Part shown: in pieces, positions 1 to 64,000 of the stretch | Layout: every line of letters begins with the position of its first letter | Position numbering within the stretch: the first letter of the stretch is position 1 | NCBI GenBank assembly: GCA_040954595.2 | Contig: CM082579.2 | Location: forward strand, 11,273,625 to 11,337,624 | Reading direction: 5' to 3' | Length of the DNA stretch: 64,000 bases | Origin: Balanoglossus misakiensis | Lineage: Eukaryota; Animalia; Hemichordata | Position numbers and translations under genes: made by a program | The notes under the pieces: model-generated | Told to the model about the DNA's origin: nothing | What the model saw: the letters and a program-made list of their open reading frames with translations, nothing else | Database searches by the model: none

Positions 1-1570
1 TCTAGCAACTTGGCATTTTATTATATACATGCACATGTCTCTTGTACTGTTCACCACTGCCTTGGGCCATCTTAGTAGCATTAATCTTGCATGACATAAT
101 AATAACAAAGCTTATCTAATCCAATTTGATCGGCCCCATAACGTCGCATTATTAGTGACATTTCTAGGTAAAGTGACTCTGTCTCAGACAACGCTTTCAA
201 TTTTTTCTTTGTATCACATTAAAATGCATATGTGCGTTACATATAGACGGTTGTACGTGCATATGCATGACGTCCGTAATAATTCGCTACAACCACTGTT
301 TGACTATATAACTAGGTATTGTCACTAAACTCAAATTTAAGTATTTCAACGTCATGAATATTCACAAGACGTGTTTTCCATAATTGCCATTAATCCGCTT
401 TTCTTGGGCGTTGATGTTATCATGTAACGTAGTGAGTGAATATATTGACCTTTACTAAACTTGTTATCTTCACGCTTCTGCACCAAGTTTGCTAGTTTGT
501 TGGAAGACTAACGTTTTGTATGTAAAAAAAGTACTGTAGTTTCGCGAGGTACTATCCGTTGTCGTGATATTTGGTTTTCCTTCCTGATTGGCGGCTGCAT
601 CTGTAATGTCCCTGTCTGTCACTGGTTTGCTTGAAACCTTGCTCAGTACTATTCCCTTAACCGCTAGTCTAATCAACGTGCGATTTAGATTCTGCCAAGG
701 AAAGCCTCTGCAGTTTTGGTCAGCACGGTTTGTATTATGATTAAAATGCAAATGTGCGTTACACAACCACTGTTTATATAAGCAAAAATATTTGCTTTAG
801 ACTACCTGAATGATATACCTAATCAACAACTCTAAACTTTCAACAGCCCCCGTGAATACGGCAAATTACAGTAGTCTCCAACAAACATTATTGTTCACCT
901 TCTTTTACAGAGGTATGAAGGTGTTTGCCTCCCCCATTTAACTGTGGGTTGCTTAACGAAACTAGTGTGTATAAATTGATTTTTTTCCGGAACGGACCAA
1001 CAAAATCGGCGTCGCTAATACACGGATATCGTTCTATAAGGCAGTCTACAGTGGATACATTGCATACAATTGCTGTTTTTCAATTAAACAATGAAATATG
1101 TATTTTCTTACAATCAAGTTTCTTTGAGAATCGTTAATTCAGGTAAAAAGAGCAATGTTTCCAAGAACAGCGCCACCAAACGTAATGAAAAATAGAAACA
1201 TGATTAACAGCAAACATGTCAACCAAATCCGATGGGACTTGGCAGCAATATGGCGGTACTGTGTGTAACATCCAGCGATCGCAACATTCAATCTTTCTTG
1301 ATATATTTCAACGACGTTTGTATTTAGCTGGACAAGTTTTATGACTCAGTGCATGAGAGATGTGCAAATATTTCAAAAATTATTACAATACAAAGAGTTT
1401 GGTTTCAATGACATGCAAATCATTAGCGGATTTACATTTAAATAATTATTTGGCAATTAAATCATATCACCAGAATTTCTTAGACCAAATGTGATGCCCT
1501 TTAAAAGTGTGTAATTATATCCACCTGGAGGCGTGGCAGAAAAACTGGCGTCATGACTGAAATAACTTAC

Positions 1571-1608
1571 ACAAACAAACAAACAGACAAACAGACAGAC
1601 AGACAGAC
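1571..1608 (+). repeat. (ACAA/ACAG)n microsatellite, probably the 3' part of a non-autonomous interspersed element
   Basis: acaaacaaacaaacagacaaacagacagacagacagac. Similar RACA/ACAG tails are known in pearl/HINE-like elements of marine invertebrates; that link is inference. Confidence 0.6.
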
Positions 1609-4600
1609 TCAGTATGACAGTAGATCCGTTGTGTGAACATGAGACCTAAAAGAACAATTACAGTGCAATTAACCAGCAACACTTACACGTCGTATCTGAC
1701 CTCATATAGCAAGTGAGTCAATTAAAAAGGACGGAAACGTTAATTGGCATTGTTTTTCGATCGTAAGCCAAACGCGAAAAACCATGGTCGGATTTCTTTT
1801 ACGGAGACTTGCCTTTTATAAAAGTGGGGGTTTCGTGTAATTTGAGAATTTTTCCTGTGCGTTTGTTACATTTCACAATCAGTATATATTGCTGGTTTTG
1901 CTAGTGGAATTTTAGGACTGTTTTTCTACTGTCGTGGTAAAGCAATAGACGTAAAAATGACCGTACAAATCAATTCCGCCATCTATATTTCAATCACCTG
2001 ATCGGAAACAGTCAAAGAAATCATAGAAGATTGGCGCAAACTTTTCATTGACAAGAAAATGACGCTTCTGGAGTGTAATCTCTCGAATTTCCGCCCCGAT
2101 GAGCTGACCTCGATTGGAGTTATTTGCCGAGCTACTGATGAACGGAAAACCAGTCTTGCATGATCTTTGTACTTTTGCTGCGAGGGATATCTTTCAGTTA
2201 CATACCTGTATATCTCCCATCAAATGGAGTAATGTTTGTTCGACTATTTCAGCCTAGTAAACTTGTAATTTAAGCAATCGCAGTAAAATTGACAGATCGC
2301 GAAAGATGCACTGCTAATATTTCAAAATTGGAACCACTCAACGCCCTACAATGTACAGGTTTACACTATCTTGGATGCATGTGCAATTTGTCTTAAACAT
2401 CTACAATTCGTCGGAAACATAGGTAATCATTATAACATACTCTACATAAAAGTCACAATTAAAGGATTTAGTGCCAGTTATTCAAATGTTTCCATGGGTG
2501 CTATCCTTTTGCCATGCAGGAATTAGTTTGATATTTTCAGTGCAATACTGATTCATACATATTTTATGTGAGAATAGAATATTGTACAAATAGAAACACT
2601 CTAAATTAAATAGCTTTGTATTCCTTTACGTTTTTCGCTTGGCGTTGACCAAATTGTACTTTCTTCCTTGGTGTGTTTTAATTTTTTTCCAATGGCTAGT
2701 CCACAGTCATCCAAGCATGTACCTGTCATTCGCAATCTCCGATTTCAATACTCGTTAATGGCATCATTTATGTGATTCTCATGATATTGTTGCTTCCATA
2801 AAGGAAAACTAGAAATCTAAACACAGAAGTATTAAATGTGTCTTTATTTTTGTGTCCTCGATTTCCCGGATATCGAATGACCATTCCCTCTCTCCTCTTG
2901 GCGTTGATTAGTTTACATGTTTTATCAGGTTTCCCAATTTCCCTACTCTTCTGTCCTATAGACCAGATAACATCAAATATAGCAAACTGGCGGGTACTAA
3001 GAACAATATATTTGTCATGAATGGGAAATGTAGATATAAACATGAAGAGAATCGAACAAAATGCGTTAAGGTCAACAGACACTAACGCATGTTGTTGGCA
3101 CAAACAAACATGAATGCAAGCTGCTCACCACTTCTTTGACAGACGATGAAGGTCGAGGTCCGACACGCACACCTTAGTCCTGTGTTCCGTGTCATTACAG
3201 AAGACTTTACAAAATCATGATAATAAAGGTAAAAACGATAGGTTAATGATATTGCTATGCGTAATTGGTTCCGAATATCACGAATGATCCATAAGTCATG
3301 TAACCGAATAACAACGATAGTATAAATCTAAAAGTTCACCATATATGATTTCGTGTTTAATTGACTTATTTTCATCATTAGATGCTTAGTAGGAATATAA
3401 TATAGACAAGAAAAATTGCGAAATTTTTATATGTCACTTGTAAATACTTCAATTATTACTGGAATTTTGAAAGGAACGGAAAATAATAAGATCCTAGTCC
3501 AATTAGCATAAACGTCAAATATATACGTATCATTAGAGGTATTTCACTGACGTAGTATGATGAGAATCACAGAGAGTTTGGTTATTATATTTTAAGTATT
3601 GTTTAGGTGTTCTGTATGTATGTCGAAAACATGGTTCAATTTCTCTATAGAGTTTCAGTAATAGTCATGATTGAAATATGTCGACAGTAAGGACATTTCA
3701 GCCTGAAACAAAATGGACAGTGGACATACATTATGAAAAAAACGTATAGAACATATAATTGGATTATGTTGTCTTTAAACCATACGCAGAAGATGAATAT
3801 GTCTTTTTTTCATGACATGCTGTGCGAAAGGGGAATGTTTCATCTCTTCCAAGATGTTGGTCAATCGATAGTTTTCACTTGGGATCCAAGTTTGAAACAC
3901 TGAAGACATAGTTTAGGTTCTAATCAAGCTCTCATATCAGTCAACCAACCGCCATCTTGTCCGCGTTCTGATAGTGCAGTTCTGTTTTGCTCAGTGTGTT
4001 TATTTTCATTGGTGGTGTACAGGTGGTTTGCGACCAATCACCAATTTATCAATTTTAGCAGAGATGTTCTTGATCCATTTACAGCGGGTCTACATAATTT
4101 ACTGAACAACCCCATGAATTCCAAGGAAATGGCAATTATTAAATAATATTAAATGGTGCGAGAAAATCTCTTTTGTTTTTAGGTATGCCAGCTATTGACG
4201 ATCACTGAAATGCGGTGCACATAACTGGCATTACATCAGGGTCAACAAGTTTAGAAAAACATATAAATGAAGATTTACGCCTATAAAAGTATGTCGAGGC
4301 AAACAAGAGAACTGACATTGTCGTGAGAGCCTAAACGTGGGAGATCAAAATTTGCTCGTGTTGATTATATTATAAAACCGGTTGGGTCTCACAAAATTGG
4401 TGCACCTCTTTCCCCATATATATTTTAATGAACTTACATCATGTGTAGATTAAGGCCTGTCGTTTGAATAACAGAGTAATACAAAAGGTTGAATATTTGT
4501 GATGCTTTGGTGAACACGTCTTGATCATTTGTTTTATCTCTGGGGGTGACGATGTCATAACCTGACTTTCGTCTGGTGAAAACAAAGTAAAGAACTTCCT

Positions 4601-6958
4601 TCTGTATATGTATGTAATTGGCCAAACGAAATGTATCCATAATTATTTCAGGAGAAGCTAGAAAAACGGCTATTTGAAATGCCGAACAAATAATCAAGAT
4701 TTTAACATATGTCTTCGCTTGTAGAATAAATCTGCGTGTGTTTCTTTGTATGACTCTGGATCAGAAGATTCATTCCTATTCAGCTATTATCAATAAGCAG
4801 GCGAAAAATTAAGATGAGCGCCTGTTCTAAAACGTATCTTCAAGACAATGTTCGAATATGGGAAATGGCGCCAATTAACTTTCTAAAAATTACGGTTACA
4901 TACAGGAGGAGCTCACGTTATACTTGGATATGCCAGACAACGCTCGTTTGGGGAATTGATAATTACCGAACATGACGTCACTATGCTAATAAGGAGTCGA
5001 CTGCGTATTCTGTTGACTTGTCTTGTTGGTTGGTCTATAACGTCTCTTTATTGAGATCTAATGTTTCCAATTACTCCGATTTCCGGTCGATGAACAGCCA
5101 ATCAAAAGTTAAAATTTGCTGAGCACAGCCAAGAGATTGAAATGTTTGCAGAACGAAGAATTAGTCGCTGAAATGCTGACTTGTTAAAAGCTTCGAGAAA
5201 ACTGTGCAAATAGTTGGCGGTCGTGATGTATATTCTGTCTCGAATAAACATCGGTTATCTCGATTTTCGCTACTAGCATACCTACAAGACTCGCCTGACG
5301 TTATACCTGAATGACGCTATATGCTGTGTGTAGTGTATTCATTTCCCATTTCCAATTTTCGCTAGGTTGATCGCGTAAAAAATTAAACCAATTTATCTAA
5401 GGTACGATTAAGTCCGTCATCATGACAAAAATAAACCAAATGTGATCACGATGTTCTGGAAAATGACCCTTCCATAATCCCTGTAGTCGATTCACAGTTC
5501 AACATTTTTTACACAAATGATCTTGACAATGTGAGATTGAGAACTTCCTTCATGGGGTTTGCATGATAGGAGTGGTGTATCCACGGCTACAGAGAATAAA
5601 GGTAGACATCTGCTCAAATACACACCATCGTTACACATCTGTGTCAACGGAGCGAAGCTGGGTGATACCTATCGAATTCATCTTCAAATCAGCTGAGTAC
5701 CCTATTAAAAACAACGTTGTCTAAATGTCAACACGTGGAAGATTTTACAACCAATAGCATCTGTGCCAGCTGAACAACAACTGCGTCACTTCAATTTTGC
5801 GTCCTTTTAGCAGAAACCCGTTGCGCGACCCGTGTTTTAACAATACAGATAAAATTTAAAATGAAGCTGTAAACCAAATAAATGTAAAGACAAGACTTCG
5901 TATTCGACATCCTTCATGGTGTCAGATCTACATCCTGAATAAATTAAACCTGTAGACCTCATTAGCTATAACTTGAAGTGAAGATGTATTCATTGATTTG
6001 GGTTTGAAGCATTGCGTGTGTACGATGTTCTCACGTCTTTATTTTGCGGTCGACTGGTTGTAAAAACGGCGTTTGAATGCTGTCAAAGACACAGCCTCAA
6101 TAAAACGTGCCACACGTCCATTTCCATCCAATTGAACGCCCTGTATTGATATCGCTCTCACATTTCTTTGAGGATTTAGTTTTTTTCGTATCCGAAACAG
6201 CTGTTTGATTCTAAAATTATTTTAAGACACAGCAACAGGGTATCCACCGTGACGGCGGACTCTGTTTATTCGTATACTGTGAGTATACGTAATGACAAAT
6301 ATATTTGCATTGTTAACATTGCTGATATACTAGTGCGGTTTCTTAATCTTAAAACCGAAACAAACAAAAGGTTGATGCATTTTGATGAAACAAATAATTT
6401 AGTATTGGCAGTTTTGAGGGCATCAGAAGGAATGGTTTATGGTAGAGAATCCAACCACGGCACTGTGAATAGACATTTATCGATAGCAAAATATGTAAAT
6501 GACTGAAAATTGGGGAGCTTCTGGGAGACGCGCAAAACGAATAATTTTCACGTCATTACAAAGAAGTTTCATTGTTGTATACGATATAATCAGCTATAAT
6601 GTGGAACTGTAATGCGAATTTCATGTCCAATTATATCGCATAATTTATTCGGAAAAAAAGCATTGAAACATTCATAATTTGGTACAATATATTAATGATA
6701 ATAATAATGTACATCCTCATCAAACCTTATTTTCAAGCAGCCGAAAACCATCCCCCAAATTAGTGCGTCTCGCTTTCACAACTTAATGTATTTTCTTCGT
6801 TTTATTTAATTTAAAATACGAAATTTCAAACATAGGTCGTGATCAACTTATAGCAGTTACAACAATGTACGTCAAGTCACTGCAGTCGGTGACACATAGA
6901 TGAGATCGAGCTGAAAATGTCACTTTGTCGAAGCCAAGTTTCTTTTCACAGGGCACAA

Positions 6959-7048
6959 CCGGAAGTATTATTCTATTTGCCAAATTGTGAGATCTTTTCT
7001 CAGGTAACAATCTTTCAATATAGAAAATTAGAAGACCTCCGGAAGTGA
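6959..7048 (+). promoter_or_regulatory. Pair of ETS-type CCGGAAGT sites upstream of the peptide-precursor gene
   Basis: CCGGAAGT at 6959-6966 and CCGGAAGTGA at 7039-7048, ~400-480 bp upstream of the start ATG at 7442. A TATA-like TTTAAA lies at 7298-7303. Function is inferred from motif only. Confidence 0.35.
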
Positions 7049-7441
7049 CATCATTTTTGCTATTAATAGAATGTGAGGAGGCGCTTCTCACACACCCGAT
7101 CAGCATGATCATCTGTTACCTTAACAACGTCACTTCGTCATCTTTATCTACAAGTGTGTACCGTCGTATTTGCTCATATCGCAAAGTGGGTGTTATTCCC
7201 AATCCTCCATTCGCTGGGCGTTGTTGGCTGAACACATGCAGCGCCTACAAGATTGATTGACGAGTTTCCCTCCAAAGCATGTCAGCCGCCTCCATACTTT
7301 AAATCAGCTTGTCCTTTATAGTACTTTAGGCTCTTCACACGAGACACAAAGTTAGCTTGACTCCAGACAGACAGAGAACAGGAGCTGGTTTGCATTTTGT
7401 GCGAAAGAAGTCTATGTTCTACCTCTCTGAGTCTAGCAGAC

Positions 7442-7528
7442 ATGCTCCTGTTACCAGTGTTAGTTAGTGTTCTGGCGATCTGTTCGACTATAGCGACAAA
7501 CAAGAACGGCGATAACATACCGAGTGAG
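7442..7528 (+). CDS. Coding exon 1 (signal peptide) of the multi-copy KxFFGxP neuropeptide-like precursor
   Basis: ATG CTC CTG...AGT GAG translates to MLLLPVLVSVLAICSTIA|TNKNGDNIPSE (29 codons): hydrophobic core with a T-I-A signal peptidase site. It ends in a perfect donor GAG|GTAAGT in phase 0, matching the phase-0 acceptor at 32323. Too short for the ORF track. Confidence 0.8.
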
Positions 7529-10500
7529 GTAAGTCTATTTTAGATCGTTTCATTCGCATTTGATTCGCATCCAACCAATGCTGTGATGTGCTAATATCGC
7601 CTTTTGAAACACTTCTGCCTTGAGCAATCTACAGTTCGAGAGCTGCTCGGTTCACACAGTTTGCGGCAATGAGAATACCCTGGGTCGTTATTTCTGAGCT
7701 ATTCATGAACAACACACAAATTGATGGTAATATTGGAAGACCATGATATGGTATGAAAATCAGAAGCGCAATTATTTTAACAGTCTCTCGTGTAGTTGGG
7801 CAAAATTACACAACATGTCAAATTTTGAAATGTGAAGTTTTTTTTTGTAAATTGCAAATGGAAACATCATAGCCAATTTTTTGCGAATTTCTACATCCTA
7901 ACCATATCTTTTCATTGACGATAACGTAAGGAAACACCGGAGGTTAGGCCTATGCTAACAGTACGGAGGGAAAACGGTTACTTCGTTAAAAGAAAACTTT
8001 CGACTTCATTAATCCGTCTACATTTTCTTATGTGGTTTTTTGGTTGTCAGGAGATATCTTGGCGGTACCTGAGTAGTTCTCACGATTCCGTTTTATTTTC
8101 GGTCATTTCTGAGCGGCTAGTATACCTTTGAGTGACTAAATTGCCGGTTCCTCAGATTTCATGCATAGACTACAAAGAATTGACCGGCCTTTTTGAACGT
8201 TGCGCCAATTCAACATACAAGTTGTCTTCTGCTGGTTGGTTGGTTAATTCCATCAAAATTGAAATCGTGATAAATGATACAGCCACCACATTGACTAATG
8301 ACACCATCGCTTCAATTTTCCGACTGATCATGCGAGAGAATTTGGAATTCCGATAAATTATCAGGAATGGATTATTCCAGCTCAGAGATTCTCTCCAAAA
8401 AGTTAGATAAATGCATCGGTCCAGAAGTAGTCCCGCTGTTAATGACTTGAGGGTAGAAGCGGAGAGGCAGCACTTGATATTATCGACAGTGCACTGCTTA
8501 ATTGAACATCTATACCGCGGCAAAATTGGTGTGCAGAAAAATAAATGTTCCCGGGCTACATGAGAAAGAATTTCATTCTTTTATTGTCCGACACACAGCT
8601 CTCCGTGAAAATAAAGTACTCATTTTTTGAATTTAATTTTTTTTGAGAATTTCGTGCTACGCGCAAACAGCGCCTGACATCTGCTGTTATATTCATAACT
8701 TTGCATAATATTAGCATAATAAAAAGAAGACGTTCCAACACTGACTATCGCCTAAACGGAGTGCATGTATGAAATTGTAGTACTTGCAATCATCAAATGG
8801 ACCACTTAACAGATAAAAGACGCACAACATGAGTCTTTTTGTTCATTGAAATAATGTCTCACATTTCCACTTCCCAAGTTGTTCAGGTGTTCGACGCTGC
8901 TTTTCTTCCAACTGTCAGCTCATAAGCGCATTAAGTTCACGATTTACTTTTTGCTCGTCCATTCCAAATATATCGGCTTGTTGTCAGATTTCCACGAGTA
9001 TCCTCGGAACACACTAAATCATCTTAGGTTGGGGCACTCCGTTCTGGCGATTAACATTGATCAATTATCTTATCCTGTTCAGCGGCATTTTTATACGACA
9101 ATGTCTTTTGAAACTAGCACATTTGGCGTAACGACAGACAGAACTTAGAAGCAACTTACTAAAGGATTTTCGCACAGTTGGCAGTGCACTTTACAACTAT
9201 ACCATCTTTCACATTTCTCCCGATAGTTTTCAAGCCCATCAACCGAGATGTTCAGCCTAATTTCCGTAATATTTAGCAACTGATACTAATTTTACGATTC
9301 TTTCTGTTGCTATTACAACGCTGACGATAACTTTATGTTTCAAATTTATTTGTGTAACCTAATTTTGTGGCAAGAAATCTTTGAATCGACATTTTAGTAG
9401 TAATACATGCAGTGTTTAAAAGCATTGGTCAGCGATATTTTCACCGTGAAGTTAATTTTCACTTATTTGCTGTAAACTCGCACCAATGGAAACATTGCAC
9501 AGACGTCAATAATAATACCTGATACACGTCAATAGTTACACGTATATCACATCTATCATAATTTACAAGTTCAGTTTTCATTAAATACATGTACCTCTTG
9601 TACTCTTCCCTCTAATCGAACTTTATTCCATCGGAACTATGTTACAACGAAACAAATTTGAAGAAGAAACGATGTGATAAGATGATAAGAATAGCAAACA
9701 TGTGACTGCAGAAATGCCTCCCAGAAATTTGAAGTTCTTTTGCTCTATGGCGTCTTAAGATTTCTTAATTTCATTGTGTGAGAGCGATTGAATAGCTTAC
9801 ATTTTAGCACATCGTAGTAACAGGGCTGTTTTCTGCTTTCTTTTGAGATAACACGTGGCATCTCAATATACTTCTCAACAAAGATTAACACTCACATGAA
9901 CTACCGCGGTAGTACTTTTGACACTTACCAGTATAACGTGGCAGAAAATGTTATGAATTCTGAGGTACGGTTGTGAAAAATTTACTCATGTAAAATGGTT
10001 TTACTGATGCATGGGCTTATCAGGAGTCAGTAAATGGAGAATTCTTTTAACTTTCTTTAAACAGAGATGTTTAATTTCGATACAGGAATGGCAATCTGAG
10101 ATTAGAGGCAGCTCAAAATTAAGTAGCCATTGTATGTTTAAAGTAAGTTTATTTGCGAGAAGTATCTAGAATGTATCCGTGATACTGTTTACAGATTTGA
10201 ATTGTCTCGTTTAAGATTATCATCACATAATTTGAATATTGAACAGAGAAGAAGCATGGCATTCCTCGTGAACAAAGCTATGTTCATTTCAATCTTGTGA
10301 TTCTGTAGAAGATGGGTTTCATTTTTTGTCTGTATGTCCACTTTACCATGACATCAATTAAATCACATTAGCTGTAATGACGTCAGTATCGAGTAACGTA
10401 TTAATGTAATCTTATCCGGCACGTTTGATGCCCGTCGCTCAAACATTTACTTGCTTTAGCTTAGCTCTAAAATTCTTAATAAAACAGGGACACATGAAAT

Positions 10501-13074
10501 TACAATTTAAAAGACTCCGAAGACGGTGCATTTCAAATATATCAAGCTTATGGTCATTCATCAAGAATTTGCGTATGCATCTGAACTAGATATAAACAGA
10601 TAAATATTAGTTTTCGCTTGTAATTCCTATAATTATAGTTTTAGGAAACTATGGCGACGCTACTTGACGGATTGTTTAAAAAGTCCGAGTGAAATTAAAT
10701 GCAGTGAAAGTAAATGTCAATAGATTTTCATAAGGTTTAATTTTCCTCACGTAGCAGCATATTCTCTTCAAACAATTCGAAATCTAGCAATAGATTGCCA
10801 AAAGTTAATGAGCTGCTTATCAATGGAGTTTAACTATTTTACCAGTAATCGTCGTTCTCGATCGGAGAGGTACAGCGTAAGATTTAGTAACTACGGTTTG
10901 ACAGAGAAAATATTCTACACCAGTTGCATTGTCTCGCATGTATACACAGTCATGTAATGCGGCTATTGAGAAGACAATGTCTCCCGCATCGACACCGGAG
11001 TATTATATTAACAACAGCAGGGCAACATATCCGTATCGTTCGTTGAACATGCAATCCTGTGTTATTAATCACGCGTCTGGTACCATTCTTCAAAGCATGT
11101 TTCAAATTCAGTAACAGATTGGTGGACTTTTATTAACTAATTTAATTTCATGAAGGCGGAACTACACAAATAGAGCAATAATATATCATTGTTGGGCATG
11201 TATAGAATTTGCCGGAGCCAAATTAGGTTCACCAGTGTTAATATCACTAGCTTGGCATGGCTACTTGTAATGCCAGGATATAAACACTATAGTGTGAGCG
11301 TTTTGTGACGAACATACACGCTACATATTACTTTCATCGGGAGAAAATCGATAGCTGTATTATACAATACATGCAGTGTGATGGAGAAGAAAAAGCAAGT
11401 GATAATGGCAACATTGTTTTCACTTTTAATAACGTTTCTGGGTACTTCTTAAGCGGGTGACATATTACGGAACTCGTTGGTAAGAACTATATGACAAAAA
11501 TCTCGCATGGATGAGCCGCAAGTGATATTTTATAAGTGCAATGCAAAATCTTTTCATTGATCGTTGTAACCACATCAGTGTCCCAATGGACTTCACAGGA
11601 GTTTCAATGCTAAAATGCGGTCCTCATCAGATATATACATTGCAGATTAGCCCAATAAATATTTTGTTGTGATAACTTAGTAGTTGTTCCTTAGATATAG
11701 GATGTAGTTTATAGACATTGTGTCACTTTGCTGCATTTTTGCATAACGAATGTGTATTTGTACATAGCCCATTTAGGATTGTGGTCGATCTCTCTTCTGG
11801 TCACTCTAGAAATGTTCCCAGCAGAAGAACAATCACAAATCACGAGAAAAGATAAAATCATCATATGTAAACGAAGTCTGATAACAGATCAATGTCTTTC
11901 TTTGTAATATATACAGTATACACGTTATTAAAATGGGAACACGTGATGGAGAATCGTGGGAGATATTTAACCTGGCAAGAATATTGCGTTAGTATTCTTG
12001 AATGACATTTTCATTCGGTCCAATTACCGCCTGAAGGTGATGCTGCATGTCACATGTCACGATTCGTTTTAAGCCATATTTCTCATCAAAAAGACAATGT
12101 AGCAACCTCCTCCACAAACCATACATTTTCATAATACTGAGTATCACACTTCATGTAGTTAGTTTACTTTAAAGCAGAAATAAAATTCACGTTAATAAAA
12201 TAAAACAAAAAAGCAAATTTGGTTTATTTTTATTACCACGACAAAAAATTAACTTCAAGAGTTCATTTGCCATCAACAAGTTAATTATCATTCGGAATGA
12301 GATATACGTACGTGAAAAAATGCGAATTTTTAGTTTTTCAGGACATTCTCTTATTCTAGGTTTTTAAATGATGAAAATCACATCAAGCTCACGTTAATTG
12401 TTTATCCCCGCTATGAGTACTTTGTCGACAAACGGAATAGTGAAAATTTGAGATAATTTGGCTAATGCTAAGCCAGATAATATTCATGTATATTTTTCGA
12501 AAAAAAAGTTAGGAATAAACCAAGCTGTATGCTAATTTACGTAACGAAGAACCGATAACGGTGTCATACGGACATGTTTACATTGTAAACATATGCTCTC
12601 TCCAGGTAGAATTGTATACGTCTCAATTATAAGATATGTACAAGTACAGAGACTATAGGCAGATTTCAACAAAGTTTGGTGCAGTAATTCCTGACATACA
12701 TACCCCAGTCAGTTGTCTTACTTCAGTCATACCTTTTAAAGTCTAGATGAGTATCTTCACCACGGTTTATGAAAATGAGTCCAGTAACTCTGATTTTTAC
12801 CACGAACTGTAGGTCTCTCTGAGGTCAATATATACAACTCGTTTGATCAAATACAGTGCATTAACTCTGGATATATATCGATCGATAATTGCAAATGTTC
12901 ATTAAATATGCAAATGAGACGTTAGTTTACATGAAACACACAGCTCCATTAAATTATTAGATCGGGTTTCAAATTAGGTTGAAGCCGATGGTTGTGGTTT
13001 CTGCAAATCTTCTGTCCATCCCCGTCGGGCCTCACAGTTGAATTCCCAATCAGTAAGGCTAAATCCACGCATAA

Positions 13075-13215
13075 AGTCAGTCACAGACAGTAATCTTCAA
13101 ATGATTGGACAAAAGGTTAGAGTCAGCGGGTAAGAGTTCTATTGTACGGGTAATCAGCCCTGCCTTGGCTATAGTTTTACATCCAATCATTTGTGGAAAT
13201 CTATTGTGATTGACT
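13075..13215. mobile_element. Degenerate palindromic MITE-like element in the precursor intron
   Basis: Left arm agtcagtcaca...caaatgattggacaaaaggttagagtcagcggg pairs imperfectly with the reverse complement of ccctgccttggctatagttttacatccaatcatttg...tgtgattgact. Confidence 0.5.
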
Positions 13216-16200
13216 AGAATGGCACACCAGTTATATCAAGTTTCGCCTTGGGGTTTATCTTTCTAGTTTGAAAAGCCAAGGTGCGAGACTAGACGGTGCC
13301 CAACATACAACTTTTGCAGAGCCTGAAAACGCCACTTGCATGTGTGCAGTAACAAGTGATTAGCAAGCACTTAAGGAAAGATGAGAATATATATATCACA
13401 GTAGCGCCTGGTGCCAGCGCACGACAAAACCGCTTCTATTCTCTATTGGTTGAAAGATAGAGTCACTGGATTCAAGCTTTTTTTTAATTTTCCTAGCCAT
13501 ATTTTAAACTGATGTGAAGTTTGTGTTTTTTTGCACAAAGCGAGCATATTTGTAACTGCAAATACCGACAAAGAGCTGGGAACATTTTGTCTCATACTCG
13601 TCTGTGACTCCTGGGAGACTAAGCATCTCCAACAAGTGTAAGAAATCTTATGCCAGGTCCTTAGCATTCTTCTTTCTCATATGACCACTAAACATCTTTA
13701 ATTTGCAGTACAAACGTAGATTTATTGACCGCATGACGCTTGTAGACCCTTCCTATTTACTACACACCGGACTATTGGATAGCATTACGCAGGCGTTAAT
13801 AAATTAAAGAATGTTTATTGTCCAATCAGCGTTCGTGTCATATTACTCGGGGAGTAAGTTGCGAGATCGATTTATGTCACACAGTCGATCCCACACTCCT
13901 CGCGGTCGGATTTGGGAGAACATATTCTTAATAAATCAAAACTGCTCCAAAACTGGAAGTTGTGTCGATCATGAACACACCGAAAAGCAGCGGCGTAAAA
14001 GCCAGGTGTGATAAAATGTTTTCCATATGATGCCAATTACCTGCAGAACAACTTATTGATATGTATTTCTACATACATGTGTGTGGTGGGGTAGTACATA
14101 CACTACAGTATCGTATGAGTTGATTGAAATTAAACTGTGAGATAAATGTAATGTCAATTATGACTTAATCGTTTCTAAAAATTGCAAACTCAATCACTTG
14201 AATAGACATATTATGAATCTATTACTAACTTGGCTTCAATACCATTATTCCAACAGTTCAATGCGTATCATGTGGGCGTAAGAGTTTTACAGTACAGTTT
14301 TAACTCCCAACTTTCTGCCACACACTCCATTCTATAACTAAGAGATAAGCTTAAATGAAAATAAAAATATATAATGACAGAACAGTTTAAAAAAATGAAA
14401 AGTAAAGGATAGGTTGAGCGGATTTCCAACCCTGCTGCCAACTTCACCTGTACCATATATGTCCGGTGTTCATCAGTAGACATACATATTGTATGACATG
14501 ACAGCGATTGATATCTCCATACAAATGCTGGATTCTCCTTGCATGTAGGCAAGATGCCTTGAAATACACATTCTAATTCTAATCCTTTGAAGGTTTTCAC
14601 GTAAATGGTCAGTCCACAATAGGTCACTCGAGATGTAAGTTCTTCTCCTTGCAAGCTCAGCTTACGTTAGGAATGCTTAGCGTGACGTAAGACTTGATAC
14701 AGTTACGACCTGATACATACATAGCCCAAACAAGGAACGAGCTGGGAAGAAGGTTGCATTTATTATATTACACATCAAGTATACTGATGGTGCAAATAGA
14801 GCGACCTGGTTAATCGACACACGAGGTGCTATATTTGTCATATACCATGGATGGATAGTTTCAAAGAGACCCTGTATGTGAATTGAAGATTTGCAATGAA
14901 TAAAATACGTATGCTGCTTCAACTTAGACCATAAGCACGCGTATTCCTCGCTGGGTCGGTAATCCTGAGCGATGATACTCTGTTTGAATGTCCAAATCCC
15001 GATTGGAGCAGATACCTAAATGATATCCAGTAATTGTACCAAAAGGAGAAGAACATTTGACTCAGCTATAGCGTATATACTAGAACATGATAACTTGTAT
15101 GTTTCAAGTCATTAAAAACAACAATTACTGAACAATTTCATCAACTTTGTAAAGTTGCGTATCGTTCTTATCATCATGTAAATTATTTCTCCCAACTCTG
15201 GTTCACAGCAACAGAGTGTTCATTTGTGATGAAAAGCGCGCCAACATTTACTTGCAGGGCATGAGAATGATCATTAATGAATATTCATACGTCGTACCAC
15301 GAGATTGTGACCACTTCGACCCCCTATATGCAGTCGCAGCTGCTCGTGCGTATAGTCCCGAATTGTTCAAAATCTCGTGGTAAGCTTATAAATGTCCCGG
15401 GGGTGTTTTATCGCTTGAATATAATATAGCATCGATATATACAATGTCTCCATTGGGCATTAGTTATATCGAGGCATTTTGGTTTGATGCCTGTAAACGT
15501 AGTCTGTCTTCGGTGCAGATACAATTCCGTATTGTTCAGCATTGAGGTTTCTCTTGACATCCACAACTGGCATACTGTTCCCAAGAAGCAATGTTTGCGT
15601 ATTCCTGGTGTGTTAATAAAAGGACCCAAACAGACCAAGATGCAATTATAATTGTTGTTACAGACTTAATATGTACTTGTGATTTGAGGGTGTGGATGTA
15701 CTTGTACCAGGAAAATCCATGATTCGCGAGTAGGGTGCCGTAATCAGAGAAGCACAGTAGGTGGAAGTTGTAACTTTACTTGAAAGTAGTATGCGCCTCG
15801 GGGACTGATATTCAGAAAATAACCTCCCAATTCTTTGCGATATCAATGCGTGTGGAGAGTCTTATTCTTGTGAAGATAGTACAGACAGCTTATTCACTTG
15901 AGAACGACACTATAGCGTATATAATACACTTTATGTAGGTTGCAACGGGATTATATAATTATTTATGTTATAGGAATATTTTCCGGGTACATTGTCAGTG
16001 CAGCTCTAATAACCGATTTCACTGCATCGCCAGAGGAAAAAAACTTGACTATTACAGTTCGATATTTATCAATAGTGAGTGAACAGAAACTCGGCTTCAC
16101 AACGCAATGATTATAGTACTGAACCTGGGGAGATTTCACTGGTTTAACAGTTGCCATCAAATGTTGATCATTAAACAAAAGAATGGACTTAATCATGTGC

Positions 16201-19200
16201 GGCAAAACAACTGGCTTAACGTATGCAGGCATGGATGGGAGTCGCGCAAGATTACTGGGATCACGTTATGTTCAAGCAATCCTTCTCCAATATGAGAGAG
16301 AATACAGCACTCTATTGACAAATCGAACGGCTCGTTATGAGTTGTGTCCGCACGAAGCAGTACAGTCAATACCGTCTCTGTGTATTCTCATTGTTTGGTT
16401 TTTGGTTAACTAAGTCATATTTCAGAAGTGCTCACACGAGCCAATGTAATGAACACTGGCGTATGATTAAAAGTAGCTTTGTGTGTGGCATGTATTGATT
16501 GCAAATAAGAACAGTGTTCGAACTATTCTGTGAAACCGAAAAAGATTTGATTTGTCTCGCCGCGCTCTATTATAAGTCACAAAAGAGTGTGATCGCGGAT
16601 GAGATAGCGCCACAAAAAGAAAAAAAGACAGACTGTCACAATTATCTGCTCTTCCGTATTTCACATCTTGAAAGCCGCTACAAATCATGAGGTATCTGTC
16701 TGATATGAAGGAGCCAAACGACAAACCAGGTGTTGCACGTGTTTTCAAATGAGAGGTCACGGAATTCTTTTAGTTTGCTTTCACAGAAGTAAATCGCCTT
16801 TCATTTTGTGGCCTGTCTATCATGTACATTGTACTTCTAACTTAATCTTTGGACGTTGTACGCATAACACGAATAATAATTTGTTCTACAGAATTTGTTT
16901 CACACAAAAATTATTTGACATTTACAAAATTGCCTTTTACATGAAGAAGAGACTGACTTCATTGGACAGCAAACTGATTTTTACCCGAAATCGTGCTATG
17001 GAAAACACGGTATATCATACAACAGCATGTGAGCATACGTTGGCATGTTGAGTATCACGTAAACTAGAATCCGTGTGTGTTATTGTAATTGGAGATGGAA
17101 TTAATGTAAAGGCCTTGCAATGTAAGATGAATAAAGGACAAGAAGAGAGACGTATGTTAGCAGGAACACAAAAAGCCATTTTACTGGACATCTGAAGAAG
17201 ATAGACATCGTCACATCAAATATAAATGAAGTGGAGTAATTGCACAATGACGGATAATTTGTACCGCCTTGATTCTCGTCAGTAACTCCGACCAGAATAT
17301 TAGAATTTATAGCTTAAAGAGTTCTTCGAGATATTTTATTGCAATCTACATTATGAGTGATAGACTTCAACCAACATTACACTGATTTTAAGAGCCCATC
17401 CGGGGCCAATATCCGTTTCTTTCACGTCATTACGTTCATCTCTTGTTAAGAATTCACATAAAAACATCGTATGTTAACAACGTTATAGAGAGAACAGAAA
17501 GATAACGCATGATATTATGTGACGTGTAATTGATAATTCGCTTGATTCTCTCCAACCCTGAAATGACAGATTATAGAGCTATACTGATAGCGGTTGTAGG
17601 TGAAGAAGTGCACTTTAAACATCCCAGAAATTCTAATTGCACATCATCCGCTGGGAAAGATTCGGCTAATTGAAGTAGTTAGTCTTCGCGTCAGGACATT
17701 TTGAGCAAAGTACGAGAGAAGCTATCGCCCAGCACATACAGCGGTCTATTGTGAAGCGATCATAGGTCAAATTAATGTCACGTGACATGCGTCATTTAAC
17801 TGCCGGGCAACAGTTCCCACAACTGTTGACCAGGTACTAATACGCATGCGCGCTCTTCCCTGAATGTGGAAAATGTAAATGTTCGTATGTTTGCCGTTGA
17901 ATAATAAACAAAGAGGGTAAATGGCCCGCTGTGCGAAAGTACATTGCTGTCTGCAAACTGGCCACTGTTTACGATAATCTGCCAGCAATGTACAAAACTG
18001 CTTAGTTATTCCGTAATACTCAGTGTTATACGTCTTTAACATTGATAGTGTATACATGTATTCACTCATGATGCTGGCATAGCGACAAACATCGATCAAT
18101 TATACAACATACACACATTTGAAGTATATTATTATAGTAGGGCCCGATACGCCAAACACATCATTTTAGGAATAAAAAATAATTGTTCACAATATATTTT
18201 TTATTTTGTAACGTAATGTACGCCTGTGCCCTGATTATATCTAAATATTTTTGTAACAAAAGGTGAGAATGATAATTAATGATTCTAATATCCTTATGTA
18301 TTTTGCGCCCATTTGATGGCATTATTTGTGTTGATTGGGTTTTAATGTAATCTAGTGTAGTAGCATTTGGCTTGTGTTGATTTTGACTGTGACTAAGATT
18401 GGGGAAATGTATATGCAGTTTTTGAAGTAGTGCATTGTTACTTACCCGAACGTGCATTACTCCATGCAACTTTAAGATGTAGCGCCCTTAGGTTGATAAA
18501 GAAGTCTTCACAAATCATGCTTTCAAGTTTCTGAGTTTTTCCAGGCGCTAAGCTTCAATGACCGTCTCCAAGTATTGGGTGAGAATAAGCTTAAATTAAC
18601 GCAAACATCATGGTTTCCACATAAAAACACATCGAAGACAACATGCAGCGCAAAGACATCAAATAATTATAGTTTTCACGTTCAGTTTACAATAATTCCA
18701 TGGCTAGTCCATTTCTATCAACTTCATTTACGTCGAGTGGGAAGTAATGTGAAGGCAAACTAATGGTACCCGTCTACAGGTATCGAAGAAGATGAAACAT
18801 TCTCCGGCACTGGTCACATTTATAAGCGCAGCACACACGCTCATACAGTTCGTTTGGCAAATTAGGCCTATTCCGATAAAAGGGTCAGCACTTACAGGGT
18901 TATTTCAAACAGAGTGAGCCATTTGCTGATATACAATGTTACAACATCACATTTTTTCGTCCGGGTGCATTATTATCTGAAGGTTTCGTCGTTTAAGGTT
19001 CCGCGTGTCTTTCAACCTGAGATGAAACCAACTAGTTATAGGTATCAGACATAACCATAGTCCTGTCACGAGCCTTGTGAAACGAGGCCAGGGTACTGTT
19101 TTGCAGAGACTTTGTACTGACTTCATATCTGTACACACGCAAGCATAAAGTACTTATTCACTAGATCTGAAGTTGGCTTACAGAACTGACGAAAGCCAAA

Positions 19201-19954
19201 CGCTGATATAGTGGCAATGGCAGGAAAATATATAACCCTTATAATGCTATGACGTGTACTGTAAGGAGAAATACTAGTGATGTGAAAATTCAACTCTATT
19301 GATTAAATGATATGAAGATAGAACTAGGAACTCAAACACCGAAATTATGATACCATATAACTCATTATAACATTCAAATGTGACGTTTAGTTTGATACTT
19401 TTATTGTTCTTCGCTACTTTCATTCAGTATCCACGTATACATACTTCATTTAGTATAAATGACATGGACCACAGCTAGTTATAGACTAGTTCCTATCAAC
19501 GTTTTTGTGATCGTCTCTCTTGAATTACACGTGCGTCAACATGTCACCATTTCCCTCCAATATGTACCTGTGCTACCTACACTTTTTTTTTAATTTATGG
19601 CGAAAGATACAAAACTTTAATAATAATTAAATGTCGTGAAAATACAACTCTAACAATGAAATGACGTGAACATCGAAGTTTAATGATGAAATGACGCAAA
19701 TATGACGCATTAGATTGTAACGTTAAACTCGACAAAATAAATTGGAATGTCTAACATTTGAAATCGATATCGTATTAGTACAGTGGAGCAGTGACCTTTC
19801 TGGTAAACACAAAAACAGCTGGTCAGCCGACCAAAACAAAATTGAAAAACAATGTGACTCATTAAAAGACTTTTAAAAAGTGACTAAGTATGCAGAAGTT
19901 AGATTAATATTTGGTAAACTACTTTGAAGTTTGAGCGACGTCGAGAAGTATGCA

Positions 19955-20136
19955 TTAACGGTCACCTACGCAAATTTAGCTAAAGTTACCATGGCAATTT
20001 GAGATCTAACCAATCACAGATTTTCAGTGGGTGGCACACACAGAAAAAAGAGCGCCGTCATATGTTCTTTAGAACACTCAAATACGCCATTTTTGATATG
20101 GGCGTACGTAAATTGGAGGTGAGTGTATGCCCATAA
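19955..20136 (+). mobile_element. TTAA-type MITE, family A copy 1 (diverged)
   Basis: Aligns along its length with the reverse complement of 39211-39406 (shared ggtcacc...gcaaat...ccaatcac...gggtg.cacac...gaacac...gtaaatt.gaggtga). Confidence 0.7.
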
Positions 20137-23100
20137 GTTTTGGTTTTGAACCTCTGAAGAACCGTTTTGACTTAATCGGAATGTACTCTAGAATCCAGTC
20201 GGGCGTTCACGTGAGGCCTTGCATGGAATGGGATTTCAGCTGAATTCTGGGCCGCATTCGAAACTAAGTTGAACAGTAACTCGAAACACAGGGACATTTT
20301 GTGTGGAGGGGCGCTTATACCAGTACATTCACTGACTGTTCAACGAACGGTCATGCAGCAATTTTGTAAAGGATACCAAAGACATTACATGTATACAATG
20401 TACTTGTGGAAGTTGTGCGCGTGCGCGCTGACTACGTTGAGAATGTGAATGAACGCACAATACTAATTGAAAATTTTAGTTATAATACCTCATAATACTT
20501 TATGAAGTGAATTTCATAAAATGTTGGAATCTTTAATGCAGAGTGCGTTTATTCTTTATCTCTGTTGCGCATGAGCAGTGCTACATAATTATATGGCTTG
20601 ATGACCCCCCATTAGTTTGCAACTGAAGTCACCAGAAAAAATACTAAGAATTACAGCTGCTGAGATTTGTAACAACTTGACATTTTCGATGTTTGTACAT
20701 GGACATGTACATGTACTGAGCTTATTCAATGATATAGCTGTGTATTTTAACTGCATTTATTGGTGCCAACTTATTCTTAACAAAATTTTAATCTAACGGC
20801 ATTCCATATCTATGTTTTATATTTTTGAATTGTTAAATAACCGGAAGTCCATACAGGTGTATAGTTGGCTTGTTCCAATAGAGATGTTTACCAACAATCG
20901 CTCTATTATTCTTTTCCATTGTTTCTTGATGACACCTCGGGTTCTGGTATATCGATGTCAACCGTACAGTCTGGTGTATTTATTTCTGGCATTCCGTAGT
21001 ATTTTTTACAATTTCAAAATGAATAGGCACCACATAAAACAATTGCGCTTAAAAAAGACCTGTTTTAATAATAAAAAGCTACACAACATAACTGGATAAT
21101 ATGGTGATTTTATGTTGATGTCTTCATATTTGTGAGGTAAAGGCAGTTTAATATATCCGACCGCAAATATAAAGTATTTCTTATACGAATAGCTTAAGGC
21201 TGCGATCATTCAAGTTGTGTTTTATTTGAGCTTTTCTTTTCAAATGATGTGACATATGTATATACATTTGTATACATATTGCTCATTTGACACTTTTCAT
21301 AAGACGTTTAGTCACGCATTGTTACAGCAAATAAGGTCACATTCAATTAATTTTAATATCGGTTAGCTACAGTATCCATCACAGATGAAAAGTCTAATTT
21401 AGATACCCAGACACAGGTTATACCTTTGATATGCAATACTAACACAAAAAAAAGAATCGTTATGGGTAGAACTTCGAATTTAAGAAGCATAACTGTGATG
21501 TCTGCTACAAATTGAATCACTCATTATTCGCGTAATGATGCAATAAATTCCTGCTGCCATGAGTCGTTTTACGAAAATGTATTAATTATGAAGGTTAAAA
21601 GAGATTAACTCGTTAAAATCCCCAAGGATACGTATTTGATGTCGGTAGTGAATGACTGATGCTACACCTATGCCAATGACTTCAACTGGACAGAAGATTG
21701 AGCTAAGTTGATGTTAAATTTTGTTTTACAATGTAATTTTGTTAATAAAGTTATCATTCATAAAGCTTTAGTAATCTCGTTACAAGTCGAATCATTCGAC
21801 ACTATTGTTGTGGGATAAAGTCATAATACTATTAAAACGAAAAGTTAAACCCTTAAAAGCTTTTATTTGAGCTATCCATTTTCCTTACTTTCAATTTGCT
21901 GGCGCGCTAATGTGCGAAAACTTAATGCATCATTAGGTGATCGCCTTAAAAGGCGTGATTGAGAAGCAGTCGACCATTTAATACTGCCCGTACTATGCAT
22001 AGCGCCAGTGTAGCGATTCAGCGTTCTGCGCTCATCGATACGTCACCAGGGAATTGTTTGATGTATTGCCAGCCACCAACACCTCATAATCACCTACTAC
22101 GCCAGACTTGTTGCAACGTCAAATCAGCTTGATCGCTTCATACGTCTACCTGTACCACGAATATGATATATACCTCCATGCCTCTTGCATAGGCTCGGTG
22201 TTAAACTTTATGGCTAATTGAAAGTGCGTTGAAGTCAGGTTGAAAGCCGCGCGGTGTATTAAAGCTTACGTCTGCGCGTTAAATCCGGATTAGCAATCCA
22301 ATTGCGCATTGCTGTGTTTCCAGGACAACCGTAAAACGAGGGCATTTTCGGGCGTTTTATGTCATGTCACATGACAGGCGGGCTCCAGCTGAAATTTTGG
22401 TCTGTACTCATCATGAGCGTTGTTTCATTATTTCAAATACGTTCGGCAACCTGTGAAATTCAATGTTCACACAAATACTGCCAGTAACAAATGATTTGTC
22501 ACTGACAGGAACCACAGCATACCGGTATATCACAGCTGTTTCCTCGTTTTCCTTTATATCCATAAGACTTAGTAATCTCACGACATTTATAAAGTACAGA
22601 AGTATTTAGTATAAGCCTTAAATGTTAAACATCCATCACAATTATTCATTATATTTGACGATGCTTTGAAGTGTGCGTTGTGCAGTATATCATAGATTGT
22701 AGTCGCCTTAAAATATTCCCATGGACTTCACACACTCACAGAATTATACCAATGTACGTAACCCCAGATTTTCTAATTTTCGGTAGAACCGAAATTTTAT
22801 TATAAGTGAGTGATTAATGGTCAAACTTTATAGTTAAAAAGTATTCATGTCGACAGTTTTCACAATGAATTCTTTCGGTTTTATAAAACGATATCCAAGA
22901 CGAGGGCTACCGTTTCCAACAAGTTAATAACCGCAGGGTGGATTTATTAAAGCTGAAACTGTATTTTCTGGTATCCTGCATACAAATCTATCCAAAATTA
23001 CAAGTATCTGAAATAATAAGTATACATCAAGCACATCACCCGAACCTGATGCAATGGCAGAATGTCCACACTCGCTTCACAAAGCACACTAGCATTTTGA

Positions 23101-26100
23101 GACAAGAATTGCCAATGCAGATGAATAGACAATACAGGGAAGTTTGGAGACTTCAATGAGTATAAGCTATGATTGAATATAAGCTCACTACCGTTGTCTT
23201 TCAGAATAAAACGCTCACCATAGCGTTCCAGCCACATTATATATGACAAAACCGGTTACACGCTCAGTTGAATATTTTTAAAATGGTATTAAAAGTCGTT
23301 TCATGATATTCAGTTTACTAAGGAAGCGTTCAGTGTTGTTACGGTGGAGGGGTGAACGTCCTCAATTTTGAAGCCGCTGAGAGAGACACTTAATTTTCAG
23401 CAATGTCCACTCCTGAAGTCACTCCTGAAAGTAGTCTACAGATCCATATCATGTGTTTTGTTATAGTAATATGTTTCTCCATGTGTCAGTTGGTACATGC
23501 CATTGACACAGTATATAACTGGGTTGTCGCAGTGCTACTGGGAGTCTTTCATATGCTCTAGGACTCTGCCATATGTTGCCAAACACACTGACAAAATGAC
23601 ACAAAGAACAATAATGTCAAAATTTACCCGTGAGGGGGACATCGTAATTTTGTCATCTTCAAAGGCTAGGAGACCATCCAATTCGATGTGTGTGTGGGGG
23701 GGGGGAGGGGCTCATTCGTTTTCGGCGTGACAATATGATTTTGCTATTCTATTCACGAGATGGGTTAGCGGGGACTATGTCATCGACTTTGACCTGTTTT
23801 GATATTATCTGACCTGTAAGGCAAATCCTGACATCTAATGTTTTGTGACAGTTTACACGGATTACACGGCACTGACGAGAAAATAAAATGACGAGTGAAA
23901 CAGACATTGTGGCTTATCGTAGCATCACTGCAACCCATAAAATAGCATTAGTATTTCATTAGTAAAACGGTAATTCATCACATACATTTCACCATTATCT
24001 TATCAAGCAGATCCTCCCCTGCAGATCCTACATGTATCGATGAGACAAGCCTACGTACACCTCGCATTACTTCACCCTTTATCGGGAAGTAAAGAGCCAC
24101 TGGCGATTACTTGGTCGTACGTTTGAAATCAAGATTTTACGGTTATGTTGACTTTAATTTCAAAGGTTATTTATCCAGTTTATTTCATTCAAGTTTTGCT
24201 CCGGTTGGCAGTGATGTGATTATCATTGAGATGCGCGTAAATGATGCTACACCTGAAAGAAGATTGTTATGACATTTATTATTACGGCGATGAGCTATCT
24301 GCAGGTCTCCAAATTAAATCTGGGGTCAGCGGTCATCTGTTAAACGATTTATTGACGGTTTCATATCAGAAGCCTCGGAGACGACGTACTATTTGAAGTA
24401 TCAGAATTGACATTACTTACCCTCCCACGTTCCTTTGTAGTTTTGCTGTATATCAAGGCCAGGTTTGAACACTACATGTATGTAGTCGGTGCACCAGTCG
24501 AATGGTAGCTTTAATACCTGTGTGTGTAAAACCTTGTGTATAACATAACTATGGTGATCTAACACCCCGAAGAAATATAAACTCAACATTTACAATGTAA
24601 ATGCAAACAAATAATATTAATTGTCTCCGTTTTATCTTCGGTTGTTAAATTAAATAATTGTCGCGACTTTATTTTTTGTCATATTGTATCACATCATATG
24701 TTCATGAAACTAAGCGGTGTACGATGAATCGTGATTATTAAGGTATATGTCGTCGATATGTGGAATATTAATTTGGCGCTTTCATTGAATAAAGGTGATG
24801 CTGGAACAGTTGCGTGGGGTATAACATTTCTGACGCTCGTGCGAATATGTCCAATTCATGAAATATTAAGCGGTTTCATTTATCTTAGAGAATGATAGAT
24901 ATGGCAATACAATGTCATGAATGTGATATGTTGTTCACGCCTGCAAGTTCATTGGGAAAATCAGGTACAGCTGTACTTTTTGTGATCGAACAATTCTTGT
25001 ATATCGGCATGCACATTAGAAGCTACCAACAAACACACATGCCAAATTTACTATTTAATTTACACACGACTCTATTAAACCGATTAGTCCGTAGCAACGT
25101 GAGGAGATATCCTCTCCTTGGCGGATTAGCTTGACCTAAGATGACACTATTCCCTTTATAGTATAAGTAGTTATAATTGCACAGATGCAGCCTATATGCT
25201 GAGTAATAGGCATAATCTGACACTTCTTTAAATTGAAATTAAGATGATAGGAGCACTCCACTCAAGCGAGGCATCAATGCCGTTCTGTGGAGACCCTTGA
25301 ATATTGTCGATAACTGTGCAACACGTAAAATCGCCCGCCAACTAAACCTGATATACGAGAACATTGAGAATACGAATGTTCCACGTACGTATATAGACCG
25401 TCTATCTTATGAAACCCCTCGGAGTTCTTCAACAAACGCTCTGTTTTTCTGCCAGTCAGCTTCAACTTCAATGAATGGGGTGTTTGTGGAAAACGGTTTA
25501 AAGAGTCTCAGAAAAATCCAGGCATGTGACGTCAAATTGCCCAACACTGTGTCAGAGTCTCCGAACGTGTTTCGTGCAAACTTTCAGTTGCCGTAGAGTA
25601 CAGCCGCCCCCACTATAGAATTATAACACACGCACATGGCAGTGACGCTGACTCTGTAACTTGTCACTCGCGCTTATGACGAATTAATTAGCCTGTGGCA
25701 GATCGCCTGGTAGTTTTCCAGTTAAAAATGACATGTTAAAATATAATCTAAGCATCGACACGTTATCCGGCTCTTTCATTGGACAGAGACTGTTAATGTT
25801 TTAGAACATTGGACGTAGAAGCCGAGAGAAATATTGTCAATTTCTGTATAACTAATTATTATAATATTATACCATTACATGAAGAAAATTTAACACGTAA
25901 AAATCGATTCTTACTAAGCTCAGGAACTTCGTGTATATATTAGTGTACATTGGAAGTTGTGTTGGGCTGAACGACATATCGTTAAATTATAGGCATATCT
26001 ACCGATTTACAACACGGTATTTCAAACATTGACATTGTATATAAGAAAAACACACTTCTTGTTTCAACTAAAAGGGAAAACGTGTACTCCACGGTTACTT

Positions 26101-29100
26101 TGTTTTCTTTGGAGATAAATGTAATCAACTGAAAGCGCCAAACTCCAGAAATGTGTCAATTCTATGAATCTGTTTATCGCTGTTTATGCATTGCGAAATT
26201 TCATGAAAAGGTGGATGCCAAATCATCCAGTCCCCATGCACTCACGGCACTGCCATTACACACCTGTATATTTACAGATCATATGCATGTTGGAAGTTAA
26301 TCAATTGAATTTCATTAAATGTAATTTTTCCATTGTTCCAAGACATCTCCCAGCAAGTTTGATTTCTCATTTAAAAAAAACACCCACACAAATCCATTCA
26401 TTTCTTGACTCTTTCTTGTCGGTATTAAAGGGTCTTATCTGTAACTTCTGTCTAGTTTCTTCGGCATTTTTGTTCTGTATATCACCTACATCTTTGTTCT
26501 CTCCTCTATCTTAACCCAACATGCCAGGTTTTCTGAATGCCATGTGTATGTTTACCCATCATTGTTATTGTTAACAAATGAATTCTAATCGGGACATGAT
26601 TACACTTTTTGAGCAATATTAATTTAATGTCGGTATAGCTACAAACAAACATATCATTAACCTCTGACGTATGTGTTTGTTTTAATTGTGAATAAGTTGG
26701 ATAATAAACGGGTGATGCACTCTTTCATTCAGCCTCCCGCAACGCATATGCACATAAGAGAATAAATCTTCACAAATTCAAAATGGTGTCGTCCCTTGGC
26801 TTGATTTAAGTATTTCATCATTCAAAATACACTAAATGGGACGGGCCATGGCGCTTTAAAATTGGTGATGAATAGAAGCACTATACCGAAACTAAACACA
26901 CAGTCTGTCTTTTATGAAAACCAAACTGATTATCCCATTCTTTCAGATTTAGAATACGCTGTCGTCATTCAACAAAGTCCAGCCCACTCCGAAACCATTG
27001 TGTCGGCATTTAAATTTCCGCTTTGTAGACAAATTGGACGTTGTCTGTTCACTCAGAACTCGTCGTGACTTTGATAGGGCATAATTATTCTGGACATGAT
27101 CGTGTGCATTACTGTCTCAAGACGTTCACATCAAAACTCGAGACGGGGTAATAGCTTGATACGTTTGTGATCTGTTTTAATTACAGACTTCTTAAGTCTG
27201 TCAAATAATTTCATACCAAACATCTATATATCAATGGAAACCCATTTCCATAAAATCCCTTTCTATAAAATGAAAGATTTTGGACCCTATTATAAATACA
27301 TATACTGTTGAGAAATCCGTGGATCATTTTTTACATATCATCGAATTCTAAAAAGAAAATTGTAAAAAGCTAGAAAACCTGAGTATGGTTTTCGAGACTA
27401 TAAGTTTCGTCTGGTTGTTTGAAAATGTGATGGACTTCCGATTACCAGTTGTTGAGTCAAATAAGTAAAACATTTAAGACATGTCAAAACGATATACTGA
27501 GAAAATGTTTATTAAAGACAGGAAGTTGCTATATATTCTTTGTTAACATATTTTGTTCAAAGATTGATAACAGATGTCCAACGTGCATTATTGACGATTG
27601 TCCACTCCTAACGGCCAAGAAAAAGGAACAGAGTGGGGGCGGGGGGGGGGGGTTTCGATGGAAATATTCAAATATTGCGAACCTACATGTTACCTTGAAA
27701 CGGGAGTGACGCACAAACAGGAATAGGAAGATCTGATTTTTTTTTGGGGGGGGGGGGCGGATGCTACAGAATTTACATCGTTCTGACTAACGGAGAGTGA
27801 GTTTCATTAAAATCCCTGAAGTACTGAAGCAGTAAAATTGAAAATAATCCACCCTCCTATCTGTCTCGTGAATTTCTCAGCACCGTGGAACGTCTGATGC
27901 ACAACGGCCCGATTTCAATTTCAAGCCTGTTGGTTTTCTCATTTGCAACTCATTATGTCGATGTCACAGAAGTTCTAAATGAGGGGAAATCTCCAAGTTG
28001 CTGTTAACCTGCACAAAAAAATCAAATATTAATATTAATATCTACTTAATGATAAACCGAACAAGCGACAGAAACCGATATGGCTAAAACATCTAAAATA
28101 TGCATGAACAAATTGTGTTAACCAGCGTCAATTATCAGGTATGTCCAACAGTTCTAATCTATGTGTGTTTGGAATTGAAATGGCTTGGTTTATTTGGAGT
28201 GCAATATGACAAAACATTTCCTTGTTTAATCCGAATTTCTAGGTTCACATTGATAACGTATGTACAACATAAATATACGTGTAAGTTTTTCAACCCATAG
28301 ATTCCGAAGTTAAAGGCTTTTATTTATATATTATATGCGTCAACACTTTGCTAGGCCATCCTGAATGAACATTGTCAAATTATCTGTCATCGATTCTGAA
28401 ATATCTTTAAAGTCGATATCAAAGTGATTCTGGATGTCATTGTAGCTGGAAATTAGTGTATCCACTCTTGCATACTCTGTATCAGAATGTAACTGTGTCT
28501 GGCTAGCACAACTCATATTTTTTACACCGTGGCACTGAGTGACTTCAGGCCAGGGGCGATTTTCTGTTTCAAAACTCTTACCGCGATTTCCGCGTCCTAA
28601 TTTCATTGTTTAGTCCGGTAACTACTAAATAGTTGAGTCAATGTTTACTTTCAGTCAAATCTTTCCACTGCCATGTTTAAGATCATAGCACACACTGAGT
28701 CGTGCGATGTCTCGGATTTGGTGGATAATGTGTGATGGACGGCTACTATGTTCATTGAAATCAGTTCTGACATTGTTTCATCGAAAACGTACAGCTCTTT
28801 ATCTTGAGGCAAATTTCTGAACGCTTGTATCGTTTTTGTAAACAGCTCTGCTTCACTCGCTTGCTGGTGATTTGCCATGACAACTGCCAATTGTACGTGA
28901 TTATAAACCTTTGAAATACACGTTTTCCTTCAGTCTATATGAACCCTAAATTGAATTCAGGTTTCCGTCGAACGTGTTTGTCATCTTTCCGGGGATATTG
29001 CTTCATGCTAGGTTTTGACTTGGTTTCCAGCATTGCTTTCACTTTGCTGTGGCGTTTTATAGCAGAAAGATTTTGTTTCAAAATAACGGAAATTATCAAA

Positions 29101-32100
29101 ACTGAAAAAAGCTGCGCGGATTTGTTGCTGGGCAGATTTGAACTTTTAGATGAAATGAGGGAGGCATTTCCACATTTTATTTGCCATGAAATTACTTCTT
29201 AACCAAATCGTATTATCTTAAGATGTATATGGAAATCAGCGATTCACTTTTGCCGCCGTTTTCACTAAAATTGGAACACATCTGATTGTGAATTGACTTG
29301 AGCCGATTATTCTTTATGTCACTATTTCTCAACAAAGAAGACCTGCCAATCATTCTCAGCAGTTTTGTAAAAAAATGAACTACACACACATATGCTATTA
29401 AGAGTCGATGATGAGGTGGTATAATGGAAACACAGTGCTATACGTAGGTGACACAGTATCAACTATCTCTTTATCCGGTGATGGATTTTATCCTTTGGGA
29501 GTGGCTAGGTGTGCATTGCCACTGGACTCTTCAACACCCACTCTCTCCCACGTTGAACACAGTAAAGGCTAAAAGTTGGATACACCGTGTTCATCGTGTT
29601 CATGCTCCATCTACTTTCGACACACATCTACTCATATCAATATCTGAATCTTCCAGTGTTTGTTTGATATCACTCGCGCATTAATGGAACTTGAAAGTCA
29701 CATATTTATTTTCTCGCGGAAAATAAACAATGAATGCGATCAATTTAACTTGACATTGTACAAGAGTTAAAGAGTGATATCAGAAAGAATATCGGAGGAG
29801 ACTTTTTTTGCGCAATCATAATGAATGTATTTATTTCACGAACCTTACATTGTAAGGTAAACTGGACTCACATAAAAAAATTGGACATTGTGAAAGATGT
29901 ACATGACAAAGAGTGCTTATATCCCATCAACCGACAAACACCCATTAACATTTACTTCTCCCATTAAATCTGACACGAGTAATTACTTGCCTAACCTTTA
30001 GTCTGCATTCACAGCTTGCCATGTTTAAGTTCGCCCATCAGTCAGTAAATGCTAGAAGTAGCAGAGCTACGGTTGGAATATTCAGATGTATTACATTATC
30101 AGCTTTATGCGTCGAATTGGCGAATTTAGTATACGTTCTACAGTATGACCCAAAGCAATGATAGTTGCAACAATTTGCGCGTTTAATGGACTCCTTCTGA
30201 TGGGGTGTTTCATTAGAGTTCCATTACTCGAAATATCACATGTTTAAGCTAAATTAGTCTGATAACAAATCATATTTTTAAAGATAACAGTGAGTGACAC
30301 AGTGACTAGTTTGATGTTTCTGGTTCTAAGATGTACTTCACAAGTCTTTGTGGCTTATAGACTTAAGCCGGTAAAATGCGCACCTTTTTGATCAGCTTTC
30401 ATTTAAATCAAATGGATGAAGGGCCAGTATATAATTAAATATAGGAGAGACCGGAGACAATTGAGGAAGGGTTTGGCCGGGGATCGCCATTTCATTTCAT
30501 GCATGGATCGTGTGTGTGTGTGTGTGTGGGGGGGGGGGGGGGTCATTTGATTTTGTACAAGGATGGATAATATATTTACTCACTATTAAAATAATGCACT
30601 GTGATTTGAATACATAATGTATTGTCAGTACTATTATAGTTAACTTTTGGGCTGCAAATATAAACTTCTATATCAACAATAATACTCTGACTGACTGACT
30701 GACTATACATACAGGCTGTGTCGATAAGATTAATTATTGGTATTTCTGTAGCGAACATGGAGAGAATGCCATACGCCGTATTCTAATGCAAACTGTCCCT
30801 GTTAATTCTGTCAAGGCCCTATACATAAATTAATATTCTGATGGAAAGGGTTTTATGCCTCATAACCCTTGTGCAAACGAAAACATAGATTTAAAACTGC
30901 CTCTTTAAGGAGAAAATTAATTTCACATTTTAATCGATGGTTTATTTCCTGCCTGTGCCCCATTTATTTAATGTACTATTCGAAACAAAACATTTCTTTG
31001 TTCACGTGTACCCCGGTCGCTGTTTTCATTCAACACTTCTTCTCTTGAAAAAGAGATAGTTAAATTGGACGTTCGTTCAACGCGTGGCTGCAAAGAACAT
31101 CCATGTTGGACGGATGCTCGCCGAGAACACGTCGCCCATCAAACTAATACATAGTACACACAACCGACTCATGGTACTCGAACGAGTGACTCACTTGCTT
31201 TCAGATATGTTAAAAATTGTGAAGCATATTTTGATGTAGTTTGCAGCAAAGCTTACGATAGAGAACTACGATCCCATGGGACTGTTGATTGAAATGTACA
31301 TTCTACCATATGCTGATACTTTACGTATGTTCAGGTTATGTCCAGTCGCTGCGGTCAATGTTATATGTTCGCTAACTGCTTGTGGGGGAAGTATGGATTC
31401 TGGAAGACAGCAGACAAAAAACAAAGATTTGGAACTTTTTCCGCATTTGCAGCGGGACGCGATACTTCGAAATGGCCAGACTCCATTGACATGTCTCTGT
31501 TGATGACAGCCAATCAGATCTCTCCGTTGCAGACTATCCGTCAACAGTAAAGGAAGTCATTATTTGCTCAACGTTTTTTTGGGGGGATAATCAAGTAAAG
31601 ACCTGACAGCATGCCATAGCTTGACGCTGCTTCGATGAGATGTAATCGTAGACGGTAACTGAAAAAATGCACTCTCCATCTAATCTCATCCTCAAAGAAG
31701 ACGTTCTCTTTTTGCCTCTGACAAGCGGGCTCCATCAGCTTTCAGATAAATTGTAAAGTTCGTCCCGTCGTCACAATTTGATGGAGCCAAACCCACACAA
31801 CCAATTGTCAAACAAGAGACATTGGGCTTCTTAAAGGATATTGTGTTGTCAGCGACTTCCAATATTTCACAGACGGTGACACAAATGCGTTTGCCGCTAC
31901 TATGAGTGTATTCATTATCAAAATTAAGCAATTCTGGAGATGGACCCAAACTGTGCAATTTAGAGATGGACTCAAATCGACACTGCCATTAGGGTCTAAC
32001 GCTGCAATCTGCTTTTCACGTGTGGGATCATAATTAAGATAAAGTTCGTTCAGACAATTTTTTAGTCTTCATTCGAAAGATAAAAAAATATGGAGCTGTC

Positions 32101-32322
32101 TATTACAACAGTTGAACAAGAGGAATAAAATTTGATGGAGGTTATATGCTCCAAATGTCATCTGTACTTTCAAATCGAGTCTGACACGTCAACCCGTATG
32201 CTTCTAGGTCAAACTATAATGGTGTTTGAATTGCAATTACGTGAACAATGCAACTCATTTTTATCAAAGTTCCAAACATACTTTATATTAATCACTCTTT
32301 CTTGTGTTTTTTATCATTGTAG

Positions 32323-33705
32323 ATTGACAATGTTATTGATTGCTCGGAGCTTGTCCACCAAGATACCAATTCCGAGAAAATTGTACATAAATGCCAAAAC
32401 GAGGCACTATCCTCCAAATCAACAAGCCGATCTCAAGATGGACATCAACTACAAGATGAGGATGACGACTCATTTGACAAGAAGGCAGCAAAGACGTTTT
32501 TCGGGGTTCCTCTGAAAAATGGACGAGCAAATAACATTGATGAACGCGCTGCCAAGTCTTTCTTCGGATTTCCTTCTAGACCAGACCGCTCCCAAAGTGA
32601 CAGTGAACATAAAGTTCCGTCAAGCAAACGGAAATCGTACTTCGGTATGCCCTCCATGAATGGTCGCTCTGTCGGTGACGCGGAGAATGGTGCGGCAGAT
32701 CAAATTGACGCCGACGAGGAAAAAAGAAAAGCTTTCTTCGGCATACCGTGGCGCGATCAACGTGGCGACGAGGCGTTGTTAGACCAAGTCCCCTCTAGAG
32801 ATTTCTATGGATTGCCAAACAGTATAACGAGCAGTGACATCGCCCAACGTTCATCCAAAAGTTTCTTCGGATTCCCCTCTGCTATTGGCAGATCGGTCGA
32901 TTCAGATAAACGCGCCAGCAAGTCATTCTTTGGCATCCCTTCAAAGTACTCTGGTGGTGATCACGAATGGGTCGTGGGAAAGAGAAAGTCCTTCTTTGGA
33001 TTACCGAATCAGTCTGGTCGTAGCGCTCCCGATGTTCCTGTGCAAGTCAGTGAAAGAAAAAGTTTCTTTGGAATGCCGTCTGCTACCGGACGATCTGTAG
33101 AAGAAGCACGTGGCGAAGTGGCAGCCTATCACCCTAATGAGATGGACGAACGAGCTTCTAAAAGCTTTTTCGGTATGCCCATGGCAGGTCGTTCTGTAGG
33201 AGAAGCCGACACATATGACGGTTACCAATCTGAACTGGTGAAGAGACTTGGCGGACACAGAAAGGCGTTTGTCGGAATGCCAATGGCAGTCGGTAAGAGA
33301 ATCCACGGGGAAGACATCGACGATACACATGCACGTGACCGTCGTTCACCAGAAACCACTGAGTTGGAAGACAACCTCATCAATGGTAATGAGATAGACG
33401 ACGAAAACCAAGTTAGTAAGAAAGCAAACCTGGCCCATTTATACGCTAGAGGCAAGCTGTACGCCGGTATGCCAGTAGCCACTGTCAACCGAAGTGATCG
33501 ATACAGACCACAGTCGAAGAGGTCTGCTGCCGTCGTTCAAGCTTTGCCAACTATAGACAAGAGTGGCATGGTAGAAAAACGCTCGCAAAGACGAAGAAAA
33601 CTGTTCTCTGGGATGCCGACAGCTTTCAGACGTGCTCGCCCAAACTATAACAGTGCAGCTATCACCGGTAAACTTTTCATGGGAATGCCTGTACCAGAAT
33701 TTTAA
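32323..33705 (+). CDS. Coding exon 2 of a neuropeptide/prohormone-like precursor with 14 K-x-[F/Y]-x-G-x-P peptide copies
   Basis: Pyrimidine-rich acceptor ...ttatcattgtag|ATT at 32322/32323. The frame is open for 460 codons to TAA (108 codons upstream of the track's ATG at 32647). Repeated units such as KK-AAKTFFGVPLKN-GR, KR-KSYFGMPSMN-GR, KR-KSFFGLPNQS-GR and ER-ASKSFFGMPMA-GR are separated by acidic spacers, which is classic prohormone organisation. Confidence 0.92.
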   Translation: MDNVIDCSELVHQDTNSEKIVHKCQNEALSSKSTSRSQDGHQLQDEDDDSFDKKAAKTFFGVPLKNGRANNIDERAAKSFFGFPSRPDRSQSDSEHKVPSSKRKSYFGMPSMNGRSVGDAENGAADQIDADEEKRKAFFGIPWRDQRGDEALLDQVPSRDFYGLPNSITSSDIAQRSSKSFFGFPSAIGRSVDSDKRASKSFFGIPSKYSGGDHEWVVGKRKSFFGLPNQSGRSAPDVPVQVSERKSFFGMPSATGRSVEEARGEVAAYHPNEMDERASKSFFGMPMAGRSVGEADTYDGYQSELVKRLGGHRKAFVGMPMAVGKRIHGEDIDDTHARDRRSPETTELEDNLINGNEIDDENQVSKKANLAHLYARGKLYAGMPVATVNRSDRYRPQSKRSAAVVQALPTIDKSGMVEKRSQRRRKLFSGMPTAFRRARPNYNSAAITGKLFMGMPVPEF

Positions 33706-33920
33706 CGCGTACACAACATGGACTGTCTTCAAGACCAAACCTGACGAAATGATATGTTTTATTTTCAAGTTCTAACACGATCTTGTTAAAACACGACAAA
33801 AGAGAGAACCCACATTTTTTCTGTTTAAAGAGTAATTCTACATATCAACGTCAATGTATACTTCTTCCATTTTAAAGGAGAAGAAATATTAAGATATGAC
33901 CAAATTTTATTTTAACATAT

Positions 33921-33926
33921 AATAAA
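33921..33926 (+). terminator. Candidate polyadenylation signal of the peptide precursor gene
   Basis: AATAAA ~215 nt after the stop codon in an AT-rich 3' UTR. Another AATAAA lies near 34524. Confidence 0.4.
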
Positions 33927-36900
33927 TAACAAATAAGTATACCCATTTATTTCAACACGAAACCATATGATCAAATGTATAACTCTGTATTTAATACTCG
34001 TTGACACACGAATGTATTTCTATATATTTATTTGATCTGAATTTAGGTGTTGGGATGGGATAACAAATTAAAAGTAAGAAGTTAGCCCGGCCAATTTCTT
34101 TAATTCACTATGAATATTGAGAAGTCAATGTTATTTACATATGCTTTAATGTGACTTGTTGTAGTGTCCTAGAATTCGTGCAGACTGTGACGGTAATAAC
34201 AATTGTGTTCACAGCGTATCTCATCATCACGCCTAACCATCGCAGTTGATGTCTAAATATAAACCCATAGCGCCATTTATCACCATTTGATATACCCTAT
34301 TTCACGTATTTTGAAGATGCATGGAGAAAAGCGGATTGATATTGATGAGAAGCATGAGTAATATGGCCTCTTTACGAAATGAGCAGTACAACATTGGTAT
34401 CATACATACTTGCAAACACAATGTATAGTAGGGTATTTATACCACAATACGTGGCTACTGTATACTACATGTACACGGATCACTGTATAGCCGAGCACTG
34501 CTCGGAGACACCACATAAATGCAAATAAATTGGAAGTTTGCAAGTACTTCACACCGATCAATGACAATCTCTTTCATTGCTTTACCTTGTGACAGCTGTC
34601 ACTCATTGATATATCGGTACCATAGTCATGTACCATGCATTGATTTTGATGGAGGATGTCTGCCTAGCAGAAAGAAATGCATAGTTTGAAAACTAAGCAT
34701 AGGTTCCACCGAATTCGTCATTGTGACACTGTCATTATAGTTTAAGCTTTGTCACTGCCCCTCGCATACATTGTAGCTTGCCCTGGTAGTCATTGATCTT
34801 GATAAATATAATTCACACTTTGGGTCAAGGTGTTCTTATTATTTCTTAGAAAATGAGTGTCGTCTTCACATTGATTTTTACAAGACATTGTAAGACGGAT
34901 CCTGACGAGCTTAGCACTCAATACATGACACACTAGGCCGGATAAATTTAGTCTGCTGATCTTCCAGCTGAAACAGGTGATGAAATTTGGTTGATCTTTA
35001 CTGAAAACTGAAAGCATTAACTCACTAAACTACATTTTTGTTGATAGAGTATTCTTGTTTGTACTTGAGATATGAACACGGATGCACGCGTACACGAACC
35101 GTGCGAATTGTAACATTACAGGCAACGCAATAGACCGAGTAAATGTTGACCGCATTTTCTATCACATCCGTACTGTCGGTAGATGTCTCATTTGCCTTCA
35201 TTAAATTTTGGCGCAAAACGTGTCGTTTCCACGCGAACGTCAGGAATACGCAGTTTCATTGATTGACTGTATTAATGGCTTGTATGACTTGTACAGTGTG
35301 GCGTTGTTATTATCATGTCGCGGTGTATGCTATAAAGAAACCCGCAACGTTTTGGCAGAACTTTGACAACTTCAGTCACGTGAAAAAGCGCAACGCATTG
35401 TCAAGATCATTGTTATTTTTATGCTACAACAACACGACTGGCGGGAACTAGCTCGCATAGAGTTCTGGAAATGCACATTGACAGTTATATGTACAAAATG
35501 AAACGAGTAATGTAATTTTCAATTTCGACCGAGTTAAAAAGTAAACGAGTTTCTGTACGGATTGAACTAAATTACCAGTCTTTTTTTTCTCCTGTAGAAA
35601 AACACACATTTCCATACATCGCTGCCATCTGTCTAGTCATGCATTTATGAATGAAAACAGAAAATGCATCAGATGCTCATTTAGTTGGATAAAGTGGAAT
35701 GTGTACATGATATCTTTCACGACACAACTTTCACAACTTTACATCAAGTAAACTGAAACCAGAGTTTTGACTCCAACTGACCTGCCCATTTACCCTTGAT
35801 TCACTAATGATAAGCTTACACATTTTTCACAGTAATAGGAGCACACTAACTAGGAAAAGGCAGTATCCCTACTCATTCTTCAGTTCTGTGAAAATATTAA
35901 CTCCGCGACTTCAAAATAAATATTTATGTGAACTACAATGTTAAAAGCTGCCAACGCGCCAAAGTGGTTCGTAATTTTGATAATTTTAAAACGAAGTCCG
36001 TTTTGTTTGGACCAAAACAATTCTGTTTATGAGGGCAACCACACTGCGCATGTCACGCACCAACATAATGAACCATTGAATGATCCTCGAGATAATTGGG
36101 ACTGTTGAACACTCCAACGACCAACTCTTTTTATTTTTAACATTGACTGGCATGTATGATTCTGTTTTTGTTCGTGTCAGCTCTGTATTCTGTATAACTT
36201 GTTAGATATAGGCATTTCAATTAAACATATCAATATTGTGAAACCCGTATTGCAAGATAACATCTTCTTTTGTTCGACATTTGAGGTGTCACTGTAGAGC
36301 ATTTCTTCGTTTTCCAGATGTCATTCATTAAACATATCTATGTTCTTAAAGATTCGGTCACATCATTAAAAACAATGAAAAGTGTAATATGATAAAACCT
36401 GGATGTGGGACAAAAGTAGAAATCATATATGCATGATCAAAATGCCATTTTTTGTTGAATATTTTTTTGTGAGCAAATAAAAAGCTAATAAAAATTGTCC
36501 GAATGTACCCTATAAAAGTCATCGATGGTGTGCATATTCGTAAATTTACGTAACTGGCCAATAGCCATGTCATCTACCCAATCGCAAAACGAACAAACTC
36601 TGTTTCCAGATGCTGCCGTGTACAATGTCAAATCAGCCGTATCTTGACAATATCCCGTGAAAATCCTTTTGACGGTTTTCTAAACGTTGGAAAAACTCAA
36701 ACAGTTACATGACATCTTAAATCAAGGAGATTGGCTCCGACCTCCACCAGCAACAGAATACAATCTTTTGAACAGATATCATCGCCACCTTTTAGCTGAT
36801 CTTTCATGGTTTGTACATGTTGGTCAATTTGCATCTGAAATTGCCCCTTTTAAATTCTCGTGTTCAGCACTCGGTTGTGTTGTTTTTGGCCTTATCTTTA

Positions 36901-38776
36901 AACAAGCAATTACACCTTACATAAAGTTGTATTAGATAGCCACTCGTGTCCAGAGATAAGTAGTGTACACCGAAATTCACGGGCCACACTCCTGAGAAAA
37001 GACAAATCCGATGAGTTAAATAGTATTACTGGGATTACTGCGGAAGCCCCACTTGAGTGCATGTGACTGGCGCCAGCAACTCTGCTCACAGCTATAGTGT
37101 CTCGCCATCGGAGTGTCTAGTTCTCCTTTACATAAGTACACTATAGTCAATATCCCATTCCGTTCCGTAGTTGTAAGATACAAATACTAAATACGTTAAT
37201 CCTGCAGTCAGGATATAATATTATGATGGTGGGTGGTTGAACAGTTGTGATGGCTCTACAAATGTTTAAACTTGACTCTGACCTTCATTGCCAGTTTTCG
37301 TGGGCTAAAGTAATGAGCTTCATTCTTTCCTTAAAAAGTCAAGAGATTGCGTCTTCTGTCGCGACAGAATAAACAACAACGATTCCGCTGAATTATTTCT
37401 TGCTTGATTTTTACGCTTAGAGGATAATACCAAATTTTGATAGAACGAGGACAGAGAACATTTTAATTGGGTGAGTTCAGAGTTCTTTTGCATTACGTGG
37501 TTTTCTAAATATCAGACAATTTGAATGAATAAACCGCTCTCGGTTGTTTGTTAAAACGATTGTGAAATCTCGTCGCCAAAACAAAAGATGGCAAAGACAC
37601 AACTCCCACGCCTACAGGTTTTCTACGTTGAAGTGGAAAGGAACAGAAAAGAACTGGCGCCTGAACGGCGCATTTTGCTTTGTGTCTTTCCCTCGGTCTT
37701 TCTGCCTGATTGTTTAAACCTCAATGACAAACTTGATAATCAATATTTATTATTTTGCTCATCTTCGACGAAACGGCTTATTACCCCTGCGATATACAGT
37801 CAAATGCATTAAAGCTTAATGGGAATTGTCTAATTAGAAATGCCTTTAGAGGGAAATCAAATCTTTAGACGGGGTTTTACGAAGGTTGTGACCTTACAAA
37901 TACAAGCGTGGATGGCAGATAATTACTCGTACTGGTTCTAGCATCGCGCAATGCAAGCACGATGTATTCCACTAATGGCTGATTGAACCTTCTATGGCTG
38001 ATGATACAAATTTCGTGTGGTGACGACTAGGGTTTAAAATCCGAGTTTGTGTGGCTCAACCTTCGCTCTATACCAATCGCGAATATGGACATTTCGACAA
38101 ATTGAATATACAGTGAAGGTTATGGCATCGCCAGTTTCTAATATGTTGCAAATATGCAAACGACGTGATTTAAACCCATGAAGAAGAAATCAACTAGAAA
38201 TGTTACTGGGAATTTAGCCATAGATAGAAAGACACTCACGTGCAAAATTCCATTATCTGAAAAAAACACCGATGACTTACTATAGAGTAAATATTCTGGA
38301 GTAGCCTTATGCCTACACTGTAGGCAACTGTGTTTGGCTTTCTCGGCTTGGTTCCGATTTTTTAATTAATCATTTAATTTCTAGTTGAGTGGTTATGATA
38401 AGTCGTTTGGGGGAATTTGGTATTTAAAACTTATGATCAGACTTCCAGATTTCACTGGGAAATTTCCTACAAATTTTCTGTATCTAGTTTCAGTATTGTA
38501 TGACAAAGAAAGGACAGAAAACCATGGAAGTACGTGTGTATCTACTATAATGTCTCTTTGGTGAATATCTAAATTGAATCTGATTGTCGTCTCTTTCTAT
38601 TCAGCCAAAATTGAGAACATTAAGTATTCTTTTTGCAATTGTATATAACGCAGTGTATTTACAGAAATGCCAGAATTTCATGATAATTTCCTTAAACACT
38701 AAGCAAATTATAAAAATTCAATCTATTCCGTCTAAACCTTATTGATTTGCATAAATGTGATACCGACAGAAGACAT

Positions 38777-38801
38777 ACAGGCAGGCAGGCAGGCAGGCAG
38801 T

Positions 38802-38848
<47 letters not shown>
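38777..38848 (+). repeat. (CAGG)n(CAGA)n microsatellite
   Basis: Direct reading: caggcaggcagg...cagacagacagac. Likely the tail of a non-autonomous element. Confidence 0.85.
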
Positions 38849-39210
38849 TCCTTCAGAAAACGACTAACCCCATGATAACCTCCCGATAGGCTTATACCAA
38901 ATGGGGCTAAAATGACGCAAAGCTTACTTTCGCTTTAAATTGTAAGTCACACTATAGTCAAATGGTTCCTTTTCCCTACAGATAAGATGTGGGGTTTTAC
39001 AATCGGTAATATCAAGAATCACTCATACCCAATTATTTTGTCTAAACAATTTACAGTCAAGCGATTCTTCTGTGACCTTCAGTCTTCTGTCGATAAGAAA
39101 CCTTTATTTCGGGCCTCAGATACAATTCACCTGATCTTATGACTGGATGCTACAGTTATTTCTTTTTATAATCAAAGAAAAAAATTGATTCTCAGAGCAA
39201 GTATGCTATT

Positions 39211-39406
39211 TTAATGGTATTCGGTCACCTCTAATTTACATATGCCTATATATGATGAAAAGGGCGAGTCTAAGTGTGTTCGAATGACCATGTGGTGGAG
39301 AACATTTTTTTCGCGTGTGTCACCCATCAAAATTCGGTGATTGGCTGTATTTGAATTTCCAATGGCAACAGTAGTTAGATTTGCATTGGTGACCGTGTAC
39401 CTTTAA
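39211..39406 (-). mobile_element. TTAA-flanked MITE (Kolobok/T2-like), family A copy 2
   Basis: Terminal inverted repeats ttaatggtattcggtcacc ... ggtgaccgtgtacctttaa with TTAA at both ends. No coding capacity. Second copy at 19955-20136. Confidence 0.75.
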
Positions 39407-40317
39407 TGTATGCATATATGAAAACAACGATGCGAATTCAGTAAATCAATTTTTATTTAAAAATAAAATATTCGAATCATGTCAGTAGTTTCTTCTGTTC
39501 TCGTGCTCTGGTTAAGACGTGTCCGTTGTCATGACAATATAAGTTGGAACGCGCCTAACAATAACACTTACAGGAAATCCAATACAAAATGAACCGAATG
39601 TCCGTTTCTGAACCAGAGCAAAATGATAAATCGATGCAAAACGCTTTTGTAAAATGCGTTTCTTATGCAGAAAAGCAATCGATCAGCCTACAACATAGCT
39701 GTCTTCCGTTCATATTTTGCAAGAATGATTGATTGATGAGATCAAATGACGGAAAGGTAAATGGCAAACACGGAAGAGTTAATAAGCAATATTCAATTCA
39801 AAATTGGCAGCGAGCTTACATAAAAAATCACAATCGTTAACAAAAGAGGTTCCGAAGCAAGAAACGTTATATTTCAAACTACAGAGACTGAGTGCAGTGG
39901 TAAAAGAACCGAAATATTTTTTAGAATTTCGTTAAATGTTCTTCCTTTTGAAAGGATATGTTAATATCGGACAGGTTGTTCTCTCCCTTACCCTATACAA
40001 TTTGGTCTATCACAACTGTTGACTGATTTTGTACATCATTGGACATGTGGGTCCAGGCGTTATATGAATCACATGCTTCTGATGAAATGGCAGCGATAGA
40101 ACTGCCTTACGGTTATGCTTCGAAGTGTATATTATGCAGAAAATAAATTTACTCGTTGTACACGGCCAAAGCCAGCGTTGATTAATCATCACAAATGTAA
40201 AACCAAATGCGTCAGTCACGCAGTGTTAACATAGTCGATATTATATTTACTGGGTGAATGGTAAACAAAATAGCTTATTCAATGAAGGCTTCACTGAATC
40301 TTTTATCGCAGAAACAC

Positions 40318-40394
40318 GACGATGATGATGATGATGATGACGATGACGATGACGATGATGATGATGGTGATGATGATGATGATGATAATGATGA

Positions 40395-40446
<52 letters not shown>
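40318..40446 (+). repeat. Compound trinucleotide microsatellite (GAT)n-(GCT)n-(GAT)n
   Basis: Direct reading. It is the source of the poly-D, poly-M, poly-H and poly-I pseudo-ORFs in the track. Confidence 0.95.
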
Positions 40447-40447
<1 letters not shown>

Positions 40448-41833
40448 ACACCTGAACATAATCTGTTGTTTGGAATGAAACATGACTGTATCACGCAGAG
40501 TCACAACGCTGGATACCATTCAGCTTATGATAGGCATGGCTCGAGATTTTATTCAGAATCTTAAGGCAACAAATTACCAAATGAAGTCAATTAAAACCAG
40601 GAGACGTGCTGAGATGTACTGTTTGTTAATAGCCAGTGTTCTTGTTGCATTCATAGAAGTAGAAGTAGTAGGACGCCTGCGTATATCATGCAAAGTAGTG
40701 GCAACCTCTGCTACGTGATTCTTACGGCGCTCATTGTGTGTAATGAATAGGTTCACTCCAAGGGAAACACGTCGAGGAAAAAGTACCTTGATGCTGTCGT
40801 TGTCACGGAGAGTGTGTCTGAATGGGAGTGCTGCCTGGTTTCCAATGGCACATGTTTCTTTGCTTTCGATCACACCGCCAACTTTATGGCGTATAACCTA
40901 ATTCATTCTGCGAGATTTGTTTGACGTTCCAAGTAGTTTCAAGGACCCACGCCACAGCCATTACTTGTCGGTGCCTCACACAGGATAGTTGGCAAACCAG
41001 GGATATGAATTATTGAAGGTACTTCTGTTTGTGAGACCTCTCCGAAACACAGTTAATTTTTACATACCAGATATAATGTTCAGTTTGTTATACAACAGTA
41101 GTGAGTGGAATAAGTAATGCACCGCTAACAAGTTGAAACCTGAAAGCATGAAAACTCCTCACTGATTTAAAGTCTGTCTGTAATTGTCTCATTGTCACAT
41201 GGAATCAGAACACACTGAAATGATTTATCCGACAAATAAAACACATTAGCAGTAATAATCATCACACCACAGTCATTTTGATTCCGGTTATATACAATGT
41301 CATTTGCGATTCTTGTCAAATTCGAGTGTTTGGTTTATTTGCACGAATAACCACGGAAAGAATCCTTAATTTTTTAAAAGAACCCTTTAAAGCTTACAAT
41401 AACAGTTATATATCACAGACATGTTGACCAGATATACTGCTACGTTCTGTGGAGACAAAGAAAGTGGATGTGTCGTGGATGATAAAATGAGAGAAACAGA
41501 TAATTGCGAAGTAATCGTGAACGTCAATGTGTGTGTGCATGTGTGTGTGTGTGTGTGTGTGTGGGAGGGGTGCCTATATCTTTTTTCTGAGATAAATGGT
41601 ACGATATACTCATTTGCCGATATTTTGACCTTTAAAAATTAGACAAACGCTAACGTAAGCTATTTGTTATTCCTATTCCGATCAAGGCAGACGCTTAAAT
41701 TTTCACCCATACTCATGTATGTGTAAACATGATTCTCTAAGTCAAATTTCTTTCAATGTGGAAAGGAAATATTCACTTTTCAAAATGTAATAAATGTCGT
41801 AAATGGTTATCTGGCGAAGAGATATCAGTTAGA

Positions 41834-41885
41834 TTATAGTCAGATGCTTCATGTCGTGTTATAGTCAGATGCTTCATGTCGTGTT
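41834..41885 (+). repeat. Perfect 25-bp tandem duplication
   Basis: ttatagtcagatgcttcatgtcgtg x2. Confidence 0.9.
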
Positions 41886-44800
41886 TACACTTGAAGCTAT
41901 TCAAATCCTCACAATGCAAGCAAAGAGCTGGATTTCGCAAATCCATTTCTTCTTTCAGCTCGGTATAATTTTCTTAAATGGCAATTACCGGTGTTTGATG
42001 TCTTTTCCTCCACAGTCTGACTCGTTTACTAGCTGCGTAGACGATTTTTTTCCCTTCTAAACCTTAATATGGAAATTTAACGAACTCCGAAATAGTATAT
42101 GTTACCGTAAATTGGATCATTTAAAGTCATATACTTTCACGGGTCATGTTTTATACCTGTGTGACATTATCAGGAATTACAGATCAATCGTCTTACTATA
42201 TCAACTATACCCTTGGGTTTTCAACTAGCCATACATGACGCGTTTTCATTCTACACTTATCCACCGTTTGTTAAACTGGCAAGGTCTTAATGATTGAAGG
42301 AATCTCCAAGTGGGAATTGCACAAGGTTGGTGATAATGGAATAAAGACACGAAATCGGACTACAGCCCACAGCTACGCACGCACAATTCTATTATGCATC
42401 AGGCGAAACGTGAAATACCTCGGAATCAACCAAGATGCTCTTGAAATGTCGCTAAAATGTCAGTGCGCGAGGCCAGTGAACGATTCCATTATTCCACAGT
42501 GTTGGGCGAATGAACGAAGGCTGTATAGTGTGTAACCGCTACCCGTCTGTCCGACAATACTATAGTATCGACAGCATAGCGTGTAAATTCTTTCCTTCTT
42601 TTCTTTGGCGCTTGTATTTGTGTTGCACTACGATCCAATGTGCCCACTAGTTGTTTAAAACACGTTTTCATAAACACTTGTCTTGGCAGATTTTATTTCA
42701 TCACGATTTCTTTCAATTTTTTTTCCAATCTATTAATTCAGGCGAGAAATATTTCATTTATTAGTTGTCTACTGGAATTTAAAACTTCAACAAGAATGGT
42801 ATATTCCAAATTGATAAAAACTGCTGCAGACACTGAACATACAAAAGTCTAATTGCAGTAAAAGACTTGGCACCCCCCCTCCCCCGCTGACTTGCAACCG
42901 GAGTAATTAAGATGAGTGTGTTTTGAATTCAATAGCTGGAATCTAAATATATTGTAATTCTTCACTGCATTATGTCGAACAGACCTGCCTCTGCAAAGAG
43001 CATGGTTGAGAGTCTGGATTGCCAACTCCATTACACAGGATTCCCTTCAGAATGCTTATTCAATATCTAGGATCACATCTGCAATTGACAATAACAACAC
43101 AACAAAGCACGGGAATAGGCTAATGTCATGTCTGGTACGGGTTACGCATGGAAGCGTCAATGAGAGGTCTTGTGCACTATCTTACCATGTTAAACGACAG
43201 TTATACAGCGTCATCTTTGATTCTTGATGATGACGCTTGAATTCTAATTTATTTTGAAGATCATACACTTACAGTAGTGTACAGTACGAAAATGTGTTCA
43301 TTTACATATAATCAGAATGTATGCAAGAAAACATGGATCATTGTTTTTTCAAGTCGATGTTTTCATCATTTCCATCTCCAGGTGGATGAACACGTACCAT
43401 GGAAGTGAAATATATTGAAGCAAAAATACCAGAAACGAAAGACCTTTGTAATGTGCAAATTACCAGCAATAACAAAAGGTGAATCCTACTGACATCACTG
43501 ACGTCATATACAATGTATTCTAATTTCATAAGTATGCACAGCCTGGGATAATATACCTTCATGTAGAACGTCGTAAAATTATCAAAACACCATTACAAAA
43601 CTATTCGAACAGGTATAAATCTCCTGCAAATTGTTTTTAAAGCTACCCCATGAGTTGTGTAGCTTGCTGACAGAGCTTCGGCGAATGCGAAACCTTTAGC
43701 AGGTTTGACGCAGCAGACACGGATTTAGACACTAGAGTTCACCCTTCAAAGCACCATCAATCAACACATATTATTTATCATGTAAATTGCATCTACCGAC
43801 GAAAATGATTGACCATAAGGTTTCGGCATTGGCTGAAATTTAAGACGACCTTCACGACTTTGCTGGCAGGCAGGCGGAATAGCTCTAAATGTCCAGTCGT
43901 GGTTCGTTTCGTTAGTTATGTCAGCCAAACATGACCGGTTAGCTGTCCTTGGAGGTTATCTGTCATTCAATGGTGTGCAGCATGGTAAATGTAATTGTAT
44001 ACATTGCCAATGGCAAATTAATGAACAAACATCTCGAGTTTTACCAGACGTGAAAAAATACAAGACGTCGACGGAGCTCTGGTTTTGGACTCTAAATAAC
44101 AAAAAGAGCCAGATCTGGATTTTCGCCCGTGAACGAACAAAACATTCTGTATTTGAACGTGGAGAGTCACTAGCCAAGATAACCTCATCACTGTCTTCTC
44201 ATTTACACACACCCAAGTCCCCGCTTTGTCATAAAACTAACCGTACAAAACCACCATAACCAAGGATTTTCCGGGGAAAAATTTGCCAGAGCAAACGTCT
44301 TGTTCGAAACAAATGATTGAAAAGTTCATTGCTACCCACCGAAATAAGTCGACAGATTATGTGGTTGTCGTATAATAGGCCGAAACCAACTGATCCCGCA
44401 ATCTTGAAAATGCAGTATGACAGACAGGTAATCATCAAATCTTACAGAATATCTCAGAGGTAACTCATGGTACAGAGTTGGTACGGTGCGCTGTTCATTC
44501 ATTTCTCATATGAGATGAGCAGAAGATCCTCACTTTAAATTAACCATATATCACTTATATGATTGCTATCGATTGTCATAATCAGATTGCTAATTATATT
44601 TACGTATATATGAAGAGTACGGCATGTAAACTGATACAATTTGTACCTATAGATTTGACAGTTTCCATCGTTTTACGTGGTTCCTTATGTTACAATTGTC
44701 TCTCCAGGAAACAATTTGGATGAAATAATTCAAATAGTATGGTTTTTGACTCCATCAGTCAATTTCTGAAGTTTTACAGTAATTCATGACCAATGCTAAA

Positions 44801-47194
44801 TAGTTTTAATCCTAAACAATTTAACACATTCTTCGAACCACTAGTGGAGAATATTTAATTAATATTACATTTGTTTCGGTTTGGTTAGTTTTTGGCGATG
44901 GTGTCTGATATAAGCTCAGGAACTCTTCACTGGGTTTCCACATATTTAATTAACCGAACGATATTATGCAAATTAGAGGACTTCCTCACTGAAATCAGAC
45001 CCATGATGCATCTTTTAATGTGTAGTGTTTTCGTGAAATGATTACATCGGTCCAAAAAATTCAATCTTTGCTGCATAATTGAAATCGTGATTTTCTACTG
45101 ACAAAGCTAACTGTATCGGTAAAATGAACAAATTGCTTGTTATCACGCATACTTGTATTCCTCCTACCAATAAATGCCTGTTTTCTGCTCAAGGGAAGCG
45201 CAAACACACAGACATTTACGGCTGAATGACATACTGTTTGCTCATTGCCAATGTTCGCTCATCTTGATCATTTAATTCATTTAAACACGGTGTGTTCTTC
45301 CTAGGGATGTGACTACGAAGAGTATCGACATACCTATCGACGATAATCATACAAACGCCACATTTACTGCTACAAACATAACATCTTGAAGCTGTCTTTT
45401 TGTCAAAGTATAAAAACCATTTGTGTTACAACAATCCTAAAAATGCATTTAGGAAGGGATGATAATTAGCTATACTGCATGTATGGTAGGGTGCACACCG
45501 TATCTGGTGCTATCATGGAAGTTCGAAATAAGTATGTTGCAGGCACTGTGTGCAAAAAAACAGTGGCTGTATGTTGCGTTCTTTTGTTTGATCAAATGAA
45601 AACACTGACCTAGATATAACTGGGTACTCTATATAAATCATCTTCCTAAATCAATTAAAGGTGTTTCCAGACATACAGATATGTCAACGACAGTCAAGAA
45701 ATGCCAGGTGGACGCAAACGTGGTTATAATCTGTGCGGAAGGTTGGAGTGCGTGTAGATAGTTAGTTGGTTATAATGGATACGTACTTGTCATCAACCGT
45801 GCCGTGCCGAGATTTATCAAAATATTAAGTGTAATTCTAGCTAACGCAGCTTAATTGAAATCTCCGATCAAATAGAAGACATCGCTTCACGGATCTTTGC
45901 ATCCTCTAAGTTAGATCTTATTTTAAAATGCCTTGACGCGACGTACGACTCCCTAGTATCTCATTAGCCATCAGTCATCGACGTACCTACATACTGTAGC
46001 TTTCAAATATCATTATACAATGTGGCCAAGAGTGTCTAATTCTTCAAACAGAAAACATCGAGACAAAATGTTTGACCCTTTCTCACAATCCTGTCACACC
46101 AAGACGATTATAATCCCACAGCGGTTAGTTTGAAACATATGATTCAATGTCAATCTAAGAATAGACAGTCCATAAGCTAGGAGATTGACTTCTATCTGAG
46201 ATCACGTAAACTACTTTCGTACAATTGTATACAGCGCATTTGTTTCGCCCGTATCATATTCGTTATCCAGGCTACTTGTTTTAAATTTCGGGTAAAGGGG
46301 CCTCCCTGAAAACGTAGGGAGAAGGTACCCAGACGAGCTGGCCAAACCGTGCCGATCGAACGATGCGCCCGTATGTGAATAAACATACACTCATCAATCC
46401 AGACAGTACAAAAATTAATATATGTTTTTCACTACTAACAATCATCTACAGCTCTCTGCCTGTTACAAGATACGTAAATGAGTTCACTGTCGCTTCACGT
46501 TTACAGTTTACAGTTTACGCACTGGCAAAGTCACTGGGTCTGAAGGTAATGTACACGAGCTGGGCCCAGAAGAGGATGGTGATCTCCAAACATCTCCACG
46601 CCAAAGTATCAGAACAGCCAAATACTGCATACCACGCCCCGTCAATCTGTACTACATCATTCTTCCGGTCTAAACCTTCCAAGCACACCCCCTCGGTTCT
46701 AGGAATTACCGCGGGTGGCCGCTGTATAGGGAATAATGGTTGAATTTGTTACACTCAGAAGTATTTATCAGATCAGCAATTGGAAGCCATGATGAGACAC
46801 GTAGATCACACTGCACTTTTAATCGTACTCGAGTTTGAATAGAACAAGTTGGAAAATGTGTGAGAAATCATGACAAAATACAGATCAAAACCGTTGTTAT
46901 GCGTAAAATTCTACCGGGGGGGGGGGGGGTAAAATTCCTCCCAGGTTGTTCACAAAAGCTGAGCAGACGATTCCCAGCGACCACTTCCAAGTTGAAGTCG
47001 TTAGATCAAGGTTCCTCATGTTTGAGCGATTTTTAAAATGACGGCAACCAAAAAATACAAAAGTATATATATTTTCACTCTTTTAACCTAAACCTACAAA
47101 ATATCAAAGTACTAACTATTGCCTTGCCTAAACACAATAATTAGACTCAATTTCTTTATATCTACTGTCCGCCATATTTTTATGCAAATAATTT

Positions 47195-47289
47195 CTACAG
47201 AGCTGCCCGAGTTATTAGTGTTAGAGCAGAGGTAGGGGCAGAACTTCTTCCCCGAGTATCACGGCTGTGCATTCTCGGGCGACTCGTAG
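47195..47289. repeat. Short imperfect inverted repeat (mini-MITE-like)
   Basis: ctacagagctgcccgag ... ctcgggcgactcgtag. Confidence 0.45.
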
Positions 47290-47993
47290 CTGCTTCAAGG
47301 AGCATAATCGAAAGGCACACTTGAAAACGAATGCTGGATCAGATATTTGTGTGTGCGTATTAAGTCTCTGACTCGACTGGAGTGTCATGCTATATGCCAT
47401 ATAGCATAACCTATGAGCTCCGTCATTTACGTCACCGTCGATAGAGCTGCGCTGGTAGTTACGTCGTTATCTAGACAAAGTCACCCCTCAAAAATACAAA
47501 AATAAATAAATAAATACCTACTCGCTACCATTATAGTGGCAATGACGTTGACAATATAATATGTCCCATGGGCACATGATGCGATCATGGGAATATAGAG
47601 CTGTGGGTAAACAGTTTTAATTGACGCTGGAGTAACCATGGATCGGTGACAGTTGTTGTCAGGTCACTTTAGAATCGAGTTTTATTTAGTTTTACTATGC
47701 TGGTTTCACCAGACGTCTATTCTTTACTGAAGTATGTGCAGGACTACAGTGGTGACAAAACACACACTAGCGCCATGTTTGTATTGATATTGTCGTGGAC
47801 TTGTGGCATGATCAAAGACGACGGGTATATCGTCGTTAAATATCGGAAAAGTTTTCTTCCCTCCTATTGGGCTACCGACATTGCTTGGATAATGTATGCC
47901 AGGAATGTACGGCGACGGTGGCGCCGCATGCATCTGCTATGTAATGTAAACAGCAAAACACGCTGTGTTGCTATGTGTTACTGCCTGTGGATG

Positions 47994-48052
47994 CTGACAA
48001 GTTAGACATTAATATTCATAAAACTGACAAGTTAGACATTAATATTCATAAA
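47994..48052 (+). repeat. 30-bp tandem duplication
   Basis: ctgacaagttagacattaatattcataaa(a) x2. Confidence 0.9.
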
Positions 48053-51026
48053 GACCAAACGTATGCAGGCGTAATTGGCAGCATACTCCTGATGCCAAGT
48101 TGGAAAGAGGAAAGTATAGTAGTACTTTCAGACAGTGAAGGCGCTGTTCGCGACTTCCACGATGACAGTACAGCAATGTATATTCTCCATACATTCAAAC
48201 TCAATAAACTTGCATTGTCACTCAGAGCACAAGGAAAACGATCTCCAATAATGACGGTGATGATGAGATAACGATTAGATATTTTTTTTAAACTTTAAGA
48301 TAAAAAATATTTTTGGAGTCCGTAAATTTGTTGATAATGATAACGGTTAGATAATAACAAAGAAATAAAAACAAAAACATATTTGGACTTCGTAAATTTG
48401 TTGTTGTTGCTGCTGCTTGTTAATGTTGTTTGTTGTTGCTAGTGTAGTAGGTTGTAAGGCGCCACCGCAGTCAGCTAACAAGTGTATGGTCTTCGCGTAT
48501 GGAAACAATTGAGGGTCCGTTAGAGTGGGATTGCATTGGATTGAAGTCTTGATAACAAAGGGACCGGTGAAGACAGAAATTCTTGCTCATTCATTTATAT
48601 TCAGTAATTTTTTCAACAGATTTTTCTTCATATGTAAATTGACCTATTTTTTTTATCATGGCTGTCCATATTTACACCATAGTATGCCTATAGCAATGAA
48701 AACAACGCATTATACGAATGTGTTGTATGGTCGCATGCGCATGTGCCTGTTATGGTAAATATTAACCCCCCTCCCCTCATTGAATATGGAAAATCAGGAT
48801 GACCCCCTAGTGGTGGTGAGCACCTACAGCAAGGTAGAAGGTCAGGCGGTAGGAAGAGTTCACCAAAAGAGGGCGCATTCCGTGCCAGTACGAGCAGAGA
48901 GGCCTCAGTGTTCCGGTTAGAATAGTATCGGTAAGACAAAGAAGACAGAAGAGTTGACAGACAACAAACTTATTCAGTTTATGTATCATATAATTCTTAC
49001 TATAAAACGTTCCCTGAATAAAGCCCTGTGGTTTTATTAGACCGCAAGTTTGACACAATCAATATGACCTTTAGTGTACCTGAAGATATAGCCTTATCTT
49101 GGTAAATAAATAAGTTGAAATGCCAGACTCGATCTTGTGTTGGTCACGACACGTACGAAACACAAAACTTCTCGAACACAATCACTAAAATAACAATGCT
49201 TAAGTAGTTGGCCAGTTGCGACTTGCATGACATTAGTGAAAATGTGTCTGAGGACAGACGTGACTCGAATTTCATTTATTCCCTATATGTTTGTCACGAC
49301 GCAAAGAATAACAAAGAAGAAAGAACGATTGTAGTGATAAAATTCATATGACCACACCTTCACACGGTTGATTGCAAACACTTTATTATCCCCTGCCAAC
49401 ACTGGTTCTTACCCTTTGTGTTAAAATCTATCTACCAAAGACCCATTTTAACTTCGCCCGGGCTTCCAGACTGTTACTCTTGGTAGCCGTCTGCCCCCTC
49501 AAGAATTCAACCACAATTTCTCATCTATAACGCACACGCAATTAAAGATTGGCGTAGTCAGATTGTTCGCAACATTTATCACCCAGGTAAAATTGCCCGA
49601 AGATTTACGTTACTAGGGGTAACATGCTCATGGTTTGGAAAGTGCCATCAGATGCAGATGGTTTTGTATTATGATTTGTGAATATCCTCGGTCAGGAATA
49701 ACATTCTTCCGTTCACATCTGTTGATTTAATCAGGGATGGTGTGAAATTTGCACTGAGTGTATAGACTAAGACATAACTTAAGTATATATGTCAAGGATT
49801 TGCGGCATGTAAATATTAAACTTAATTATGAAATAAAGGACGTGTGTGCGTAGCTGCCCTCTCTGTTGTATTATATTTACGTAATTATGACTATCACAAA
49901 GGGCAGGGATCCAATCTTTAAAATTGCGTGAACGTCTACTTTTTCAAAACATTAGTTTGAAATCAGTTCAGTAACTTTTTAGTATGTAGTTTCAAGGATC
50001 AGGATGAAATATTACTACGTCCAAAGCTATTGAGTAGATAATTCGTGCACTTGTATACTGATATGGGCGTACATTGAACCGTGGAAATCAATACACAGTG
50101 GTCATAAAAGATGTTATTCGTATCGCACTGACGGTTTTGTTGTGCCTTGTGGTGAATTCTGTCGTAATTATGGCCCGGTTCCAGCGAAAACCAAACGTAT
50201 TTGAACCCGGAAACTGAACAACATACAAGTAGTGCCACACCCCATGCTTCACTGATCACGACTTTGCTGAATACAATACATACTTCAAATATACTTCAAT
50301 GCACACTAGATAGTTGGCGAGATAAGACTTTATGAGTATCGTGAAAAGTGTCAAGAGGTCTGAAAAGACTAAAACAAACCTGCCTATATATTTCACAGTA
50401 AAAGCTGACAAGACAGAGAGAAAAAGTATTTTTAGCGTGGTGACGACACAAAGTTGCCAAAAAAGTAGAAGGAGAATAGAACAATGTAATACCAATGGCC
50501 CCGTCTACGCGAGTACTGTGCATTACAGTATATTGTGAGACGTTGATCTCTTACAAAACACAGTTTTCACATTCATTTTACTCCCCAACCTTTTAAAACT
50601 GAATGTAGCTCACCAGATACTTACACTTCACTGAACGAGGTTGTGATAGGTTTCACGTCCAGATACATCATACAATATCATTCTACAGCTTATTTTTTAT
50701 AATTACTTAACTCAGTTTGTCTCAAGACTATCTGATCTATATTTCAATGCGTGTTGTATCGACTTTGTGAAAAGAATACAATTTTGCTACATTTTCTCCA
50801 TTAAAACACATGCAAAGTTTACAACAAAACACAAAGTACCATTGTCTTGTATGATCATATTACGACAATCATGTCTCGTATATGTTTGTTAAGTCTGTCT
50901 TGTATCCGGTTATTTAAGCAACAGGAAATAAAGTTGTTTACATCAAAGCCATGGTTACGAGTCATGTAAACAAAGCCTTTGTTAACTCATAGACCCTGGA
51001 GCGAAACCAGGGTCTACAGATAAAAC

Positions 51027-51034
51027 TATATAAG
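51027..51034 (+). promoter_or_regulatory. TATA box of the VWDE-like gene
   Basis: TATATAAG ~49 nt upstream of the ATG at 51076, with an Inr-like TCATT at 51064-51068. Confidence 0.6.
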
Positions 51035-51075
51035 TATAGTGTGAGTGGTAGCAGCTAGGTGTCTCATTTGGCAAG

Positions 51076-51433
51076 ATGAAGACAATCGGAAAGTTTTTGC
51101 TGCTCTGTCTCTGTGCTTCCACAGTCCAGTGTCAGTGGTGGTTTTCAACCCCATGCCCGTATTATTATTATTATGGGTGGCCATACTGTACTACTACAGT
51201 TTCACCTGAACCAACAACGCCAGACTGTGTTTGGGACAGCTGGACGGAATGCAGCGCGACTTGTGGCCCGAGTGGAACACAAACTTCAGAGTGTAAACTT
51301 GGCGACACAGTGGTGCGAACAAATGAACGAGAATGCAACAGAGTCTGCGTGAACAACGGCACATTGGCAAATGGCTATTGCTCGTGCCCTTTAGAATTCA
51401 CTGGTAACTGTTGCGAGCTGTCCGCAGAAGGAG
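51076..51433 (+). CDS. VWDE-like (von Willebrand factor D and EGF domain-containing) type I membrane protein, exon 1/15: signal peptide, Tyr/Trp-rich loop, TSP1, EGF
   Basis: MKTIGKFLLLCLCASTVQC signal peptide; WDSWTECSATCG TSP1 motif; CVNNG..CSCPLEFTGNCCE EGF. Donor G|GTATGT, phase 1. All 15 exons splice in frame with GT-AG introns (2940 nt, 979 aa). Confidence 0.9.
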
Positions 51434-51772
51434 GTATGTCATGTCGTTTTCTTATAGGCTAATTAACAGGTTGGGGTTATGGTTTTCACGTCAGGTGTTA
51501 AAACTTGTGATATTAGTGAAAGTATTATCATTGGAAATTTGTTCAAAATAACTATACGTCTATTTCTGTGACCATGATTCAATTTCCCCATTTTAGTAAA
51601 GCTCTTTAGAGGCATATGTACATTAAAACATGTAAATGAAATGTGGTAACTTATCTGTATCTCAGTTGGAATTGTTGTGACTCTACTGAAAAAAAGACTG
51701 CCGGCAAAAATACACTGTGTAGAGTTCGTTTATTTACTAGTATATTGCAAGCCATTTATTTGGTTCTCGCAG

Positions 51773-51972
51773 GTGTGGAATTGTCAAACAGCGTTGCCGG
51801 TTCCGAAGTCCTCTTTCACTGTGACTATGATCACGACACCGCCTCCCAGAGTGTTTCAATGCAGTTCGAATGGTATGTTGGGAACGAAATCGTATTTGAC
51901 GAGATTGTAAATGGTGCGTCAGCCAGATCCACGATGAAGCAAGCAAACTGGGAAGGTAAAATGGGATCTCAG
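51773..51972 (+). CDS. VWDE-like protein exon 2
   Basis: ctcgcag| acceptor, phase 1; ...FHCDYD...FEWYVG...MGSQ; donor CAG|GTGAGA. Confidence 0.87.
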
Positions 51973-53555
51973 GTGAGAAACGGAACACTTTTTTGCTGGC
52001 ACTGAGTTGATCGGAATTTACTTTAACTGAAGAGGTGATTTTGATGGATAGGCAGCGTACGAAAACTTTACAAGCGCCACTTCTGTGTTATTTGACTGAA
52101 GTGCGCATTTTGACACCACACAGGCGGTGGAGTAGATGATATTTAGGCACTGTTGAAAGAACAATGCCTTTGTCCCCAACCTGTCACGACTTTCTTCCTG
52201 GTAGTCATATTCAGGAAAGAAACTGCGTCACCAGTCAATGCATGCAACCGATGTTTTCTACACGCTGCCGTTAGTCGGGTGTGGGACATTCGTAGATTTT
52301 CTCTAAAAAACTAAGTAGTTGACAGCAGCAACGTAAAAATTGGTCTTGAAAACGATGTTTGAGAAACTGCCCAACGTTCAAAACACGTCAGTAATACTGT
52401 AACATTGAACCCTCATGATTTCGCAGGTTTTGCCTATTAATTTATAGAAAAAAATGTGGAATTAAGCCTGGAGATTTGTATTTTCAAAATTGAAAATTGC
52501 CTAGCATATGAAAGAAATCGGACATACCATTGTTAAATGGCACATTTAATATATAGAAAAATGACCCTTAAAGGAAGAGTGTCGGATAGCGAAAGAACGG
52601 CGAGGTGACGTGTCGATATCCTGAATAGTATTTGCACAGGATTTACCCATATTTTTAGACCTAGTGCATACTATTAAAATATTAATAAAACTCAACAATC
52701 GTTTAGTTTTGGAAACGAAAAAATCTTAGTATTGGTCACAGACTGAAGAGGTCTGCCCTGTACATGTAATCCATTGGTTGAACAGCCGGGTAGTGACCTT
52801 AATTCATCCTCAATTCAACAATTGATCGTTGATTTTAACTTTCACTTTTGATCATTCAAACAAACTCACCTAAATCAAAATAGTAATTTTGTAACATCAT
52901 TTCACGAAGTCAATAGGGAGAAAAGTGAATCCAGCCCACAAATTCACTAAAAATGTGTATTGTTCAGTGAAAATATCTATATTTTTCGTTAATTGGAAAA
53001 TGACTTTCACTCTGTGTCTGGAGTAGATATACACAATGAGTTGTTGTTTACAAGCTATTATGTGTATGCGTGAGCGTCAAGAGGTGAAAATGTCACTTAT
53101 GCTAAGAACGTTTGTATTCCCAATTGCTATGGGAACAAGAATACAATGGCGCGTTGTCGCAGCGGTATAGGTGAATAACTTTAATGCGTTAGCCTCAATC
53201 GTCAGAGTTTATTACAGGCGTGAGATATTTTGTTAACCATTTTCTCCTTGATTGCGCAGTGTATCCATGATCTTAATACGCTTCCTGACGTGAACTAAGA
53301 TGACTTCATGTACATATTTCATTTTCAGTGACATTATAATTTCGCTATACTATGCCACCACGAAACATTAGAGGATGGCGCTCGAAGATAAATGTCGCCA
53401 TTTTTGCGGACAGTACACTGGATCACACACTTGCACATCACCAAAGTACCGTGACGGTTGAGATGTTTATGGTGCACAATTATTTATTCTGAGTTTGCAC
53501 ATCGAAGTCTTGAATTAAAACACTATAGCAAATCAGTGATACTCTCATTTTACAG

Positions 53556-53636
53556 ATTCGCTGTGAAGTTCTGATTTTCGAAAATAACATATCCATTGGA
53601 AGAAAGCGAAGCACATCATTTTTCGCGGGAATCGAA
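53556..53636 (+). CDS. VWDE-like protein exon 3
   Basis: ttttacag|; IRCEVLIFENNISIGRKRSTSFFAGIE, containing the FFAGI motif typical of VWDE; |GTAAGT. Confidence 0.87.
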
Positions 53637-54054
53637 GTAAGTGGATCGAATATCACTCCCTCGCCCTGAAACGTCTTTTAGTTTTACTATTTTGAAAAAA
53701 TAAACGTGTACAATGAACGAAAGATTGATGGAATACGTGTAACATAGGTACTTGCTCTGGTGTGATTCGTCTGTTTCCCTGCTCCATTTCCGCCGCTGGC
53801 TGCGCTTCGCTTTCCTTTAATAAAGTATAACGCAGCCTGCGCGGTGGGAATCATGCAGTCACTCCACAAACTGACCCGGAAGCATTTCTTTGACAATGCA
53901 AGGAGGATTACGCATGGACATAAATCACAGTCACTCCACCGTGAAGTGACTGTGACATAATGTAATCCACTTCGCGTGTAATTACTCGCAATTTAGGTAT
54001 ATTATGCTTAATTCTTTGCATACCTGAATAACCGCATAGTTATTTTCAAAACAG

Positions 54055-54405
54055 GTACAAAACGATATCGATTTCATCGAAGTCTACGAGAATGACGACT
54101 CTGTGTCTATTGAGTTGGTGCCTACGGTCCCATTCCTGTGTTCGGCACCGAACTGTGTGGTTCAGATACCAGTCACAATTACAGAGAGATCTGGTCAGTA
54201 CGGGAAGTACGTCGATGCCGTTGTACAAGACCAGTGCGGAGTTTTTATGACATCGGACAACCCGGATGGTACGTACACAATACGGGTGAAGGCAAGACGT
54301 GACTTCTTCAGTGATGGTGACGGTGAAGTGCAGTTGGAATTTCAGCCGATACAAACACAACAGGCACCCTTGTGGAATAACTACCAAATTCCCCGTACTA
54401 TAACG
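54055..54405 (+). CDS. VWDE-like protein exon 4
   Basis: aaacag|VQNDIDF...PTVPFLC...VKARRDFFSDGD...LWNNYQIPRTIT|GTACGT; phase 0/0. Confidence 0.88.
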
Positions 54406-54469
54406 GTACGTATGGTTCTCCAAGTGATATCACAATTACGTAATTGTTTTCTTTACAAAATCGTTAAGC

Positions 54470-54514
<45 letters not shown>

Positions 54515-54521
54515 TATCATC
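54470..54521 (+). repeat. (TCA)n microsatellite in intron 4
   Basis: Direct reading. It produces the poly-Ser tail of track ORF 54103..54555. Confidence 0.9.
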
Positions 54522-54555
54522 TGTTCTACCTTATGTCAATGTTTTGTCCCAGTAG

Positions 54556-54635
54556 ATTCGAACATATGACCGTGATCGATGGTCAAGGAAATGTAGTAGC
54601 ACAGGGGACCCACATTATTACACAATGGACGGGAT
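54556..54635 (+). CDS. VWDE-like protein exon 5 (start of VWD domain, GDPH)
   Basis: IRTYDRDRWSRKCSSTGDPHYYTMDG; tandem CAG-TAG acceptor; donor AT|GTACGT, phase 2. Confidence 0.88.
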
Positions 54636-54873
54636 GTACGTAACTACCCGCATAACTTTTGATTTTCGAAACATACACATATCAAAGGATGTGTAATTCA
54701 ATTGTAAGATATCGCTATGGTTTTACATTGGTAATAATAAAGTCACTGTAATAAATTCTTCTTTGTACATGCAGTCGATACAATGTCAGAGTAAATGTCA
54801 GAATGCCGTCTCGATATAGTGTTGCTTAGAATGAAAACGACCTTTAAAAATGATTTTTATTTTTAATTTCCAG

Positions 54874-54937
54874 GTATTTTCACGTGTATCTCCCTGGCGA
54901 ATACATATTCTATCGACACAGTGTGTTGCCGTATGAA
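54874..54937 (+). CDS. VWDE-like protein exon 6 (VWD)
   Basis: tttccag|; (M)YFHVYLPGEYIFYRHSVLPYE; |GTAAGT. Confidence 0.88.
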
Positions 54938-55181
54938 GTAAGTTCTTGAAAGCTATCGACACTCCTCTGTCATGGGAATTTACTTGCACACACCTGAAAA
55001 CGGAACTCGAGTCTTGCAAGCGGTATCAGTAGTAAAACAAATGATACGGAAGGTCACACTGTCAAATCTTACAAGTTGTCGGCTAAAATAAGCCTTACAT
55101 CGTGGCATTAGCAAGTAATTGTTTAAGAATAGCTGATGTCACTGTTCACAGCTGCTGCGTTTCGTTGTTGAATCTCTATAG

Positions 55182-55430
55182 GTGCAGACACGTTTGAAAC
55201 CTTGCTGGAGTGTGGCCTGTAACTGTGGTGTAGCTGCCCGAGCTGAAGACGACGTTATTATCGTTGACCGATGTAAAACGATCACCGAAGAAGTGGTTTC
55301 CTATAATAGTCGTGGTCAAAGATCCTCGTATTTCCGGGAACACAGGCAACTAACCGTGAAGATCATCGCTAATGGTGTTATGACACCCGGGTTCAGACTC
55401 GTAAAGCAGGATAGTGGAAGGACCTTTAAG
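55182..55430 (+). CDS. VWDE-like protein exon 7 (VWD)
   Basis: ctatag|VQTRLKPCWSVACNCGVAARAEDDVIIVDRC...GRTFK|GTAAAA. Confidence 0.9.
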
Positions 55431-55619
55431 GTAAAATGTCAACTTGCACTTTAATAATATGATCCACCCCCGAATAGGCGTACTAACTTGTCTGAATACA
55501 TTCCTAAATCTTCATCTTGAGATTGCCTGATAGGCTTGTGAGAACAAATCGTACGTTTATCGCAAATTTCTTTACCAAATAAATTGTTAATACTGGCGAC
55601 ATGTATATCAATTATGGCT

Positions 55620-55963
55620 ACCTTAAATAGGTTTTCACTTTGCGCTAGGGGGTCAAATCCCATTCTATTCTGGTCGAAAAGTCGACAACCCACTCTAGTA
55701 AGAGATAGAAGAAATGATATGTTTACTGTATTTCATGACTTCATTTGGTCAAACATGTCTGTCTTTGTAGTTACCATATTAAACTCATTAAACTTTTTTC
55801 ACATTTTGTTATTTTTTCTATTAAAAAGTTTCAGAATGACCCATCATCACTTTAGCTTATGAACTCCTATTCTTTAAACATGGCAAAAATCGGCCATCTT
55901 GAAATTGTGTCGACCATGTGAGATTTGTATCACCCACCTAGGTAGCCCAAACCTATTTAAGGT
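55620..55963. mobile_element. MITE-like insertion in intron 7
   Basis: Perfect 15-bp inverted repeat ACCTTAAATAGGTTT (55620-55634) / AAACCTATTTAAGGT (55949-55963) containing TTAA, with weaker subterminal complementarity. Confidence 0.55.
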
Positions 55964-56029
55964 CAGGAGAATTGAAAGTATAACCAGACTTTTTCATTTC
56001 TCCGAAAATTGTTTTTGTTTTTGTTACAG

Positions 56030-56256
56030 ATTTACTTCCCAACTGGAGCTTACGTCGAAATTCAGGGAACCACTTATCTCAGCGTGTATTTTTCTGCTGG
56101 GGCAGATGACTACGGCGGGGAAAACTTGGGTCTTTGCGGCAGTTATGACACCAACCCCGAGAATGATTTCCTAAATGGTCCTGTCACAGCCCCTTCAAAG
56201 TTTTACTCACCAGCTCTGAGAAATACGGTTGCTCACGATTTCGCTACGACATGGAG
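56030..56256 (+). CDS. VWDE-like protein exon 8 (VWD end, GLCG motif)
   Basis: ttacag|IYFPTGAYV...GLCGSYDTNPENDF...FATTW; AG|GTATGT, phase 2. Confidence 0.9.
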
Positions 56257-56270
56257 GTATGTCTAACAAA

Positions 56271-56327
56271 TGTATGTATGTATGTATGTATGTATGTGTG
56301 TGTGTGTGTGTGTGCGTGCGTGCGTGC

Positions 56328-56377
<50 letters not shown>

Positions 56378-56380
56378 ATG

Positions 56381-56410
<30 letters not shown>
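56271..56410 (+). repeat. Compound microsatellite (TATG)n(TG)n(CGTG)n(TCTG)n(TATG)n in intron 8
   Basis: Direct reading. Confidence 0.95.
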
Positions 56411-56411
<1 letters not shown>

Positions 56412-56491
56412 TGAGAACTAACATGAATGAGTAATCTGCTTGTCAATGTTGAGGCTGGTGTGAATCTTTCCTTTAATGTTGCTATGCCTAG

Positions 56492-56810
56492 GGTTCCACC
56501 AGGAAAGAATCTATTCTATGGAGAATTGGACACATTTGAGAAGAACAATGTCAGCCAGGTGTATTGCACCTGTAGTCCAAATGCACAGGATGGAAGACTT
56601 GATGAGGTCTGTGAAATTGGCAAAGATAACGGACGATGGCCCCAGTCTCCTGGAACTTGCAATGCCAGAGAATGCGATGTAACCGACGAGTATCTGGAAA
56701 AAGAAGTCGCTAACAGACGTCGACGAAGTGCCAATAAACGACAGAAGCGAGAAACAACTGTTCCTGATGATGATCTTGTTTTTGAGTTCGACGAGAATTT
56801 TGAATTTCTG
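56492..56810 (+). CDS. VWDE-like protein exon 9 (Cys-rich linker, polybasic site)
   Basis: gcctag|G GTT: (R)VPPGKNLF...YCTC...RRRRSANKRQKR...FEFL|GTAAAT. Confidence 0.88.
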
Positions 56811-56819
56811 GTAAATTAC

Positions 56820-57170
56820 TTAAAGGGACAAAGTCTCTCTCTCCCTACCCTTTTTACATTAATTATGTTTGATACAAGACACCATTTAAGCTAATGTACA
56901 TGTGGATATGTAGTGAATCAACGTTCAACCACACACACTTGTCATCCAGTTTGTAGACACAAGAGTAAAAAAACTCGCCAAAATGAATAATCAGTCTCTA
57001 CCATTTATTCATTTTGGCGAGTTTTTACTCTCATACAAGTAGGATGGAAATTGTGTGTGGTTGAATGTTCATTCACTACATATACACATGTACATTAACA
57101 TAAACAGTGTCTTGTATCAAACATTATTAATGGAAAAAAGGGCAGGGAGAGAGAGACTTTGTCCCTTTAA
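56820..57170. mobile_element. Palindromic TTAA-flanked MITE (T2/Kolobok-like, AGGRR termini) in intron 9
   Basis: TTAAAGGGACAAAGTCTCTCTCTCCCT... and ...AGGGAGAGAGAGACTTTGTCCCTTTAA. The arms are complementary nearly to the centre (aaaaactcgccaaaatgaataa / ttattcattttggcgagttttt). Confidence 0.9.
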
Positions 57171-57454
57171 AATAAGCATGCGTTGAATGTTTATCTTTTG
57201 AATTTTTCGAGGTACACACATATTGTTAACATAAAATACAGTATAGCGGAAGTATTTTGAAATGTATTGATATGTTAGTGTTTTCCCCAAGGATTTCTGA
57301 CACATTCTTGGGTAATGGTTTTATGGATGTTAATTTATTTTTGGAATATTGAATGTTTTATGTTTTGCCAAAATTGAAAGACATTGGCCTGTACACTCGC
57401 ATTCTTAAGAGAATGCAATTCCCTAAATAAGCCTCTGTTTTTTCGTTCTGAAAG

Positions 57455-57613
57455 GTGCCTGAATGGCCAACGACGTTAGGAATTACAGAGGCTCAGGCAC
57501 AGAATGAGTGCTTTCAACAAATAAAAAATACACCTATTGGTCAAAGTTGTTCGACTGCACTTGACGATGACGAAGTAGAAGAATTCATAGCTGCTTGCAA
57601 AATTGATATTCAG
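57455..57613 (+). CDS. VWDE-like protein exon 10
   Basis: gaaag|VPEWPTTLGITEAQAQNEC...C...CKIDIQ|GTATGA; WPT..G.TE motif characteristic of VWDE proteins. Confidence 0.9.
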
Positions 57614-57840
57614 GTATGAGCATGCGCTTTTAGTCACCCGTAGCTTGGGTTCACCATTTGGGTGTCGCGACATCCAGAACATTTACAAAATCTGTCATCG
57701 TCCATGATGGTTTTATGGCTGTGTGAGTACACCAACAGCAGGTTGCAAATGTATGGTATGTAGGCACGATAGACATACAGATCACCTCAACAATCACAAC
57801 AATGACGACAGAACTAATAATTTTTACAACATTTGCATAG

Positions 57841-58215
57841 GTTTTAGACGACCTGTCTCAAGCAAAAATATCCAGAGATCTACTGACAGCCCAGTGTGAA
57901 GAGGTTCTGTCCAAAAACAGTTCGCTTTGGGAAGCAAGCAGTGACGGGACTGTTGGTCCACCGAGATCGATCCTGGGAGCAATGTGTCCTTCTGACTGCA
58001 GTGGCAACGGAGATTGCAACGACGGTGTATGCACGTGTTACCAGAGCTTTGGAGGTACTGACTGCTCAACGAATTTGAACGAACCGCCGCAGATCTACCG
58101 TTCAGGCAAGGCTGGTCTGTGTGACTCCGGTGTAGAGAGCTGTACCTACGTGTCAATCTACGGTGACAACTTCGTAGAATCTGCAGACTTGACTTGTCAT
58201 GTGACACGCGTGGAG
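57841..58215 (+). CDS. VWDE-like protein exon 11 (EGF-like)
   Basis: gcatag|VLDD...CPSDCSGNGDCNDGVCTCYQSFGGTDCS...GLCD...TRVE|GTAAGC. Confidence 0.92.
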
Positions 58216-58516
58216 GTAAGCACTTACGAGGAGAGATGTCACTGACATGTAAATTAACTATAGAGGGGTTTTGCTGACGTGGATGTGTGATGAATTTTTT
58301 TTACGAGAGCAGGGATGACAAATGAACACACATTTAACAACTTGAACAGCAAGAAAACAAATTGAAACTGATGAATCTTTTCTTGGTGACTGATAACTGT
58401 CATGTTAATGCGCCGTCGAGTTCGTCTTGGGACTTTTTAAAGTTAAAAGGGTGAATTGACTGTTTTAAAGGAAAAACATTTTCCAATATTACTTTTTTGT
58501 AAACTTCATTTTTAAG

Positions 58517-58768
58517 ATATCGGAGTCAGAATTTACCATTTCGGATACAACAACAAACACAGTTGGCGAATATTCGACTTTCGAAGAAGTCAAATGCCCC
58601 ATCGTAGCCAATTCCAGACGAAGACGAGCTGCCAATGCTCCGGAACCTGTGGGTGCCTTGGTTTCTATTAGTAACAATGGAGCCATCGAGAGCGCACAGG
58701 TTCTTGCTATCATCTATGACTCAAACTGTGATGTCTGCAATGGCACATATGGCTATTGTTCTCGAAAG
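58517..58768 (+). CDS. VWDE-like protein exon 12
   Basis: tttaag|ISESEF...EEVKCP...SRRRRA...VSISNNG...YDSNCDVCNGTYGYCSRK|GTAAGC. Confidence 0.9.
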
Positions 58769-58985
58769 GTAAGCAGTTTTGGGAAACCCTTCGTATACAC
58801 GACACCCTACAGGATTCGTTTGTTTTTGTAAACAAATGGCATCAATGACTGCTCAGTCGATACTTATCCAAGCGAAATTGATTGGAAACATTATATCGAA
58901 AGGGGATAAAAGAACACAGCCCCAATAGAATTCAATGTGGCATTTCCATAAATATACAATAATATACAATCTCTCTTTCTCTCAG

Positions 58986-59046
58986 ACTGACATCTGCATC
59001 GTGGATGGCGAATGCTACAATCTTGATGACCCAATGTGTCAGCAAG
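58986..59046 (+). CDS. VWDE-like protein exon 13
   Basis: ctctcag|TDICIVDGECYNLDDPMCQQ G|GTAAGC, phase 1. Confidence 0.87.
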
Positions 59047-59258
59047 GTAAGCTGTGATTCTTTGATAATCATTACGCATTTAAACTATGTGTCTTATGGC
59101 GTTGTGACGTTCAAAGTTAGTTTGTGGCGACTAATAAAGCAGATGTCTGGTAATATGATGCATGTTTACAATGCCATATGTTATTGTCTACACATAATTC
59201 TCGAACATCTCCTTCAAGAAAAGAATTCTAAGTGTACTTCTGATTTTTTTACTTTTAG

Positions 59259-59352
59259 GTTCTAACACATGGATAATTGTTGGTGCTGTTCTTGGCTCTG
59301 TGTTTGCAGTTGCCATTGTCATCATCATTGTTGCAGTGGTGTGTGTCAAGAA
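59259..59352 (+). CDS. VWDE-like protein exon 14 (transmembrane helix)
   Basis: ttttag|; SNTWIIVGAVLGSVFAVAIVIIIVAVVCVK; AA|GTAAGT, phase 2. Confidence 0.88.
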
Positions 59353-59531
59353 GTAAGTCTTCAGTCTAAATTTAAACCTTTTATCTAAATTTAAAGTTTG
59401 ACGTGTAACAAAGGCTCATACCAGCAATGTTGTTCACGGTTTTGCGTGTTTTACCGTGAAATTCTAATATCGTCATATCGTCATCACTTCACCACTTGTA
59501 ACTTATCTTGACATTTGTTTTCTCGTAACAG

Positions 59532-59601
59532 GAAAGGCAAGAAGAAATCCAGAGTTGACTCGGCGGACAGAGTAGCAGGAAACGGCGAACGCGGACCATA
59601 A
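59532..59601 (+). CDS. VWDE-like protein exon 15 (short basic cytoplasmic tail, stop)
   Basis: taacag|; (K)KGKKKSRVDSADRVAGNGERGP*; consistent with the positive-inside rule. Confidence 0.8.
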
Positions 59602-59969
59602 TGACCCCAGATTCTGCATTAACCTGCAGTCATCGGTCGACGCCATCTGCAAGGATTCAATTTCCGTAGATTTGCTGTGTACATCATCTATATAAATGAT
59701 CGTGGCCATACCACAATGTTAACTAAATAACTTTTTATAATCAGTTAGTGGCTGTAATTATGCATGTATACGTAGTAGAGGTTGTTTTTCATGATTATGA
59801 AATTTTGTGAAATCCGTCGAATGAAGTGCCAAATTGCAACAGTATACCAAGGCACCCGACAAGGTGTGCGGTTGATACCTTACGCGATATTTTATCCCGC
59901 ACAGAAGAATACCACATGTGTGTTTCTTTTTAACTATCGATGGTTCAATGAGTTACTGATGTAATATCG

Positions 59970-59975
59970 AATAAA
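59970..59975 (+). terminator. Candidate polyadenylation signal of the VWDE-like gene
   Basis: AATAAA ~370 nt after the stop codon. Confidence 0.45.
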
Positions 59976-61379
59976 ATTTACAGTACATAAATTGTGAATG
60001 ATATATTTATAGGCTTAAAAGGCGACTTAGATATTTTACTTCATCTTTCCCATGAAATGTTTAAAATGTAGTGTAAATTGTTGCTCGTATCACACATTTG
60101 CTTTCCTCTCTTATTCAAATTACCAAGCGAAATCAAAGTAGCGCTATTGTAACCTGTGTGCCTTTATAGGTGTTGAGTCTCAAAGCTGGCCGCTGGGTGG
60201 AACGTAAAGTTCGGCATTGACGTCATATTCTGTAAAGTCCAGCTCTTGTCTGCATGACTGTCTTGTAGATTAGCTATGTCTCCATATTCGGACTGTTCCT
60301 ACTTATTTTTTTTATTAATTGTGTACATGTATACTAAAATATATAATAAACAAGGGTTCAAAATATTGCTTTGATCTGAACTTGCAATATATTCGCCTTG
60401 GCTTCTAAATAATACCCCATTAGTTCTAACCAAAGGTACATAAAACCCGTGGAACAGGTTATACTGAGCGGTATATACAGTCAACATGATTGCTGTCAAA
60501 GTATTGATTTTTCCGGCAGCTTGTGATCAGTGTAACTGAACCATACACAGTCGAGCCATGTCGGCCTTTAATAGCAAACCAAGCGTGAACGTACTCGTCA
60601 GACCATACATTTTTGCAAAAAATCGATATTGGCGGCGGTGTTACCTTTCTGTTCAGTCTTGGAGAAGAAACCAACATGAAGCATGTTTTCGAATTTGAAA
60701 AAAAAAATTGAAATTGAACGTAATATATCAACCATATTTTATGTTACTAATAAATTATATCGGACGCTTAATATTCTAAACTACCAGAGGTGTGCGTTCT
60801 TGGGGATCTTTCTTATCCAGGCTTAATAAAGGCAGTGTGGATGACGCCGTTTCGCTGACCCACACGTTGTCAACTTCTCGCCTTAGGCTGAAAAAATATA
60901 CTCGTAAACACTTATCGTGACATCAAACTAGTAAACACTTAATGGGATTGTGTGTAAGGAGATACTTGTCTAGAACTGCAGCCTGTTGTACCCTTTGTCT
61001 TGTTTGTTCATTGTGTTGGTCTTGTATATGGACCTGGTGATGGCCAATCGATTTCGGCGAAAAGGGTAAAGCCCACTGAAACTGGAAAAGACTGTTTGAT
61101 GTTGACTTTGATGTCAATGTGTCGATTGTGTCTGCACGTACATGTATATTCAGTGTATCTGAACAATGTGGTAGCCCAGCTATAAGTGAAAACAGATTAT
61201 AAAGGTCAGGGGCATGCAATTGGACCCTCTATCTGTTAACAAAGATGCAGGCTCGATTCCCTCTGAGTCAATGACTCGATTACTGTCATCAAGTCTAGCG
61301 TACAGTGTTCGAAAAAAACATTCATATTTTGCTAATGGGTACGAGGGAAATTTGACCCTACAGTCCACCATTCCCGTAG

Positions 61380-62410
61380 GTATTTTAAGTTCACCGATAA
61401 TTTGGGTGGTCATTGCAATTACATGGTCAAAGACAAATCAGAGTCATAGCCGAGTGCATTCCATCCCAAGTTTATCCCTCCTAGGTTCACCACTTTGTTT
61501 ACCTTCAGCATTGCAGCGTATGATATCATTAATCCCTGCTCCAAGTACTGCACCAACATTTGGTCTACCCCAATGGGGCAAAACTGTCTCCCCTCACACA
61601 CAAAAGTTTCACAACCAAACTGCGCACTTTGCTTGACCGGGCAGGTGTTCCACTAAATGCCTTCTCTGGCCACGGCTTTCGTAGAGGGGGTGCCACAGCT
61701 AGCTGCTTTCTCTGCACATGTCCCAGGGGAATTAATTCGTTTTCATGGTGACTGGAAGTCACAAGCATATTTAGTGTATTTAGAGTAACTGTTGCCTTTT
61801 TCACAACGCTTAGAAATTTCCCGTGAGATGAACACTGATCTTAGCTCATACAGACCTTAATTCTGCACTTTTACCAGAATTGTTAATAATTCAGATAATT
61901 TACCTTTTATCATATATTATCACGACTAGTTAGAGTCATTTTATCACCAAATGTTGTTGAGGCATTTTTTGTGTACATTGTAGTTTTATTTGGGGGGGGG
62001 GGGGTCATGGCTTACTTTCATCCCTGGCCTTTTGCTTGCAGGTCACCACCAATAAAAGAGGTGTTCATGCCTCAGACTGCCAAGCCCTCTGTCTTATGTG
62101 TTTTATCAGAGAATTTGTGTCGCTTTGAGAAGAGCCACAGCGCCCTCAAAGGGAGTAATTACGGAGACGGGACAGAGCATGCGCATTGACCACAAGGCTG
62201 AGTTAGCCCATAGCAGTTGCCACAACTCAGCGCAGCTCATTAGTCACCCTACCTCCCAGCTTTTTTTACTCACTGTGTGCATTTTGTAATTGCAATTTCA
62301 CTACAGTTGTACTTTCCATTGTTAGAATGTCGACTACTAACATTGGCCTTTTAATTCTTGCAGGTCACTCACCACCATTAAAAGGGGTTTTCCTGCCTCA
62401 GACTGCCAAG
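61380..62410 (+). mobile_element. Decayed tyrosine-recombinase retrotransposon (DIRS/Ngaro-like) 3' remnant
   Basis: Frameshifted YR C-terminus: VIAITWSKTNQ..R..IP..GSPLC / LSPLTHKSFTTKLRTLLDRAG...FSGHGFRRGGAT / AFSAHVPGELIRFHGDWKSQAYLVYLE, retaining the HxxR, W and Y catalytic-type positions. It is followed by a G-run and an imperfect ~60-bp direct repeat (62025-62084, 62344-62410). Confidence 0.85.
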
Positions 62411-62956
62411 AGTATTTGGTATTCACACTACCTGGTGGTAATATTGGATTTCCAAAGAAATATGCATATTCCATACCTCAAAACCTATAGGGCTGATTGA
62501 CTCAAAGATTCTTGTGTGGTTACATTTGCCCTTTGCCCTTCAAATATAGCCAATAAAATGGTTATTAGTCATGTGACTTTGCCACCATTTTTGATTTCTG
62601 AAAATTATCATAAAAAATCCAAATATCTTCTACTCCAGAGACAGCAAATATCGAGCATCAGGATTAAGTGCACATGAGCACCTAACCATTGTCTGTCAAG
62701 TTTATGAAGAAGGTAATGATTGGCCGACCCCATATGGTGAACCATATTGGATTAGACCTATCCAAGAACTGATGAAAATGTTCACATTGAAAATGTTCAC
62801 ATTTTTCTCTCTCCACACCTGCAAAGCTCTTTTAGTAGAGACTCTGCACATATTATCACATGGGTGTCTCGGCATTATTAAAGAAAGACATTTCCGGATA
62901 TCATCAAATATGGTCGCTATGCTGTTGTGTAGTTAAACTCATTACTTATTGATATA

Positions 62957-64000
62957 GGGCAACACTTCCAGGAAACAAAGGATTACATTGAGACGCTGAA
63001 CGACAATGGTTTTCACATCAACTTTAAAGGCAGAGAAGACCTTGACACATTCAAGAGAAACATAAGGAAACTAAGCATTCTGTAGTGTATGTCTTTTTAG
63101 CTAAATTGAAAACAGCTAATTGCTGTGAAAATTGCTAAACTGCATGAAGCAGTGTAATACAAATAAACTAATTTTATTCCAGCAGTACTTTATTTTTTAT
63201 CTACTCACACTTAATATTCGATATTTTTTATTTTCTCTCATCAGGTGCATGACATATTCATCGCCAGTGTCTGCAACAATGTTAAAGCAGGGTTCCCTGA
63301 TGTGGCTGTTCTGGATGCTTTTTTGCTGTTTAATCCGAAAGAAGTTCCAGATCTAGAGTTATGTGAATTATTGGATAGTCATGGTCAGGAACAATTACAA
63401 GTAAGTACTCACTGACGACATAAATTTTATAAGTTAAAGTTAGAATCCTTAAGTTTCGGCTTCTTATTCATTTCTCTGTTCCTGCAGTTGTTTGAATCAT
63501 AGCAGTCTTTGTTTGCTTTTCAAAATTCATTTACTAAAATATCTGTTGTCTTTTTTTTCAGATTCTGACACAAAACTACGAGGAGATCATTGATGCAGGG
63601 ACGAAACAAATGAAGAGTGGAAATGCCTGCTACCGACAATTCACCAAAGAAGGGATTTCCTCACATTCGCTGACACCATGAGATTAGTAATTACTGATAT
63701 GGCAGCAACGTTCCCGAACTTGGCAAAACTCGCACAGATTGCTTTGACAATACCAGTTTCCACAGCAGGTAGGCTTTTAATTCCTGTACTGTTTGTAAGG
63801 CTGCTAAGCTAACTTTGAGATGAATGATTGGTTGCTATACAACTGACTTTAATAATTGTACATATGTATAACTATAAGTATTTCTTTTGTTCACCCATTC
63901 AGACTGTGAGCGTGGCTTCAGTGCACTATCGAGAGTGAAAACAAGGCTGAGGAACAAGGTATTGAATTATCTTCTGATGGTTTCAATTGAAGGCCCAACC
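62957..64000 (+). pseudogene. Intron-containing hAT transposase / ZNF862-like pseudogene (C-terminal dimerisation domain), truncated by the window edge
   Basis: Exon-like blocks at 62957-63061 (donor reads ATAAGG), 63245-63400 (NNVKAGFPDVAVLDAFLLFNP...HGQEQLQ), 63562-63768 (frameshift near 63600; EEWK...FPNLAKLAQIALTIPVSTA) and 63903-64000 (DCERGFSALSRVKTRLRN..LLMVSIEGP). Confidence 0.85.

Follow-up and report, generated by a model that had tools for sequence, protein, structure and literature searches.

A multi-copy precursor of F-x-G-x-P peptides conserved in acorn worms, likely encoding neuropeptides of an apparently unnamed family

Introduction

What is encoded by an open reading frame of Balanoglossus misakiensis in which a short aromatic-glycine-proline core recurs 14 times, and are its products neuropeptides? 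We considered this question within a window of 64,000 nucleotides, which is the whole stretch of DNA analyzed and to which all positions refer. Acorn worms are a main outgroup for understanding the origin of the chordate nervous system, and their list of neuropeptides is known to be incomplete. The hemichordate neuropeptidome is indeed described as incompletely annotated and without peptidomics in the part of a 2026 preprint covered here (10.64898/2026.04.13.718258).

Results

A single exon carries 14 cores in two classes

On the + strand, 32323-33705 forms one open exon of 460 codons followed by TAA, and its translation contains 14 cores of the form [FY]-x-G-[MLIFV]-P. All the repeat units listed in the original prediction were recovered from this translation, while no more than 2 cores (mean 0.04) appeared in any of 20,000 shuffles of the precursor's residues and no stop-to-stop frame of the window outside the exon showed 2 or more. 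The formula K-x-[FY]-x-G-x-P, proposed for every unit, holds for 13 of the 14 copies at the lysine two places before the aromatic residue, copy 5 having an arginine there. The features of the exon are the following.

32323..33705, + strand: second coding exon with all 14 cores; open frame, with homologues at 57% and 35% identity
32341..32394, + strand: Cys-x16-Cys pair in the pro-region, a putative disulfide loop; same 16-residue spacing in Saccoglossus kowalevskii
32491..33300, + strand: class A block, copies 1-11, K-S-F-F-G-[MLIFV]-P followed by a tail; Gly-Lys/Arg closes 8 of the 11, with acidic spacers between copies
32497, 32560, 32638, 32734, 32803, 32863, 32926, 32992, 33064, 33166 and 33268, + strand: starts of the class A aromatic residues
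33334..33345, + strand: RDRR, the sole R-x-[KR]-R (furin-type) site and a predicted cleavage point, dividing class A from class B
33346..33705, + strand: class B block, copies 12-14, K-L-[YF]-x-G-M-P, cores not followed by an amide Gly; the protein ends with the last copy
33460, 33604 and 33676, + strand: class B aromatic residues

R-x-[KR]-R is the furin consensus. Identity among the 14 cores is 0.75 at first, 0.79 at second and 0.38 at third codon positions, with all four Gly codons and all four Pro codons in use, and none of the 12 rows returned by Tandem Repeats Finder for the window overlaps the repeat exon. Considering that third positions are scrambled while first and second positions are kept, and that there is no tandem DNA repeat, selection on the repeat is, judging from codon usage, at the level of the peptide.

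The signal peptide lies on a predicted, distant first exon

A signal peptide had been placed within 32323-33705; it is found instead on a separate, predicted exon at 7442-7528. Immediately upstream, the frame of the repeat exon runs into a stop codon, TAG, which is a splice acceptor preceded by a pyrimidine tract, so that 32323-33705 is an exon with neither start codon nor signal peptide. A scan of ATG-started hydrophobic frames over bases 1-32300 gave 11 candidates, among which only the one at 7442 both resembles the N-terminus of the S. kowalevskii homologue (14/20 identical, E 5e-08 as a single comparison) and has a phase-0 donor. Hydropathy reaches 2.88 at the N-terminus (11-residue span) and at most 1.41 elsewhere in the precursor; the signal-peptide call combines this hydropathy with homology. 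The gene model would be completed by the following elements.

7442..7528, + strand: predicted first coding exon of 29 codons, running from the ATG through a hydrophobic signal peptide into the pro-region, closed by a phase-0 donor (GAG/GTAAGT)
7529..32322, + strand: predicted intron of 24,794 nt, phase 0, GT...AG; phases match and a pyrimidine tract precedes the acceptor
33921..33926, + strand: AATAAA, a candidate polyadenylation signal 216 nt past the stop, by consensus match

Once joined, the exons are open for 489 codons (489 aa), with cysteines at positions 14, 36 and 53 compared to 14, 38 and 55 in S. kowalevskii. As the phases match, the join is open and the Cys positions are nearly equal, two coding exons suffice, and we infer a splice between 7528 and 32323 across 24.8 kb. 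Two other start codons were rejected, the ATG at 32135 being in a different frame and the one at 32647 lacking a signal peptide. Long frames from the intron (7529-32322) gave no Pfam match at E 0.001. Inside the intron we also noticed two isolated Y-G-[ML]-P on the - strand (20856-21001), in different short frames and devoid of basic flanks, which we take as chance occurrences.

Homologues in two other acorn worms show what is conserved

A word-seeded search in which 7,996 candidates were scored revealed two relatives, both annotated as "uncharacterized": XP_070552492 of Ptychodera flava (413 aa) and XP_002734233, or LOC100369028, of S. kowalevskii (518 aa). The window protein is nearer to the first (57% identity) than to the second (35%). 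Exhaustive phmmer against 1.84 billion representatives returned the same 2 relatives and no others, and a three-sequence profile found no further member among 7,996 similar-length and 1,639 shorter proteins. At detectable similarity, and in these searched sets, which give no figure for their coverage of pterobranchs, echinoderms or amphioxus, the family appears restricted to acorn worms. The P. flava record begins inside the first repeat, without signal peptide and Cys pair; it looks truncated, and the distant first exon is probably absent from its gene model. Such a missed exon could hide the gene from neuropeptide screens based on signal peptides.

The three proteins contain 42 cores (14 in the window, 13 in P. 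flava and 15 in S. kowalevskii), and 40 of them have a lysine at -2 relative to the aromatic residue. A Gly-Lys/Arg signal follows the core in 8/14, 5/13 and 10/15 copies, respectively. Core identity is high (74/91 with P. flava, 73/98 with S. kowalevskii), a value partly built in, as the cores serve as anchors for the aligner and the S. kowalevskii copies are not one-to-one orthologues. Over the 7 window copies with tails of 2-3 residues, tail identity falls to 8/20 and 1/20, while the amide Gly is kept in 6/7 copies against either species. Nevertheless, the tail between Pro and Gly measures 3 residues in 21 of the 23 copies with a Gly signal (6/8 in the window), and both exceptions, of 2 and 12 residues, are window copies. 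The low identity combined with the fixed length means that the sequence of the tail drifts while its length holds; the amidated tail, predicted to be hypervariable, is therefore so in sequence and not in length. Class A spacers are identical at 89/182 (P. flava) and 56/206 (S. kowalevskii) positions and are less well kept than the non-core part of the class B block (57/83 and 38/78). RDRR is the single R-x-[KR]-R of each protein and occupies the same aligned place in the three species, and the last 12 residues are identical between the window protein and S. kowalevskii.

Two details of the repeat were also observed. Copy 5 (32797-32817, + strand) has neither Lys, amide signal nor clear basic flanks; its P. 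flava counterpart is degenerate alike, yet keeps Y-G-x-P-N-S, and selection may still be acting on this copy. Around 33424-33456 (+ strand), a dibasic site is followed in 3/3 species by x-N-L-A-[HR]-L-[YF]-x-R and then Gly-Lys; cleavage at this single Lys, should it occur, might free one more R-amide peptide, unrelated to the others.

The precursor is predicted to be processed into short peptides

A signal peptide combined with basic-flanked repeats and Gly-basic signals is the mark of convertase cleavage, carboxypeptidase trimming and PAM amidation. The protein shows the whole set, with a predicted signal peptide as its sole hydrophobic segment, repeats flanked by basic residues (present upstream of nearly all cores), acidic spacers and Gly amide donors.

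The same chain could in principle be a secreted matrix or mucus protein that is left uncut, with its aromatic-glycine repeats acting together. The absence of an amide signal in 6 of the 14 window copies would suit such a protein, and so would the poorly ordered ESM Atlas model of the S. kowalevskii homologue (pTM 0.33, pLDDT 0.45), as proteins of this kind would give one too; structure matches of this poor model (TM by query <0.5) were set aside. An uncut chain does not explain why Gly-Arg/Lys is found exactly 3 residues past the Pro in nearly all signal-bearing copies, across residues that drift freely, nor why basic residues stand ahead of nearly all cores, and we regard it as very improbable. 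That the gene encodes a conserved precursor of processed peptides, be they neuropeptides of an unnamed family, tachykinins or peptides of non-neural tissues, is, by contrast, very probable.

Among these, we consider the first likely: the gene would belong to an acorn-worm family that has no name and encode a neuropeptide precursor, cut by convertases and PAM into a cocktail of short peptides for a GPCR. The exons would be spliced over the 24.8-kb intron and the 489-residue product would enter the secretory pathway, where the RDRR cut would give two halves. Class A would yield peptides of ~9-10 residues, (K)-S-F-F-G-[ML]-P-x-x-x-amide, and class B a few longer, conserved and mostly non-amidated peptides. 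The Lys at -2 would either open the peptide or close a cleavage site of the RK or R-x-x-K type. Any tail sequence would be tolerated by the receptor, which would recognize the F-x-G-[ML]-P core at a constant spacing from the amide, and this would explain the pattern of conservation.

The same enzymes could act outside the nervous system, for example in an epidermal gland, gut or gonad, to give peptides for defence, paracrine signalling or communication between gametes. The regulated secretory pathway, rather than neurons as such, is what a signal peptide, basic sites and Gly signals point to. On the other side, core, spacing and C-terminus are strongly kept between distant acorn worms, as would be expected of a receptor ligand more than of a peptide used in defence, and all the Atlas matches shown (see below) are neuropeptide precursors; overall, we find a non-neural origin improbable. 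PC2 and PAM are expressed in neurons or neural territories of S. kowalevskii, according to the part of PMC10508912 considered.

Profile and language-model searches

Pfam gave only Sororin_middle for the precursor (E 0.19, below the cut-off) and no match for five sub-regions. A sequence search of the PDB returned one acidic chance match (E 1.4), and none of 565 pattern matches in JGI metagenomes was confirmed. ESM Atlas features were compared for S. kowalevskii XP_002734233. Among 30 matches, the 8 shown are all neuropeptide precursors; this result, together with the anatomy of the protein and its conservation in two acorn worms, gives good support to the prediction that the gene is a neuropeptide precursor. 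Tachykinin precursors of arthropods take the first two ranks, with scores of 0.89 (174/256 features) and 0.87 (168), followed by an unnamed neuropeptide-like cluster, allatostatin (rank 5), TRH, PBAN and FLP, while vertebrate protachykinin is found at rank 29 of 30. According to the Atlas guide, a score <0.9 is a lead only, at least 170 shared features favour the same family, and a family represented by 2 of the 10 best matches is "probably wrong". The signals on a tachykinin family, obtained with the S. kowalevskii protein alone, are therefore in conflict, as 174 shared features stand against 2/10 best matches and scores that are all <0.9.

Are these peptides the tachykinins of acorn worms?

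We asked whether the gene could encode the tachykinins of acorn worms, with F-x-G-[ML]-[RM]-amide replaced during evolution by F-x-G-[ML]-P-x-x-x-amide and the tachykinin receptors of these animals changing alongside. Known tachykinins, as tabulated in PMC6880623, end in FxGxR-amide in protostomes and FxGLM-amide in chordates, for example SFVGMRa (Drosophila DTK-4), FFGMRa (Culex CTK-III) and FFGLMa (human substance P). In a by-eye comparison with that table, all 42 cores match F-x-G-[hydrophobic] in register, with a variable position 2 in both sets; tachykinin precursors are likewise multi-copy, share the F-x-G-[ML] core and often have S or A before the Phe. Moreover, this 2019 review, in the part covered, reports tachykinin receptors in S. 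kowalevskii and other acorn worms with no ligand found at that date, perhaps through sequence divergence, and a receptor tree in PMC11521371 shows a S. kowalevskii receptor labelled "TK" beside P. flava sequences. The two best Atlas matches point in the same direction, as does a "tac+" neuron cluster of Saccoglossus, named from earlier published precursor lists (10.64898/2026.04.13.718258); the "tac" gene of this preprint may be LOC100369028, although it may also be another gene.

On the contrary, the part of the peptide that defines tachykinins is different here. The fifth residue of the core is always Pro and is followed by a tail, with the amide 3 residues later or absent, and an amide signal comes after the fifth core residue in 0/42 cores of the three species. 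FxGxR-amide, FxGLM-amide or any FxGxx-Gly-basic ending was found in none of the three proteins. Conservation is N-terminal here and C-terminal in tachykinins, there is no HMM match and no Pfam tachykinin match even at E 10, and no tachykinin precursor came up among the 1,639 shorter and 7,996 similar-length candidates compared with the three-species profile. In the Atlas, only 2 of the 10 best family matches agree, vertebrate protachykinin being 29th of 30. F-x-G-hydrophobic is also short and common among neuropeptides, and starfish already have another tachykinin candidate, ending in GLF/GIF-amide (PMC6880623, in the part covered). As the defining tachykinin C-terminus is absent in 42/42 copies, we do not file the gene as a tachykinin, and a tachykinin origin appears to us unlikely, if worth keeping in view. 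If it were true, the terminal Arg/Met would have become Pro, the amide would have moved three residues out, and an ancient bilaterian receptor family would read the core of its ligand N-terminally. The original prediction recognized no family in this motif; no profile names one, in agreement with it, but the match to the F-x-G-[ML] core of tachykinins had been overlooked. Phrase searches on hemichordate tachykinin found no paper in the body of literature covered.

Comparison with other peptide systems

FGL-amide and R[FYW]-amide are the C-termini of allatostatin-A, kisspeptin and RFamide peptides. Some of the copies read F-G-L, and allatostatin precursors hold Atlas rank 5, but unlike allatostatin-A or kisspeptin, this position of the core is more often Met than Leu, and no FGL-amide, RF-amide or R[FYW]-amide ending was found in the three proteins. 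Acorn worms possess kisspeptin-type receptors without identified ligands, as stated in the part of PMC9400282 covered. Named S. kowalevskii precursors (VIamide, luqin, WFMRFamide, NNFamide, achatin, TRH, CCK and others; PMC10508912, in part) belong to the same animal group and share the predicted PC2/PAM processing, while none of their tested motifs is present in the three proteins.

A closer parallel in architecture is offered by the AN peptides of echinoderms, which also derive from an ambulacrarian multi-copy precursor, keep an N-terminal motif and are amidated in some copies (PMC4772807, in the part covered). The idea that an N-terminally conserved core is nearly without precedent does not stand in front of this example. 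Their motif is an N-terminal Ala-Asn, unlike the F-x-G-x-P described here; a KK-AN start occurs once in the window protein and in neither homologue, so a repeated N-terminal Ala-Asn was not found, and no AN precursor was among the similarity-search matches. AN peptides have no known receptor, and their likeness to tachykinins, pointed out at one time, was attributed to convergence (both from the same part of PMC4772807).

Other look-alikes, namely apelin, ghrelin, dermorphin and FG-nucleoporins, were set aside, the resemblance being short or ill-fitting.

Novelty and meaning of the peptide family

Full-text literature searches with both accessions, the gene number and the motifs, in a body of text taking in a minority of the subscription journals, returned no relevant paper; "FGMP" did occur in two neuropeptide-titled papers, in both cases within unrelated proteins, and the other matches were judged by their titles to be unrelated. 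Within the searched literature the family is apparently unnamed, and the description of it as "undescribed" agrees with the lack of a naming paper; its novelty is not secure, as the surveys of Jekely (2013) and of Mirabeau and Joly (2013), together with the 2026 "tac" table (Supplemental Table 7 of the preprint), lie outside this scope. These two surveys would be the likeliest to list S. kowalevskii XP_002734233. Motif and accession are absent from the covered portions of the text and 3 supplements of PMC10508912, of the supplement of PMC6188537 and of 12 of the 13 supplements of PMC11521371, and term searches over the available portions of PMC5818035, PMC9400282, PMC5627052, PMC7314547 and PMC7041311 gave no mention.

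What is new is the motif, the variable tail of fixed length and the two-block layout, while the kind of system is familiar. The gene supplies a conserved and apparently unnamed set of ligands, ready for synthesis and screening, and makes testable the case of the acorn-worm tachykinin-type receptors for which no tachykinin was known in the covered part of the 2019 review (PMC6880623). Should a tachykinin receptor respond to these peptides, it would follow that the amide can shift position even in a family recognized by its C-terminus; with no such response, they would represent a new system particular to this lineage, whose receptor is an orphan.

Surroundings of the gene in the window

The neighborhood was scanned with Pfam over 146 of the 163 stop-to-stop frames of at least 70 residues, leaving aside the repeat exon, all frames that overlap either exon and a small number of overlapping frames on the opposite strand. 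At E 0.001, 3/146 frames gave a match, listed here with a further signal-peptide frame.

51076, + strand: signal peptide and Cys-rich frame
55976-56263, + strand: VWD fragment (E 5e-4, below the Pfam cut-off)
57841-58242, + strand: EGF repeats (E 9e-7, below the Pfam cut-off)
63594-63809, + strand: fragment of a hAT transposase dimerisation domain (E 4e-4, just below the cut-off)

The first three features suggest a separate, downstream, secreted multi-exon VWD/EGF gene on the + strand, spanning 51076-58242 with an extent that is not fixed, and this is the one gene neighbor visible in the window. Simple microsatellites were also observed at 38765-38848 (GACA), 40321-40446 (GAT), 54470-54521 (CAT) and 56270-56410 (ATGT).
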